A DNA stretch of 64,000 nucleotides. Source: Trichodelitschia bisporula. Lineage: Eukaryota. Each line of letters opens with the position of its first letter. Position 1 is the first letter of the stretch. The translations under genes were made by a program, and so were the position numbers. The stretch spans positions 558,001 through 622,000 of the forward strand of contig ML996704.1 of NCBI GenBank assembly GCA_010356995.1, written 5' to 3'. Positions 1 through 64,000 of the stretch are shown one piece after another. Below the pieces are notes generated by a model that had not been told where the DNA came from, did no database searches, and saw only the letters and a program-made list of their open reading frames with translations.

Positions 1-788
1 AAGTCAACAGGTGGCTGCGCAAGGACAACGTCCCGGAGATTGATCTGCGAATCCTGAAATGGCGCATGACCATAGCATTTAGGTCACAAAGACGCTATGA
101 CGGTATTGAGCCCGAATCGTTGTGAGGAGGATGACTGAGTTCCGCCAGGTGTCCGCCAACGTGCCGAAGCAGCCGCCGAAACGGCTCTCGAATCCACAGA
201 GTTGGACATCCCACAGCTAGCGGAGGAAAGTGATATGGAGCTCGGAAGAGATGAAGAGCTCCGAGGAGGGGATGAGGGGGGGAGTGCAGGGTATCTAGCC
301 GGCGAGAGTTCCGCCGCAATGGGACGATGTAAGTATGGGCCTGCTAATAGCCGCGTCCATAGTCTCATTTGTTCCAGACGCTTATTACGATCCTGTCCGC
401 GATCGTTGACGCAAATTCGATGCCTTGAATTGGGATATCCGTTGAAGCTGATCATCCGAAGTTGTGGAGGCGCTGTGAAAATTATATGGTAGACCCCCTT
501 TTGGCAATATCATGTTGTGGATTATGGTACAGAGTTCAAGAATTGACATTCGGTTTCGGCATCGCGATAGGTCAATGACTGGCCGATGAGTTAGCTGATA
601 CCCGCATTTTGTACTCGCGAGAAAGGGGAAGAGCATGGTTGGCAGAAACTCAGGCTTGACAAAGATATCCGACATAGTACAAAGGTTGCTTGAGTCCATT
701 GGTATTCGTCTCATGTGTTTAATCAGTTGAGCAGTCTCTGACAGAAATGGACGACCCATGGGGGTATATGTCCCATATTCCCAGTCCC

Positions 789-3560
789 CTAAAACTTCTT
801 TTGCAAGACCTTCTTCAGGATTCCACTCTCATACTCCCATGCTTCAACCTTCGACTGACTGGTCATGACCTTCCCCAAGAGCCACCTCACCCGTCCTGCC
901 ACCTCCCCAGGCTGTCTCGGCAAGCCTCCCAGGGTCTTGAGTTCTGCTTCATACTTTTCGATGTTGCCATTCTCCGCTTTGATAAGTTGAGTCAAGATGG
1001 CCAGATCTAATCTCGCGCGGAGCACGTCGTCGGAAACCAAGCGCCGGAAAGCTGGAAGGTAGACCGGCTTGCCAGGCTTGATAGACGCCGGCCGGCCGTT
1101 AGGAGCCACAACGATGGAGATCAGTTCCGCCTGTTCCAGTGCCTGTAGGACAGCATCGCCGTCGGCTTTGAAGGTGTCATCAAGCAAAATCTCGTTGTAT
1201 CGCAGGCTCGCTTCCTGCTGTCCCAGCTTCTGGCCGTCCATAGGCTCACCCGCAGCCGCTAGCTTTTTGATCAGCAGCCATGCCTGCTCGGTTGACCACT
1301 TGCGCTCCCCGCTCACGGTCACATCATGCCCAAAGAGGTACACCTTCAAGATCTCGCTTGCAGACTGCTCGACAATCTCTCTAACAGCCTTTTTGGGGGT
1401 TTCTCCGGACTTGATCCGCCTGGCCAAGAACTCCAAGTCCGTCAGTCGTCCGCCTAGGGCATCGATGCATTCATCCAATTCTTGCAGGTCCCTTCTTTTC
1501 TGGGATGGGGAGATTTTTTTCTCTTGGTGCTCAGTGTCTCCGGGCTGAGCGGTACTCTCGCTGTCGATATGGGAGATCACAAATCGTTTCGCCGCGGAAG
1601 GCGAGCAGTCAGACAGTGAGATTTGACGGAATACCCGGCCTGGAAGTGCCTTGGAGAGGGATTTGGAGTACGCAACATCGTTGGTGAGAAAGATAACATG
1701 GGCAACATTGGCCGTCGTCAGATTCGCTGCCCTACAAAGCACGTTAGTAATGAACTGTGAGGCAAGAAGGCCAGCAGCAAACCATTCAGCAATTTTATCA
1801 TATACTTCGGGCTTCTCCTGGCTCTTATGCAGGAAGTTATCGATCACAACGACTGGGCGTCTCTCTGGGTACGCTTCGAGGTACTCGTCGTCGGTCATGT
1901 TTTTGTCCTTGTCATTGCCGTCTTTGTCTTGCAGTGCGATCTGCGACAGCGCGGTAGCTGTGTTGTTCAGAATTTTCCTCAACTGTGTTTCCAACGTCTC
2001 CGAAAACCCAGTCTTCATTCCTGCAGCACCTTGGGCGGCAAGGTCAATCCAACCACTCATACTGTTCATCCATGAAAACACAGGGCGGTATCCGACTTGG
2101 GCCGCCGTCGCAGCAATCGTCGGACCGTCACCGCGTGCCTCTTGAATTGGCTTGCAATCAACGATGAGCTTGAACTTGCGATTCTTGAGCGCCTGGTCAA
2201 CGACTAGCTCTCGCTTTCCAGCGCCACGAGGACCTTGAACAATGATGAAGGTATCAGCGGTTTCCATGAGCCAAGTCTGAATCTGCGTGATATTCGGCCG
2301 CCGGTCGTCCCAGATGATTTCCATACCAGTTTCTGCGGGCTTGTGTCGGAAGGAAAGGATGTCGGTGGCTTGAGCTTTGAACCAGCGATAAATCTTGTTG
2401 TCGGCAAAGTGGAGGGTTCGCAACACATGGATTCGTATGAAGAATGTGCGGATCCTACTAGTCGTTAGCCATCAGAAGACTGGGGAAAGGGGCTAGCTAA
2501 CGGATCGAAAACGGCGACCGTGATACCGGCGACAAGTGCTGCAAGGATCGGTATTACCAGTCGCGGATGATTGAAAATCCAATCTCGAATCCAATGCTGC
2601 TTTGCCTTTTCCTCATAGCTTAAGCGTAGAACAGTCCCAACTTTGCCTCCGCCTTTCTCAGGGCTCACGAGGTACCCGTGGAGGCAGTTCTTCGCCATTG
2701 TTGCACGCCGCGTGTTAGAAAATTCAAGCAGGGCGTACTTTGGAAGTATTTTGGAATCTGGCGGCTGTGAAACAATGTCCCTGAGCTTCCCAAAAGAGCG
2801 GAAGAAGCTGTAGAGTTGCTCCTGGGATAACTCCACAGCCTCCGCACCTGGACTAGGAGGCAGAAATTCGACCTTCAGCCTCGCGGTTGGCTGTCGATAA
2901 AGATCTTCAATCCATGGCTTTCCATGCACCACACTCGCGCGAATGCGTTCAAAGGGGTTCCACCATGGCTTGGGTCGTTTTTGCTCAAGGTAGTCTGTGA
3001 GGGCCCTTGCCACTTCCTGCGTAGAAGCATTTTCACTAAGCGAGTATTTGACAAACGCCCCGCCTTCCTTGAGGCGAGGAAGATACTCCGACACGCTGAT
3101 CGGAAGTTTCGCGTTCTCAATAATTTTCAGAGGATCTGAGCTGGACGAGCTGCGGCTCTCCAGCCGCTCCAGCCGTTCCATTAGCTTGGGGATAGATCTC
3201 TCCGGCTGCCACCATGGCAGGTTAACAAGCCATTGGAGGCGCAGAGGAAAAACATCTGTATAGACGTCAGGCGCGTACACGCATTTATCAGGATGGACAG
3301 ACTGTCGAAGTAGAGAATGCCTTCACGTGGCCCGGCAGCAATGTGTCCCGAATCGTTCTCTCCTGCCTCTAGTGAGACATGGCGAAAGGCGTCCCTTGAT
3401 CTTGCAAATGTCGACGGCAGGTGAGAACACCCTCTATGGAAAGTCAATTTCAATAACAAATGACCGGGCTTGTTACTGACGAAGTCACCGGCGTAGTGGT
3501 TCGTTGGGCCAAGAGATGGTAGCCGTTAGGGATGCGGCGTCCAAAGCGATTGGCGAACAT
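789..3560 (-). CDS. YME2: Mitochondrial escape protein 2 (Yme2/RNA12), spliced
   Basis: Arg-rich presequence MFANRFGRRIP from ATG 3560. RRM-like 'SQEQLYSFFRSFGKLRDIV', TM segment 'HPRLVIPILAALVAGITVAVFDP', and RNA12 P-loop 'IIVQGPRGAGKRELV' with 'VVVIDNFLHK'. Joins ORFs 3181-3459, 2465-3280 and 789-2426 through short introns. Confidence 0.93.
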
Positions 3561-3949
3561 GGCCGCAACTATTATAAGGCAAGTATTTGTGTAGGCATGC
3601 TCCTCACCGAGGATATGAGAGCACTACAAATGATGAAGTGTTGGAAAGCGAGCGCACAAGGACGGTTTCCAAGCTAGACGAACAAGAAAGAGGTCAGAAC
3701 ACGACGCTTGGCACGTATCCAAAGCCTGATATGCCTGAGCCAAAACATATTACGTCATGACGATGGGTGAACTCACAAATGCAGTGTGCCGCCTCGCTCT
3801 TTAGAGCCGCGAATGTAGAGATAGGGTTGCCCGAATATTTATTTAGTGAACCCCACGCCACTATTTACATCGTAGTACGCCTAACACCGAATCCATCCTG
3901 CCCCATCTCCGCAATCAACAGATATCCGAATATGTCTGGAACAACATCC

Positions 3950-5455
3950 TCAGCCCCGGTCACCACGAGCTCGGCGCTTGATCATCTTAGAGACAATCTC
4001 CCCAGCCGCCTGACCGGGAGCGCGTGTATGTGGGTTTGCGTAACTCCGGGCACGTTCCTCACTGACACCCTGGGGGGCAATCGTGTACGTGCGGACGACG
4101 TTATCAACACGGGCGCGATGGGCCTGGGAAGGATCCGCCAGAGAGTTTTCGCGAAGAATGTCTGCTTCCGTAGGCACACGAGAACTCGACTTGGTAGCGT
4201 TTGCGCCACTGATAAAACGGACATTAGCATTGAATCAACAAAAGAGGTTCACAGAACTTACGGCTCGTAGGTATCTTGCGGTGTCTGCTTACTACGGTAG
4301 TCCGCAGTGCGACGCAGAATGGGCCGCATCCAGTCCATCAAGAGCCGCTCAGCCTGGCGCTTGATGTTCGGCTCAGCCTTCGTCGTCTTGGTGTAGAAAA
4401 TTGCAACCTTTCCAATACCACTTGCAATGAGAGTGTCTCTAGTGATCGGGAGCTTTGCGAGGGCAGTGAACAGCTCACGCTGGATGGTGTATGACGGAAG
4501 GCTGCCGTCGTTGAGGGGTTCGAGGAAGAAGCGGATGGCTTCGATCAAGTTGATGTCAGGGTCAACCAGTGCGCCCTGGAGGACACTGCGTCCTAGAAGA
4601 TTCATGACTTCCGGAAGAAGCTTGAGCTTGTAGACTGCCGGTTTACCGGAGGAGCGCGCCATGAAGTCCTTCTGGGCCGCATCGACCATCCGCTGGCGCA
4701 TAGCTTCGATGTCCTTCTCACCGCGCTCAATGTATTTCTGCACATACAATTAGCCCGAGACACCATGATGCTCATATGTTCTTACCTTCTCCTCCTTCTT
4801 GGTCCATCGGCGGCTGCGGCTACTTTTGAGGAGCTCATCCATCTTTTGGTCCAGCAAATAACGTTTTCCTAAGTCATTAGAACGCCATCAAGCCATTGGA
4901 GTGTTACATACGGTCATCCTCAGTCATGTGCGCTGTCGGATCCTCCTGCGCCTTGGGTTCACCCTCCTTCCGCGCCGACTTCTTCTTTGATTGCTTCTGC
5001 TGACTGTTGTCTCCACCGGCCTCTGAGTCGTCTGGCTTCGACCGGCGCGACCGGGTAGACCGCCGAATCTGTTTCTTCTTGCGAGGCTGCGCTCCATCGC
5101 CATCAGCTCTCTTCCGCTTGTGTACACCGAGGAGATTCAAGTTAGATTCATCCACCACAAGAGCGGGGCGATCCTCAAGAGCAGCATGCTCATCGATGGC
5201 AACAGCGGTCGGATCGAAGTCTTTGAACTGGTCTTCATCGACGTCCGAAAGAGCAGACTCCGCATCCGAGTTGTCATCACGGTCGACTTCGTTGGTTCCC
5301 GTGAGCTCCATGTCCTCGTGCGGTTGAGTTACAGGAGGGGTTGGCGTAGAGTTCTCTTCCTCGATGCTGGGAGCTAACGGGTCGCCAGGATCGTGTCCAG
5401 CTTCGGGCATGTTAGCCATCGGAGGGGACTTCTCCGGAACTTCGAGGTCTTCCAT
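3950..5455 (-). CDS. IWS1: Transcription factor Iws1/Spn1 (TFIIS N-terminal-like domain), spliced
   Basis: Acidic N-terminus, conserved 'KLKLLPEV...FFLEPLNDGSLPSYTIQRELF...SGIGK...LLMDWMRPILRRTADYR', and C-terminal 'RARV...YTIAPQ'. Confidence 0.93.
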
Positions 5456-6544
5456 GGTGGCCGTTGAAGTTCGGTGTGAAGAATTGATCGTGCGGAAAAC
5501 AGTGAGTGCTTTTGCGTGGCTAGGGGTTGAAAATAAGTTGGTGGGTGGGTTGGAGAAGGAGGATCAAAAGGAGAGACCGCGATGCGAGCAGCCATACGGT
5601 AGCAGCGACGCGGCAATACGGCGCACGGGCCATGTGAATGTTGTGCCGGTGAGTAGTTTTTCCGGAGGCGAGCAAAAGTTGGCGGGCTTGGCACAAGAGG
5701 GTGACGGAGGAGATCGACGCCGCTTATACAGGCCTGAAGAGTGCTTGCTGTACGGGATTAGCTGTGGTCTTGCAATCGCCTTTGACCTAATCTTTGCTGA
5801 ACTGGATACCCCTCGCGCACTTCAATACGAGCTATTCTCCGTACACAGTATACAAGATGTTTGGTGGACGTAAGGCTCAGCCTCTTAAAATCTGGCGCCG
5901 CAAAGCTAACCGCCATTCACAGAGTCGTTGCCCTCCGAAGAAGCGATTAAGGTCATATATGGCGTCTCACCACTCGAAGGCTATGGTAGCTAACTCCGTA
6001 TACAGGCCATGGAAGTGGAAGCTTCCCAGACGATCAAGGCAACATTGGCCACTTGCGTTGTACTCTACCTTTGTAAGTCCGGTTCATCCCATCGTACTTG
6101 ACTCTGGCTGATTTATGTAGCGCCCTTTGTGATTGACTACGCTGCGAAGCTGTTCTAGCCTACCTGAACATGCGTACACACTGCTGCAAGAGACCGGGCC
6201 CTTTGCCCCAAAACTGCGGTGAAACCGCTTTTGCCATAGTTGCTGCATCATTGCAGTCGTGTTAGACGAATGAGCAGCAATGGCGCGTAGGAGGGAACAA
6301 GAGGAGTTCTCCACATTGTATCGGAGTTCATGGATTGTCACGCTCGCATCAGACATGGAAGGTGGACGGAACCAGGGCTCGAAAAGTTCCTCTTGATTAC
6401 TGTAAAATAGTATCGCTACTGCGTACATATTCAAGGTCAGAGAAACCGCCTCAAATACCGCTTGCAGCCCTAGACATCCGCAACGCCTCACCACCATAGC
6501 TCGAGACCGGAAGCATATGCAAATCAACTAGAGATACATGGGCA

Positions 6545-7672
6545 TCATCGACGAGCAGTCGATCCTTTGGTGGTTGGCTTTGTGGTAGCTTCCCAATCCG
6601 TAAAGTCCCTATTGATCATGTCCAGTTCACGCTGCAGATGGACCAGTTGAGAGTCATAGTCGCTCAGCAGCTACCGCAATGTTAGCATTTGCATGACAGA
6701 TAGAGTCCGGAATAGTACTGTACCTTCTTGATAGCCGCCATTTTCTCTTCATCGACGTCCTCAGAAGCCTCCCCAAACTGCTTGCCCATCTTCTGCGTCT
6801 CCTCCTTCAACATCTGTGCCCGTTCCATAACCACGCTGAGGCGAGCCCAGATCTCCTCCTGTCGCCCGTTGAGCACCGGATCAAAGGCAGTCCGCTCGAG
6901 CTGTGCCAGTTTGTACTTCAGTTCCTCTTCAGATGGACCTAGCGCATAGCCTCTGTTGCGTAAGACTTGAACCTTCCTAGCAAGGGAGAGACATCTAGAA
7001 CTCAGGGCCATGTGTTTTCTCCGCGCTTCCTGGGTCCGAACAGAGAACTTGAGATCATGCTCCTCGATGCGTTGCTTGAGACTGTCATTGATTTCGCCCA
7101 AACGACTGCGTAGCGCCTGAACTGCCTGGGCCTGGATCTTGATTCTGCCTGCCAGTCCACCATCACCAAAGCCCCGCGCCAGAACCGGGATGGAGCCTTC
7201 GCTTGGTTTCTTCTGCAGCGCCTCCTCCCATTTCTTCTCATCTTCCCAAGGCTGCGGCGTGAAGTACGGCGCAAGGGCAGGATTGACCTGGTTGTAGAAG
7301 TAGTGCTGGAAGACGCACTCAGGAGAGTCAGGCTGCCACTTCTCGAGGAGTATTTGCATCTGCTCCGGGACAGGTTTCTCACCTAACTTTGTTAGCACCG
7401 GTTACGGTAATCGTGGTCATAACATACGGGGATTTTGCACAGGCTGCCAAAGAGATGATCCTAGCCGAGACTGCCCAAGCTGAGGCAATTGAGGCTGCGA
7501 AGCGAGCATCGAGGCACCAGGTTGCGGTTGAGGCGCCACGGTGCTGCCAAAGAGACCGGACGGGTTCTGCTGCTGCTGCTGCTGAGCCTGGGTCGAGGCG
7601 AACAATCCGTTTGAAGCATTTTGAGCAGGCGCGGGCTGTTGAGACTTGAGGGGGAAACCGAAAAGGCTCTGC

Positions 7673-7714
<42 letters not shown>

Positions 7715-7887
7715 GGCTGCTGTAAAGCGGACCCAAACAGACCACCGGCTGCCGGCTGCTGTTGCTGCTGCTGCTGGCCTGCAGTTCCAAACAGACCGGA
7801 ATTCTGCTGTGACTGTGCCGGCGCAAGCGACAACCCGAACGCGCTCTTCTGCGGTTGAGCCGCAGGTACGCTAAACAGACTGGCCAT
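6545..7887 (-). CDS. NUP57: GLFG nucleoporin Nup57/Nup54 (Nup44), spliced
   Basis: Starts MASLFS at 7887 with GLFG/SLFG repeats and Q-rich spacers. Nup54 domain 'KWQPDSPECVFQHYFYN...KVQVLRNRGYAL'. Last exon ends TARR-TGA at 6545. Confidence 0.9.
7675..7713. repeat. (CTG)13 microsatellite encoding polyQ in NUP57
   Basis: 13 perfect CTG units read directly; CAG on the coding strand. Confidence 0.95.
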
Positions 7888-8244
7888 CAGGGCTATGAGG
7901 GGATCGTGGTAGATGAAATCGCTGGTAGAGTTACGGCAATATAGGCTGCTAGGGAGCCAGAAACCCAAATTTGTTGGCAAACAATGAAAGTTTTGATCGG
8001 ACGAACAACGAAAGGTGCGCGTCGGCGTAGATGGATGCTTGTTCGTGTTGTGAAGCTTGTGCCCAAACACGGCGCATTATCCAAACTCGCCAAGCAACTC
8101 GCTCGGCCGGGTTCTTTCCTGCACGGACCCAACTTGAACTTTTTGGCCAATCATTTCCCTACCGCCGACACTGACCTCCGCGTGCCGACAGCGCCCTGAA
8201 CGACGACGTCAAGATAGCTCTCTCGTCACCAGCTGCAATTCACG

Positions 8245-8909
8245 ATGGCGTCCAGGCAAGCTCGGTGAGTCGCTCCAGGCGTTCATACATAGTACTACTC
8301 TACTCCCCTCTAACATTGGCTTTGTAGTTTCAACCAGCAGGTCTTGATTGACACGACCCCGCTTCCCGATGATATCCCCAAGGTCAAGGAAATCGGTGCG
8401 AGCTCAGCTCCACTGATGAGCGCCTCCTTCTTCATCGGTGCTCGTTGTCGCCCTTACAATGATGACTACATGAAGTGCAAGGACGAGGCGAATGGCCGGG
8501 GTGAGCTCGACTGCCTGCGCGAAGGCCGCAAGGTTACTCGTTGTGCGGCAAGTGTGTATGTTGCGATCCCCAGCTCCAGCTTCCCCTAAACGACTTGAAC
8601 TATGCTCACCCCTTCCACAGCATCTCGGATGTAAATAAACACTGCCTTGTGGAATTCAGGAAGCATTGGGAGTGCCTCGAGAACCAGAATCAGCAGCTGT
8701 GGCAATGTCGAAAGTGGGAGCGTCCACTGAACAAGTGCGTGTTTGACAACCTAGTATGTAGCTCCCTTCCCTTCTCCGAATCGCGCTAAAACAGCCAGAA
8801 TCTGGAGAAGACGATCCCGGGGACCCCAGAGGGAGAGCAGCCTGTTCACCTCCGCGCGAAGCAGATCTACGCGAATCCGTTCATGGCCGGATTCTCTCGC
8901 GGCTCATAA
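8245..8909 (+). CDS. NDUFA8: NADH:ubiquinone oxidoreductase 20.8 kDa subunit (NDUFA8), spliced
   Basis: 'FFIGARCRPYNDDYMKCK...CLREGRKVTRCAASV' and 'HCLVEFRKHWECLE...CRKWERPLNKCVFD' give four CX9C motifs. Three introns; TAA at 8907-8909. Confidence 0.95.
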
Positions 8910-9684
8910 TGAGGGGTTAGTGGACATGTACTTCTAGTATTGTGCTGCAACTAGATGTGGCTCGCACTCACGCGTCTGCCTCATGTATTGCCTCGTCAAG
9001 ATAACTGGACTCCAGGTAGTCGTTTCTCGATCTGCCATGAGTGGTCACCCAGCTCAGATGCATGAGATATTCCTTACTGCTCGGAACGCAGCCGTGTCGC
9101 CCATTTGATCTAATCCTGTCACATCAGCCCACAATTGGAAGAACTTGCCGCAATGCAGTGCCCACGCACTGTCCAAACCTAGCAATGGCGCCTTCCACGC
9201 TCTGCGTAAGGAAGGGTTCCACCGGACTTGTCGAAGGAACTCTGGCCCGAAACGCAGCAGGCACCTGACGACAACGTCATGTCTGGTCGTGGTTGGTACA
9301 TATCGGAGGGAAGTGAAGGCACACTAGTTCTACTGCCTTCTTTGCCCAAAAATGCAAGAATTGCCAACAGATGCTCATTCGTTGCGTCCTACCTGCTATC
9401 ACGTCCCGTGGAACTTGGGGTGCTCCTCTGCTGTTAAAAGGACAATCTGCGCCGCGTCAAAGCATTTGAACGACTTGCTTTCCACTCATCTGTTCTCCTT
9501 AGTTCACGCCGTTGCCTCCGGTTTTGGTGTTTGGAATCGCATCAACTTCTTTCCGGTGTCCTGCTTTCTGAACTCGATCGTTCGTCCAATTTTGTGCACT
9601 CTTGAGCGTCGTTAGCTTTTCCGGTACGTCACTGAGATCGCTCCGTGCATTCTGCTGAGCCTGTCGCCAGTCTTCATCTCGCCG

Positions 9685-12600
9685 ATGGGGACCGAAAATA
9701 CGGCGAGCCGCCGAGCCCGCAGGAAGGAAAAGCAGAAGGAGAAGCGAGCGGCCCTGAATGAGGAAGTTTTTGAGCCTCCGCACACTCTGCAAGCTAGCTC
9801 CCCTTCCTCTTTTCCCGCAGCTTCGGAGTGCAACGCCGCCGCCAAAGAATCTGCCTCGGACCTTGCGACGCTGGCTCTCCGTCTTCGTCCAGCCCCTTCA
9901 AGGTCGCAAGGCAAAGATTCGGGTTCGCCTTCCCTAGGCAACGGAGAAGAACTCAACCCCCGGCCGAGTAAATCGAGTATCTCACAGACTCCCGGGACCC
10001 GGGACGCGAAGCAGATTCCCCCATCCCCCACCAAGAATCCACAGAAGCGATACACCTCTCCCACGAAGACCTCACAGAACAGAGCTTCCTCTCTCGTGAG
10101 GACATCACAAAGTAGATTCTCCTCGCCCCCGAAGACTCCGCAGGCGAGGACCCCCTCTCCCGCTAAGACACCGCAGGCGAGGACCGTCTACCCGGTGAAG
10201 AATCCCCAACCGAGGACCCCCTCCCCCGCGAAGACTCCGCACACGAAAACTCCCTCCCCCACGAAGACTTCGCAGCTGAGGAGCCCCCCCCCCGCGAAGA
10301 CTCCACAGGCAAAAACTCCCTCCACCACGAAGACTTCTCAACCGAAGAAGGCAGCTCTCGGCACTTCAGCTACGAAGAGTGGGAACACTTGGTCCACCAC
10401 TTTGAGGTCTTCATCTGCTGCGCGCCCCCTTCAGCGGCAAGGAGATTTACCTAGCGAGGGCTTGACGCAGGGAGTGAAAGAACCTTCATCGCTGCCCGTG
10501 AGTAAGCAATCGGATTGTCTGCGAAGACCAATACGAGGCGCGTTTTCGCTCAAGGATACGACTAAAAGCAAGACGCCTGGAGAGTCTTCACCTTCCAAAA
10601 CCCCCACCCTGAAGAGGTCATCAATGGTTGACATGCAACGCGGACATTCGTCAGGCGTGCAGCACACTCCATCAATAGCCAAGCCATTCGCATGGGGATC
10701 TCAACAATATTTATCACCAACCAAGCCATCTCCTGGCGCCTCTTCAACCAAGCCATCTTCCGGCGCCTTTTCAACCATGCGATCTCCTCCCGTATGCGAA
10801 CCCAGGCCACCTCCAGAAATCTTACCAACTAAGCCAGCTTCCGGAACCGGCAAGCAAGAGCCCTACGTATCCTCACCTTGGTCCGGCTCACGTCTGTCTC
10901 TTAGTTGGGGTCGCACCATGTCGACGTCTGTTCAGAGGGCATCAGCTACAGCAACTCTCAGACTCCTTTATTCTCAGGAAAACGCACTCAACCCGCCGCT
11001 ATCCCTCCCGAAGACTGCTCCCGCAGAACCACGGCAGATGCCCCTCGGGGCTAGCTCCGGGAACGCTCATCAGTCCTTACGGAGTCTCCTAGTTCGGACC
11101 AACTATCTACGGGTTACCAAGTTCCCTAAAACGCTATACCAGTATGAGGTCACACTCACGCCGGGTGCTAAGTCTGCAACCCATGTGAGCGTTTCTGCGC
11201 GTCGGGAAAAGGAGCAGGTTTTCAAGGGGCTTGGCAAGATGAAGGGGTTTCAAGATGCGACTTGGGCGACCGATCTCAACCGAGTGTGGTCCATTGCACC
11301 CCTCTGGGCCGATGGTTCCATTCCTACCAATCTGGAAATCCCCTATTCGAGTCAAACTGGATTTTCTCATGTTACTGCTGGAGCTTGCTTCACGCTTACC
11401 GAAGTCCACAAACTCAATGACCGCCCTCTCCCAGTGGAAGGTTTGAATGCGATTGTCATGAAACACGTCAGTGACTCCGCGAGCGGCGAACGTGTCCATC
11501 AGGTTGGCGCGAACAAATTCTTCCACAAGGACGACCGGTATACCATCAATGAGTCCCTCACAGCCATCAGAGGCTACTTCACGTCGATTCGTCCGGTTAC
11601 CAAGGGCGGACTGCTACTTAACGTCAATACATGCGCATCAGCATTTTTCAGACCAGTGACGGTTGCAACATACCTCCAGCACAATCGCAGTGGACAAGAT
11701 CAGCGCAAACGCGGTGAACAATGTTTAGCTCCTGGACAAGACTTAGTTGGTGTCCTCGTCCGGATCATTTACGATCGGGACCCGTTCTATGCGGAAAACG
11801 ATCCAAACATGGATGCCAGCAGCATCAAGGTGATCACTGAGGTCGGATACCCAAACCTAATCGAAGCTCAAAGGCTGAATGCCGATCTTAAAGGTATCTT
11901 GTTCCCTATTTCGTTTCTTCCGCTAATACTTCAGTCTTGAACGTGTCTGAGCTGTCACCAATACGCCTTTGTGTGAATCTCGGCTCGAAAACGAGGAAAG
12001 AATGGTATCATCCCGAGTGCCTTCAGATTTTGCCATACCAGCCTTTCACAAAACTGCTTCAACCTGGCAAAACCACATCAATGATCAAGTTCGCTTGCAA
12101 AAGGCCGGAGGAAAATCTTGACTACCTTCGCGCCTGGGGATTGAAACTGCTCGGCATCAACGACGAGAAGACGCGCAGCGTAAGTCAATTTTATCTGAGC
12201 GTCTCATGTGGAAAATGACAAGGGCCAGGTGATAAGGGACAAACTCGAGCTTGACATTGATCCTAAATTTCTCGAAATTTCAGCGGCAAGGCTCAGTCCT
12301 CCGAAAATATCTTATCGCGACGACAAAAAGTCGATCCAAGTCAGAGATGCTCAATGGAACCTCGCTGCCCCCGAGCAGTTCCCGGGAATGCATCCAGAGA
12401 TCACCCTACGTCTGCTCAACATTGCGCGCCAACCATCCGATGCTGCAAAACTAACCAAACTGAAGGGTTTCTATAATGAGTTCAGGAGCAAGCTGGTGGG
12501 CCATGGAATGAAAGTCAAGGCGGTTAGCGATCCATTGAAGTCCGATTATATCTCTTGGCTTCCATTACCGGCACAGGGCTGCGCCAGCAAGTTCAAACAG

Positions 12601-13875
12601 AGGCTCCGGCCCCATATTGGGAGCATGATTGGCCACGGTCAGAAGACAATCATGCTTGTCGTGCTATCGCATCAAGACCAAGATATATATGCTGCCGTCA
12701 AGAGCCTTGCAGACTGTGAGCTTGGTCTCAGGACTGTCTGCTGCTTGTATGACAACGCCATAAAAGATGGGGGAAACAGAGGTCCGCTGCTGTCTAACCT
12801 TGCTCTCAAGTTCAATTTCAAGCTGGGATGTCCAACGCATACCATTCAGGGATTGTCTAGACTTCTTCTTCTTAACGACACGATAATCATGGGGGCCGAT
12901 GTAACCCATCCGACCAAAGGATCGCTAGCCGGTACTCCGTCTATTGCCGCTGTCGTCGCTAAAGCTTGTGACGATCAGGACTTCACCAACTTCGTGGGGT
13001 CGATGAGGCTCCAGGAAGCGCGAACAGAGGTACGCATCTCCTTTCATATCTAATCTCACTGACTTTCTGAGGTGATTGACGAAATCGGAGCTATGACGAA
13101 GGAGCGCCTGAAGGCATGGCGGTCAAAGTCACCAACAAAGACTTGGCCCAAAAACATCCTCTTCTACCGGGATGGTATCAGTGAAACGCAGTACAACGAA
13201 ATTTGGAAGAAGGAGGTGCTGGCCATTGAGGAGGCGTACAAAGAGGTGACGGGATCTCCAGCCAAACTAACTTTCGTTGTCGTCGGGAAGCGCCATCACA
13301 CGCGCTTCTTTCCGATTTCCGGGCAGCCTAACGGGAGCGTCAAGGAGAACGTCCCGCCTGGCGTTATAGTGGACCATACAATCGTGGCTCCGAACGAAGA
13401 AGACGGCTCACATGTTCTTCACAATTTTTTCCTCCAGTCTCACTGCGCCGTAAAGGGTACAGGACGGTCAGCTCACTACGTCATGCTGCGAAATGTCATG
13501 GAGCTCCCGGAAGCGAAGCTGCAAGAGATAGTAAGCTCCATCTATACCTGTCCGCCTTGAACGCTGCTAACCTTGCGCCAGACTCACAATCTTTGTTATG
13601 CATACTCTCCGGCAACCAAGGGGATATCATACTGCGCTCCGGCTTACTATGCTGATCGTCTTTGTACTCGTGGGCGTATGTATCTTCGGCTTTGTCAGGA
13701 CGTACTGGGCAATCAAGGTCATCCAGAGGGGTACACGAGGGAGGATCAAAAGCGGTGGCGTGCAAAGGTGGCGAAAAGTGTTGCAAGTTCTCCTGAATGG
13801 AACCCTAGGAATGCGGATTCCTCGAGGACGAACCCGTGGCATCCCAATTTCGACAACCTCATGTTCTACGTTTGA
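9685..13875 (+). CDS. Argonaute (QDE-2-like; N, L1, PAZ, MID, PIWI) with long low-complexity N-terminal extension
   Basis: 'VRTNYL', L1 'IRGYFTSIRP..GLLLNVN', MID 'IYAAVK..ALKFNFKLG', PIWI 'MGADVTHP', 'FYRDGISE', 'VGKRHHTRFF', 'FFLQSH..GTGRSAHY', 'PAYYADRLC', and C-terminal 'MFYV'. Predicted introns 11894-11934, 12180-12228, 13030-13071, 13531-13581. The start codon is less certain. Confidence 0.93.
10024..10353 (+). repeat. 33-bp (11-aa) degenerate tandem repeat, about 10 copies, consensus SP[TA]KT[PS]Q.[RK]TP, inside the Argonaute N-terminus
   Basis: SPTKNPQKRYT/SPTKTSQNRAS/SLVRTSQSRFS/SPPKTPQARTP/SPAKTPQARTV/YPVKNPQPRTP/SPAKTPHTKTP/SPTKTSQLRSP/PPAKTPQAKTP/STTKTSQPKKA. Confidence 0.9.
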
Positions 13876-14339
13876 GGGTGAGGCGGAGGTTTGTCTCCTG
13901 TTATTGCTCGCATACATTGTCAGGATCCGCATGTTTGAGATGTTCTAGCGGTCAAGACTTATTGCGACATAGATGAAGGCACACATGAATATCAAAGGCT
14001 TGATATTAACTTTGGGTTGCTGATGCTTTAGTATGCTGGTCTTCACCGTGCTGTATTCGCACCTTTCATGTCCCAATATACGCTTGGCAGCGACTTCGAC
14101 CAACAGGCGGGGCGGAGCGGAGGTGGGACTAACCTCCGCCGATAGGCTCCGAAGACGGAAAAAAAGTTCACCAGGTCAGGCACGACTCCAAGGCACAGAC
14201 ATCCACAATTTTCCTGCCCAAGCCTCAATCTGACCTTTGCTCATTGGCACCATCGCTAAGCTAGGAGCTTCAAAACTCACTGTCAACTTTCACATCTCAG
14301 ATCCGCAGCAGTCGTACCTTTGTTCGTTATCAGCGCACC

Positions 14340-15525
14340 ATGGTACTCCCTCCTGTGAAAACGGGTGCTGCTGGCACTTCGGCGAAGGATGTCAAGAAGG
14401 AGTCAACGTATGCGCGATTGACTGGCGCCGGTAGGTCTTCGCTTGTTTGAATGAGCATTATTGACTGAGCACCAGGTTGCGCCGGTATCGCTGAGCTCAT
14501 TGTGTTCCACCCAGTATGCGCCTCGTCGTCTTCATGAGTATGCCCGGAAGCTTATGCGCCATGGATAGGTCGATACAACTGCTAAGCGTCTCATGAGTAA
14601 CTATGGGAGGGTACGTTAAGATCTGGTGTAGCCATCAGGGTGGTGCTGACTGCGTGCTCGTCAGATTACCTCGGCTTCGCAGCTCAACTCTGTCATATTC
14701 AAAGATAAAGCTCAAGCATCGGTTCCCAAGCGCTTTCTCTCGCTCTTCCCTGGACTTGGATATGCGGCGTCATACAAGGTACGCGTGACTAAAGTTTGCA
14801 CGCAAGGCGCGGCCTTGCTAACATGTTCAGATTCTCCAGCGCGTATACAAATACGGCGGGCAGCCTTTCATGCGGGATTACCTAGCCAGGAACTGGGGGG
14901 ACTCCTTTGATGCAGCTTTCGGGAAGGGTAACGGTAAAGCCATTATGCATGCGACGGCAGGCAGCTTGATCGGCATTGGAGAAATCGTGATTCTTCCGCT
15001 CGACGTGTTGAAGATCAAGCGTCAGACGAATCCTGAGGCCTTCCGTGGTCGTGGGGTGCTGAAAATTGTCAAGGACGAAGGCTTCAGCCTCTACAGAGGT
15101 TGGGGCTGGACTGCCGCTCGCAACGCTCCTGGATCGTTTGCCGTAGGCTGCCTCCCTCTTTACAGTCTCAAATGCTGACAGCCATCCAGCTCTTTGGTGG
15201 CTCCGCGGCTGCAAAGCAATACATCTACAAACTAGAAGACTACAACAAGGCCACCTGGACCCAGAACTTCGTCGCCTCTATTATGGGTGCAAGCTCTTCC
15301 ATCCTCGTTTCCGCCCCCCTGGACGTCATTAAGACTCGGATACAGAACCGCAACTTTGAAAATCCGGAGAGCGGCTTTCGCATAATATCCAACATGATCA
15401 AGCACGAGGGTGCGCCTGCCTTCTTCAAGGGCTTGATACCGAAACTTCTGATGACTGGGCCCAAGCTTGTGTTTTCCTTCTGGCTGGCGCAGACCTTGAT
15501 TCCTGCGTTCGACAAGTATATGTAG
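14340..15525 (+). CDS. GGC1: Mitochondrial GTP/GDP carrier, five introns
   Basis: 'FHPVDTTAKRLMSN', 'YKILQRVYKYGGQP', 'LPLDVLKIKRQTNPEAFRGRG', 'APLDVIKTRIQNRNF' and 'PKLLMTGPKLVFSFWLAQ', typical of Ggc1/Yhm1. Confidence 0.95.
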
Positions 15526-16462
15526 GAACCATAATACCCTTGTTGGCTTCGTTCCCTTTGTACGCATGGATTTGGCAAGGATATGGCTGGCGTTGGGAAC
15601 CCCGAGGGGCCTGTGGGGGAAGGCGCGCTCGGGAGTGTCAAAAGCTTTTCGATGTACGGATGTAGAAGTATCATGGCCGGTTATTTGCTGCAGGTAGCTG
15701 CAGGAGGATCGAAATTCTGTAATACAATCACGAGCACAACGAATCTGATGTTGATAAGCGACACTTCTTTCATGTGGATGATGGAGGGGCCCCTGCGCCG
15801 TATGCATGTTGACAGCCTGCAAGATGGAGGATCCGCCGAGGGATGCAACTCTGGGACGGGCGATTCACAAAGTCGTGTGCCCAAAGCCCTTCTGTTTGGT
15901 ACAAACCTCTGCTATTTAGACGGTAGGCAAGCCACACACAGCGGAAGGTGTCAAACAGCAGTGAGGCATCTGACCAGGTCAGTAACAAGGCAGAGTCAGC
16001 AGATAGGATAATGATGTTGAGTTAGGCAAAACCCCAGAATCTGGTCAGCAAGCTAGTTCTAGGTGCAGAGCGATTCACCTAGGATATATAAGGAGGTATA
16101 TTTGCAGCGACTGATTCACCACTGTGTACTTATCATACACGATTAGTCTTTCACTCACGAAGAGTACACAGTACACAGTACCTCAGTAAATCCAAGGTGC
16201 CAGCCGCCGCGTCGCATGCACAGACCCCTGCAGTGTTACGGCTGGCGGAGACTCGGATTTTATAAAGTCCGCCCCGTGGCATCCTCAAGACCCAGGTTGC
16301 GTCGCCAACCTGACCTCCTGCAACTCCTCCATCCATCCCCTCCACGACGAACAACTCTCTATCGACCAAAGCATATCCCCGCCGCCTGCACGCAATCGTA
16401 CATCTGCCCAACAACTCTTACTGCTAATTGTCAATCTTTGCGCATCCCGTTCTACCGCCGCA

Positions 16463-17396
16463 ATGAATCCCGAGTAGTGCGTCTCCCCTCCGCCACTCGT
16501 CATCTGCTGCAAACGGCAGCTCGGCATGGTCCTTCCACGCTCTAGAGACCCCAAAGGCTAACTCCCTTGCGATTCAGAGTTTAACCACCTCCATACTTCA
16601 CCCGGAGTTGTCTTCAAGGGTGAGACGGAAGTACAGAGCTAACGCAGGCAACCATCAGATACGACTATTTGTTCAAGCTACTCCTCATCGGAGACTCCGG
16701 TGTCGGAAAGTCCTGTCTGCTTCTTCGGTTTGCGGACGACACGTACACGGAGAGCTATATCTCCACGATTGGTGTCGACTTTGTAGGTAGTCCACCTGGA
16801 TAAAGCAAGCCAAGCTAATCCCTTCACAGAAGATTCGCACCATTGAGCTGGATGGCAAGACGGTGAAGTTGCAAATTGTACGTAAATCGGAGCCTACTTC
16901 ATCGGCTGCTGACGGTCTTTTAGTGGGACACCGCTGGTCAAGAACGGTTCCGCACGATCACTTCGTCCTATTACCGCGGTGCCCATGGCATCTGCGTCGT
17001 TTACGATGTGACAGATATGGATTCGTTCAACAACGTCAAGCAGTGGCTGCAGGAAATTGATCGCTACGCCACGGAGGGTGTGAACAAGCTCCTGGTTGGC
17101 AACAAGAGCGACATGGCAGACAAAAAGGTTGTGGAGTATACTGTCGCGAAGGTATTTTGCCCCGCATGCGCCCAACGACCAGACTCTAAACAACTGGCTA
17201 GGAATTCGCAGACAGCCTCGGCATACCTTTCCTGGAGACGTCCGCGAAGAACGCCTCCAACGTTGAACAAGCCTTCCTGACCATGGCCCGGCAAATCAAG
17301 GAGCGTATGGGCAACACCGCCAATCAGAACAAGGAGAAGATCAACATCGGACCGGGTCAGAGCGTTCAATCGGGTTCTGCAGGTGGGTGTTGCTAG
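16463..17396 (+). CDS. YPT1: Rab1/Ypt1 GTPase, spliced
   Basis: [54 protein letters not shown] and ETSAK motifs; C-terminal GGCC prenylation motif. Confidence 0.97.
16474..16658 (+). other. Complex intervening sequence: [D3,4] stwintron in YPT1 (internal intron 16477-16577 inside the donor of the external intron)
   Basis: GA|GTA[GTGCGT...GCTAAC(16557)...CAG(16577)]AGT...GCTAAC(16638)...CAG(16658)|ATACGAC. Excising the internal intron creates GTAAGT; the final joint GA+A TAC restores E-Y. Confidence 0.85.
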
Positions 17397-18099
17397 GCGT
17401 AAGGCGACTGATGAGGTGGAGTCGAGCTTCATGAGCATATGTCACGTGCATTCCCCTGTTCGTTACGCTCTTCCGAGAGGGATGGTCGGTGGCTCTCTCG
17501 GCTTAGTTGGATCATGTTTTCGGGTTTGTTGGCGGGTTTCGGGAATGAGTGGAATGCACTTGAGTGACCGGGACATGCTTTGGGCAACGGAACGTTAGAT
17601 AGACAACCTGCGGCGCGCTCTTTGACGGCAACCTCAAATTTGTCGCCTCTGCTGCTCTCCTAAGTTCGGGGTCTTTGTTTCTGTCACATCTGGTTGCTGT
17701 TCTTTGTTACACGGCGATAACGGTGCACATTGCGTCTGGTTAGTCTGACTAATAACTCGAGTTATCATGTACTTTGGGCTGCGTGCTGGTGTCCGGGAAT
17801 TCCACTGTCTATGTCAGAGTAAGGGAACGGTTCTCAAATTTTACGACTGGCAGAGGAAGTCAGGGATGCCGCGCAAACTCGGTGCGTAGGAATGGATGGC
17901 AAGGCGGGAAGCATGGCGTAGCTTCAGCCATCCATAAAGCTCTATGGATAGAGGTGGTCTCTCGGGGTCTGCGTTTTGAAGACAGGATTGAAGCCTTGAA
18001 AACGTGTAGTAGGCCAACAAGTGGCTATCTAGCTTCACGACTAAGTCCGAGCCCAAATACCGCCCATGACCTACGCTACATGCCATGCCTTAATACCCC

Positions 18100-20739
18100 T
18101 TAATCATCATCATCGTCCAATCCAGCCAACCGATTATCAGCAATCTCCTCGATCTTTCCCGCCAAAACCTCTCGTCCAAACCTCCTCGCCACTTTACCCG
18201 CCGCATCGAGCATCCGTCCGCTCCGATCCCTCATCAAACCCACAATCTCTAGCGCCTTCATTCCGCGCTCCTCGCCCTCGCGGCACTCCGCCGCTAGCAG
18301 CTGCAGCAGCGCCTTATCAGCCTCCACTTCCCACCTTGCGACTTCCATCTTCTGTGCCTGGCTCGCGCGCGTCGCAGCAAGGAGATCTTCGCCCAGCGCT
18401 ACTAACGTCGAGTGGAGTACATACGCCTGCTCGTGCGCGCGACTCTCGCGACCAGGATCCTCGTCCTCTGCGCCAACCGTCGCAGAAAGTGGGATTTCAA
18501 AGTCGAAGTCCGATAGCAGCGGTCGTGGGAAATACGGGTACCGCTCCCCGCCCTTCAAAATGATGCAGTGGAACTTGCCCCCCGCGACCGCGACCGGCCA
18601 GTACGACTCCTCGCGTCGCCCGCCTGCCAGCCGATCCAGCCGCGTTGTGTCCAGCAGCGGTACCCAGCGGGCTTGGCCGGGTGTGCGCCAGTGCACGAGC
18701 ACGCAGAGCACGCCTGAGTCGTCGAAGATGTACGGGTCGCCCGAGTCGGACCAGAATACACTTTGCAGGTTGCCGCCGGGTGGGAGAGCTACGACATCTT
18801 GTGACTGGCACACGTCGTCACGCTTCACGTTTTCGATGCTGTATACGAGCTGCGTGCGGCCGTCCGCTCCCACCGGCCCGTTGCCTACTACGAGCACGTA
18901 GTCGCGCCAGGCAGCGCAGGTCACAGCGGGAGAAGCCTTCATCCGTGATACTCGGACTGGGACGCCAAAGAGCGTGTACACGCGTACGAAGCCCCGGTCT
19001 GTGCATGCTACGATGTACGAGTCCGAGAGCGCGATGGCAAGGACGGCTTCGCCGGCTGGTAGGCTGGTACGCCAGTCGGCACGGGTGTGCCAGGTCTCAT
19101 GGGGGCGGTAGTAGAGCTGTGCGGAGTCGCTACCACGAGGTTGGGAGGAGAAAAGCGCGCCGTTGTCGTTTAGACATGCCTTATCGTACATCCATGGATC
19201 TGTGAAATGAAAGTCGCGCCGGAAGCTGCGATCGTAAAACTCAACCGTCACGGTGTGGTGGGTTTCCTGGTTTACCGTCCAGACGATGCCTGTGAAGTTG
19301 AGGCAAAGATATCGGCGGTTGCCCCGCCAAGGTGTGCTTGCGGGTTGGAAGGGTTCGTGGATGGTTGGGGTCCAAGGTTCAGCTGCCTGACGCTTTGAGC
19401 GAGGAACCGGGCCGTCACCGTCGTGGGGCCGCTTGTTTGGTCTGGCGGCTCCATTGACATACCCTGCACCATCGTCATCAATGATGAAGTCGTCGCCGTC
19501 GTCTCCACCAATCGACATGTCATCGAATATCGCATCGACTGAGTCAGGGGTGCCAGCGCGGCGAACAGGGCGGGTAGGAATGGCGGCCTTTTGGCCATTT
19601 GTGGGGGCAGAGCGAGCATCTGGGAGGGAATCGTTGATGAAGGGGGCGGGCTGAAGGCTCTTTTGGAGGATAGATTCGTAGGCGGTAGGAACGAAGTCGG
19701 TGTGGATGTAGAGCTCGCCATCGTTGTTGGTGTAAGAGAGGATGTTTTGAGACGGGTGCCAAGTCAGTGCGAGGATAGGGGCGCGGATGTCGGTGAAGGA
19801 GGCGAGGATCTTTTGGGTCTTGGCATCCCACAGGTGCAGTTTGCGGTCCAGGCCAGTCGTTGCCAGGAGAGCGCCGTTAGGTGACCAGGCGGCAGCGCTG
19901 ATATCACCAGTGTGGCCATCCTGGAAGACACGCTGATTTGTCCAGTCGCTACGGGAGACGACCTGTACGTCCTTGCTAGAGGTAGGCGCCGCAAACGCCC
20001 TCCCATCCGGATGCCAAATAATCTTGGAGCTGGCTTCTGCATCTGTCTCAAGGCTCTTGACCAGGCCGTCTAACTTCTTTTGGAGCTGCGGCTCTTCGGA
20101 ACTGAGAGAGTAGATGTAGACAACGCCGTCGGAGCACGAAGCAGCGAGCAAGGTGCCAGTCTTGTCAAAGCTGACATGTTTCACCGGCTTCGACTGTTCC
20201 CGTAGGTATAGTACTCGAGTGGTGTCTTTAGTGTTGACGACCTTGACGACAAGCTCGCTGCGCTCAGTTAGAGACGGGTCTGCTACGCTTGGGGATGTAC
20301 GCACTCGCTGGCCACAGCCGCCCAGTTGCCATCCGGTGAAAGGGCAATATCGCGGACCGGAAGCGTACATCTGGTAAGGAGATCGTCGAGGGTATTGGTC
20401 TCCAGCGAATACTTGGACACCGTTCCATCCTCGCAGCCGGTGATGAAGAAGTCATTCTGCGGCCGTCAGTCTCCGAGACACGAGGGCTTATGGGATGCCT
20501 ACATGTGCCGCAACAGCCGTATTGCTATCCTGGCAGTTGTCTATGGTCGTAGGTTCGGCATCAGATCCCGTATGAAAGACACGTATGGCATTGTTCAGGC
20601 CGATCGTGATGAGTTTCGTCCCGTCAGGTGTGTAGGCGAGAAAGGTGGGACCCGGCGTATCTAGCAGTGTTAAAGCAGTTCTTTCTCTCTAGGCGTTAAA
20701 CTCACGAGCTGGTCGTCCTCTTAATCGCGGTGGAGCCAT
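18100..20739 (-). CDS. CTF4: Ctf4/Mcl1/SepB (AND-1) replisome adaptor: WD40 repeats plus SepB domain
   Basis: Starts MAPPRLRGRPA. WD40 repeats (GHTGDISAAAWSPNG), Mcl1_mid 'PFQPASTPWRGNRRYLCLN...VTVEFYDR', and 'WVPLLDT...ESYWPVAV...YPYFPRP'. Confidence 0.93.
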
Positions 20740-20821
20740 GAGGAAAGACGGGTGTCGTAATCGTGAGAAAGGGTGATACAGCTCCGTACACAATAATGGC
20801 CTCGAAGTCACAAAGCACTTT

Positions 20822-20851
20822 GCGCGTTGTCGCGTCTCGTACGCGACGCGG
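20822..20851. promoter_or_regulatory. Cluster of four MCB-like CGCG elements upstream of CTF4 (divergent CTF4/CHZ1 promoter)
   Basis: GCGCGT 20822, TCGCGT 20830, ACGCGA 20841 and ACGCGG 20846, 85-110 bp upstream of the ATG, followed by CCAAT at 20864. MBF control of replication genes is established in yeasts. Confidence 0.6.
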
Positions 20852-21230
20852 ATCACGCCAAAACCAATTATCCGCTCCAAGGCTGTTGACCCCTGTGCGG
20901 CCTAGGCCGTTTGCTTCCGTCAGACAAAGCCAATTATGTCAGGGAAAAGTCAAAAGCACGATGCCCGCGTGTCGGGCCAATCAAGCGGGCTTGGCTTCGC
21001 GACTGCAAACCTTAAGCGCGGGACGGTGGTTGCGCACACGCGGTTGTTCCAGCAACAACATCCTGCTACTTAAGTTCAACAGCTCTGACCGCGACGCCCT
21101 CTGGGAACACACGATTACCATAAGTCTTCAACTGTTGACTTTGTTCAATACATCGACCTCCGCATACACACAACTGCTCTCCGTCTCCGCCCTCGAAAAC
21201 GATCAGATTTTCTCCTGCAGCCCCGCAACC

Positions 21231-21681
21231 ATGAGCGACCAAGCTTCGAACACGCTTCAGAGCGCTACTTCCGAAGGCAAGGGCAAGGGCAAGGCCATTG
21301 ACACCCAGCAACCTGACTACAGCATGGATGAGGCGAGCGAGGAGTCCGAGTTTGATGAGGAAGTTGTATGTCCCCTCACGCGGAGCTTGCGGTGACGTGA
21401 TGCTGACGATGCTTGTCTACAGGAACCTGAGCGTACGTATCACAACACAGTGTGTCTGTGATGACCACCGTTAACACAGTGCAGCTGAGGAGGAGGATGA
21501 AGACAACATGGAGGAGATTGATCTCGACAACATCGTTGAGGGCGGTCAGCGCACCCGTGGCAAGACCATCGACTTCGCCGAAGCTGCTCGTAAGGCGCAG
21601 GAGCTTGGTGACGACGATGAGGAAGAGGAGGACGATGACTACGTCGACCCCGAGGCCGAGGCTGATGCGATGGAAGAGTAG
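21231..21681 (+). CDS. CHZ1: Histone H2A.Z chaperone Chz1, with 10-nt micro-exon 21423-21432
   Basis: 'KGKGKA', acidic tracts, and the CHZ motif 'EDEDNMEEIDLDNIVEGGQRTRGKTIDFAEAA'. Two introns. Confidence 0.92.
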
Positions 21682-24600
21682 AGAGCGACTCGCCGTGATC
21701 GCGTGCAAGGCTGGCAGCGAGAGGAAAGGTATGGCCCTATAAATTCCCGGTGCACTGGCTATTGGGCAATGGACGTCCTGCAACACGGCTCCTTACTCGT
21801 GCAATTCCAGTCCGCTACCGTTCCCCGGTTCGTGAAGCAGCGCGAATGTGGGGAAAGGAAGCTTGGCCTGGTGCCGTGCAGGACGGCGTCGACGTGTATG
21901 CATTACCGTTTGCTAATCCTTTGTTTGCGCCACAGGTTGTGTACTCCGATCTCTTCCGCATTAAAATTCGTTTGCCAATCTAGTACACTAGAACCAACGT
22001 GCGGGACTGCGGTGTTTCAGGAACTGGCGGGACGGCGGTCATGGCTTATTCGGTGGGGAGTTTTGCGGGTTGCGGACTCATGGGCATCACCGGGCATGGT
22101 TATCCTGCAGTTTTGTAGGTGGTACCGTATGCTGGTAGTCGAATGCCTTACATAGAAAGCTTTTGCGTCGTGAAGAAGTGCCAACGTGGCCATTGGCTTG
22201 ACTTGAGAATCGCGCTGTCAGACTTTGCTTCCTGCAACGCGCACGGCACAGCTGAGGCGTGAGTCTTGCGGCTTGCCACCCTCCGCACCCGACTTCTCCC
22301 GAATCTCGCGGTCATGAGCCGCGCTGGACTTTTTTTCATCACCCGCTTCTGTTGCGCTGTCGAACGCCATCACCTAGCTACCCGTAAGTACTCGAAGCAC
22401 TTCAGGTAGGCCGTACCGGTACCCCCCCCACGCCTTGACGCACACCAAATCGAAGTGGCGAACCGACCTAATGCATATGCAGCCGGTACGCTCACCAACC
22501 GCGAGCTCAAGATCAACCAACAAGGCTGGATCGACGGCTCGTCGCCGCCGCGCCGGCCTCTCAACTTGGCTGGATGGGATGCATGTACCAGTACTCCATC
22601 CTTTTGCACCAGATGACCGGGCGAGATTTTCGCCTTAGTATCTATCTCGTGTTCGCGCGCAATGACCGTATCACACCGCGCCCCAGGCTTCTTCACCGCA
22701 GTGCAGCTGCGGTACGTATACGCCGGAAGGCGAAGCCGCAGCCCGCCGGAAGATCTGGCCCTCCCACGCTGCCGCCCAACCACACACAAACATTATTCAC
22801 TCGTTGTTGGTCTTGCCCGCGGCGCAAAGCGCTTTGCCGTAGGCAGCCGATTCCGCCCAGCGGCGGCACCGTGACTAAAATATATTCGGCCATAGGATGG
22901 CGCGGAGGCCTTCATGGCGAGGTAGTGGGTCATTCATCTAGCCGTTGAGCTTGGTACCTTGGGCTTTGAACCATCTTGGGCCCTGCATTCAGTACCGCTA
23001 GGGAGATAGGTGAAGGCTTGTTGACTGCACAGGAACTGGCTCCAGGACCGGAGAGACGTGGTCAAAAATTGGGTGAGATCCCGTCCGCGGCGGGGAGGCT
23101 GAGGCTAAGCGATATCGGAAGCCAAGCAACGGAGGCGGTCGCGGCCGCTTTGTTTGACGGGAACGGACTTCAAATGCTGGATGAAGTCGGTCTTTCAATG
23201 GAAGCGGACTGTTCGGCGACTGCAGAATAGACGAGAGGACAATGCTTGACGCCACGGTGCTGCAACAAGGAACGGCATCATGGAGCTGCTTCTGTCGAAC
23301 ACGAAGGCTGCTGCAGTCAGTTCGCGGCGAAGGGAATGCCATGCTTGCGGACGCTGCCCAATTGGATGACAGCCTGCTTCTTTCGGCCCTGCCCGCGTGG
23401 TCGATGAGTTGATACGCCATTCATGCAGCATGCACTTCGGTGTCTGATGGACCAGGTGTGTGTGGGATGTTGTCTCCGCAGCTGCTGACACTGCGGCAGG
23501 CATGAGCGTTAATCGAGCTTCATCATCACAAAGGGTAATGCAATGCATGGCTCAATCCATACTCGTGGCGATCATAAGCTTTGATGCTCTCGGTCAGCAA
23601 TTCATTTAACGGCTGTGAGCTACAGCATTCCAGTTCAATAGCTTCGGCCCTGCATCGACTGTACCGTATCGCGGAGAAGGCCTAACAAGCGTGTCTTGTA
23701 CGGTATGCACCACAAAGGTCTGGTGATACTCGCCTCTCAAGCGAAACTCCCCACTCCATAGTGTGCCGAGCCGCCCAAGGCATCAACACGCTTCGCGGCA
23801 CTAACCGGTCAACGCGCCTTGAATTGAACTCCACGGCGTATAGCGGAGCACTCGCCGCGACACTGAGGGTTCAGCATGACAGTCTAGTTCGTTGATAAGG
23901 ACGTCGCGCTGTCCCGCGACCAGCCCGCGTGGGGATGACCATCCCGAATTACGCACCCCGCGAAGACCCCCATGTTCGCGGTCCCCCTCCACGCACAACC
24001 CCCGCCATCGGCCGTGGCGCCGGGCGCCACGCCCACAGACCGATGTGGATGAAGCGCGCTGCACGTCAAAATACCAGGCCAACTGCTGCCCTTTGCGCGC
24101 GGGCGCAATACGGCCTTCTTTCGACGTCGACCTTCCTTTCTGGAGATTTGGCCATGGAGTATGCATAGTCTTTGGCTTCTACACCCCTTCGTCCTCGCCT
24201 GCCATCTGCTGCTGCTGTTGCGATTGCCTCATCTCTTCACCCCGCTTAGCGAGCTTGGCCCCACACTGCCCATCTCCAAAAGTCCCCACTCCACCCCGCC
24301 ATCGTCTCAATAACCCCCAACCACCGCCCCTACCCCTCCCGCGATGCGTACCGTAGATCCAGCCATGCGGGCGCGGCGCCGCACGGCCGTGAAATAAGCC
24401 CACATCCGCCCGCCGAGCCCAGCGACATAGTCACACAGCGTAGCGAGCGGAGTCAAATCCAGTAGCAGGCAGGTCGGGGCATCCTGGTTCAAAGCCGGGA
24501 ATACCCGGCTACGGAAAGCTGGGAATGGCAGGATAGAATAGCTTGTCAGAGAGCAGAAAAAAGATGGAGCGTGGGGTACAGCATGCACGAGCAAGGTTCA

Positions 24601-26804
24601 GGCCTTGTGAGCATTGGAAGACAAATTTTCCGCAGGCAGGCTGGTCCTCGCTGGCGGCATGTACCACAGGCCGAGCTGGTGACGTGCGTGCGTCGTCTGT
24701 GCCTAATCCGCGTTCTGTGGACTGGCGCGGACGCGGCGACCGAGTAACAGCAGCACCAGCACTGGCCGTGGCGGGTGGACGTTGGCTTTTAAGCAAGCAG
24801 ATGCGGGGAGCTAGTTACAGGGTGCATGAGGCTGTTGGCAGGGGTCTTTGGTGGGGGGCAGTGAGAGGGAGCAATGATCATTTGAGCTGTCTGATGCAGC
24901 TCTCTTTTTTTTCTTTGCTTCTTCCTTCTCTTGCAGAGAGGCGTGACGAAAGAAGGCGCGTAGTGTGAAGGGAAGATCCCGGGACCGGGTTGGGGGCAGG
25001 CACGCGTTGACCGAAGCGGACGACTGGCGATGGGCTCACTCATGCAGGGCAACTTGGTGTGAGTTTGGCAGGACAGGGCCTCGGATGATAGTGGGGAGTG
25101 GGGACTCGGGTGCGGCTTTCGGAGTGGAGATGGGACGGGAGGTTAGGGGGATGGGAAGACGAGAGCGAGGGTTGAGTAGAGAGAGAGAGAATGCTTGCGA
25201 TGTTAAGGTGGGGTGTGGAGGTGGAGGCTTCCCTGATACGGTACGTAGTAGATTATGAGCATAACGATGTTAGCACGAGAATTGGCCAACGATGGATTGC
25301 CATTGTACGAGTAGTCGAGGACCGCAGAATTGCAAGCGCTCCTGCTTCCAAAACATCAATTGGAATAAGATAATGTCTTCCTTACCGACCAAAATGGCGG
25401 TACCAAGGTTGCTGGTTGGTCGAGATATGGTATGGGTAATCGAAATCGGCAATTGAGTCGAGAATGAGGGCGACCATCCGGTGGCTGACCCTTCTCATGC
25501 CTTCCCCACCTTTTGGAAAAGCTTGGGGGGGCTTTTTAGCTTTGGTTCTGGCTTTGAAATGGCCTTTGGGCGTTTGGGTCGAAGAGAAGCCATACACCGT
25601 AGTAGGACCCGAACTCTACTCCACTTCCGCCTCAGGAATCGAATGCGAAATTCCCCTCCCTCCCGCCCTTACCCCCATGCCACACCACACCCACCTTTCC
25701 ATGCTGCAATTGTTCGCTCCAAGCCCTTCTTAAGCCATCTGATCTCCCCTCCCACACCCTCTCCCTCCCTTTCTTCTTCCGCTTTCCTTCCACCCAGTCT
25801 CCTCGCAAAGCAAGCTTTGATCTCCGAGCCAGGCTGCCCGCATTCTCTTCGAACCACCAAAGGCATACCGGCATCACACGCACACCATCTCGCATCCCAA
25901 TCCATTCCGTAAAATCCGCTGTGTCCAGAGTCCGCACAAAACCGAAATCGCCGACTCTCACGGTACCTCCGCCGATTGTGAGTGTTCCCATTTCGCCTCT
26001 CCTCCTTGTCCTCTCTCTTCTCCCTCCATCCCGCGTCGTCATGGCTCCGGGGCCGAATCCCCTGCACAGCCGTTTTGGCTCGCCAATCCACGCATTGTCA
26101 TTCGCCAGAGCTCGTGCGCCTTATCAGTCCGAAAATCGGCATTGCGGTCGTGCGAACCATGGGCGAAATGCATTGTCGTCAGAATGATCGGTCGCGCCGC
26201 ATTTGTATCACGACCATGCTTGAAAGCGGACACAACACCGTCGTTATTCTCTGTTTGATCGCACCGTCCTCCTCTCCTTCTGCTCTCTTTCCTCCCCCTC
26301 CCCCAGTTCCCTTCCCCATTCCCCTTCCCCATTCCCCTCAAATTTGCGGACCCGCTTGGTTCACTCTTGCCCTCTCCTTAACCACGGCCCCGCACATATC
26401 ATCCAATGTCACCCGAGAAGAGATGGGCAGACCCACTGCCATCCCTGCTTCTTTCCCCCTCCTCCATATGCTGTGGCGCTTGGCCTCCCGCCGCCACAGC
26501 AGTCCAGAGGCTTTTCACGAACCGTGCACCAGTTTGCCCCTCCATCCACCCGGGCCTCTCCTCCCTCTCTACCCCTCTTCACAATTAAGCGCACCTCCTT
26601 CCTCGATACTTCACCTCCCATCTTTTCCCACACAGTGCCTCGATTCCCTTACGCTATTACTTCTACATTTTTACTGATACAACGGTGATCCTTCAGCCGG
26701 CAAACACATCATCTCGGTTGTCTCCGCGGCCTACCCCACTTGCACCTTCATCATCGACAAGCACTCCGTATCTCAAACGTGTTTCGGCCATTTGCGCCGA
26801 TAGA

Positions 26805-29800
26805 ATGGGGAAAGTGTCCTTTGTCGAAAATACCACACGCGAGCAGGATCTCATCGACAATGGCGAGGAGGAGTCCGTGAATGTTTTCCCCTACCAGGAC
26901 ACACCTGAGAACAAGTCATGGGCTGGTGCACTGCCGTTGAAGCAGGGTCTGTACGATCCAGAGCTTGAAAAGGATGCCTGCGGCGTGGGCTTTGCCGCGT
27001 AAGTTTTGCCATATGCGGTCCAGAGCGGTAACTGACGGCCACAGCCATATCAAGGGCAAAGCGAGCCACAAGATCGTCAGCGATGGTCAGTATCATGTTA
27101 TATAGAAAAATCCCCCGAGAATGCGGCTAACCCCGTCACAGCTCGTTCGCTTCTCTGCAACATGACGCATCGAGGAGCCGTCGGTTCTGACGCCCGGGAT
27201 GGCGATGGCGCTGGTGTCATGACATCGATCCCGCATAAATTCTTCGTCAAGAACTTTGAGCGGGAGCAGGGGATCAAGCTTCCTGAACTGGGCAAATACG
27301 CTGTCGGAAATCTATTCGTGAAGCCTGATGAGGCTGTGCGAAAATCCACGATCGCGACCTTTGAAGAAGTCGCTGATCCTCTTGGGCTGCGTGTGTTGGG
27401 GTGGCGCGAAGTACCTCGCGATTCTGCTCTGCTCGGACCTGCTGCGAAGTCCAGGGAACCCATCATCCTCCAACCGTTCGTCGTGCTGAAATCAGCTTAT
27501 GGCGAAGGCCAGGAGCCCAAGCCCACCTTCGATGAAGAGTATGACAACGCATACTTTGAACGCCAGCTCTTCGTGCTGCGCAAGCGGGCTACCCATGTGA
27601 TCGGCCTCCACAATTGGTTCTACCTTTGTTCCCTGAGCAACCGGAACATCGTCTACAAGGGTCAGCTTTCGCCAGTGCAGGTTTACGAGTATTACCATGA
27701 TCTCGTGAATGTGGATTACGAAGCGCACTTTGCACTTGTGCATTCGCGCTTCTCGACCAACACCTTCCCGAGCTGGGATCGTGCACAGCCGCTGCGCTGG
27801 GCCGCCCACAACGGTGAAATCAACACGCTTCGGGGAAACAAGAACTGGATGCGCGCCCGCGAGGGGGTCATGCAGTCGGCCCTATTCGGTGAAGACCTCG
27901 ATTCCTTGTATCCCATCATTGAAGATGGCGGTTCCGACTCCGCTGCCTTCGACAATGTCCTCGAACTTCTTGTCATCAACGGTGTCTTGTCACTTCCCGA
28001 AGCTGTGATGCTCATGGTTCCAGAGGCATGGCAAGGCAACAGGTCCATGGATCCCGCGAAGCAAGCCTTCTACGAGTGGGCTGCGTGCATGATGGAGCCC
28101 TGGGACGGACCGGCTCTCTTCACCTTCTCCGATGGTCGCTACTGTGGTGCCAATCTTGACCGTAATGGCCTTCGTCCTTGCCGTTACTACGTCACGGATG
28201 ACGACCGTATCGTGTGCGCCTCGGAAGTCGGTACAATCTGGATTGAGCCCGAGAGCATTGTGCAAAAGGGCCGTTTGCAGCCTGGCCGCATGCTTTTGGT
28301 CGATACCGTTGCCGGCCGCATCGTGGACGATAGCGAGCTCAAAGAGACCATCGCGAAACGCCATGACTTTAAGGCTTGGGTCGAGAAGCATTTGATCACG
28401 ATGCCGAGCGTGTATTCGCAGCTCACCGAGAAAGGTGAGCCTCTCGCCCACGAGTTGGATGCCTCGCGTCTCCAGGAGGATCCACGGCTCCGGGCCTTCC
28501 AATACTCGCTCGAGCAGGTCAGCCTGTTGCTTGGGCCTATGGCTGCCGACTCCAAGGAGGCTCTCGGGTCTATGGGCAACGACGCTCCGCTTGCTTGTCT
28601 GGCTCAGCAGCCCCGCCTTCTCTACGAGTATTTCCGCCAGCTTTTCGCCCAGGTCACGAACCCGCCCATCGATCCTATCCGTGAGGCCGTCGTTATGTCA
28701 CTCGAGTCTTATGTTGGTCCCCAGGGCAATCTTCTTGAGATGGACGAGTCACAGTGCCACCGTTTGCTTCTGCCATCGCCGATCCTTTCGATTGAAGAGT
28801 TCAACGCCCTCTCCAACATCCACAAGGTTTACCCGAACTGGACAGTCAAGGTCATTGACATCACCTATCTCAAAGCTGAGGGTGTTCAAGGCTTCCTCGA
28901 TGGGCTTGATCGCATTTGTGCCGCTGCCAGCGAAGGCATTGAAGGTGGATACAGTATCCTTGTCTTGTCCGACCGCGCGACTTCGAAGGATCGCGTGCCC
29001 ATCTCGGCTCTGCTGGCCACCGGCATGGTCCACCACCACCTTGTGCGCAACCGGTGGCGTGCAAAGGCGGCGATTGTCGTCGAAACTGGCGAAGCCCGCG
29101 AAGTGCATCACATGTGCGTCCTCGTCGGCTACGGTGCCGATGCCATTTGCCCGTACCTTGCCATAGAGTGCATCCTAAAGATGCAGCGCGAAGGTCTCAT
29201 TCGCAAGAAGCTCACCCCTGAGCAACTCATCGAAAACTACAAATACTCGTGCGATGGTGGCTTGCTCAAAGTTATGAGCAAGATGGGTATCTCTACGCTT
29301 TCTAGCTACAAGGGTGCTCAAATCTTCGAGGCTCTCGGCATTGACGACTCCGTTGTTGACCGCTGCTTCACTGGGACTGCCACACGTATCAAGGGTATGA
29401 CCTTTGAGCTCATTGCTCAGGATGCCATTGCTATGCACGAGAAGGGCTACCCCACGAACCCGATTGTCGAGGTACCCGGCCTTGCTGAGACTGGAGAGTA
29501 CCACTGGCGTGATGGTGGCGAGGCCCATGTCAACGACCCCGTTAGCATCGCCAACATTCAGGATGCTGTTCGGACGAAAAACGACAAATCATACGAAGCT
29601 TATTCCAAGTCCGAGTATGAGCAAATCAAGAACTGCACCCTCCGGGGTCTTCTCGATTTTGACTACGAGCAGCGCACGCCAGTTCCGGTCGATCAGGTTG
29701 AGCCCTGGACGGAAATTGTTCGTCGCTTTGTCACCGGTGCCATGTCTTACGGCTCCATTTCCATGGAGTCCCACTCAACGCTAGCCATCGCCATGAACAG

Positions 29801-32800
29801 GCTCGGTGGCAAGTCCAACACTGGTGAAGGTGGTGAGGATCCCGAGCGCAGCCGTTTGCTTGAGGGCGGTGATACCATGCGTTCCGCCATCAAGCAAGTG
29901 GCCTCAGGACGTTTTGGTGTGACCTCCAATTACTTGGCCGACTCCGATGAGCTGCAAATCAAGATGGCCCAGGGTGCTAAGCCTGGTGAAGGTGGTGAAC
30001 TGCCTGGCCACAAGGTTTCCGGTCCCATCGCGAAAACTCGGCACTCGACGCCTGGCGTTGGTCTCATTTCCCCGCCGCCGCATCACGACATTTACAGCAT
30101 TGAGGATCTTAAACAGCTGATTTATGACCTCAAGTGCTCGAACCCGCGCGCTCGCGTATCGGTTAAGCTGGTCTCGGAGACCGGCGTTGGTATCGTCGCC
30201 TCTGGTGTGGCTAAGGCAAAGGCTGACCACATTCTCATCTCCGGCCACGATGGTGGCACAGGTGCATCGCGCTGGACTGGTATCAAGTATGCCGGCCTGC
30301 CTTGGGAGCTGGGTCTTGCGGAGACTCACCAGACCTTGGTCCTCAATGACCTGCGTGGGCGTGTCATTGTTCAGACTGATGGTCAACTGCGTACTGGTCG
30401 TGATGTGGCGATTGCCTGTTTACTTGGTGCTGAGGAGTGGGGTTTCGCTACAACGCCTCTCATCGCCATGGGCTGCATCATGATGCGCAAGGTACGTCCA
30501 TGTGCTTCCTTTATCTCACTTGCTAATAAACTTTCAGTGTCACTTGAATACATGCCCTGTCGGAATCGCGACCCAGGACGTTGAGTTGCGAAAGAAATTT
30601 AAGGGGACTCCGGAGCACGTCATAAACTTCTTTTACTACATTGCCAATGAGCTCCGGGCTATCATGGCGCGTCTGGGTTTCCGCACTATCAACGAGATGG
30701 TTGGCCGCTCGGAGGTCCTGCGTGTACGGGACGATCTTCGCAACTCTAAGACGCAGAACATTGACCTCGGATTGATCCTTACTCCGGCTCACACCCTCCG
30801 TCCGGGAGTAGCTACCTACAATGTTCGCAAGCAGGACCACCGCCTGCATGTGCGCCTGGACAACAAGCTGATCGCCGAATCGGAGCTTGCGCTTGAGAAG
30901 GGCCTGCCTACGCGGATTGAGTGTGATATCGTAAACACCGACCGCGCGCTTGGTGCAACGCTGTCGTATCACATTTCGAAGCGCTATGGCGAGACTGGTC
31001 TTCCGACGGATACCATCCACGCCAACATCAAGGGCTCCGCTGGTCAGTCATTTGGCGCCTTCCTCGCCCCTGGTGTTACTCTTGAACTGGAGGGCGATGC
31101 CAATGATTATGTTGGCAAGGGTCTGTCTGGTGGCCGCCTCATCATCTATCCTCCGCGCACAGCTGTTTTCAAGGCAGAGGAGAACATCCTTGTGGGCAAC
31201 GTGTGCTTGTACGGTGCCACGAGCGGTACGGCCTACTTCCGCGGTGTTGCCGCCGAGCGCTTCGCTGTCCGCAACTCTGGTGCCACTGCCGTCGTCGAAG
31301 GTGTTGGTGATCATGGCTGCGAGTACATGACTGGTGGTCGTGTGGTTGTGCTTGGCTCTACTGGCCGCAACTTTGCTGCTGGTATGTCTGGTGGTATTGC
31401 CTATGTCCTTGACATGCACCAAGACTTCGAAACCAAGGTGAACCAGGAGATGGTTGAGCTCTCACAGATCACCGATCACACGGAGATGGCGTACCTTCGC
31501 GGTTTGATCGAGGATCATCACCACTTCACTGGCTCCGAGCTGGCAGCCCGCATTCTGCTCGATTATACCCGTGCAATTGAGCGCTTTGTCAAGGTCCTTC
31601 CTACCGACTACAAGCGTGTCATGGAAGAAGAAGCGAAGAAGGCCGCTGAGCTAAAAAAGAACGAGTATCCGCTCCCCATTCTCCCCGGAAACGCCGTCCG
31701 TGAACTGCACGAGAACACGCAAAAGAAGGAAAACGACGCAGCTGCCAAGGAAGAGAAAAAGAGCACCATCCTGGACATTGAGGAGAGCATCGGTGATGCT
31801 GCTGCTGAGAAGAAGCGGTCGGCTCTTGTGCTCGACAAGACTCGCGGTTTCATGAAGTACCAGCGCCGCTCAGAGAAGTACCGCAACCCGAAGACGCGTA
31901 CTCGAGACTGGCAGGAGCTGTCCCAGCGCCTAAACGAAGACGAACTGAAGTACCAGACGGCCCGTTGCATGGACTGCGGCGTTCCCTTTTGCCAGTCCGA
32001 CAGTGGCTGCCCGATTAGCAACATCATTCCCAAGTGGAATGAGCTTGTCTTCCAGAACCAGTGGCAGGATGCTCTCAACCGCCTTCTCATGACCAACAAC
32101 TTCCCTGAGTTCACTGGTCGTGTCTGCCCTGCTCCTTGCGAGGGTGCCTGCGTGCTCGGCATCAACGAGGACCCTGTCGGCATCAAGTCGATTGAGTGCG
32201 CCATCATCGACCGCGGTTTCGAGATGGGTTGGCTGGTGCCTCGTCCGCCGGAGAAGCGCAGTGGCAAGACAGTCGCCGTCATTGGCTCTGGCCCTGCTGG
32301 TCTTGCAACTGCCGACCAGCTCAACAAGGCCGGGCACAGCGTTACGGTCTATGAACGTTCCGACCGTATCGGTGGTCTTCTCATGTATGGCATTCCCAAC
32401 ATGAAGCTGGACAAGAATGTCGTTCAGCGCCGTGTTGACCTCATGGCCGCGGAAGGCATCAAGTTCCTTCCGGGCGTTACGGTTGGCGAGGGAGACGTTA
32501 CTCTTGACTCGCTGCGCGCCGAAGCCGACGCGGTAGTCATTGCCACCGGCGCCACAGTTGCGCGTGATCTGCCGATTCCGAACCGGAACCTCAATGGCAT
32601 CCACTTCGCCATGGAGTTCCTGCACAAGAACACCAAGTCGCTCCTTGACTCCGAACTCTCTGACGGTTCCTACATCAGCGCCAAGGGCAAGAACGTTGTT
32701 GTCATTGGCGGTGGTGATACCGGAAACGACTGCATCGGCACGTCCGTCCGCCACGGAGCGAAGTCGGTTATCAATTTCGAGCTCCTCCCGCAGCCGCCGC

Positions 32801-33381
32801 AGGAACGTGCCCGTGATAACCCCTGGCCCCAGTGGCCGCGCATCTACCGCGTCGATTACGGCCACGCGGAGGTCAAGACACACATGGGCAAGGATCCACG
32901 CGAATTCTGCATCATGAGTAAGGAGTTCGTTGATGATGGCAACGGCAATGTCAAGGGCATCAACACGATCCGTGTCGAGTGGACCAAGAACGTGAACGGC
33001 GGTTGGGACATGAGGCAGCTCGAGGGCACCGAGGAATTCTTCCCCGCCGAACTGGTTCTGCTCTCCATGGGCTTCTTGGGTCCTGAGGGCCGTGTGCTCG
33101 GTGACTCAATCGAGAAGGATGCTCGCAAGAACGTCAAGACTCCTCAGGGTCACTACAACACCAATGTCCCCGGTGTCTTTGCCGCAGGTGATTGCCGTCG
33201 CGGCCAGTCACTGATCGTGTGGGGCATCAACGAGGGCCGCATGGCGGCGCGTGATGTCGACTCTTACCTGACGGGTAAGGGCTCGCATTTGCCTGTCGCC
33301 GGTGGTATCGTCAAGCGCCCGCCATACGAGCTTCTCGGGAAGCCCGGGGTTCCGAAGGAGTTGATCACGGCGGCGGCTTAA
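26805..33381 (+). CDS. GLT1: NADH-dependent glutamate synthase (GOGAT, fused alpha+beta), three introns
   Basis: Propeptide followed by 'KDA|CGVGF' (Ntn Cys), '[12 protein letters not shown]', '[12 protein letters not shown]', '[12 protein letters not shown]', and beta-chain '[10 protein letters not shown]' and '[11 protein letters not shown]'. Confidence 0.98.
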
Positions 33382-34063
33382 GTGCAGGATGAGGAGAGAC
33401 GGTTGGGGGTTTCGGCCCCATGATATATGATGACTGTACGATTCAGCATTCGGAGGGGTAATTTATATAGGTGACACTGCGCATATCCACGGAGAGCAAT
33501 GGTTTTATGACATTCAGCTGGATTTTGCGGCTATCTGCATATGGGGCCTTTGTTTTATACCGCGTCGGGTCTTACTCATCACAACTCCAAGTTAGTGCTC
33601 TTTTCAGTTGCTTTTTGCTTGTGTGTGATGTGCTTTTGTTGCACTCAAAATTGCATATACTTGTCTTTTTCGGCGTCTATGGCGGACGGAGGCTGTGGGG
33701 CTTTGCGAGGTATGTGCGGGGGGGGATATCACCATTGCCTGCGCTTGCTTGTTCACGTTTTGCACATTTCCGCTGTTCGCTTCGCATGGAGCTTAGAGGC
33801 GGGGGATATGTGCCGCGAGGTGGTCATTTAGGCTGGTAGCTTTGGAATAAAGAGGCGTTTCGCAAAAGTCACTTATGCACGGTGAGACAGGGGACTGCAT
33901 TGAATTTCTTCGAATATTGGGACGCCATCCGTCAGATCATAGTCATGGAGGCCACCGGCACCCACTAACTATGAAGAAGGTATGAGGCCAATGCCCCAGC
34001 CACCTATATAATGAAGATATAGCGAGCCAGGGCGCCCCATCCGAAGAAGATAACAGCCGACGC

Positions 34064-34312
34064 CTACCAAGTGTCATCACAGGCGACACTCTCATCGCTG
34101 GGATAGTCCTCGTCGCCATCCCAGCTTCCGTCACTCCAGTAGTCGTCGCGAGGCCCGCGCCAGAACCAGCCCCAGAAGGCAAACCAACCCATGCAGGAGA
34201 GAGCCCGTTCCCAAAGACTGGGCCCAAAGTCCGTAAGCTCCGGGAACGACTCGTCCCACTGGAGATAACTCCGGTGGGCGCGGGCAAAAGCTATACGAGA
34301 AGTCAGTACCAT
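34064..34312 (-). CDS. Possible 82-aa Trp/Asp-rich orphan
   Basis: True ATG with A at -3; 9 Trp and an acidic tail. No recognisable family. Confidence 0.3.
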   Translation of the reverse strand: MVLTSRIAFARAHRSYLQWDESFPELTDFGPSLWERALSCMGWFAFWGWFWRGPRDDYWSDGSWDGDEDYPSDESVACDDTW

Positions 34313-34496
34313 TTCGTCAAATTAGAAGATTTTAAAAAGGCATACGAGAGATTTCTAACACCATATAGCTTGAAACAGCTTTATAGTTCTGGTCGAGATA
34401 TACGAGACAAACAACAACACCACCTATATGCGTTTCCTGAGCCGGGGAATGCCCTAACGCCGTGCACCGCTGAACGCCTTGAACGCCGCAAGCCAA

Positions 34497-35759
34497 CTAG
34501 CTGGAGGTGCCATGCGAGCGTTGCGCCTGGTAGCGGGCACTGCGTCGACGCTGCGCCTCGCGCTCCTGTTGGAATTGTTCGGCGGCGGGACGGGCACGGC
34601 GCATGACAGGAGAACTAGCCACGAAGCTCGAGTCGCCAGCACCGAATTCGAGATCGAACTCGGTGCCAACGCTCTCGCGCGTGACACCCTCGAGACCAAG
34701 TGGCAGAGGAGGCTGGTGCGTGGCGCCAGGACGCAGGACGGAGTTGGTGCTCGCAAAGGATATGTTGTGGGTGAAGGGGTTGGGAGCTTCGACACCGGGT
34801 TCTTCCTCCGAATCTGTGAAGTCCTCGGCTTCGGTGTCTGTGTGCTCGTAGCTGCCCGCAGAGGGAATGTCATCGTCGAGATTGTGACCGAAATCACCGT
34901 CTGGATCGGCTTGCTCGAGGTCAAGCTCCTGATGCTCTTGCAGGGCTGAGGCAAGCTCAGAGGGTACGAAATGGACTGCGCCAGACTCGGAGGCGCCGAG
35001 GAGAGCGTTGGCGGAGATGGAGAGGAGGCTGCCTTCCATGAAGCTGGAAGCATTGAATGTAGGATCAGCGCCGTTGATGCTAATTTCGTTCTCCTCATTC
35101 TCTTCGTATTCCCCCTCCTCTTCTTCTTCTTCCTCCTCCTCTCCGTCTTCTTCGCTCTCCTCGGTCATCTCCTCGTCTGAGTCCTCTTCTTCTTCTTCAT
35201 TCTCACCCTCTTCCTCGGTTTCGGCATCTGGAATCTGAGCATCGAGATCCCAGTCTTCACCGTCTTCCATGACATCCACAGCGCCGTCTTCGCCTTCAGC
35301 AGCCTCTTGAAGTTCAAGCAGCTCGCGCTCGCGGCGTTCGGCTTCCTCGCGCTCATGGGTTTCAGCATCGTCGTCGCGGATCTGCTGTAGAGTCCTGGTG
35401 ATAGCCGGAGGGCGGATCCAGTGGGACCCAAAGTTGCGGACGCTCGACTTGCGCTGATCGATCGTCTCTTCATCACGACGAAGCTGACCATGAGTGTCGC
35501 GTTGGGCGAGAGGGATGTAAGGATGATGATGCTCGTTCTCCGCACCGGGATTGCGGGATTGCTGTGCCGGAGCCGCGCTCAGGCGTCGGTTCTGACCTTG
35601 CGGAGGGTTTGGCAGGGGATTGGTGCCATTCTCCGTAGCGGTGGCGCGTGTGGTGGTAGGAGGATTGATCCACATATCCTGGGGATGGTTAGCAGATAGA
35701 TGAGCGCGGGGATGTGGAATACATACATCCCGGGGGATGGTGTTTGGAAAGGTAAACAT
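34497..35759 (-). CDS. APC/C subunit Apc15/Mnd2-like
   Basis: MFTFP start with an early intron, Apc15p-like 'IDQRKSSVRNFGSHWIRPPAITRTLQQ', and a long acidic region with 'DLDAQIPDA' and 'NLDDDIPSAGSYEHTDTE'. Confidence 0.82.
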   Translation of the reverse strand: MFTFPNTIPRDVCIPHPRAHLSANHPQDMWINPPTTTRATATENGTNPLPNPPQGQNRRLSAAPAQQSRNPGAENEHHHPYIPLAQRDTHGQLRRDEETIDQRKSSVRNFGSHWIRPPAITRTLQQIRDDDAETHEREEAERRERELLELQEAAEGEDGAVDVMEDGEDWDLDAQIPDAETEEEGENEEEEEDSDEEMTEESEEDGEEEEEEEEEGEYEENEENEISINGADPTFNASSFMEGSLLSISANALLGASESGAVHFVPSELASALQEHQELDLEQADPDGDFGHNLDDDIPSAGSYEHTDTEAEDFTDSEEEPGVEAPNPFTHNISFASTNSVLRPGATHQPPLPLGLEGVTRESVGTEFDLEFGAGDSSFVASSPVMRRARPAAEQFQQEREAQRRRSARYQAQRSHGTSS

Positions 35760-36992
35760 CTCCGCGGTTATGCTCGCGCGGGAGCGATGAGTCGAAGTTG
35801 GTGTGCCAGATGACACTGCGGGGTTGGAGGATGTGGGGTGGGGTTGAGGATGTTTTGGTGTTTGGAGTTGGAGTGTTTAGAGCAAGGCGCGAGGCTTACA
35901 AGCACAGGCCACTTGGTCATCGCCAAGGTCACAAACATCCAGGGTCATAAACATGTGATTTTCAGCACCACTGAGTCATGTGATAAGGCGTCGTTATCGA
36001 TAAGATTGGGGTTGGTGTGTGTGGGGCGCCTGGGCAGCTGAAGGAATGCAATTCTGAGTGCAGCAAACATATCCTGTCTGCTCCGTATTCTGTGCTCATC
36101 GTAATTTGCTGAGCTTACCGCAATACGCCTATCTCTGCATACGAGGTACTCACCTTCAGCTAAATGTTAGGATTCTTGTACCACCGGGGAAGCAATTGTT
36201 GTAGCACCGCATCACCAGACACCCAATTGTACAAAAAGTGCACATCGACGTGCATCATGCAAATCAGCGGCTTGATGATGAAATGCTCTGTTGACAATTG
36301 CCTGCCCCGCATTGGCTACGGTAGGCTAGGGCGCAAGTTGGCGTCGTTACTTGAAGCCATTCAGCCACTCATATCGAAGCAATACACCCCGTGCGGCTGA
36401 GTCGAAAGGCTGGTTCCTCTCTCGCCGCCTCTGACCTACCGGCCTAACGCCTGGGGAGGGGAATCGGAACTTTCAAGGACCTGTTCCTTCGACTATGCGC
36501 GCGCACGATGGCAGAGCATTGGTGACTGAATCGACCTAGTTCCCTCTGGATGAACCCAGGACCCATGGCATGATAACACCGGTTGCTAGGCTTGTATCCC
36601 CCCCACAACCTATATAGTTGGCCCGTCATCTGTTCATTGCCGCCGGTGTCCGAACGGCAGCCCCCTTCTCTTTTATCACCCCTCCAAGTGCCATCAAGCC
36701 CCAATCTGACAATAACATCTGCACCCCTTTCCTCTTCTCACCCCGCACCTCCAGGTACGAACGCCTCGGTAGCGCCATAAGCCCAAATCGCCCAACATCA
36801 CCCCCCTGCCTCTGCAGTTAGTGGCCATCTCGCACTAAACACGCGGTCCAGACCTCGACAGCCAGTTCTCTCAATCCCGTGGCGCTAAACATTCACATAC
36901 ATATATTCTCCCCCTTCCTTATAAACACCGGAGATCACCACACCTTCTCTCCCATTTCTCCCCTTCCAAATCCATTCATTTCAACCGCAGCC

Positions 36993-37208
36993 ATGATCCT
37001 CCCCACCTCCGCCCTGCTCTTCGCCGCCGTCGCCCTTGCCCTCCCTCACCTGCACCCCAACGTTCCCCAGGAACACAACCCGAAGCTCCCCTCCGCCGCC
37101 ACACCCACCCCGCTGCACACGACCGCGCTTATGGCCGGTGCTGCCATCTCACAAGCGCAAGCAACCGCGGTGCCGCTCTACTTCCCCCACGTCAACATCG
37201 ACCTCTGA
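36993..37208 (+). CDS. Small secreted protein candidate (71 aa, no Cys)
   Basis: TATAAA at 36920, CT-rich leader, GCCATG context, signal peptide MILPTSALLFAAVALA|LP, C-ending codon bias. Confidence 0.65.
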   Translation: MILPTSALLFAAVALALPHLHPNVPQEHNPKLPSAATPTPLHTTALMAGAAISQAQATAVPLYFPHVNIDL

Positions 37209-38719
37209 GCCTCGCACTGGAATCAGTACGAACAACCAGACCGCCACTTATAACTGCGAACCACCGTGAGTCTGCCCTTCAGTGTATCCGCAATGACTGA
37301 CACCAGCAGCAATCTTGTTCCCACGATGGTATCCGCGCTATCCGCAGTCGCGGCATGAGCACCCCGCGTCCTCGGGAGTTATTGGGAAGGCACTCACGCG
37401 CATCCGGCGGGGCAGTCGGGGCAGTGTCACCACTCAAGACGCGAGAAGGCATGCAGTTGGATGACAGCACCGACGAAACGGACGAGACGGGCGCAGCATC
37501 CGCGCAGGATTGCGCGCGCGCCCGGACTCGGACCAGGGCCAGCGGTAGACGTCGCATTGATCGCGTATCAAACATGAGTAGCTAGTTTCAAGGAAGGCGG
37601 GGCTGTTGTTTTGCTCTGAGCTCTGCTATCTGTGCCCTCGCGGTGTCTTCGCGCCGTGCATTTGTCCTTTGGCCTCTATAATTATCTTTGAGCCTCGTAT
37701 CCTTCAAGCCTGCTCGCGTGCAGAGGCGCGATCGCGTTTCTCCTGACTTTCCCACATGCAGCTTGTTTGGCGCAGCACCGGGCGCCCCGCTTCGCCCAAT
37801 AAAGCTTTTGGCACGGACCATCCCGGTCTGGGCCTGCGCCATGGGGCGCACGAGCGAGCTAGCCGCGGACTGGGGGTGCCAGTGAATGGGGACCAGTGAG
37901 GGGTTGGTGATTTCAAAGCTTGGTTGTGGGGATGCTGATCGGGGGATTAAAGTTGACGGATGCTGGATGCTGGAATGTACGGAGTATGGTGTTTGGGATG
38001 GAGGATGAGGTAACGAGCTGTAGAGACGCAATTGCTATGGGATATTTGGTGGAGGCTTGTGAGAGCTTTTCTGTTGGTCGGTTGCTGGGTCTGTTGTCGA
38101 GATGACACTTGCAAGTCTGGTGGGATAATCGGTTTTCTGCTCACGCTCAGCCTTGTGGAAGATTAACCGGGCCACTGGTTGATATGCATATCAAGTCTGA
38201 CGTCATGATGCTTGATTATTATGCGATATCAAAGGGGATTCAAGAATTCTACTTTGTGCTTTCAACTTTCCCCACGCTATGTGGAAGGGGTTTCCAGTGG
38301 CCCCGCCGAGGCTGAAGGCGATGAACAGGAGGCTATGGTTCAGTTGCTCCTGCTCGAAACTACGGTATTATGAGATAATTTCACCAGGCCGACTAACTTC
38401 GCGAGATTCGGGTTTAAAATGTTCGGGTAAGCACCTAGATACTCCGTTCATTCAAAGCATGTACAACCCCCCAGTCTGATTTGACCTCCAGTTCCCCGAA
38501 GTCTGAAAGTCTTCTACCGCGTCTGAAGGGGCTCCGAGCACGGGTAACGAGAAATACTTCCTGCGAGTCAGTTGAGAGACAAAAGAATTTCCCCAATGAA
38601 TAATGAATCATCCAGCTCGGGGGGAGCTTGGCTTCTCTTCCTACGGCGAAATTGTCAAAGATATCGCGCGATTTTCCACAGAGAAGACGGAGGGCTTATG
38701 GCGATGTTTAGAAGAGTAT

Positions 38720-39862
38720 TATCCATTCCTAACCCTCCGAAGACATTTTCCGATAGTGATACATGACGTTTTTGCGATGACGGTTACTGAGACGTAAATA
38801 GAGGAGAGCGAAATTTTCTAGCCGCGTTTTTCCGCAAGTAACCATCACCAATAGCGGCATGATAAGAGTCGAAATCCCTTGTCTAAAGAATGTTTGTCAA
38901 CACTGGATGATTTTAGACATGCTCCTCCAGCATCTATGCTTGAAATGGTCGAAGAACGAAGCTCCGTTTCCAGGCCGAACTCTTTATGGAGCAGCTCGGT
39001 AAGGATGCAGCCGTAAAACATATTAGCACGGTTGTCTTCCTTCGGCCAGAAGGCTTCATGAAATATCGTAGTGCCTTGCGGACCGATAGCTGCGTTTCTC
39101 CTATCTCTAGAATCGCCATCTCTGCGTGCAACCTGCAAGCTTAACCGGCCAACCTGAGTCGAAGTGAACAGTGAAACTGGATCACTACACAACAGCTGCC
39201 GACATTTAGCGCCAGCTATCCATATTGACCGGGGCTCCTCCACTTCTTCGGCCACCGCTTCTTTCCATTTGCCGTAGAGTGCCGTTTGTTGGGCGTGCAT
39301 GGCAACACCTTTACTCGGCGGATTTAGATTTACCATGGCACTCGGACCAGTCGACGAACTGCTATCAGTATGCACCTGTAAAGGAGCAATCTTAGCACCT
39401 GGACGAATTCTTTAATCATTGTTGCAGGTACAGAATGCCGCCGTCCGGAGTGGTGTAGCATAAAATGTTCGAATAGCTACAGAGTCCTGCCTATCCGTCC
39501 TTTAGGAGACGTCGATACCGTACTCTTTTGATATGCTAATATTCGTCAGTTATCGGTCCGTTAGCGGGGAAGCTATCGTATCACAGCCAACTATCCTCCA
39601 TTCCGAGTGAGTCGGCCTTTCACCGCCTCCGTCTATATAAACCGACAAGCGCATTTTACGCCCGCTACCACACAAAACGACAAGACTTGCGATAGAAAGC
39701 GATAGTGTATAATTCGTCTTTTACTGAAACACCAACTGGAGTTTGTATGGCGTTTTTGGATACGGCGGTGGCGTTTACGCTCGTAGGAGGTTGAAGTGAC
39801 ATCGGACTTGTTGGGTCTTCGGAAGTAAGTTTGATCCGATAACTCTCCGGTAGAATTACCAA
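38720..39862 (-). pseudogene. Degenerate intron-containing gene remnant, unknown family
   Basis: ORF pieces 39665-39862 and 38845-39375, plus a further shifted open stretch MVTCGKTRLENFALLYLRL. Intron-like 39431-39376 (GTACCT...GCTAAG...TACAG). Region is more AT-rich than its flanks and the frames do not join cleanly. Confidence 0.3.
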
Positions 39863-39864
39863 CC

Positions 39865-39898
39865 CAGGGAGGAGCAGGGAGGAGCAGGGAGGAGGGGC
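39865..39898 (+). repeat. (CAGGGAGGAG)3 plus GGG, matching the canonical G-quadruplex pattern
   Basis: GGG-N7-GGG-N7-GGG-N4-GGGG read directly. Confidence 0.75.
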
Positions 39899-40546
39899 GG
39901 TTGAAGGAAGTGAGTTGCGTCTTCCGCCAATAATATACTACGTATGCCTTTCCATTGGCTCCTTCTCCTCCGGAAGGCTTGTTCTGAGAAGCATCACGTG
40001 ATCGGAGTGAGCAATAGCGTTGGAGCAGCGGAAGGTCGGCGCGTTGTTGGGTCGCCCAAAGTCAAATGTCGCGAGGCACCCGGCCAACGGCACTCTCAAC
40101 AACCACAATCCACTCTTCCATCAACTCCATCAACGCCCTTCATCTCGTCACATTCTACCTCATCTACCGCCGTCGTCTCATCTGGTCCCCACGAATTATT
40201 CCCGAATCCCCCGAATTATCTTGGCAACAAAAGCCATCAACATTAAGTCCTTTCACGGCAAAAAAGTGCGCATCTCAAATCACGATCGAAGTTGTAACGA
40301 AAGTTGTGGTCGCTGGTGGGGGGTGACCACCACCCTGGGCGTGGTAAAAGGCGCTGTGGGCAGGCTTAAACTTGTCAATTTCATACGTCCTGCTTGCTAC
40401 CCCCTCCCATCACCATCGCAAAGCAAAATTTCTTGCAAACAATTACGGCCATCTTCGCTACGCTGTCGTAGCCGTCTGTACTTTTGGTACAAACCTTCCA
40501 GGCGTGATCCAACACGCTTACCTACCGTTGTGTCGAGCGAGGAGGC

Positions 40547-42724
40547 ATGCGCCCTAAGGAGCTCAGATTCGAAGGAGGTAGCACATCTCTAAAGTTGTTC
40601 CTCGTTCACTGCCGGACTCCCACCTTCCTGCAGCGTAACGTGAGAGCCGTCCTGAACGCGCATGAGAAGGCGGGGGGGAAAGCGAAAAACCCATCAGTGA
40701 GTAGGAAGCCGACAGCAGTTCGTATCGCTTGGGACACTGTGGATCTACCTGAAGAAGCCATCTGGCATCGAGCACAGGAAATGGCGGAACCGCAGTTGGT
40801 GGTGAGTGTGAAGGGGCTGAAGCCTATGAGAGGCCGCAATGGAGATCCTCGCATCGCTCTGAAAACTCGGCTCGGGCGCTTCCAGGTCGTCCAACTTTCA
40901 TGCGATATTGAAGTCTCCGTCTGGCATACTCAGGACAACCTTAAGCGGAGCCTCTGGCGAGAAGTCCAGACAGCTCACCTGGTCGGGAGAGTCTACGAGG
41001 ACAACACCATCGACTTGAACGTCAATATCGAGAAGCTGTTTGTCATCAAAAAGAAGAACCTTCTGGTTCGGATCCAAAATGGGAAGAGATGGGTCCAGGG
41101 CCTCGACAATAACTACGAAATGTGCCTGAAGCTTCAGTTCCAGTCCAGCGAGGACGCCGAACAGATCATGCCCCTGCTGTACGGCTCGCAGGTAGCTTCT
41201 CCTTACACGCCCAAGACGAACCTCGCTGCGAAATGGCTTGGTCTTCCCAAGTGTCCACCGGCAGGTACGGTTCTCCCAATCAGCCGCATTTTTGAAGGCA
41301 GGAAGAAGATGACGGAGTACGGCTACGAGATTGAAGTGGGCTGGGAAACTGACCTAGATGTCGGCTGCGAAGTCGACATGGGGTGGCAGGTCAGGGGTCC
41401 TATCTTAAACAACGTCAATCACCTCATCAAGTCGGCGGCAAGCAAGCTGAAGCCCGAAGCTGAAGCGATGGACGTTGACAAGAATTCCGTCAAGGTCGTA
41501 TATCGGTGGGACGATCGCGCGGTGACTGTGAGCGGTTTCTCGTGTCTTTATTGCAGAAAGACGGAGAAAAGCGCCACTCGCCTGCGGTTTCACCTCGAAC
41601 ACTTCCATGCTAGTCGCAAAGAGACTTTCAGCATCATTAGCCGCGATGGCCGTCATGTCACGTTCTCTATGCCAAAACAAGGAAAGGGGGGTGGGAGAAA
41701 GAGTCCAGAGCCGGAAGCGTTCCCAGGGAAGCCGATTGTTGTCAACGGCCCCGACCCGAACACCAAGGGAATGCCCAATCCTACTGGCCACCTTTGGGTC
41801 GCCCCGAACGACACTTTTGATATCAACAAGTACTTGGACGGCGGCGACACGTGGGTCGCGCGGGGCCTAAAAGGCAGAAAAGGCAAAGCCACCCCGTCCG
41901 CAGCGCAGTCAGATGTCGAGGAAGAGACTCCTCGCAAGGGCCCCGAAGACGTGCAGCTCACGCTAAGCCGTGGACCTACCGCTCGTAAGCGCTACGTGGT
42001 GCCCTATCCAGAGCATGGGGGACAGTTCTGGTCGACCAAGGAGAAACGCGTTCTTCGCCCTGGCGAGTTCCTCAGCGAGAGCGACGATGAGCCGGAGATG
42101 TCTTGGCAGGCACCACAGCGACGCGCTGTATATGCCAACATTAATGTCTGTGAGGATGAAAAGGATGTGCTCGTGAGCTGGGAACTGCACATCATGCGCG
42201 AGAATCTAGCGGGCGACCGCTACTACGGTGATGCGGCCATCCGCTACACACACGCGCGGATGAAGTGGCTATTGCAGAAGCCGGAGCGTTTGGAGGCGTG
42301 GTATAAGAAGCTCCGGCGTATGAAGCAGCAGAAACTCCTCGAGGAGAACTTTCTCGTCTTCATTCTGGAAATGATACGCAAGCAGAACGAGAAGTACTAT
42401 CGCGAGAGGGAGATTCCAGACTCTGAGGGTGGGGATGCGATGCAGATCGACGACGACACCCCGGAAGTGGAAATCCCCCAAACGAACCCGATCCCACGTA
42501 GGCGCAAGGATGCATGTATTTGCGGCGAGCTGGCTACGACTCTAGCAGACACTATCATGTGTTTCAACAGCGATGTAAGACAAACTCTCCAGATCTTCTT
42601 GCGTTTCTAACTCTTATACTAGGTTTGTAAATACCCCCTCTTCCACCTCAAGTGCATAGGCCTCACAACCCCGTTGCGCGGTTGGGTATGCCTGGAATGC
42701 ATGAAGAAGGAAGAAGAAGCATAA
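40547..42724 (+). CDS. SUZ12: Polycomb SUZ12-like protein (C2H2 finger + VEFS box) with C-terminal PHD finger
   Basis: N-terminal 'RTPTFLQRNV', C2H2 'CLYC...LRFHLEHFH', VEFS-like 'LRPGEFLSESDDEPEMSW...VCEDEKDVLVSWELHI'. Intron 42575-42622 completes C-x-C...C...C...H-x2-C...W-x-C-x2-C; TAA at 42722-42724. Confidence 0.82.
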
Positions 42725-43340
42725 GCAGAGGAGTAAGTGAATACGTTTCGGCTGGTTTTTTTTCGTTGGGCGTGTATGGAGTTATGGTGTGCTCGTTGCG
42801 TCATGGCGATTTAGACGGTTGCGTGGCAGCATTGGGTACCCTGGGCGGCGAGCTGCGGTAAATGCATGGGCAACGGGCTGTTGCGATGGCGTTGTGGGCT
42901 TCGTGTACTTACCCCCAGGGGCTTGGCTTCATAGCCTCGGTGTGAGGTGTTATCATGTCAGAGAGGTTACTCTTGCTGTCCTGGACGGTTGTGGAGAAAT
43001 TCGTAATCTGGTGGATTGGCCTTGAGATGAACGCCAAGCTTTTATATCGGACCAAATGCCTGGGATTTGGTGCTCCATTGGTTACATAACTGGACCTTCA
43101 ACGGCCGTTCACTCCAAATTCGCAGATTTTGAGCGTTTTTCGACCCAGTTGAGGATCCAACGTATAAGCTGGCTTGTAGAGGCAGGTTGAGAGAGTTAAC
43201 AGAACCAACCTCCGCATCCCAGTTAGCTTGTTTTTCGTACCCCGACCCATCAACACGCAACACCTCGCGTTTGTTTAATAGTCCCAAGCGACAGACATAC
43301 ACGCTATCGGCCTCACTATTCGTTCGAATTGAAATCGGTG

Positions 43341-44991
43341 ATGGTCAGATTCAACGCCTGTATTCGTCAATTCTTCAGACCGCTGTCCTTTTCAAAACCA
43401 TATTCCAGCAGTACTAAAGCAGCCAGGATGAACCAGTCGCAGCCCTTTGAGGAGGAGCGACTCCCCTGGTATCGCGCGGACCAGTTTTATCCCGTACATA
43501 TGGGAGAGACATTTATCTATAAGTACAAGGTTGTGGGCAAAGCTCGGATACGGTGCCTACTCTACTGTTTGGCTGTGCCGAGATACGAAGTCAAGAAATC
43601 TACCTAGGACCATTTGGACTTAGAATGCTGACTGATACAGCAGAGATTCTGGCTTTGTAGCCCTCAAAGTCTGTACTCGGGATGAGACTGGATCCTTGCG
43701 AAATAATCGAGAGCTGAAATTTTACGAGCATGTCAGTCCACTCAACTCACAGCATGACGGCCAAGCATATATTCGCGGCCTCTTAGAGACATTCGAAATC
43801 AATGGTCCATCTGGAAAGCATTTATGTCTCGTTCAGCCTCCAATTCATATGACCATCCGGGAGCTTCAGTGCCAGAATCCGCCGAAGCGGCTCAACAAGC
43901 AGATTTTTAACTGAACCCTTTTCAACCTGCGTAGCGGACTCACTTTCCTTCATGATGAAGCAAAAGTGGTACATACCGGTGGGTTTGTAATTGCTATATA
44001 CCTTGAGCATTGAATTGACTTCCTCACAACAGACATTAATCCGTCGAACATTGATAAAAGGAGATGTGTGGTCAATGGAAACATCACAGCATCACAAGTT
44101 AGACCGAAGGTCTGTCCATGAACAAGTTGCTTAATTGTCAAAGAGGTGGGGATCCCGAGTCTACTTATACTAGAGCCCTGTGGCTGAAACTAGGTAAGGC
44201 TGAACACAGCCACCGCTTTCTAACAAACATCACGCTAAGCATTCACGATGAGTCTCTACTCCCAGGAATTTGAACGAGCGGAAGCCGAGGAACCATCGCC
44301 AATAAAAGTAATCGATGAAACTCGCACGATCTATGGTTCTCGAAAACTTGGTCTTCCGAAGGGCTCGCTTTGGGGCCAGCCTGTCCTGTGTGAGTTTGGA
44401 GAGGCGCGAATTGGCCAGACCCATAAAGGTCTGATTCAGGCTGAGCTCTATCGTGCCCTGGAAGTTATGTTCAACATGGAATGGAACTATAGTGTTGACA
44501 TCTGGAATGCAGCTGTCCTGGTAAGTTTTCCAATCCCTGGTAACTATCGCTAAACCTACATTCTACTAACTTATCCCTCCCAGATATGGGATCTATTTGA
44601 GGGTCAACACCTATTCATGCTCTAGATGAAGCTCAAAAAGTGTCAGCAACACACCACGTTGCTGAGATGGTAGGGTACCTTGGAAGCCCCCCTCTTGAGT
44701 ATCTACGTCGGAGCGAAGTCACAAACAATGTTTTTGATGAGAAAGGCCAGTATGCTCTCGAACTCTGCCCAGCTTTCTCATGATCTAACGGGTTGTTAGG
44801 CCACTGGAAAGGTGCAGGAGGTGTCGCGGTGCCAGAAATGTCTCTCGAGCGAGCTGAGATTGTCTTGGAAGGTGAAGAGAGAAGGCAATTCCTCATTTTC
44901 GTGAGGTCGATGCTCAAATAGTTACCAGAAGGGAGACGGGGAGCCGCCGAACTTCTTACCGACGCCCTGCTTGGAAGGGGCTATTCCTTGA
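43341..44991 (+). pseudogene. SRPK-like (CMGC) protein kinase pseudogene
   Basis: 'FEEERLPWY..FYPV', 'GK/LGYGAYSTVWLCRD' (+1 frameshift near 43540), 'VALKV', 'HLCLV', TGA 43912, 'HTDINPSNI', frameshifts near 44262 and 44616, DFG changed to EFG, APE changed to ALE, TAG 44919, and an LTR insertion. Confidence 0.92.
44052..44225. mobile_element. Solo LTR (174 bp) with 5-bp target-site duplication AACAT
   Basis: AACAT(44047-51)-TGATAAAAG...CTTTCTAACA-AACAT(44226-30): TG...CA ends with an imperfect terminal inverted repeat. Removal restores the kinase frame PSNITLSIHDES. Confidence 0.88.
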
Positions 44992-45224
44992 ATGTAGACC
45001 CAGGCTGCGGCCAACACAACCTCAGCCTATTTCTCGGATTGTACTATGCTGTAATTAGTTTGCTCTTCTGGAAGCCGAAGACGATGAAGGTCCCGATTTT
45101 TTGGCAACCTAGAAAAAGTCACAATGGCTCCACAAATCCTTATATAAGGGTGCTGACGCCATAGCAAAACGGTTTCTACCTAATGCTTCACATTCTTGAT
45201 TTAAGCCGGTTATTTACCTCCGAA

Positions 45225-45736
45225 GCGACGAACAACATTCCCTTCCCCTGCAACAGCCGTTATTTCTCATCCAGTTATTACGGATCTGACCGTGTGCATC
45301 TCTCCCCCTTCCACCTGTGAACTGGACCCGCACGATTGGCACCGCGTAGAAAAAGTTCCATATCTATACACATCGAAGCAGAGTGCATGGCTGTATGTAG
45401 CACTAGTGAATGAGAAAGAACTTGTGGCTGAGGATCTACTGGTTACAGATATCAGAGTCGGCGAGCCGCCGCCCATCTGAGTTTGGATCATTCATGGGAG
45501 AGTCGACCTGGCGGAATCTGGGTACTGAGAAGCAAATTCTCTGGCAAGGTTGGGCAAGCTGTGACAGAGGTCGACGTTCTATTTGGTGTCGATGCCGTTG
45601 ACCCACGACCACAATGGACCCCCATGCGATCACCGCTCCAACTTAACGCTCAATCGAATGTACCGGTTGCAAGGCTAAGCGTACTCCATGGTAGGGCCAA
45701 GCCGAGGCCAGATAATCGGGCTTCTTTGAGGGTCAG
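45225..45736 (+). pseudogene. 5' fragment of Dcr2-like calcineurin-type phosphoesterase, truncated before the catalytic domain
   Basis: 'VITDLTV..WHRVEK..AWLYV..VTDIRVG' /frameshift near 45480/ 'WESRPGGIWVLRS..VDVLFGVDAVDPRPQW..ARLSVLHG..LRV', recalled as the N-terminal region of fungal Dcr2-like proteins. The expected GKFKI..D.H motif is absent. Confidence 0.72.
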
Positions 45737-45910
45737 TGTTAACTGGTTAACCCACTGTTTTCAGAGCGCCAACGACCGACGATAACCACGTTTCGTTGAA
45801 TCTGACAGTTCCTTCTTCACTTCCTCTCCATTGACAGTATCCTTGTTGCTTTCCGAGCCCTGGATGCGTGCCCGCTCGAAGAAGGAGTTTGCCGAGTTGA
45901 GCTGCGCCAT
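45737..45910 (-). pseudogene. 5' fragment of a gene resembling the N-terminus of DUF3435 tyrosine recombinases (Starship captain)
   Basis: MAQLNSANSFFERARIQGSESNKDTVNGEEVKKELSDSTKRGYRRSLAL*KQ (likely W to TGA at 45761-63), then a GTGGGT donor cut off at the junction. Family resemblance is from memory only. Confidence 0.4.
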
Positions 45911-46596
45911 TAGGAAATGACGCCCAAGAGCGCTACAGAGAAGGCCAATAACGGCGAGAACAAAGACAATACAAAAGGAAGAGCAAAAATGTGGCGCAGA
46001 GAAGGGACTTCGAAGCCTGAAGCAAGACTAAGTAATATGAGGTAAGGAAAGAAAAACAGCGGGCGGGAGAGAGGGATTTTATCGATCACAGACGTGGCGA
46101 AGCACCTCTCGAGCGCCATGCTGTCGTCAAAAACATGCTCTGAGGGTGGAAGAGCCTGACATCGCCGCAGTGTGGTCGCATGGACTCGGAGGGTTCCCGT
46201 TTCGGCACCCCTGGGTCCCAAAACTGGGCACCCTCGCACCCCGTCTAAAGTTGACCAACACGATACAACAGAAGTCAGCACTCGCCGATCATCGCCATTG
46301 GTCTATCAGGGAAATTCAGGCGAAGGTGTTGAGCTGAGGATGAACGGGGTGAAGGGGGGTGAAGAGAGGGTGAATTCTGCCTGTATCAAGGTGGCGAGGG
46401 CACCTAACCGAAACGGGCACATCAAAAAAAGATGTTGAGTCCGATTACCTAGGTAGTCAGTCTTGTTTGAACGCACGTCTCCCTTGAAGACCTAACTCAT
46501 CCGGTGCTCTCCATATGTCGGCGCTCTGAATCCTCATCGCAAGAACACTTCCGAATACGCTAGTTCTAGACCCGGCCTGAATAATGCATCCCAACC

Positions 46597-47034
46597 TTAA
46601 TCCCACTCCACCCCGTCGTAAGTCGGCTTCGAAGTGCTATTCACGCTCCAGGGCGTCTTCCCATCCCAGTTCTCCGGCTCATCACCCGACTCATCATCCT
46701 CTGATCCCGCCTTTGAATCCCGCTTCCCCACTTCTTCCGCCAGTGATCTCCTCTTGTTCCCATCCTCCTCCTGCGCCCCGAACTTTGCCTGCTCAGCCTC
46801 CTCTCCAGCCTGCCGCTCCATATGTGATCTACGCCGCAGCGCGAACTGTCCTTCAATTCCCTGTCGACAGCGCGTGCAAATGCGCTCCCCGCGGGGCCAG
46901 CGCAGTAGGTGTTCGCGCTCGATGCCGACTTCGGTGGGGATGTGATTGGTCGTATTCGCGAGGGGGCAGAGGGAGGTGAGGATTGGGTAGCGTTGGTCGC
47001 AGGTGAAGCAGATGAGGGATATGGTTGTGCACAT
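46597..47034 (-). CDS. 145-aa hypothetical protein with putative zinc-binding N-terminus
   Basis: MC-x6-CxxC-x10-C...H...CxxC, then a charged helix and acidic tail. CAACCATG context and C/A-rich leader. Confidence 0.65.
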   Translation of the reverse strand: MCTTISLICFTCDQRYPILTSLCPLANTTNHIPTEVGIEREHLLRWPRGERICTRCRQGIEGQFALRRRSHMERQAGEEAEQAKFGAQEEDGNKRRSLAEEVGKRDSKAGSEDDESGDEPENWDGKTPWSVNSTSKPTYDGVEWD

Positions 47035-47744
47035 GGTTGGATTGGTTTTGGGGGAGGGAGGAGGGAGGGAGGTTGTCGGGAGTGTAGATCGGTGTTAGGG
47101 AATTGGAGGATGGTGTTGTCGGTGGGATTTGTTTGCGGACTGGCGAGGGAATGGAGGGAGGGGCTGAAGGCTGTGGTAGTGTTGGCGATGACGTTGTGGT
47201 GCGAGGGTTGGCTTTGCTTTGGTAGTTGTGGTTCGGTGTCTGGGCTTTGTGAAAGATGGGGGTGGTACAGCGAGTTGTGCGGAGAATAAAGATGGTGCCG
47301 ATAAGAGGGCGGTTGAAAGAGAGATAAGGCGCGGAAAGTGATAGCGGGGGACAGTTCTGCTGAGTTTGGAGACCGAAAAGTGGTTGAGACATGAAGAACG
47401 ATTGTGAAAGATGGGTCTATGTGAAGTAAGCTGAGGGAAGCTGAACAAGTGGAAGGCGTTCTCGTGGACTACAAGGTGCATCGTATGAAGGGTAGTAGCA
47501 CTCCAGCACGCGACTGCATTCCATCTCGTGGAACCCTGCCACCTGCCTGGAATGGTAATTGGAAACTCAATGCCCTATCAAACTTCAACGGAGGCGACGG
47601 CAAACAACTATTGGAACACTGGTCGGAGACATCACAAGTAGTGTAATATTGGTAGCAGGAGTATAGAGCGAGAACTTAGGAGTTTGTCTACACCATCTGG
47701 ACACTTAAATAGAATCCTACGCCCAAACGCCTCGCCTCAATTAT

Positions 47745-48197
47745 TCAAGCAGCACGGTGCAGAAAATCGGCCGCATTAAGACCCATGTTTTGGAAATCCT
47801 CATCCAGACGCAACTGCCACAACGCCCTGATTCCGATGTCGTCCAGAGTAGGGATAAGCCGAGGTTGGCGAAAGGCCAGTGTGCGATATAGCCCCAGCGC
47901 CATGCCCATCCAGGACTCCCGAGGAACATCGGTGAGGATGTCTAGGATCACTTCATTGGGAGCGCCATGGAAAGGGTCGGACGCCGCCGGAGTAGACGCC
48001 ATGATCTCGGTGATTAGATGCCACGAGGGCGTGGGAAAGTAGCCCGGAATCCGACGTGAGAATTCGAGGTAGTAGGCGAATCCTAGGCTCACGTAGTCCC
48101 ACCATTCCAGTCGTTCCATGATATCGAGGAGGATTTCGTTTGGGAGGATCCAGAGAATCTCAGCTCCGAGTCTGGTGGTTGTGTAGTTGCTTGACAT
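47745..48197 (-). CDS. 150-aa protein made of two F-box-like repeats
   Basis: 'LWILPNEILLDIMERL...YVSLGFAYY' and 'FHGAPNEVILDILTDV...WMGMALGLY'. Confidence 0.7.
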   Translation of the reverse strand: MSSNYTTTRLGAEILWILPNEILLDIMERLEWWDYVSLGFAYYLEFSRRIPGYFPTPSWHLITEIMASTPAASDPFHGAPNEVILDILTDVPRESWMGMALGLYRTLAFRQPRLIPTLDDIGIRALWQLRLDEDFQNMGLNAADFLHRAA

Positions 48198-48292
48198 GAT
48201 TGCGCTTCTGGTCCTTTGCTGGGTTGACGAAGAGGGAGAAGCAGATTATGCACACTATGCCGAATACCTACAAAGAGGTTTATTCGACGCGC

Positions 48293-49149
48293 CTACTCGG
48301 CATGTACTTTGGCGAGTCGTGATTGCTGCGGATCACTAGCTCCAATACTTGACAGTCGGGTCCAGACGACACTTGCCAAGACCCAACTCCCAATGCCTAC
48401 CACGGTGATGAAGCCGGCAGTTGGGAGTAACGAGCTTGGAAAAATGTTGAGCAGGTAGGGGTCAAGAACTAGACAGGTTAGAATAAAGTCAGTGCGACAG
48501 AGAGGTTCAGCTTACTGAGATCAACGCCGACGAGTGGGGTATTGTTCATTAACGTTCGATTATTAGTAAAGAAGTCTGCTGAAGATTGTACTTGTAGGAA
48601 AAGTACTGCGCCGTCTTTGTTCTTGGTCCGCGTAATAGGATTTTCTGGGCATGAAGGGCTCAGTCGGCTTTCAGAGTAAGCAACAACGGTTGAAAGCAGT
48701 TCGGGCGTATCGAGAATATCATCAAGGGTAAAGGTGCGCAGGTAAAACTCCGTTGGTTGCTGGTCAAACGATTAGAGCAATCACGATGGTCGTTTACGGT
48801 AATATCAAACTGGGGACAGGGGGTGAACGGGCTGTAGCCCGTGATTACGTACAGTGGCAACCCAGCAGACTCGGAGTTCGTAGCGCTGGCCAGACCGAAG
48901 AGCATCTAACAAATACCACGAGGAGGCCCCGCGCGGCTGTGAGGACGTCGGAAATGCAACGGACAATGCCGTGTGCAGCGTAGACGCTTGAGGGGAAATG
49001 GCAGGCAGACACAAATCATCGATATCACGAGGTGACACGGGATTGGGGTAGATTTGGGGAGCGAGAAATATGGTCTTCTCAGTGTTGGCTGCTACGAGCA
49101 ATGCCAGAGCCAAGAAAGAAAGAAGTAGAGGACCAAATCGACTAGTCAT
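48293..49149 (-). CDS. PGA1: GPI mannosyltransferase II coactivator Pga1-like, two introns
   Basis: Signal peptide then 'ANTEKTIF', 'GQRYELRVCWVAT|QPTEF', 'SADFFT', 'LDPYLLNIFPSSLLPT' and a C-terminal TM segment; TAG at 48293-95. Confidence 0.8.
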
Positions 49150-49460
49150 GTTGTGATTCGCTGACGTATGCGAGAGGAGAGAAGAGTTGGGTCAAGCACG
49201 AGACATGCCTCGTCGTGAGGAGTGGTGGTGGTGGCCAGCAAGTGAAAGGTGGCGGGGGTTCGGAGGCGGAGGGTTAGAGGGGGGAATTCTATGGTGGCGC
49301 TAAGGTGGAAAGACAGAAGAGTTGGGGAATTGAAGCTTTTGTCCCATGTACGGTATCCTGCGACAAAGATGCAATGCGATTGAGACGACAATAAACAAAA
49401 GATGCGTGGTGTTGAAGTTGCTGCCTGCAAGACAAGATGGGGCAGTTTACTATAGTAAAG

Positions 49461-49505
49461 AGTGGAGTGGAGTGGAGTGGAGTGGAGTGGAGCGGAATGG
49501 AATGG
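49461..49505. repeat. Pentanucleotide microsatellite (AGTGG)6 + AGCGG(AATGG)2 in the PGA1/alpha-tubulin divergent promoter
   Basis: Read directly. Confidence 0.95.
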
Positions 49506-49892
49506 ACTCTCCGCTCCGCCTGTCAGGCGACAAGGGAAGGAAGACCAGGCAGCAATCGATTGGGAATGGCCCGTGCGGCAAGTTCGCTCACGCGCCAGCG
49601 GTTGCGGTTGGTGCATTTGGTGCTTGGGCGGCAGGGGTTGAGTGAGGAAACGCACCAACCACCGCCAGCAGACGCCCACTGGTTCCGCGCACTGCACGGG
49701 CCCTCTCCTTCCCTCACCGACAACAAAACATTGGCTTCTCGAAAGGAGACTCGGCAGAATCAACTCAACTTCCTCCATCCACCTCCAACCAGTTGTGTTC
49801 TCCACCTTGCTGTTCAACTCTCCACAATCCGCAAACCCCAGACTTTGATCAAGGACATCCTCAACCCCGCTTTTACTCCATCATCAGCAACT

Positions 49893-51592
49893 ATGAGAGA
49901 AGTCATCAGTCTCAACGGTACGTTTAGCCCTTAACGCCACCGAAACGCGCTTCAACCGCCCATGGTGGGGATGGCGAAATATGTGTACAATGGCTAATAT
50001 CGGTCTCTACAGTCGGCCAGGCTGGTTGCCAGATTGCCAACTCTTGCTGGGAGGTACGTTGACAGTGATTTTCATCACCGCTGCTGCGAACGAGTCTCTT
50101 CTCGCCGCCGGGGTTGGAGAAATGTGCTGCCTAGAACACATGCTAACACTCACCTTAGCTCTACTGCCTCGAGCACGGTATTCAGGTATGCTACAAACTA
50201 TCTGGTATTGGAATCACCAGCTAATAGAGTTTAGCCCGATGGTTACCTGACCGAGGAGCGCAAGGCCCAGGATGACGACCATGGCTTCAGCACCTTCTTC
50301 TCGGAGACCGGCAAGTCAAGCCACTTCAACGAATGTAAAGCATAACTAACAATATTCAGGCCAGGGCAAGTATGTGCCTCGTACCATCTACTGCGATCTC
50401 GAGCCGAACGTTGTCGATGAGGTCCGCACCGGTCCCTACCGTGGTCTCTTCCACCCCGAGCAGATGATCACTGGCAAGGAAGATGCGTCGAACAACTATG
50501 CCCGTGGCCACTACACCGTTGGCAAGGAGCTCATTGACCAGGTACTGGACAAGGTTCGCCGTGTTGCGGACAACTGCTCTGGTCTGCAGGGCTTCCTCGT
50601 CTTCCACTCCTTCGGTGGTGGTACCGGCTCTGGCTTCGGTGCTCTGCTGATGGAGCGTCTGTCCGTTGACTACGGCAAGAAGTGCAAGCTCGAGTTTTGC
50701 GTCTACCCTGCTCCGCAGGTCGCCACATCAGTGGTTGAGCCGTACAACTCCATCCTGACCACGCACACCACGCTGGAGCACTCCGACTGCAGCTTCATGG
50801 TCGACAATGAGGCCATATATGATATCTGCCGTCGCAACCTGGGCATCGAGCGTCCCAACTACGAGAACCTGAACCGCCTGATCGCTCAAGGTACGACTTC
50901 ACTCTTCAATTATTAACTTTGTTTTCTAACATTCTGCAGTGGTATCCTCCATCACTGCGTCGCTGCGCTTCGACGGGTCCCTGAACGTGGATCTCAATGA
51001 GTTCCAGACCAACCTCGTTCCGTATCCGCGTATCCACTTCCCGCTCGTGGCCTACGCTCCCGTCGTCTCAGCGGCCAAGGCTGCGCACGAAGCCAACTCG
51101 GTGCAGGAGATTTCCATGTCCTGCTTCGAGCCTAACAACCAGATGGTCAAGTGCGACCCGCGCAACGGCAAGTACATGGCTACGTGCCTGCTGTACCGTG
51201 GCGACGTGGTCCCCAAGGATGTGCACGCCGCCGTGGCCACCCTGAAGACCAAGCGCACGATCCAGTTCGTCGACTGGTGCCCGACCGGCTTCAAGATCGG
51301 CATCTGCTTCCAGCCTCCCCAGATGGTGCCGAACGGCGATCTGGCCAAGGTCAACCGCGCCGTCTGCATGCTGTCGAACACGACTGCAATCGCTGAGGCC
51401 TGGTCGGCGCTGTCCCACAAGTTCGATCTCATGTACTCGAAACGTGCCTTTGTTCACTGGTACGTCGGCGAGGGCATGGAGGAGGGCGAGTTCTCCGAGG
51501 CGCGTGAGGATCTGGCTGCGCTCGAGCGTGACTACGAGGAGGTTGCCGCCGACTCGATCGAGGGCGACGAGGGTGCTGAAGCCGAGTACTAG
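49893..51592 (+). CDS. tubA: Alpha-tubulin, five introns including a GC-AG intron at 50311-50359
   Basis: [22 protein letters not shown], '[15 protein letters not shown]', '[22 protein letters not shown]', C-terminal EAEY. Confidence 0.98.
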
Positions 51593-52197
51593 ATGCTCGC
51601 ATCGTTAATACTAGGTTGAATGCTCTCTGCTGCCTTTTTATAGCGTTGCCTGGAGACTGGTGTCAGTTTTGAGTGGGGTTGTTTGTTGGTGGAGGTTGTT
51701 AGGCTGTTATTGAAATCATAATATCCCAATCTCTACCCAGCTATTTCTGGGGGTTCTTTGCTTTTGGAGTGGTTATGATGATGTCTACCTCCGCTCAGCT
51801 GTTCTCGGAACCGGAGGTGCTGGCGGTGACGGATGACTACGAGTAGAGGCTTGTCCTGTTTGTATTGTTGTCGTGTCCTTGCCCCCGGAAGTTCAGCCAC
51901 ATATATTAGCACAGCCACCTGTGCCACATAATTGCCCCGCGCGGCTAAACCGAATTCGGTGAGTGGATGGCGTAGCACAGCCCCGCCCGTGACGAGTTTG
52001 ACTCGTCCCAGCTTTTGAACTGAAAGATCCGTTCCCAGCTCTCTTTTGTTAAAACATCTTCGCTCCTCCAGTATTTCACTACGACCCTTCCTCGATATTT
52101 GCCTGACTCCTTCTGACATCAACAATACGAAACCCCTCTTTCCTCCTTGCGCCCTCTCTCCCCCACCCCAGACTGGCCTGTTGCTCGCCAAAATATA

Positions 52198-53856
52198 ATG
52201 GCGTCTTCCGACGGCCCAAACGGTCCCGTGCCCAAGCTCCCTGCCGGGTGGATTGCTCAGTGGGACGACAGGTGAGAGATTTCCACAACATAAAGCCTAC
52301 TTTGCCACCCATTCCCCACCTTCCACCTTTTCCCTTGCCGTACTTGGACCAAGTCTTCTTGCTTCAACACGAAACAAACACACCCGCAACCCCGCACTTG
52401 AGAAATCCAGCCCCGCTTACGCTTCCTTCTACAGCTGCAACAAGTATTACTTCGTGCAAATCAGCACCGGCAACTCGACGTGGGATAAGCCTACGACAGC
52501 TGCCCCTGGAGCACCTACATCATCCTCTAGCACACCAGCACATCCTTCCGGTCCCTACCCCAATCCACCGACCAGTGCAATGGGTAACCAAGACTTTGAT
52601 GCCAAGGAGGGGACCCGTGGAGTCGGCGGAGAGCAGCATGGCGAAAGCCAAGATCGTGCTGGCGGACTGGGCGTATGTGCTCATCCTCCTGATGGGGTTT
52701 GAAAATGGAAGCTAACTCTGTTCGACAGGGCTTCGCAGTGAACGCTCTCCTCGGCAACCAAGGCAAGCAATCCCATGGCAGCGGCGCAGGCGGCATTGCT
52801 GGCCAGCTTGTGTCCAGTCTGCTGGGTGGGGGCAAGCAGTCTTCCAGCAGCGGTCACAGCAGCGGTGGCGGTGGTATTGCTGGACAACTTGCATCAAGCC
52901 TTCTCGGTGGCGGCAAGCCCCAGAAGCAGTCCGGCAGCTCTACGTCTCCCTCCGGCTCATCTGGCTCCCACGGCGCCGCCGGTGGTCTTGGCGGGCTCGT
53001 GGGTGGCTTCCTCGGTGGCCATCACGGTCAGCAGCAGTCGGGCCAGAATTACGGCTATTCCTCAAGCGGGTCTTCTGGCACGTATACAGGCACTGCCCCT
53101 CCAGCACAATACCAGCCCTCTGGACAACAGAGCTCAGGCCAGCATAGTTCTTCGGGGCCGGGTTACAGCAGCACGGCCTCTCACGGCTCTTCGGGATCGG
53201 GCTACGGTGGTACGCCTTCTCAGAGCCAGTACGGCTCCCAGCCGCCTCACCAGCAGGGCTCTACCCAGAGCCACGCTCCCAGCTCGAACCCTCCCTACTC
53301 CTCAGGCCAGTACTCGCAAGGCAGTCCGGCGCCGTATAACCCGCAAGGCCAGCAAAATTACGGACAGCAGTCCAACTCTCCTTACCCTGGCCAGCATTCG
53401 CAGCCGCAGTCATACGGCGGTGCTCCTCCCTCGCCATATGGCTCCCAGGGACCTCATGGCAGCCACGACCAGCACGGCGGTCCCGGTGGCTACGGCCAGC
53501 AGAGCGGCCACCAGGGCGGCTACGGTGGCCAGCAGGACCCTGGATCATACGGACCTCCACCCGGGCAGGGGACGCCTGGTGGCTACGGTGGTCATCAAGG
53601 CGGGCCTCCCTCCCACGGCGGCCCGGGCGGCTATGGTGGCCAGCCGCCACACTCTAGTGGGGGCTACTCTGGCTCGGGTTACCCGACTAGCGGCGGGTCG
53701 GCGTCATATCCCCCGCCCCCTGCTGGTGGACCCTTCGGACCGCAGGGCGGTGGGCCCGGCGGGTATGGTCAGGGCCAGGGCCAGGGTCAAGGCGGACAGA
53801 GTGGCTATGGTCAGGGCGGATACGGTGGCCAGCCGTCGTCGCAGCCTGGGTGGTGA
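52198..53856 (+). CDS. WW-domain protein with G/Q/S/P/Y-rich low-complexity tail (Wwm1-like), two introns
   Basis: 'LPAGWIAQWDDS|CNKYYFVQISTGNSTWDKPT', 'DRAGGLG', then about 370 aa of GYG/QQ/PPP-rich sequence ending QPGW. Confidence 0.85.
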
Positions 53857-54199
53857 TTTGTGTAAACGCGCAATGTTTAGCGGGCGTGTACATCGGCTGG
53901 GGAGCGGGGTTTGCTTGATGACGGCTGATGGATTTGATACCTGGGATGGGATTTGTGGATGATTGATTCCAAGGATGGGAGTGCGATTAGATTTCATGAA
54001 TGCAGACGTGATGAGCAATCGATTGCAGACTGTATTCGATTTCTTATTATCCTCTGAAGTACGGTGGAGTGGAAAGATGGATGCATTGTTCGCCCCGCTG
54101 CCTCGATGCAAAAAAGAAAACACACTACCAAACCGTCTACACGTAGTTGCCTCTACGGCAATTCTCCGCTACAGCACACAGCCCGTACATGCCCTAGGT

Positions 54200-57100
54200 C
54201 TACTGCTTCACTCCTCCCATAGCCGCCATCAGCTTCGGGAAATTCTGCGCCGCAAAGCTCTCGGAGTAGAAGCTATGCGCCGCCGAATGCGCCTCGACCA
54301 GATTATGCGCCAACTCATGGCACAGCGTAACGTACCAGTAAGCTAGTGCATCGACCCGCGCCTCGCCACGTTCCCAAGACGCAGCATGTAGTGAATCCCA
54401 AAAGGCAAAGTTGAAGAATAAAGCACCGCCCTTGTTGAATGCGATGGTCGTTGCGCCCGGGTCGTGGAATATGTGCACTACGGAGCTGTTCACGTTCATC
54501 ATCCGCGCGAGTGAGAGGATTACGTCTGCGAAGGCGCGCAAGCGAGTGCTGTGTGCCGCCAACCATGCCGCGCGGTCGCGCCCCCCCTCGCCGACGTACA
54601 CGCGCACGCCCTGCGCCGTGTTGCCGGCCAGGTGGATATGTGCCGCGGGACTGGCGTCGCAATACCCGCCCTTGACCACCTCTGGCACTTCCGGGTCCTT
54701 CATCGGCGCTGAATTGAGCGTCGCCGTGCTGTGCGGCTTGCACGCGGAAACGGCGCGCGAGAACGAGGCGGAGATGTCGGTGGTGGAGGTGGGGGGCGCG
54801 GGGGTGGAAGGCCGGCTGGTGGAAGGGGGCCGGTTAAAGAGGTTAGTTACGGTGTCGGACCAACCTGACAGCATCTTTGAGGACGGTTTGCGCTTGCTCG
54901 GCTCGCGGGGCGGGGAGTCGAAGCTGCCGGGCATGTGGGCCACGGTGTCGCCGGGTGAGTCCGGGCTCTCGGGCTGGGGCTTTTCGGGGCGCGAGGGAGT
55001 GGGAGGGAGGGATTTGTTGGGCTGGGTGGGGGTTCCGACGGGTGTTCGGCTGGGTTCTTGCTCGGCGGCGCGGCGGCGGGATTCGTCGGCGGCTTGTAGT
55101 TTGGCCCGTTCTTCGTGGGCGATGCGCGTCTCGATGGCCTTGAGCCGGAGGATGCGGTCGACGTTGTACCCTTTGTTGCGGAGGCGGAGGAGATCAGTGG
55201 CAAGCACCGTTTCGAGGGCCAGGGTATCGTGCTGCTTCGGACGCTTGAGGAGCAGGCTAGAAATGCATTGGCTGATTTGGTAGAGATCGTAATCGGGGAT
55301 TACGCAGAGAGTGTGCGAGCTCTTCGTTGTCTTGACCATGGTTGCGGAGCGGCGCTCGCGCATCGGACGCACGGGATAGCCGCGCAGGGAGTAGCTGATG
55401 TTGACGGAGGAAACCATGGTTATGACGAGGAACTTGTCCAGCCATTTGGGGTCAACGCGCTGGTCGCGCGGGTATTCGTGCAGGAAGACGCGGGCACGTT
55501 CAGCGATGAGCTTGTACAGCTTCGGCGCTTCGCTCTGGTCGCGCAGTTCGTGGCCGAGGCGGCGGTCTTCCATGACGAGGGACGACAGCTTAGGAACGCC
55601 GAGGTCGGCGTAGAACCGCTCGAGTATGTCATTTTGCGGTGCGACGTGGAGGTACTCGCGGAACATCATATATGCCCGAATTTCGTCCTCGATAACGACC
55701 TCAGTGGCCTTTCTCAGCGAGTACTGTCGGACGACGTCATCCTCCTCCACCTCTAGCTCCTCACTGTCATACTCTTCACTCTGCTTCCTCGATGACGATG
55801 TCAGTTCCTGGTAGCTCAAGAGACAGGGCGAAGAACGGAGAGCATTCCATAAGGTTTTGTCTTTGGAAAGGATATCGGAGTTTTCAGCAATCTTTTTGAG
55901 CAGCTCCAGATACCGGTCTTCTTGAATCATGTTGAGAATCCTAGAGGGATTTTCCGCGACCATGCGAGCTAGCTCGCTGCTGTTCGGCTCAAATTTGCCC
56001 CCGATCTTAAGGAGGAACGCATTGGCCGAGTCACCGAAATTGACAAAGTCGAAAATGTCCCCGTACTGACGCGAGTCACCTAAGAAGCACATCTTCGGTG
56101 AGATCATGCGCGTCCCAGAGCCGTCCTTCTGGCTTGTTTTTGGCACAATAAAAGCTGAACCGAGAGCCTCAACAAGCTTATTGTCAAGTTCACTTAAGCG
56201 CGTTGCAAAGTATTTGAACTTTGCTTGAGCCTCTTGAAAGCTGGTTGGAGGATCGAACATAAGTTTTTTGGCGCAAAGGTCGATTGGAGGATGGGGTGCA
56301 ACACCAAACTTGAGGGCGTGTGGTGTAAGAGCAGGGTCTATTAGCGGAAACCCCATGACAGCGGCACTGCGCTCAGAGTAGCATTCGCTCGGTGTCATGG
56401 CCACGGGAAAGGCCTTGCCTTCGACAGGCAAAATCGGCGAACTTCGGATGATCTTGATGTCGAACGCGCCATACCCATGTTCGTGGTGCATATCGATGTA
56501 ATACCCGAGGGCCATGTTGTACCTCCAAGAATCTCCCTCTTTTATGGCTTGCAGCATGATCTGAACGAGCTCTGGTACGGTTGGAAACGGCTTGAGTCCG
56601 AGGGACCTCAGAAACTTTCCTTCTGGGCTGTTCGAACGATAAAATCCTGGCCAGCGGAGTACGGGAAGTTTGAGGGTACGCAGAACGTCTACAGGCTCAA
56701 AGAGTTCTGAGACTTTGTAAAGCTTATCGGGTGTGGAAACTGAAGCGGCTCCGATATCTGCTGGACAGAAGGCTGTGTTCTTCAATCGCACCATATCCGA
56801 AGCTGGGATATCATCCCGCACGGAGACGAGGTAATGCATCAGGTCTGAGAAACTCCATTTTCGAGGCGACACGTTGCTAGAGTCTGGTCTTGATCCCATC
56901 AGCCTCTCAAACACAACCGTGATCTCTAGCGTTTTCCGAACACCCAAGGCGGAGAGAACATTGTCTTTCACGCCGCGGGGAAGTCCCGTTACCACAGGCA
57001 AATCATCGAAAAGCTTCACGGTTGGGAAGTACGCATCTGCCGGCCGACGCATGCCAATCTTCGTCGGCATGATTGTATGTAGCGCCAGCGTCTGCTCTGA

Positions 57101-59449
57101 GAGGATGGTCCGAGTCGTCTGGTTCATGTGGTCCCAGCATTTCGAGAGAACAAGGAGTGCTTGGCCAGCAAATTCCGCAGATTTCGTGATGTTGTGCTCG
57201 AGAGGCAACGTTGATTTCTGCGCACCAGCGATCAGGAAAGAAAACCAGGTGGCCACACTGAGCTCCTCCCAACCGAGCGCCTGGAGTTTCGCGTGCGGGA
57301 TATTCCGCGTGAACATGAAGGGAATCGTTGAGGGTGGCAGAGGCATGTTAGGAGGGACTCTCGACCCACTCAAGTATTCTTTGATGTCTCGTAGGACCAC
57401 AAGCCTCTGCTCTCCCGGTGCTGTAGAACCTGCCTTTGACGCTTCCTGATTGCTACTGATTGATGCGACAGCTGAGCCGAGCAGATCCTTGACGACGGAG
57501 CTACTGAGAGCATCCGGGGCAGCTTGATCACATGCCCATTTCAGGAAGTCTTGCAGTTGTGCTTCATTGAGCGGCGTCGATTCGAGCACCTCCTTAATGT
57601 CCGGCACCGTGATTTCGCCTATCAAGCGCCGCTGATAAAGTTTGGTGATGAATCCGGCACCCTCGCTATTCATCAGAGTTGGTGGAATGACTGCGATTTC
57701 CTTCAAAAAGCTCAGAGGAAGATCCACAACCCGAGTTTTCTTGCTTGAGCGTACGCCTTTGGTGGACAAGACATCAATTGTGTTTGTGACTGAGCAATCC
57801 CAGAACGCTTCTTCAATAAGCTTTCCGACTATGGATGAGGGGGTCGATTCCTTGGAAAAGAATTGTCGACATATGTGCGAAGCTTGATCCAGAATCTCCT
57901 TGTCTTCATCCGTAATTACATCACGCTTGGTGGTGGCGAATGACGCCCGGACGCGTTTGTTCAGGGCACTCATCTCTCCAGCATACGCAATACGGCATGC
58001 TATGCCGGCCACACGAAGCATCTCCGTATTCCAAGTTTTGACGTAGCGAGCATTCAGGTCAATACTCTCCCGTTCGACTGTAGGAATGACAGAGGGAGCT
58101 GAGATGTGACAGAGTAGGCCAGTGGTCTGAGCTGTGGGGAACCCAATAAAGATTCGTCCGTTTTTGCTCGGCAGCACGGAGTGGAAGAGCTCGGAAGCTT
58201 TGGACGCTGTGAGTCCAGAGAGCGTCGAGAGCGAGGCGGACGTTTCATCGTGCGACGCTGTCAATATCACGATGCGTGTGCTCTTTGGGGGAGGCTTCTT
58301 CGTGGCGCGCTCGAGCTCATGTGCGAAGGTTGAAGACACAGCCGCAAGTACGTTTACGGTGCTGATCCTCAGAAATACAGTGCCTCGTGATGTGGCTGAC
58401 AGAGCATCATAGACCTCTTGCTCCTGCTTCCGCTCCGCCTCCTTTGCGGCCTTTTTTGCAGGGGTGGGGGCCGCTGCAAAAGCCTTCAAGCGTGAAAATA
58501 CGGCTTTTATACCGGGAGTTGAGCTCTCATATTCTTCTGATGGCTGGCTTTGCGCAGCATTCTTTTGCAGGGACCAGCCGACCACATTCATCCACTCGGC
58601 ATCGATTTGAGTGCTCTGTTGAGTGACTTCTGATATCTTCATCATTGCCTCCTTAGTCGACAGCTTGATGTCTCTCGGGAGTGGGATATTGACACCAGGC
58701 GCGCTCTTCTTAGAAAGTGACATGATCTTCCAGTCGTCGATGTGCAGGTCGATATTCTCCAGAGAGACGAACGTCAAGCTGGTGCACAGAAATTGGCACA
58801 GTGAGGCGAGGTCAGGGACAGGCGAAGTAAGGCTGCGGTAGTTGAGCACGAAGCAGGTTTCCTGTCGCGCGTGCTGTGCTGGAAGAATGCCCGATTTCGT
58901 GAATAAGCTGTTGCCCTTCCATACAAAGGCCATAGTCTTGTCGCCGGAAATGACAAAAGGCTCCTCGCAATCAGCGAAGACACTGTAGAAACCGACGCCG
59001 AAAGCTCCGATTTTGGTCTCGTCGGGATTGCCCTCAGCAATACGCTTGAGACGCGTCCAGTCGCAGTCGTTGAAGACTTGGCCATCGTTGGAAACGGTTA
59101 GCCGGAATGTGGTGTGGTTGGTGAGCGTGTGCTGCAGGACATCGGACGGGTTTCCCGATGATGGTACTGGAATCGCTTTTGAAGGCAGTGTCTCAAATCT
59201 GATGACAACCTTTTTCGCCGCAGCGTCGGCTGCATTTTGAATGAGTTCCCGAAGAGTGGTCCAGTCGCTGGAGTACCGGGCCAGCACCTTGTCTATGAGG
59301 GCACGACTAGGATCTACGGTTAGACGGAGGAAGGGTTGACGCCGGTTTTGAGGTATTGCGACTCACGTGTTGACCGTCACGGCTTCCTCTTCCCCACTTG
59401 CACCTATGGCCTGATCGCGCAGTCGCGCGAGATCCGACCAACTCGACAT
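54200..59449 (-). CDS. Large uncharacterised sacsin-like GHKL ATPase / DUF3684 protein with C-terminal HExxH motif
   Basis: Exon 1 MSSWSD...EEEAVTVNT, then 'LRELIQNAADA', 'NDGQVF', 'IGAFGVGFYSVF', 'IFIGFPTAQTTG', and 'LCHELAHNLVEAH' near the C-terminus. Confidence 0.88.
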
Positions 59450-60758
59450 GGTGGGTGAAGTTGATCGACAGTCGTTAGACGGCGCGGGGTCCCAAAGAAT
59501 AAGGCTGGGTAGTAAATAGCGGGTGGTGATAGCGGTAGTGGTAACCCCGCGAACCCAGGAGACTTCTCCGTCCGGATTCAGTTACAAAGCCCACAGTATG
59601 GCTTGATGTGGCCTCGGTTCCACGGTGATCTATGTTTGGTGTGTTTTCATGCGATCCAGCGCTATGCAGAAATGGTGGCGGAGAAATGAACAGAACGATG
59701 ACAAGGAGGAGCTCGAAGTGACCAGAGGGAGCTATTCACCGGCAGAACGCGGCGGCTTCTTTATAAGAGATTAGGGAGGCGAAATGCTACGGAAGCTGAA
59801 GCGGAGTTAAGACCTGAAGGCAAGAGTCGAGGAAGGTGAGAGAGTATGGTAGGCACGCGTACCTGAGAGTGTGGCGAAGCACATCATTTGTAGGATGGGG
59901 CCAAGGCTATGAGTGTTTTGCGTCGTATATGGCCGGCGACGGGCCAACTAAGGCTTGTCCGGGCTTTGGCTGTACAGTAGGCTGCAGTGGGTTGTGTTGT
60001 AAAGGTTGCATGAACATGTATGTTGCGGACCTATGATCGCGGCCAGTGGACCGAGCTCCACACCGAAAGGTGACGTTGATCGGGACGGCCGCCACCTTCC
60101 CGCCCCGGTCTGTGGCGCTCTCACCGTTTCCAGCTGTGGCGTCCCGTCGTCGGCAAGACTGTGAACGCCGACTTCACCGACCACGGTCAAAGAGGCTTTT
60201 AAAGCGATCGCTACATCCGTACTGTTGTTCGATTCAACGTGCGGATATTGGTTAAGTAAGACTCCTTTCACACCCACTCCGAAGAAAGCATACATGTACA
60301 TCGCGTAACTTAAGTCTCATCAGGTAAGGCTGCAGGAAAACCTCGAGATTCGGGATCCGCTTGCAAGAACTCTTTTGTTCCGTCAGGCGGAATTTCCTAC
60401 ATCCCCAGATTCTGACAAAGGCTGGCGCTGAAGTACTGTGCAGCGCTAAGACTCTATTAAAGTTAGACGCGCGCTAAGCCTAAATGCCAGAGCCAAGCGC
60501 GCTTCACCCACACCCCTTGACCTCTGTGTCCTGCTGGTCGCCGAACATCAGTGTTAGGAGCCGACTTTGTGCTCCAAATCCCAATGCCATCAAAATCCCA
60601 GTCCGTTCCCGTTTTGCTTCGTGTGTCACACCACCTTCTCCTCCATCCATCATGGCTAACGGGCAAGCAGATAGTTTTGCGCGAGAGCTTGCAAAGGCGC
60701 AGGGCGCTGGTTGTGCGGTTCTCCACGCCGTCTATCCCCCCATGTTCACTTTCACAAC

Positions 60759-63700
60759 ATGACTCACTCGCCTTTATCGCCATCACGTGTCAAGGTTGTA
60801 GCGCTTCCTGTCGGGAAGATCAGACGCTCCCGATTTACCACTTTTTTTGATGCCTTAACACGCGTCAATGAAGTACGGCTCGGCGACGTGAGCCCGGATC
60901 CACGCCCGAATCGAAGTACGCTCGGCGTTGCCTGCGGTAGACGCCCGCTAACTACTGCAGACTTGTTTTCTCCTCAGGCATTTCCGGATGGCACTGTCTT
61001 TTACGAGTTTGCTACGGCGGTGCCACCCCAATCTCACCTTCAGCTGTCTCCATTTGAGATCTTTCGTGAACCTCTCGTCATCATCGGTATTGGAGATGCA
61101 GCGGAGTATCGCGATGAGAGCTCGTCAACAGGTGTAGATGCTCCAGAAGAAGGCGCATCCAGCTATTTGGGCGAATTCGAGGCTGCGATAGCCAGTCTCA
61201 AGGAAGAGTATGCTCGTGTGCCTTTGCATAAGGTGATCCTCTTCGACTTCAAGCCATCTGTTCCGGTCACACCGCTCCCGGAGGATGTTATGTCTGTTCC
61301 ACCACAGCAGCAATGGAAAACGACTACGATAAAGACCTTGATGTGCGACGTCACGTCTGCATTGCTCGGCGAAATGACAACTCTTGCCCAGTCTATAAAA
61401 GGCCTGCCCACAGTAGCTTCGCCCTCCGCACCACAGTACAATGGCCCTGGATTTAGGCTACACGAGGATCTTGCACCTTTGAGCCGCAGCAATTCTGGAG
61501 GTGGCATCAGCCGCTCGGGCTCACCTGCAGACGGGTTCCAGGCGCATCGCATGTCCATGCCGGTGTTGCCTTCGTCAAATTTCGCATCTGGAGGCGACTC
61601 ACCGACACCTGAAAGTGGATATCACACTCCGCCAGCGAAGACCTTTGATGAGATTGCCAGCAACGAGCAGGGACTTGCAGGACTCAAAGGCTCGAGAGCC
61701 CTTCCGGCGAACCAGTCACGGGACCCGAGTCGGGATCGAGTATCGGTGCACGGGTTCGGTCCAGGGAGTATCAACGAGCGGAATCGTAACAAGGGAAAAT
61801 GCCGAGTAGGAATCGTCATTGGGTCGCTGTACCTCCAGGCGGGGAGGTGGCATGACGCGTTTCGGGACCTCGCCGACGGGGCTGTGAAGGCTCGATCGTA
61901 TAGCGATCATTTGTGGCAGGCGAAGTCGCTGGAGAATCTCATGAGTTGCATGCTTTTGCTTGCGTGGTCTGGAGCCACCTTCGAGGTTTGTCTTCCCTAC
62001 TCTTGTCTTTTGCTATACTGACAGTTCTAGATCCCACCAGTGTGCTATCCCGTTCCAGAAAGACCATCAAGCTCAAAATCGGGGTCATCTGTGCCCCAAA
62101 GTCCCCCGCCTGACCCAGCACTTGCCTCCAGGCCACATACCGATCTCCTCCGAGAATTGCGGAATCTCCTCCCCGACATGATAAATATGATCATCAGCAT
62201 CTACGCGCGTTCCGGCAACTTCTCGGGCGAACCTGTTCCTCAGCTTGTGTTCTCCGAGTTCGTCATCCGCTCCGCCAAAATTCTGACTGCAATCAATCTT
62301 GCAGGGGGTGTTCTGAGCAAAGATGTTCTCCAGCATGTTGTTAGGGATACCCCTTTAGAGGCATACGTACCCGACCTCTCCATCACTAGGGCAAGCATCC
62401 ACCCATCAAGATCATCGATAGCCGACCTTCTTCTTCGGGCTATTCCGGAATCGTCTGAGCAATCGGGAATAACGCCACTGGACCAAGTCCTTGTTCTGGC
62501 TGGCATAGCATCTGCGTTTTCCACACTCGGATTCCAGCGCAAGAAGGCAATGCTGATGAAGGAATACCTTTCAGCGCTAACACAGGCGCTAGTACAGGCG
62601 AAAAAGCAGAGCGCCGCGGAAGCTGGAATCCACCCCTCTGCTAATCTGACAGCTGCTGCTACCGCACTAGCTGGAGAAGCCGAAAGTGGCATCGAGGAAG
62701 TCCTCAATCTATTATGCCAGGTCTATGGTATCCCGGAGTCGAAATGGTCCCGCTCCATCGGCTCAGATGCCTTGCTGCAAGATCCATCCGAACCTTCCGG
62801 TAGGCAAGAAGCTACAATCCATAAGCCCGCCCCGCTACCGGAGCAGCTTGTCGGCAACTTCGTCCTACGCTTCTTCGGCAGCATAAATGTGAAGACCGAT
62901 GTGTTGAAGACATGCATTGAGCTTTGTGAGGCCCTACCCGATTTTCACGGCATCTTGCACTACACGTCGGCACTGCTGCGCACTGCCGGACCGGGGATTG
63001 CGCCGAGCACGGATACGAGTGACGTTCTCGTCACACTATCTAAGGAGGAACAGATTCTGCTCGCGAACAGAATCACAAAGACCGTTGCCGATGGCAGAGC
63101 TCTGGGTTTGCGCGTCGAAGCTGAATACTGGGACGAGTTCCTTGTCCGAGGAATCTACCTTGTCAGGCCGGAACAACCGCTCGTCTTGCATCCTCACCGG
63201 AGATCAGACGCCGAGATCCAGAAGAAGGCCGAGAAGCGTGGTCCCTTCATCCACAACCCCTTTCTGGAGAAGAGAGAAGCCAAGGCTGAAAATCTGCTGG
63301 TCGCTGGGGATACAAGCGAGTTCGTAGTCTTGCTCCAAAACCCTTACGATTTCGACGTCGACATAGAGCACATCAAGCTCATCGCCGAAGATGAGTGTTT
63401 TGCATCCGCTCAGAACCTAGCTTTGAAGCCGTACCGCACGCAGAGCTTCTCGGTATCGGGTATCGTATCGAAGACAGGAGAGTTATTCATCGATAGCTGT
63501 ACCGTCAAGGTTAAGGGATGCCGTGAGCGGAGCTTTCCCATCTTCAGCGAACCGTGGGCACCGCAGAGCGATATTAAGCTGAAAAGCGTCGGCCTCCTCA
63601 AAGCCCAGCATCCTCCCGCTTCTCGCCCAACCTCTGACGCATCCATTTTTGGGCGTCAGACTCCTGCACGCTCATTCCCAATCCCCTCTACTGTCTCGCT

Positions 63701-64000
63701 GGCCGTCATACCAGCGCAGCCCTCCGTCACCGTCTCTAAGATTTCGCTTCCCCAATCAGCTCTTATGCTGCTCGAAGGCGAACAACAAACATTCGCCGTC
63801 TCATTCCAAAATACATCGACGACCCCTGCCGACTTCATATACATCTCATTCCGCGATTCGGTCTCAACCGCAATCCAAGAAGCGCTCACGAACAAAACCC
63901 TGTCACCCGCCGAACTCTACGAGCTCGAATACCAACTCACAAAGAACCCAGCCATCCGCCTCCGCGATAACGCACCCGAATCTATCGCACCGGGCGCGAC
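60759..64000 (+). CDS. TRS120: TRAPP II subunit Trs120/TRAPPC9 (runs off the 3' end of the window)
   Basis: 'SPLSPSRVKVVALPVG..VRLGDVSPD..FSPQAFPDG', 'LSPFEIFREPL', 'GSLYLQAGRW..DHLWQAKSLE', 'LGFQRKKA', 'GPFIHNPF', 'LQNPYDF'. Confidence 0.93.

What the first reader, a model, noticed from the sequence alone, without database searches (positions are those of the whole stretch)
16474..16658. Nested spliceosomal twin intron ([D3,4] stwintron) in the Rab1/YPT1 gene
Seen: to encode the conserved MNPEYDY, splicing must run from 16474 to 16658, but the genomic donor GTAGTG is poor. A complete 101-nt intron (GTGCGT 16477, GCTAAC 16557, CAG 16575-77) sits between donor nucleotides 3 and 4. Removing it joins GTA+AGT into the optimal GTAAGT of an 84-nt external intron with its own branch site (GCTAAC 16638) and acceptor (CAG 16658). 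The two-intron reading with a 1-nt exon gives GAG-TAA (stop), and GTGCGT joined to 16658 shifts the frame. Known: fungal stwintrons with interrupted donors are an established class. Inference: obligatory ordered splicing of an essential trafficking GTPase, with an intermediate carrying an early stop (MNPE*) that could act as a regulatory or NMD point. I cannot tell whether this instance is published.
Basis: partly seen in the sequence, partly recalled or inferred. Interest (0 to 1): 0.85.

Follow-up and report, generated by a model that had tools for sequence, protein, structure and literature searches.

The report
Conserved nested twin intron in Ypt1
The first intron of this fungus's Ypt1/Rab1 trafficking gene is a small intron nested inside the start signal of a second one, so it is apparently removed in two cuts, and six related fungal sequences keep the same layout.

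Summary
The Ypt1/Rab1 reading frame needs a 16473|16659 junction. The 185-nt intervening sequence starts with GTAGTG, which matches 3 of 6 positions of the fungal donor consensus GURWGY. A complete 101-nt intron (16477-16577) splits that donor after nt 3, and removing it creates GTAAGT.

RNA-derived contigs from two runs of one sample show the mature junction (depth 21026.6 and 4656.7). They also show exactly the predicted intermediate junction 16476|16578 (64.5 and 18.5), about as abundant as unspliced RNA (71.6 and 22.1).

Seven metagenome loci have an intron at this position. Six have enough upstream sequence, and all six show the same [D3,4] layout. Their introns are otherwise unalignable (31-48% identity) and their synonymous sites are strongly diverged.

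The internal donor lies exactly where more distant Rab1 loci have an ordinary intron, 3 nt downstream of the mature junction here. This suggests a one-codon intron shift.

The stwintron texts I read name [D1,2], [D2,3], [D4,5], [D5,6] and [A2,3], but not [D3,4] or ypt1.

Verdict: a real, conserved stwintron of a new positional type. That the two steps are obligatory is inferred. A regulatory or NMD role has no support.

The parts
16463..16473 (+). Exon 1, coding part (ATG AAT CCC GA: M N P and the first two bases of Glu4)
   Evidence: sequence. RNA joint 16473->16659. RNA cover starts near 16332 (record 2).
16474..16658 (+). Whole complex intervening sequence (185 nt): the [D3,4] stwintron
   Evidence: Absent from the mature RNA contigs: joint 16473->16659, GT..AG, depth 21026.6 and 4656.7. 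It is the only hit of the [D3,4] pattern in the window.
16474..16476 (+). 5' half (GTA) of the split donor of the external intron
   Evidence: Stays attached to exon 1 in the intermediate joint 16476->16578. It is GTR in 7 of 7 loci, counting the window.
16477..16577 (+). Internal intron, 101 nt: donor GTGCGT 16477-16482, branch element GCTAAC 16557-16562 (branch A 16561), acceptor CAG 16575-16577
   Evidence: Precisely removed in RNA contigs of both runs: joint 16476->16578, skips 101, GT..AG, no shared letters at the cut. The donor matches GURWGY at 5 of 6 positions.
16578..16580 (+). 3' half (AGT) of the split donor of the external intron
   Evidence: Joined to GTA in the intermediate. It is AGT in 6 loci and TGT in 1 of the 7, so the regenerated donor matches the consensus at 6 of 6 positions in all 7.
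16578..16658 (+). Body of the external intron (84 nt with the GTA): branch element GCTAAC 16638-16643 (branch A 16642), acceptor CAG 16656-16658
   Evidence: The contig 16578-16688 (depth 115.7 and 66.5) shows RNA that still holds this part joined to exon 2.
16659..16782 (+). Exon 2 (A + [42 protein letters not shown]-loop)
   Evidence: Pfam Ras PF00071, E 8.1e-13.
16783..16829 (+). Intron 2 (47 nt, donor GTAGGT)
   Evidence: RNA joint 16782->16830.
16830..16877 (+). Exon 3 ([16 protein letters not shown])
16878..16923 (+). Intron 3 (46 nt, donor GTACGT)
   Evidence: RNA joint 16877->16924.
16924..17151 (+). Exon 4 (WDTAGQE...VAK, 76 aa)
   Evidence: Best solved relatives are Rab-1A, Rab-1B and YPT1, E 1e-36 to 4e-40.
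17152..17201 (+). Intron 4 (50 nt, donor GTATTT, no G at +5)
   Evidence: RNA joint 17149->17200 with 'cut +2' gives GT..AG at 17152-17201.
17202..17396 (+). Exon 5, coding part ([16 protein letters not shown]...GGCC, stop TAG 17394-17396)
   Evidence: (ORF 17202..17396, 64 aa).

Best explanation
Intron 1 of the Ypt1/Rab1 gene is a donor-disrupted spliceosomal twin intron of type [D3,4], removed in two consecutive ordinary U2 splicing reactions.

Step 1. The spliceosome recognises the only consensus-like donor present in the primary transcript, GTGCGT at 16477. By intron definition it pairs this donor with the nearest branch site and acceptor (GCTAAC 16557, CAG 16577) and removes 101 nt.

Step 2. 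That ligation joins GTA (16474-16476) to AGT (16578-16580). This makes a perfect GTAAGT donor directly after ...CCCGA. The new donor pairs with GCTAAC 16638 and CAG 16658, so the remaining 84 nt are removed and the GA|A Glu codon is formed.

The arrangement is old and kept by selection. The internal donor is the original Rab1 5' splice site, which lies in the Tyr5 codon in more distant eukaryote loci. The mature junction therefore lies one codon upstream of that older intron position.

Shown: the anatomy, the mature junction, the intermediate junction in RNA, and conservation.
Inferred: that the intermediate is on-pathway, that the order is obligatory, and the evolutionary route.

I see no evidence for a function beyond getting the intron out.
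For: (1) Sequence. The genomic donor GTAGTG matches the fungal consensus GURWGY at 3 of 6 positions. The consensus is as quoted in PMC12403724 Fig. 1 legend and PMC7138796 Fig. 1 legend. The internal donor matches 5 of 6 and the regenerated donor 6 of 6.

(2) RNA contigs (runs X1 and X2, one sample).
- The joint 16476->16578 is present in both runs: skips 101, GT..AG, 30 letters each side, no microhomology. Depth is 64.5 and 18.5.
- The mature joint 16473->16659 has depth 21026.6 and 4656.7.
- The unspliced contig 16447-16607 has depth 71.6 and 22.1.
- A contig holding the external-intron body joined to exon 2 (16578-16688) has depth 115.7 and 66.5.
- The intermediate is therefore roughly as abundant as the precursor, as expected for two transient species in series. 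Contig depths are rough.
- These contigs match the window with 0 other letters over more than 1 kb and also skip the three other introns, so they are cDNA of this organism.

(3) Conservation.
- Of the 80 metagenome loci kept, 7 have the frame break directly before the Tyr codon.
- 6 of these have upstream sequence, and 6 of 6 read GA|GTR|GTNNGN ... branch ... YAG|[AT]GT ... YAG|ATAC.
- In all 7 sequences, counting the window, the direct donor scores 3 of 6 and the regenerated donor 6 of 6.
- The intron bodies are 31-48% identical after alignment. Third-codon-position identity in exon 4 is 0.41-0.63, or 0.24-0.32 against L035.

(4) Chance.
- Per-locus shuffle frequency of the internal 3' site plus [AT]GT is 0.4-1.1%.
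- The full pattern hits the window once.
- A relaxed pattern hits the 145.6 kb of loci 7 times. Six hits are at this exact site. The seventh (L041) overlaps coding sequence.

(5) More distant Rab1-like loci L009, L025, L029 and L042 have a standard intron after ..TA of the Tyr codon. That is exactly where the internal donor sits here.
Against: - Contigs cannot show order or flux. The 16476|16578 RNA could in principle be a side product rather than an intermediate.
- Both runs come from one sample and one study, so there is a single independent RNA observation. The runs are only guessed to be RNA by their record.
- Intron 4 of the same gene is spliced from GTATTT, which lacks G at +5. Weak donors can therefore work in this organism, and some direct use of GTAGTG is not excluded.
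- The related loci have no RNA evidence and no taxon names.
- L035 lacks a strict CTRAY branch element for its internal intron. It has only TTTAAC.
- L003 and L005 could not be evaluated because they are truncated upstream.
Confidence: 0.8

Rival explanations
1. One-step splicing. The 185 nt are removed directly from the weak GTAGTG donor to CAG 16658. The 101-nt excision is an occasional unproductive side reaction whose product (MNPE-stop) merely accumulates.
For: Intron 4 of the same gene uses GTATTT without G at +5. The intermediate is only about 0.3-0.4% of the mature junction depth. Contigs cannot show precursor-product relations.
Against: This does not explain why 6 of 6 evaluable related loci keep a branch site plus YAG followed by [AT]GT, giving a 6-of-6 consensus donor, inside otherwise unalignable introns. 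It also does not explain why the direct donor is 3 of 6 in all seven. The stronger internal donor overlaps the outer one by position, so both can hardly be bound at once (inference).
Confidence: 0.07
2. Dual route. Both the two-step path and direct one-step excision contribute materially to mature mRNA. This resembles the Lipomyces starkeyi [D6,7] case, which can be removed in either way.
For: PMC7138796 (section 6 read) documents such dual use in a related class of complex introns. Nothing excludes it.
Against: In L. starkeyi both donors are canonical. Here the outer donor lacks consensus at positions 4-6 in all seven sequences. Conservation of the regenerated donor argues that the two-step route carries the selective load.
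Confidence: 0.1
3. Regulatory checkpoint. The two-step design exists to hold back Ypt1 expression, with the MNPE-stop intermediate as an NMD or retention point.
For: The intermediate has a stop at codon 5 in 6 of 7 sequences. Mis-joining the internal donor to the outer acceptor gives a stop in 7 of 7.
Against: These stops follow automatically from the GTRAGT consensus and from exon 2 starting with A. L001 has TAT instead. The intermediate is under 0.5% of mature RNA in the one sample seen. No condition-dependent data are available.
Confidence: 0.05
4. Artefact. The 16476|16578 junction is a reverse-transcription template switch or an assembly chimera, not a splicing product.
For: Only short (about 60-nt) junction contigs from one sample support it.
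Against: The cut has GT..AG ends, zero shared letters at the joint and depth 64.5 and 18.5 in two runs. It falls exactly on the splice sites predicted beforehand from sequence and conserved in other loci.
Confidence: 0.02

Closest known systems
[D2,3] stwintron of the biotin gene bioDA (Sordariomycetes; Flipphi et al., PMC5639578, Background section read)
   Same: An internal U2 intron splits the 6-nt donor of an external intron. It is conserved over a whole fungal class and sits at the position of an older standard intron.
   Different: The split is after nt 2, not nt 3, and the gene is different. Here the internal donor, not the outer one, coincides with the older intron position, so the net junction is moved by 3 nt.
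[D5,6] stwintron of the reticulon-like gene rtnA, and [D4,5] in Lipomyces lipofer (PMC6616335 passages; PMC7138796 sections 3 and 6)
   Same: Donor-disrupted stwintrons sensu stricto that form the first intron of the gene. Intermediates were shown as RNA lacking only the internal intron. [D5,6] is present across Pezizomycotina classes, so deep conservation has a precedent.
   Different: The split position differs (after nt 5 or nt 4). Those cases were validated by targeted RT-PCR. Here the evidence is public RNA contigs from one sample plus comparative sequence.
[D1,2] stwintrons (the common type; PMC12403724 introduction read)
   Same: The same two-step logic and the same dependence on intron definition. 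Mis-splicing from the internal donor to the external acceptor gives a defective mRNA.
   Different: [D1,2] can also be read as [A2,3] and can propagate as sequence-similar 'sister' copies. The ypt1 element is single-copy, position-conserved and sequence-diverged. Its mis-spliced form keeps 3 nt in frame and gives a stop, rather than 1 nt and a frameshift.
Stwintron-mediated single-nucleotide intron shift (Fekete et al., PMC5587772; abstract seen in the listing only)
   Same: It links nested introns to a displacement of the effective intron position between orthologues.
   Different: That shift is 1 nt, through alternative [D1,2]/[A2,3] readings. Here the apparent shift is 3 nt (one codon) relative to the intron in the Tyr5 codon of distant Rab1 loci. 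The route is inferred, not shown.
Recursive splicing at ratchet points (Drosophila and vertebrate long introns; cited in PMC6616335; details recalled)
   Same: A 5' splice site is regenerated by a first splicing reaction and used in a second.
   Different: In recursive splicing the first reaction starts at the true exon end and lands on AG|GTAAGT, so the introns abut. Here the first intron lies wholly inside the second and three intronic bases stay on the exon.

Membership tests
[D] stwintron sensu stricto (Flipphi/Fekete definition, PMC7138796 introduction) | The internal sequence is a complete canonical U2 intron (donor, branch element, acceptor) | tested here: met
   GTGCGT ... GCTAAC - 12 nt - CAG, 101 nt. 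The donor matches GURWGY at 5 of 6 positions.
[D] stwintron sensu stricto (Flipphi/Fekete definition, PMC7138796 introduction) | [quoted passage not shown] | tested here: met
   It lies between nt 3 (16476) and nt 4 (16578) of GTA|AGT.
[D] stwintron sensu stricto (Flipphi/Fekete definition, PMC7138796 introduction) | The external intron has a canonical donor only after the internal intron is removed, and has its own branch element and acceptor | tested here: met
   The donor scores 3 of 6 before removal and 6 of 6 after. GCTAAC 16638 and CAG 16658.
[D] stwintron sensu stricto (Flipphi/Fekete definition, PMC7138796 introduction) | An RNA species lacking only the internal intron (the splicing intermediate) is detectable, and the mature mRNA lacks the whole sequence | tested here: met
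   Joints 16476->16578 and 16473->16659 in both runs of one sample.
[D] stwintron sensu stricto (Flipphi/Fekete definition, PMC7138796 introduction) | [quoted passage not shown] | not testable with these tools
   This needs splice-site mutants or lariat and nascent-RNA data. It is supported only indirectly, by conservation of the regenerated donor.
Rab1/Ypt1 subfamily of Ras-like small GTPases | Ras-family GTPase domain with a P-loop (GDSGVGKS) and the WDTAGQE switch II motif | tested here: met
   Pfam PF00071 matches exons 2, 4 and 5 (E 8.1e-13, 1.8e-28, 9.6e-07). The motifs are visible.
Rab1/Ypt1 subfamily of Ras-like small GTPases | Closest to Rab1/Ypt1 rather than to other Rabs | tested here: met
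   Exon 4 matches Rab-1A, Rab-1B and YPT1 chains at E 3.7e-40 to 4e-36. The next group (Rab10, Rab35, Sec4, Rab8) is at about 5e-26 to 5e-24.
Rab1/Ypt1 subfamily of Ras-like small GTPases | C-terminal double-cysteine prenylation motif | tested here: met
   The ORF 17202-17396 ends ...GGCC.

The most novel reading that the evidence does not exclude
This is the first [D3,4] stwintron, filling the one donor split position not named in the stwintron texts I read. It is an ancient, strictly two-step intron of an essential housekeeping gene. It keeps the old pan-eukaryotic Rab1 5' splice site as its internal donor. On this reading it is a living record of a one-codon (3-nt) intron shift produced by stwintronisation, and it is maintained across fungal lineages whose synonymous sites are saturated.
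Probability: 0.5. Interest if true: 0.7.

Novelty: new variant of a known kind. Interest (0 to 1): 0.6.

Why it matters
Stwintrons are the clearest natural evidence that fungal spliceosomes pair the nearest sites (intron definition) and can scan a transcript twice.

- **A new type.** Almost all known cases are [D1,2], and other types are called rare (PMC12403724 introduction). A [D3,4] case would complete the series of donor split positions.
- **An unusual host gene.** It sits in a highly expressed, essential and universally conserved gene, where any failure of either step gives MNPE-stop. It is conserved across deeply diverged relatives, so it offers many natural replicates for asking what keeps such an arrangement stable.
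- **Intron sliding.** The internal donor coincides with the intron position of distant Rab1 genes. This gives a concrete, testable example for the old question of whether and how introns 'slide', here by exactly one codon.
- **Annotation.** Gene finders must accept a GTAGTN or GTGGTA donor to get the correct Ypt1 N-terminus, and RNA-seq junction callers will report a 'novel' 101-nt intron that creates a stop.

Tried and rejected
**Resources that gave nothing**
- No whole genome is held for this window. I could therefore make no genome-wide donor statistics and no search for other stwintrons in this organism.
- No RNA holder is listed on record for the stretch. The two runs are labelled 'RNA? 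(a guess)'. That they hold cDNA rests on the spliced joints.
- Earlier notes of this scan gave nothing relevant: 'stwintron' is met in no finding, and there are no look-alike windows.

**Joints not listed**
- The joints 16476->16659 (internal donor to outer acceptor) and 16473->16578 are not listed. Contigs drop rare variants, so this is not evidence of absence.

- The literal string for the [D3,4] type cannot be searched, because the paper tools refuse commas and two-character terms. Substitutes with spaces found nothing even for [D1,2], so they are uninformative.
- I relied instead on reading: the introductions of PMC12403724, PMC5639578 and PMC7138796; section 6 (part 1) of PMC7138796; and passages of PMC6616335, PMC8469720 and PMC9024468.
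- I also relied on searches: 'stwintron' plus 'GTP' found 1 paper, a general review. 'stwintron' plus 'third and (the) fourth' found 0 papers. One search was uninformative.
- 'ypt1' + 'first intron' + 'splice' gave 6 unrelated papers. A mixed search listed no paper holding both a nested-splicing term and a Rab1/ypt1 term among the 20 shown of 1142.
- The 2013 founding stwintron paper is not held, and supplements were not opened. A [D3,4] or ypt1 case could be in either.

**Locus searches and loci set aside**
The search ran with exon 4 by reference.
- L003 and L005 are truncated upstream and could not be scored.
- L038 shows only 15 nt between a candidate exon 1 and exon 2 and was left uninterpreted.
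- For L024 and L039 no exon 1 was found within 600 nt.
- The one extra hit of the relaxed pattern (L041) overlaps the WDTAGQ coding exon and is a false positive.

**Analyses to disregard or rejected**
- The 'product' printed wrongly includes L035, which does not meet the strict branch pattern. Only the per-locus fractions should be used.
- I considered that the internal and external 3' modules (both GCTAAC - 12 nt - CAG) arose by duplication. By eye, outside the consensus elements about 4 of 16 positions agree, so I rejected the idea.

Full report
**1. The observation**

- The only ATG-led frame giving the conserved Rab1/Ypt1 N-terminus is ATG 16463, with exon 1 ending at 16473 (…CCC GA).
- The frame resumes at 16659 (A TAC GAC TAT …), which reads [22 protein letters not shown] (frames).
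- The 185 nt in between begin GTAGTG.
- A complete small intron lies at 16477-16577: GTGCGT … GCTAAC 16557-62 – 12 nt – CAG 16575-77.
- It is followed by AGT. Its removal turns GTA|AGT into GTAAGT, at the head of an 84-nt intron with GCTAAC 16638-43 – 12 nt – CAG 16656-58.

Joining the internal donor to the outer acceptor leaves three bases in frame and gives TAA at codon 5. It does not shift the frame.

**2. The gene**

- Exons 2, 4 and 5 match Pfam Ras PF00071.
- The best solved relatives of exon 4 are Rab-1A, Rab-1B and yeast YPT1 (E 3.7e-40 to 4e-36). Rab10, Rab35, Sec4 and Rab8 are far behind.
- The protein ends in GGCC.
- No tool named the organism. That it is a filamentous ascomycete is my inference from the 46-50-nt introns and CTAAC-type branch sites.

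**3. Is it more than chance?**

- A pattern for the whole [D3,4] layout hits the 64-kb window once on both strands, at exactly 16474-16658. In 100 block shuffles the mean was 0.11 hits and the maximum 2.
- I shuffled the interior of the intron while keeping its ends. A branch element plus YAG followed by [AT]GT, at usable distances, appears in 0.53% of 20000 shuffles.

**4. RNA evidence**

One search found two coded runs, X1 and X2, from one sample and one study. They are kept as contigs and only guessed to be RNA. Laid on 16200-17800, they match the window with no differing letters over more than 1 kb. They skip all four intervening sequences of the gene with GT..AG ends, so they contain cDNA of this organism.

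| Species | Depth X1 | Depth X2 |
|---|---|---|
| Mature joint 16473→16659 | 21026.6 | 4656.7 |
| Predicted intermediate joint 16476→16578 (skips 101 nt, 30 letters each side, no shared letters at the cut) | 64.5 | 18.5 |
| Unspliced contig 16447-16607 | 71.6 | 22.1 |
| External-intron body joined to exon 2 (16578-16688) | 115.7 | 66.5 |
| 33-nt contig ending exactly at 16476 (exon 1 plus GTA) | not shown | 31.5 |

- In X2 the promoter region has no cover, so the unspliced and intermediate species there are not genomic DNA background.
- Contig depths are rough. With that caveat, the intermediate is about as abundant as the precursor and about 0.3-0.4% of the mature form. This is what two short-lived species in series would give.
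- Contigs cannot prove order or flux, and this is a single independent sample.

**5. Comparative evidence**

I searched JGI-type metagenome contigs with exon 4, by reference.
- 32 of the 80 loci carry the uninterrupted YDYLFK…GK[ST] motif.
- In 7 of them (L001, L002, L004, L005, L006, L007, L035) the frame breaks directly before the Tyr codon, as in the window.
- L005 has only 93 nt upstream and cannot be scored. L003 (96% identical in exon 4) is also truncated.

All 6 evaluable loci have the same architecture. A short exon 1 ends in GA. Then comes GTA or GTG, then immediately a good donor (GTAAGT ×3, GTATGT ×2, GTACGA). Next is an internal branch element and YAG followed by AGT (5 loci) or TGT (1 locus). 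An external branch element and YAG follow, and exon 2 begins ATAC GAY.

Counting the window, across all 7 sequences:
- the direct donor matches GURWGY at 3 of 6 positions in 7 of 7;
- the regenerated donor matches at 6 of 6 positions in 7 of 7;
- internal introns are 60-183 nt and external introns 78-136 nt.

The intron bodies are otherwise unalignable, at 31-48% identity. Exon-4 third-codon identity is 0.41-0.63 among the closer loci and 0.24-0.32 against L035. These are therefore different, deeply diverged taxa.

Per-locus shuffle frequencies of the internal 3' site plus [AT]GT are 0.4-1.1%. The strict branch pattern is met in 6 of 7; L035 has only TTTAAC.

A relaxed [D3,4] pattern hits the 145.6 kb of all 80 loci (both strands) seven times. 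Six hits are at this very site, and the seventh (L041) overlaps coding sequence.

Selection has thus kept the internal 3' splice site and the three bases after it. Direct one-step splicing gives no reason for that.

**6. An older intron position**

In more distant Rab1-like loci the frame breaks one codon later, before Asp. In four of them (L009, L025, L029, L042) I found an exon 1 ending …GAR (or GAC) TA, followed by GTAAGT or GTGAGT and a single 181-500-nt intron ending YAG|Y GAY. L024 and L039 share the acceptor position, but exon 1 was not found within 600 nt.

The internal donor of the stwintron (after …GAGTA) therefore sits exactly at this other, apparently older 5' splice site. The mature junction of the stwintron loci lies 3 nt upstream, and exon 2 has gained ATA.

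My inference is that an ancestral intron in the Tyr5 codon was 'stwintronised':
- a GAA-to-GAG change supplies the outer GT;
- a new internal acceptor followed by AGT arises;
- three bases are added at the start of exon 2.

The order of these events is unknown. This is in the spirit of the stwintronisation model of PMC7138796 (introduction). It resembles the stwintron-linked 1-nt shift of PMC5587772 (abstract in the listing only).

**7. Mechanism**

- Step 1: the internal donor, the only consensus-like donor in the primary transcript, pairs with the nearest branch site and acceptor, and 101 nt leave as a lariat.
- Step 2: the new GTAAGT pairs with the outer branch site and acceptor, and 84 nt leave.
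- Shown: anatomy, both junctions, conservation.
- Inferred: that the observed RNA is on-pathway, that step 1 is obligatory, and that U1 cannot use the outer GT while the internal donor is present.

The early stop in the intermediate is a by-product of the donor consensus. It is present in 6 of 7 sequences; L001 has TAT. I therefore find no support for a regulatory or NMD role.

A point against a strict reading: intron 4 of this gene is spliced from GTATTT. Weak donors can work here, and a minor direct route is not excluded.

**8. Comparison with what is known**

From the texts I read, the stwintron group had demonstrated:
- [D1,2], [D2,3], [D5,6] and [A2,3];
- [D4,5], first reported in the 2020 paper itself;
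- the looser [D6,7] and [D7,8] (PMC7138796 introduction and section 6).

In 2021 they listed (D2,3) bioDA and (D5,6) rtnA for Xylariales (PMC8469720 passage). In 2025 they state that almost all known cases are [D1,2] and that other types are rarely met (PMC12403724 introduction).

Searches:
- 12 papers in the library hold 'stwintron'.
- Only one of them, a general review, also holds a word starting with GTP.
- None holds 'third and (the) fourth'.
- Searches on ypt1 found nothing relevant.

I could not search the literal type name. The 2013 founding paper is not held, and I opened no supplements. An earlier mention therefore cannot be excluded.

This element meets four of the five defining features of a [D] stwintron sensu stricto. 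The fifth, that the internal excision is obligatory, is not testable here.

**9. Verdict**

The finding is real. It is a new positional variant of a known kind. Its interest lies mainly in intron evolution and splice-site choice, so I score it 0.6. This scan had not noted it before on other DNA.

Noticed in passing
window 17152-17201: Intron 4 of the same gene uses the donor GTATTT (no G at +5, after exonic AAG) and is cleanly spliced in the RNA contigs. Non-consensus donors are therefore tolerated in this organism.
   Followed up: partly
L009 253-731; L025 619-1132; L029 647-1155; L042 955-1155: More distant Rab1-like metagenome loci have a single standard first intron one codon downstream (…GAR TA|GTRAGT … YAG|Y GAY). 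This is exactly where the stwintron's internal donor sits.
   Followed up: partly
L035 1028-1300: A divergent Rab1-like gene has N-terminus MASQE and is 76% identical in exon 4. It lies on a 345-kb contig and carries the same [D3,4] layout (GTG|GTAAGT … CAG|AGT). It is either a very deep lineage or a paralogue that inherited the stwintron.
   Followed up: no
window 16557-16577 and 16638-16658: The internal and external 3' modules are both GCTAAC - 12 nt - CAG, with the same hexamer and spacing. Outside the consensus elements they are not similar, so this is probably coincidence rather than duplication.
   Followed up: partly
window 17397-17800 and beyond: RNA contigs of 3.6-3.8 kb run on from the Ypt1 stop codon past 17800. 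A convergent minus-strand ORF seems to end near 18100. This is either a long 3' UTR or overlapping convergent transcripts merged in one contig.
   Followed up: no
window 16200-16361: A 457-nt contig covers the promoter region upstream of the main RNA start (about 16332) at depth 48.6 in run X1. Run X2 has no cover there. This could be an upstream transcript or DNA background in X1.
   Followed up: no
L038 1275-1330: A candidate exon 1 (…GCAGAATA) lies only 15 nt before the acceptor-like CAG|C GAC TAC. That is too short for an intron, so the gene model there is unclear.
   Followed up: no

Follow-up and report, generated by a model that had tools for sequence, protein, structure and literature searches.

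In plants, the VEL proteins are PHD partners of PRC2, the complex that methylates H3K27. One of the accessory subunits named for the complex is PCL (PMC10638273), and a reference on PHD-PRC2 is cited in PMC8788455. The scaffold subunit SUZ12 (including Su(z)12 and EMF2/VRN2/FIS2) carries a C2H2 finger and a VEFS-Box in animals and plants (PMC10638273). It has no PHD finger there, as a preliminary description of the locus considered here maintained and as the relevant part of PMC9018016 agrees. Animal and plant SUZ12 has its PHD partners in trans, whereas in fungal SUZ12 the PHD is built in. Proteins with a VEFS-Box and a PHD have been reported throughout Dothideomycetes, Leotiomycetes, Pezizomycetes, and Sordariomycetes, and also from N. 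crassa (Sharaf et al. 2022, PMC9018016). That assignment is based on a SMART PHD match and a domain tree, and the available text of the study makes no comment on ING type, loss of the cage, a conserved intron, or function. MoSuz12 of Magnaporthe oryzae is similarly described as a zinc-finger C2H2 plus VEFS box plus PHD finger protein, and the accessible part of that preprint deals with deletion of the whole gene only (bioRxiv 10.1101/2021.04.20.440724). Filamentous fungi are reported to lack PRC1, and the PHD of PCL to have only poor homologs, in early-diverging fungi (PMC7348808).

The gene that we analyzed is on the + strand of a 64,000-nt stretch of Trichodelitschia bisporula DNA (the window), and all coordinates given here are positions in that window. 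Its coding sequence (40547-42574 plus 42623-42724, +), joined over a 48-nt intron, encodes a 709-aa protein identical to the public T. bisporula model P0001 (“hypothetical protein EJ06DRAFT_167652”), with the C-terminal end written out in the preliminary description. The features to which we refer below are the following:

40547..42574, + strand: SUZ12 exon 1, aa 1-676, starting at the public model's ATG and ending with the codon that precedes the intron
41543..41608, + strand: SUZ12 C2H2 zinc finger (Cys333, Cys336, His349, His354), from conservation in the alignment
42014..42304, + strand: VEFS-Box, aa 490-586, from the Pfam PF09733 match
42377..42508, + strand: linker between VEFS-Box and PHD, aa 611-654, poorly conserved by pairwise identity
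42515..42574, + strand: first half of the PHD (Cys657, Cys659, Cys672, to Asp676), family profile positions 2-26
42575..42622, + strand: predicted phase-0 intron of 48 nt, one codon before the fourth PHD Cys, from splice signals and relatives
42623..42700, + strand: second half of the PHD (Val677, Cys678, His684, Cys687, Trp697, Cys699, Cys702), family profile positions 27-53
42701..42724, + strand: last seven codons (MKKEEEA) and the TAA stop, from the sequence, the table of open reading frames (ORFs), and the public model

The VEFS-Box (PF09733, aa 490-586) reaches 30.9 bits, above the Pfam cut-off of 23, and aa 494-610 match PDB chains of the Chaetomium thermophilum Ezh2-Suz12 fusion (E 1.7e-3) and, at E 3e-3 or weaker, of human SUZ12; these matches are weak but specific. 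A C2H2 zinc finger is present N-terminal to the VEFS-Box, and its four ligands are nearly invariant (at least 90%) in our alignment of 69 sequences with a full PHD (P0001 included). The Pfam Zn_SUZ12 model found no match in P0001 at E <= 10. Pfam was also run on 60 of the 69 (P0001 was scanned separately, and the eight longest proteins were left out); many of these relatives match Zn_SUZ12 with scores at or below the threshold, and the VEFS-Box is matched at E <= 0.01 in 51 of the 60. As the preliminary description had proposed, this T. bisporula gene is almost certainly orthologous to the SUZ12 genes of other fungi, which encode the VEFS-Box scaffold of PRC2, and it has the architecture C2H2, VEFS-Box, C-terminal PHD. 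It shares the C2H2 finger, the VEFS-Box, and the scaffold role with animal and plant SUZ12 (PMC10638273), and its complete domain set with N. crassa SUZ12 and the fungal Su(z)12-like proteins (PMC9018016). It comes from the same taxonomic class as the Dothideomycetes cases reported there. By description, it is also like MoSuz12 in domain order (bioRxiv 10.1101/2021.04.20.440724).

The C-terminal PHD is complete only after splicing. Exon 1 (676 aa translated, 100% identity and coverage against P0001, no internal stops) includes the codons of Asp655 (42509-42511) and Cys657 (42515-42517), and its last complete codon, Asp676, ends at 42574. The intron has a GTAAGA donor, a CTAAC branch point (42607-42611), and a TAG acceptor (42620-42622), and it is followed by coding sequence at 42623-42721 and a TAA stop (42722-42724). 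If left unspliced, the frame stops at 42608-42610, within the branch-point CTAAC, according to the ORF table, which is the stop at 42610 that the preliminary description expected of a retained intron; in the same table the last exon appears as a separate 33-aa ORF (42623-42724, starting VCKYPLFHLKC). Splicing of 42575-42622 is a prediction that draws on these canonical signals, on the public model, and on comparison with relatives. The comparison uses gene models obtained by an exhaustive HMMER search (358 relatives at E <= 1e-3, of which the best 150 were examined); word-indexed homologue searches had returned the query by itself, or the query and one relative. The position of the PHD intron is common to relatives among these best 150 of 358, and when alternative gene models of near-identical relative genes were compared, the models differed solely in the splicing of this intron. 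A DNA scan with the relative P0007, intended as a direct test of the intron, gave no confirmed locus. In 53 of the best 150 of the 358 relatives, the model ends in the first half of the PHD and then reads through. More than a third of the public gene models of the family (among the best 150 of 358) thus lose the finger via a missed 3′ intron, and domain surveys therefore undercount the PHD.

Once the exons are joined, the P0001 finger has a complete Cys4-His-Cys3 set (C-x1-C-x12-C-x5-C-x5-H-x2-C-x11-C-x2-C). The pattern did not occur in 20,000 shuffles of the product or in the 2284 unspliced six-frame ORF pieces of the window, and its second half occurs once in the window, in the 33-aa last exon. 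With a PHD profile built from 33 relatives (P0001 left out), the last exon ranked first among the 2284 ORF pieces (E 3.7e-9, profile positions 27-53) and the end of exon 1 second (E 0.0049, positions 2-26), with all remaining pieces at E >= 0.39. The spliced protein covers profile positions 2-53 in one stretch at 49.5 bits. The preliminary description's complete finger, split by a short intron, is thus borne out by matches to the two exon ends at adjoining positions. All eight zinc ligands, Phe683-His684, and the structural Trp697 are kept, and the Trp697 position is Trp in 69 of 69 sequences. P0001 alone matches ING4 and ING1 PHD chains (E 2e-4), and an ESM Atlas model covering aa 653-709 aligns with both PHD and ING clusters (TM 0.58-0.70, for a model with a low pTM of 0.31).

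In P0001, and likewise in all 60 scanned relatives, every Pfam PHD model stayed below its cut-off; the best in P0001 was PHD-1st_NSD (12.2 bits, cut-off 27). PF00628 gave no match in P0001 at E <= 10, and in seven of the 60 relatives it scored 17-20 bits, below its cut-off of 24. Of the two domains in the preliminary description, the VEFS-Box is therefore recovered above the Pfam cut-off and the PHD is not, whereas the family's own profile matches solved PHD structures at 6.3e-12 (see below).

A PHD or its first half is found in 131 of the best 150 of the 358 relatives, and named relatives with the fusion extend to Xylonomycetes (Xylona heveae) and Eurotiomycetes (Pyrenula), beyond the classes listed in PMC9018016. 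In Pezizomycotina, SUZ12 normally ends in a PHD finger. The fusion on which the preliminary description rested is real, but its novelty was overstated, given the 131 relatives and the fusion's prior appearance in print (PMC9018016 and the M. oryzae preprint); the T. bisporula locus is one more ordinary case of a kind already described. Among relatives, the PHD is the best-conserved block, with a mean pairwise identity of 0.38, against 0.31 for the VEFS-Box and 0.13 for the linker. When the zinc ligands are removed the PHD value is 0.26, and a strongly conserved binding surface is thus not apparent. Similarity of the PHD outside the ligands tracks that of the VEFS-Box and of the N-terminal region (Mantel rho 0.27 and 0.40, p 0.001). 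Sequence comparison of this sort fits a putative single old VEFS-PHD fusion followed by vertical inheritance. The best 150 of the 358 also include 19 relatives with no PHD trace, among them the whole clusters P0034/P0077/P0149 and P0027/P0111. These PHD-less relatives may be truncated gene models.

By profile comparison, the SUZ12 PHD finger is nearest to the ING-family PHD fingers. A profile of 34 family PHD segments, run against solved structures, returned as its first matches 20 ING/Yng/Pho23/Png chains (6.3e-12 to 8.1e-7), followed by NSD2 (4e-4). With ING PHDs (ING1-5, Yng1/2, Pho23, Png2), the finger shares the C-x-C start, the C3-C4 and C4-His spacing, the FH-x-x-C-V/I-G-L core, and the Trp two residues before C6. 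It is unlike them in a 2-residue insertion between C2 and C3, and the protein lacks the ING N-terminal domain.

A further difference is in the pocket. In ING PHDs, Tyr, Ser, Met, and Trp form the cage that reads H3K4me3, and Arg2 is held by an Asp and a Glu (PMC5000080). In the alignment to ING chains, the cage residues correspond to Ala656, Thr665, Thr669, and Leu682 of P0001, so that the A, T, and L reported in the preliminary description at the Tyr, Met, and Trp positions of an ING-like finger are confirmed, and the two Arg2-binding acids correspond to Phe673 and Pro681. Unlike the ING H3K4me3 readers, the P0001 finger therefore has neither cage residues nor either of the Arg2 acids. Loss of the cage is general in the family: the ING-Tyr position is aromatic in none of the 69 sequences, the ING-Trp position in three, and both together in none. 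At the Arg2-pocket Asp position (C3+1), Asp is found in 12 of 69 and Glu in four (acidic in 16), and at the Arg2-pocket Glu position (H-3), Glu is found in two of 69 among the 12 commonest residues listed.

A finger without a cage raises the question of whether it reads unmethylated H3K4, as the preliminary description suggested from an Asp two residues before C1. We take this residue, Asp655, to be equivalent to BHC80 Asp489 and AIRE Asp297. On such a reading, the finger would be a dedicated H3K4me0 reader of the BHC80/AIRE kind, in which Asp655 binds unmethylated Lys4 and steers PRC2 to H3K4-unmethylated chromatin. Cage loss is compatible with unmethylated-K4 binding, and one table row in PMC3471955 is consistent with AIRE Asp297 mattering. 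The features listed for H3K4me0 readers in PMC3241642 include, besides cage loss, a hydrophobic residue before the third Cys; the finger resembles BHC80/PHF21A and AIRE PHD1 in both respects, with Met671 before C3 in P0001 and a hydrophobic residue there in 49 of 69 sequences. However, these readers are defined by acidic residues clustered on the N-terminal side of C1 (PMC3241642), and, unlike BHC80 and AIRE, the SUZ12 finger has no such cluster. The six residues before C1 in P0001 include one acidic and four basic residues, and an acidic excess (at least two acidic residues, outnumbering the basic) is found there in four of 69 sequences. Position C1-2 itself is Gly in 23 of the 69, Asp in 12, and Glu in six (acidic in 18), so Asp655 is not a conserved functional residue. 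The loss of the Arg2 acids counts in the same direction, and the profile matches AIRE at 2.7e-3 and PHF21A/BHC80 at 8.3e-3, some nine orders of magnitude worse than ING (6e-12). The earlier suggestion thus keeps its cage loss but not a conserved Asp or an acidic cluster, and with this weak backing we regard a dedicated H3K4me0 reader as improbable.

A related historical scenario is also unlikely, in our view, if slightly less so. In it, an ING-derived H3K4me3 reader would have had its cage dismantled in the ancestor of Pezizomycotina, turning a mark-seeking module into a mark-averse one. The result would be a built-in test, on the same tail, for the absence of H3K4 methylation. Such a test would stand in for the trans PHD partners missing from fungi (PCL, plant PHD proteins) and would account for the exclusion of H3K27me3 from active genes.

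The finger may have a ligand of another kind. A non-histone partner, such as a PRC2 accessory factor or another complex surface, bound for assembly or recruitment, is a possibility that we consider doubtful but better than the two preceding ones. PHD fingers with non-histone ligands are established (PMC3241642), and every side chain with which ING contacts histone is replaced here. The variable non-ligand surface (identity 0.26, differing by lineage) would be expected if the finger were co-evolving with a fast-evolving partner. Direct binding of Suz12 by the H3K27me reader BP1 is described for F. graminearum, through a region of Suz12 that is unmapped in the available portions of PMC8501951 and PMC12454251. 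Any partner of the finger is, however, hypothetical, and the location beside the catalytic lobe and the ING ancestry fit a histone ligand equally well.

Basic residues suggest a different anchor. Lys or Arg is common in the family at C3-5 (50 of 69), C4+2 (Arg, 49 of 69), and C5+6 (54 of 69), and the mean net charge of the finger is +1.2; these residues would better suit an acidic ligand than an H3 tail, and could let the finger anchor PRC2 to DNA, RNA, or an acidic patch. DNA-binding activity has been reported for the PHD of fungal BP1 (PMC8501951). P0001, a poor fit to this idea, lacks all three basic residues, and its finger has a net charge of -1; in the family the basic positions show no covariation with acidic residues at the ING-Trp position. 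A nucleic-acid or acidic-surface anchor is accordingly very improbable in our estimation. We had also considered a salt bridge that would close the old pocket, between an acidic residue at the ING-Trp position and one of the conserved basic positions, and dropped it because no association was found (Fisher p 0.16-0.45).

Given that it has none of the three basic residues, P0001 may differ from the family. They are all missing in only three of 69 sequences (P0001, its closest relative P0002, and P0052). This, together with the 19 of the best 150 of 358 relatives without a PHD trace, which imply that the PHD may be dispensable in some lineages, would suit a decaying or purely structural remnant in the T. 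bisporula lineage, one that keeps the zinc fold and has lost a specific ligand. The missing PHDs may nonetheless reflect truncated models, and the intact eight ligands, Phe683-His684, and Trp697 speak against decay. Identity of the P0001 PHD to relatives is 0.35, near the family mean of 0.38, and relaxed constraint on the finger is thus unsupported by block identities. We retain a remnant as the least probable of the accounts.

The overall explanation that we prefer, tentatively and at somewhat less than even confidence, is a SUZ12 orthologue with an ING-type, cage-less PHD that is a putative holder of the H3 tail. The mode of action that we infer for it is a little more tentative still. The cage-less finger would be incapable of reading H3K4me3 in the ING manner and might use the generic PHD mode, in which the bound peptide adds a strand to the finger's sheet. 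It would hold the H3 N-terminal tail with no need for K4 methylation, probably disfavoring it, and tail holding could retain the substrate nucleosome at the catalytic lobe of PRC2, on chromatin lacking active marks. The PHD follows the VEFS-Box closely, on a variable linker. Since the VEFS-Box is the portion of SUZ12 seated in the catalytic lobe, a tail-binding module adjoining it would be well placed. The acidic residue at the ING-Trp position in 30 of 69 sequences is counted in favor of H3-tail holding, whereas the basic RRRK flank and the loss of both Arg2-binding acids argue against an H3-tail ligand.

We found no functional study of the fungal SUZ12 PHD finger in the literature searched. 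It is not settled how PRC2 locates its targets in filamentous fungi, and a conserved finger on the core scaffold subunit, immediately following the domain in contact with the catalytic lobe, readily suggests itself as a candidate module for targeting or for holding the substrate. The finger should be unable to work as ING fingers do, so hypotheses on what it does must begin from a cage-less pocket.

Gene structure was read from positions 39500-43500 of the window together with a table of stop-to-stop ORFs, and the features concerned are these.

Features of the SUZ12 gene and its upstream flank
39866-39893, upstream flank of SUZ12: GGGAGGAGCA as a short direct repeat with about 2.5 copies (sequence reading)
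40508-42610, + strand: long ORF, first ATG at 40547 (ORF table)
42509-42511, + strand: codon of Asp655 (sequence reading)
42575-42622, + strand: intron of 48 nt, fungal in look, with donor GTAAGA, CTAAC at 42607-42611 and acceptor TAG at 42620-42622
42623-42724, + strand: 33-aa ORF, the last exon (separate entry in the ORF table)
42722-42724, + strand: SUZ12 stop codon (sequence reading)

The last codon of exon 1 is complete (Asp676), and the intron is therefore of phase 0; if it is retained, the frame stops at 42608-42610, within the CTAAC. The translation of exon 1 (676 aa) has a single full match among public proteins (identity and coverage both 100%), the 709-aa [quoted passage not shown] (P0001), whose final 33 residues are those of the small ORF. 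The splice was tested with a PHD profile built from 33 relatives, P0001 left out, against the full set of 2284 ORF pieces from six-frame translation of the window. The best match was the 33-aa exon (E 3.7e-9, profile positions 27-53), followed by the final part of exon 1 (E 0.0049, positions 2-26), with every remaining piece at E ≥ 0.39. The intron falls precisely at the junction of the two halves, and after splicing the product matches profile positions 2-53 without a break (49.5 bits). None of the unspliced ORFs of the window has the complete Cys4-His-Cys3 pattern, and it arose in 0 of 20,000 shuffles of the spliced product. The predicted splice rests on canonical signals, on the profile halves, and on the ligand pattern compared with chance. 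The preliminary description had proposed a complete Cys4-His-Cys3 PHD finger after this splice; this is borne out, and its coordinates for Asp655 and the stop codon are exact.

The neighbors of the gene are an ordinary chromosomal context, as follows.

Other features of the window
789-2468, − strand: RNA12
9616-13053, + strand: Argonaute gene, ArgoN, ArgoL1 and Piwi matches over two consecutive ORFs, ~27 kb upstream of SUZ12
18100-20448, − strand: Ctf4/Mcl1
27036-33378, + strand: large glutamate synthase, two long ORFs overlapping at 30484-30584
34497-35873, − strand: Apc15
43429-43623, + strand: overlapping ORF pair next to SUZ12 on its downstream side, the first opening with MNQSQPFEE and running into the second, which contains KLGYGAYSTVWLCRD
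54200-59359, − strand: DUF3684/sacsin-like gene
60675-63998, + strand: Trs120

The glutamate synthase gene is presumably split by an intron. We take KLGYGAYSTVWLCRD to be a kinase-like glycine-loop motif; the overlapping frames there suggest a frameshift, an intron of very small size or a pseudogene, and Pfam gave no match on these ORF pieces. No tRNA genes or Rfam matches were found within the 64-kb window.

The Pfam VEFS-Box model matches P0001 at aa 490-586 (30.9 bits, against a cut-off of 23), and this region is matched in the PDB by human SUZ12 and by the Ezh2-Suz12 chains of Chaetomium thermophilum (E about 2e-3), in agreement with the VEFS homology assumed at the outset. An exhaustive HMMER search returned 358 relatives at E ≤ 1e-3, the best 150 of which were examined; the 69 of these with a complete finger form the alignment sample, in which the C2H2 residues Cys333, Cys336, His349 and His354 are nearly invariant, and 51 of the 60 scanned with Pfam have a VEFS-Box at E ≤ 0.01. 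By homology, the protein is a SUZ12 orthologue. T. bisporula is a Dothideomycete (order Phaeotrichales), and so are the named relatives Lineolata, Aplosporella, Lindgomyces, Coniosporium, Lepidopterella, Massariosphaeria, Acidomyces, Teratosphaeria, Meristemomyces, Oleoguttula, Neodothiora, Phyllosticta and Sphaerulina; Calycina and Rutstroemia are Leotiomycetes. Xylona belongs to the Xylonomycetes and Pyrenula to the Eurotiomycetes.

When the best 150 of the 358 relatives were sorted by C-terminal ligand pattern, 69 had the full finger near the C-terminus, 53 the first half only followed by a short unrelated tail, five the first half under a looser pattern, three both halves with an insert between them, and one the second half only; 19 showed no PHD trace by pattern. 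The finger is thus present, whole or partial, in at least 131 of the 150. Tails of the first-half-only models often start Val-Ser, as expected for read-through of a GT donor. Four pairings set truncated or read-through models against alternative models of near-identical genes, within one 90% cluster, that have the whole finger: P0012 (Lepidopterella) against P0153, P0022 and P0155 against P0154 (Acidomyces), P0157 against P0158 (Rutstroemia), and P0168 against P0135. Because such near-identical genes carry the whole finger, the truncated models are, judging by these comparisons, annotation errors. In each pairing the break lies one residue ahead of the fourth Cys, as in P0001, and the intron position is therefore common to P0001 and its relatives.

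Among the nearest 150 relatives in public collections, 53 or more (P0003, P0009, P0012, P0022, P0157, P0168 and others) have a model that ends inside the PHD, the short last intron being read through. Two similarity clusters of VEFS-Box relatives, P0034/P0077/P0149 and P0027/P0111, both counted among the 19, are wholly without PHD trace, which may reflect genuine loss or models that are all truncated. VEFS-Box scores in the first cluster are unusually strong (46-70 bits).

The finger is easily missed, partly because Pfam PHD models stay under cut-off, in P0001 as in all 60 relatives scanned. P0001 alone matches ING4 and ING1 PHD chains (E 2e-4), and a profile of 34 family segments has ING, Yng, Pho23 and Png chains as its first 20 matches (6.3e-12 to 8.1e-7), with NSD2 (4e-4), AIRE (2.7e-3) and PHF21A (8.3e-3) later. 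An ESM Atlas model of aa 653-709 aligns with PHD and ING clusters at TM 0.58-0.70, a lead only, as the model is poor overall. The ING cage (Tyr, Ser, Met, Trp) is conserved across ING1-5, according to the excerpted text of PMC5000080. In the ING4 alignment these positions are Ala656, Thr665, Thr669 and Leu682 in P0001, the Arg2-binding acids are replaced by Phe673 and Pro681, and the Trp at the floor of the Arg2 pocket is retained (Trp697). The three cage substitutions first noticed are confirmed, and more has been lost than they show: four cage residues and both acids.

Mean pairwise identity is highest in the PHD, at 0.38 (VEFS 0.31, linker 0.13), and falls there to 0.26 without the eight ligand columns, which are fixed by selection of the sample. 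Relatives that are more alike in the PHD are also more alike in VEFS and in the N-terminal part (Mantel rho 0.27 and 0.40, respectively, p 0.001). This fits a single old fusion that would have been inherited vertically. That the finger is a decaying remnant in the T. bisporula lineage seems very improbable.

Among the 69 full-finger relatives, the ING-Tyr position before C1 is never aromatic, and the ING-Trp position is aromatic in three, acidic in 30, Ala in 11 and Leu in five. The preliminary description had suggested, from the missing cage and an Asp at C1-2 as in BHC80 and AIRE, a reader that could direct PRC2 to chromatin with H3K4 unmethylated. H3K4me0 readers are defined, in the excerpted text of PMC3241642, by absence of the cage, acidic residues clustered N-terminal to C1, and hydrophobicity at the position before C3. 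Here the first feature is present, as is the third (Met671 in P0001, hydrophobic in 49/69), but the second is missing: the six residues before C1 in P0001 include one acidic and four basic, and an acidic excess occurs in just 4/69. C1-2 itself is Asp in only 12/69 (Gly in 23, Glu in six). It follows from these counts and features that the predicted finger is certainly not an ING-style H3K4me3 reader. The observation of a SUZ12 with a cage-less PHD was correct and its interpretation is supported in part, a strict BHC80/AIRE-like reader being unlikely.

Basic residues are conserved in the family at C3-5 (50/69), C4+2 (Arg, 49/69) and C5+6 (54/69); binding of nucleic acid or an acidic ligand appears less probable still. 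No covariation pointing to a salt bridge that closes the old pocket was found. The P0001 finger (window 42515-42700, aa 657-702) lacks all three basics (Ala667, Tyr680 and Pro693, respectively), a state seen in only 3 of the 69 full-finger sequences, P0001 and its closest relative, P0002, among them.

As to the ligand, the most likely possibility, held tentatively, is that the finger would use the generic PHD mode, gripping the H3 N-terminal tail with K4 methylation not needed and probably excluded. It would adjoin the VEFS-Box, and hence lie near the catalytic lobe. Nearly as likely, if doubtful, is a non-histone protein partner; Fusarium BP1 binds Suz12, at a site not mapped in the excerpted texts of PMC8501951 and PMC12454251.

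The SUZ12-PHD fusion is already in print. In excerpt, Sharaf et al. 2022 (PMC9018016) describe for N. crassa a Su(z)12-like subunit with a PHD that other Su(z)12 orthologues lack, and VEFS-Box proteins of N. crassa organization throughout Dothideomycetes, Leotiomycetes, Pezizomycetes and Sordariomycetes; M. oryzae Suz12 is likewise given as C2H2, VEFS and PHD (bioRxiv 10.1101/2021.04.20.440724, excerpt). Both share the VEFS and PHD fusion of T. bisporula, whose locus is an ordinary member of the described kind. Some relatives, and the nearest ESM Atlas clusters, are already titled "Zinc finger PHD-type domain-containing protein" in the source databases. The finger is not mentioned in the excerpted texts of PMC7348808, PMC8788455 and PMC10638273, and the literature searched yielded no functional study of the Suz12 PHD. 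What is added here, all of it descriptive, is that the finger is of ING type, that cage and Arg2 pocket are lost throughout the family, that the intron is common to P0001 and its relatives and truncates many gene models, that two more classes (Xylonomycetes and Eurotiomycetes) are included, and that the T. bisporula finger has an atypical surface. Because of models with an unspliced last intron, surveys of the domains of fungal SUZ12 will count too few PHD fingers. The interest, which is modest, lies in a conserved finger on a core subunit of PRC2.
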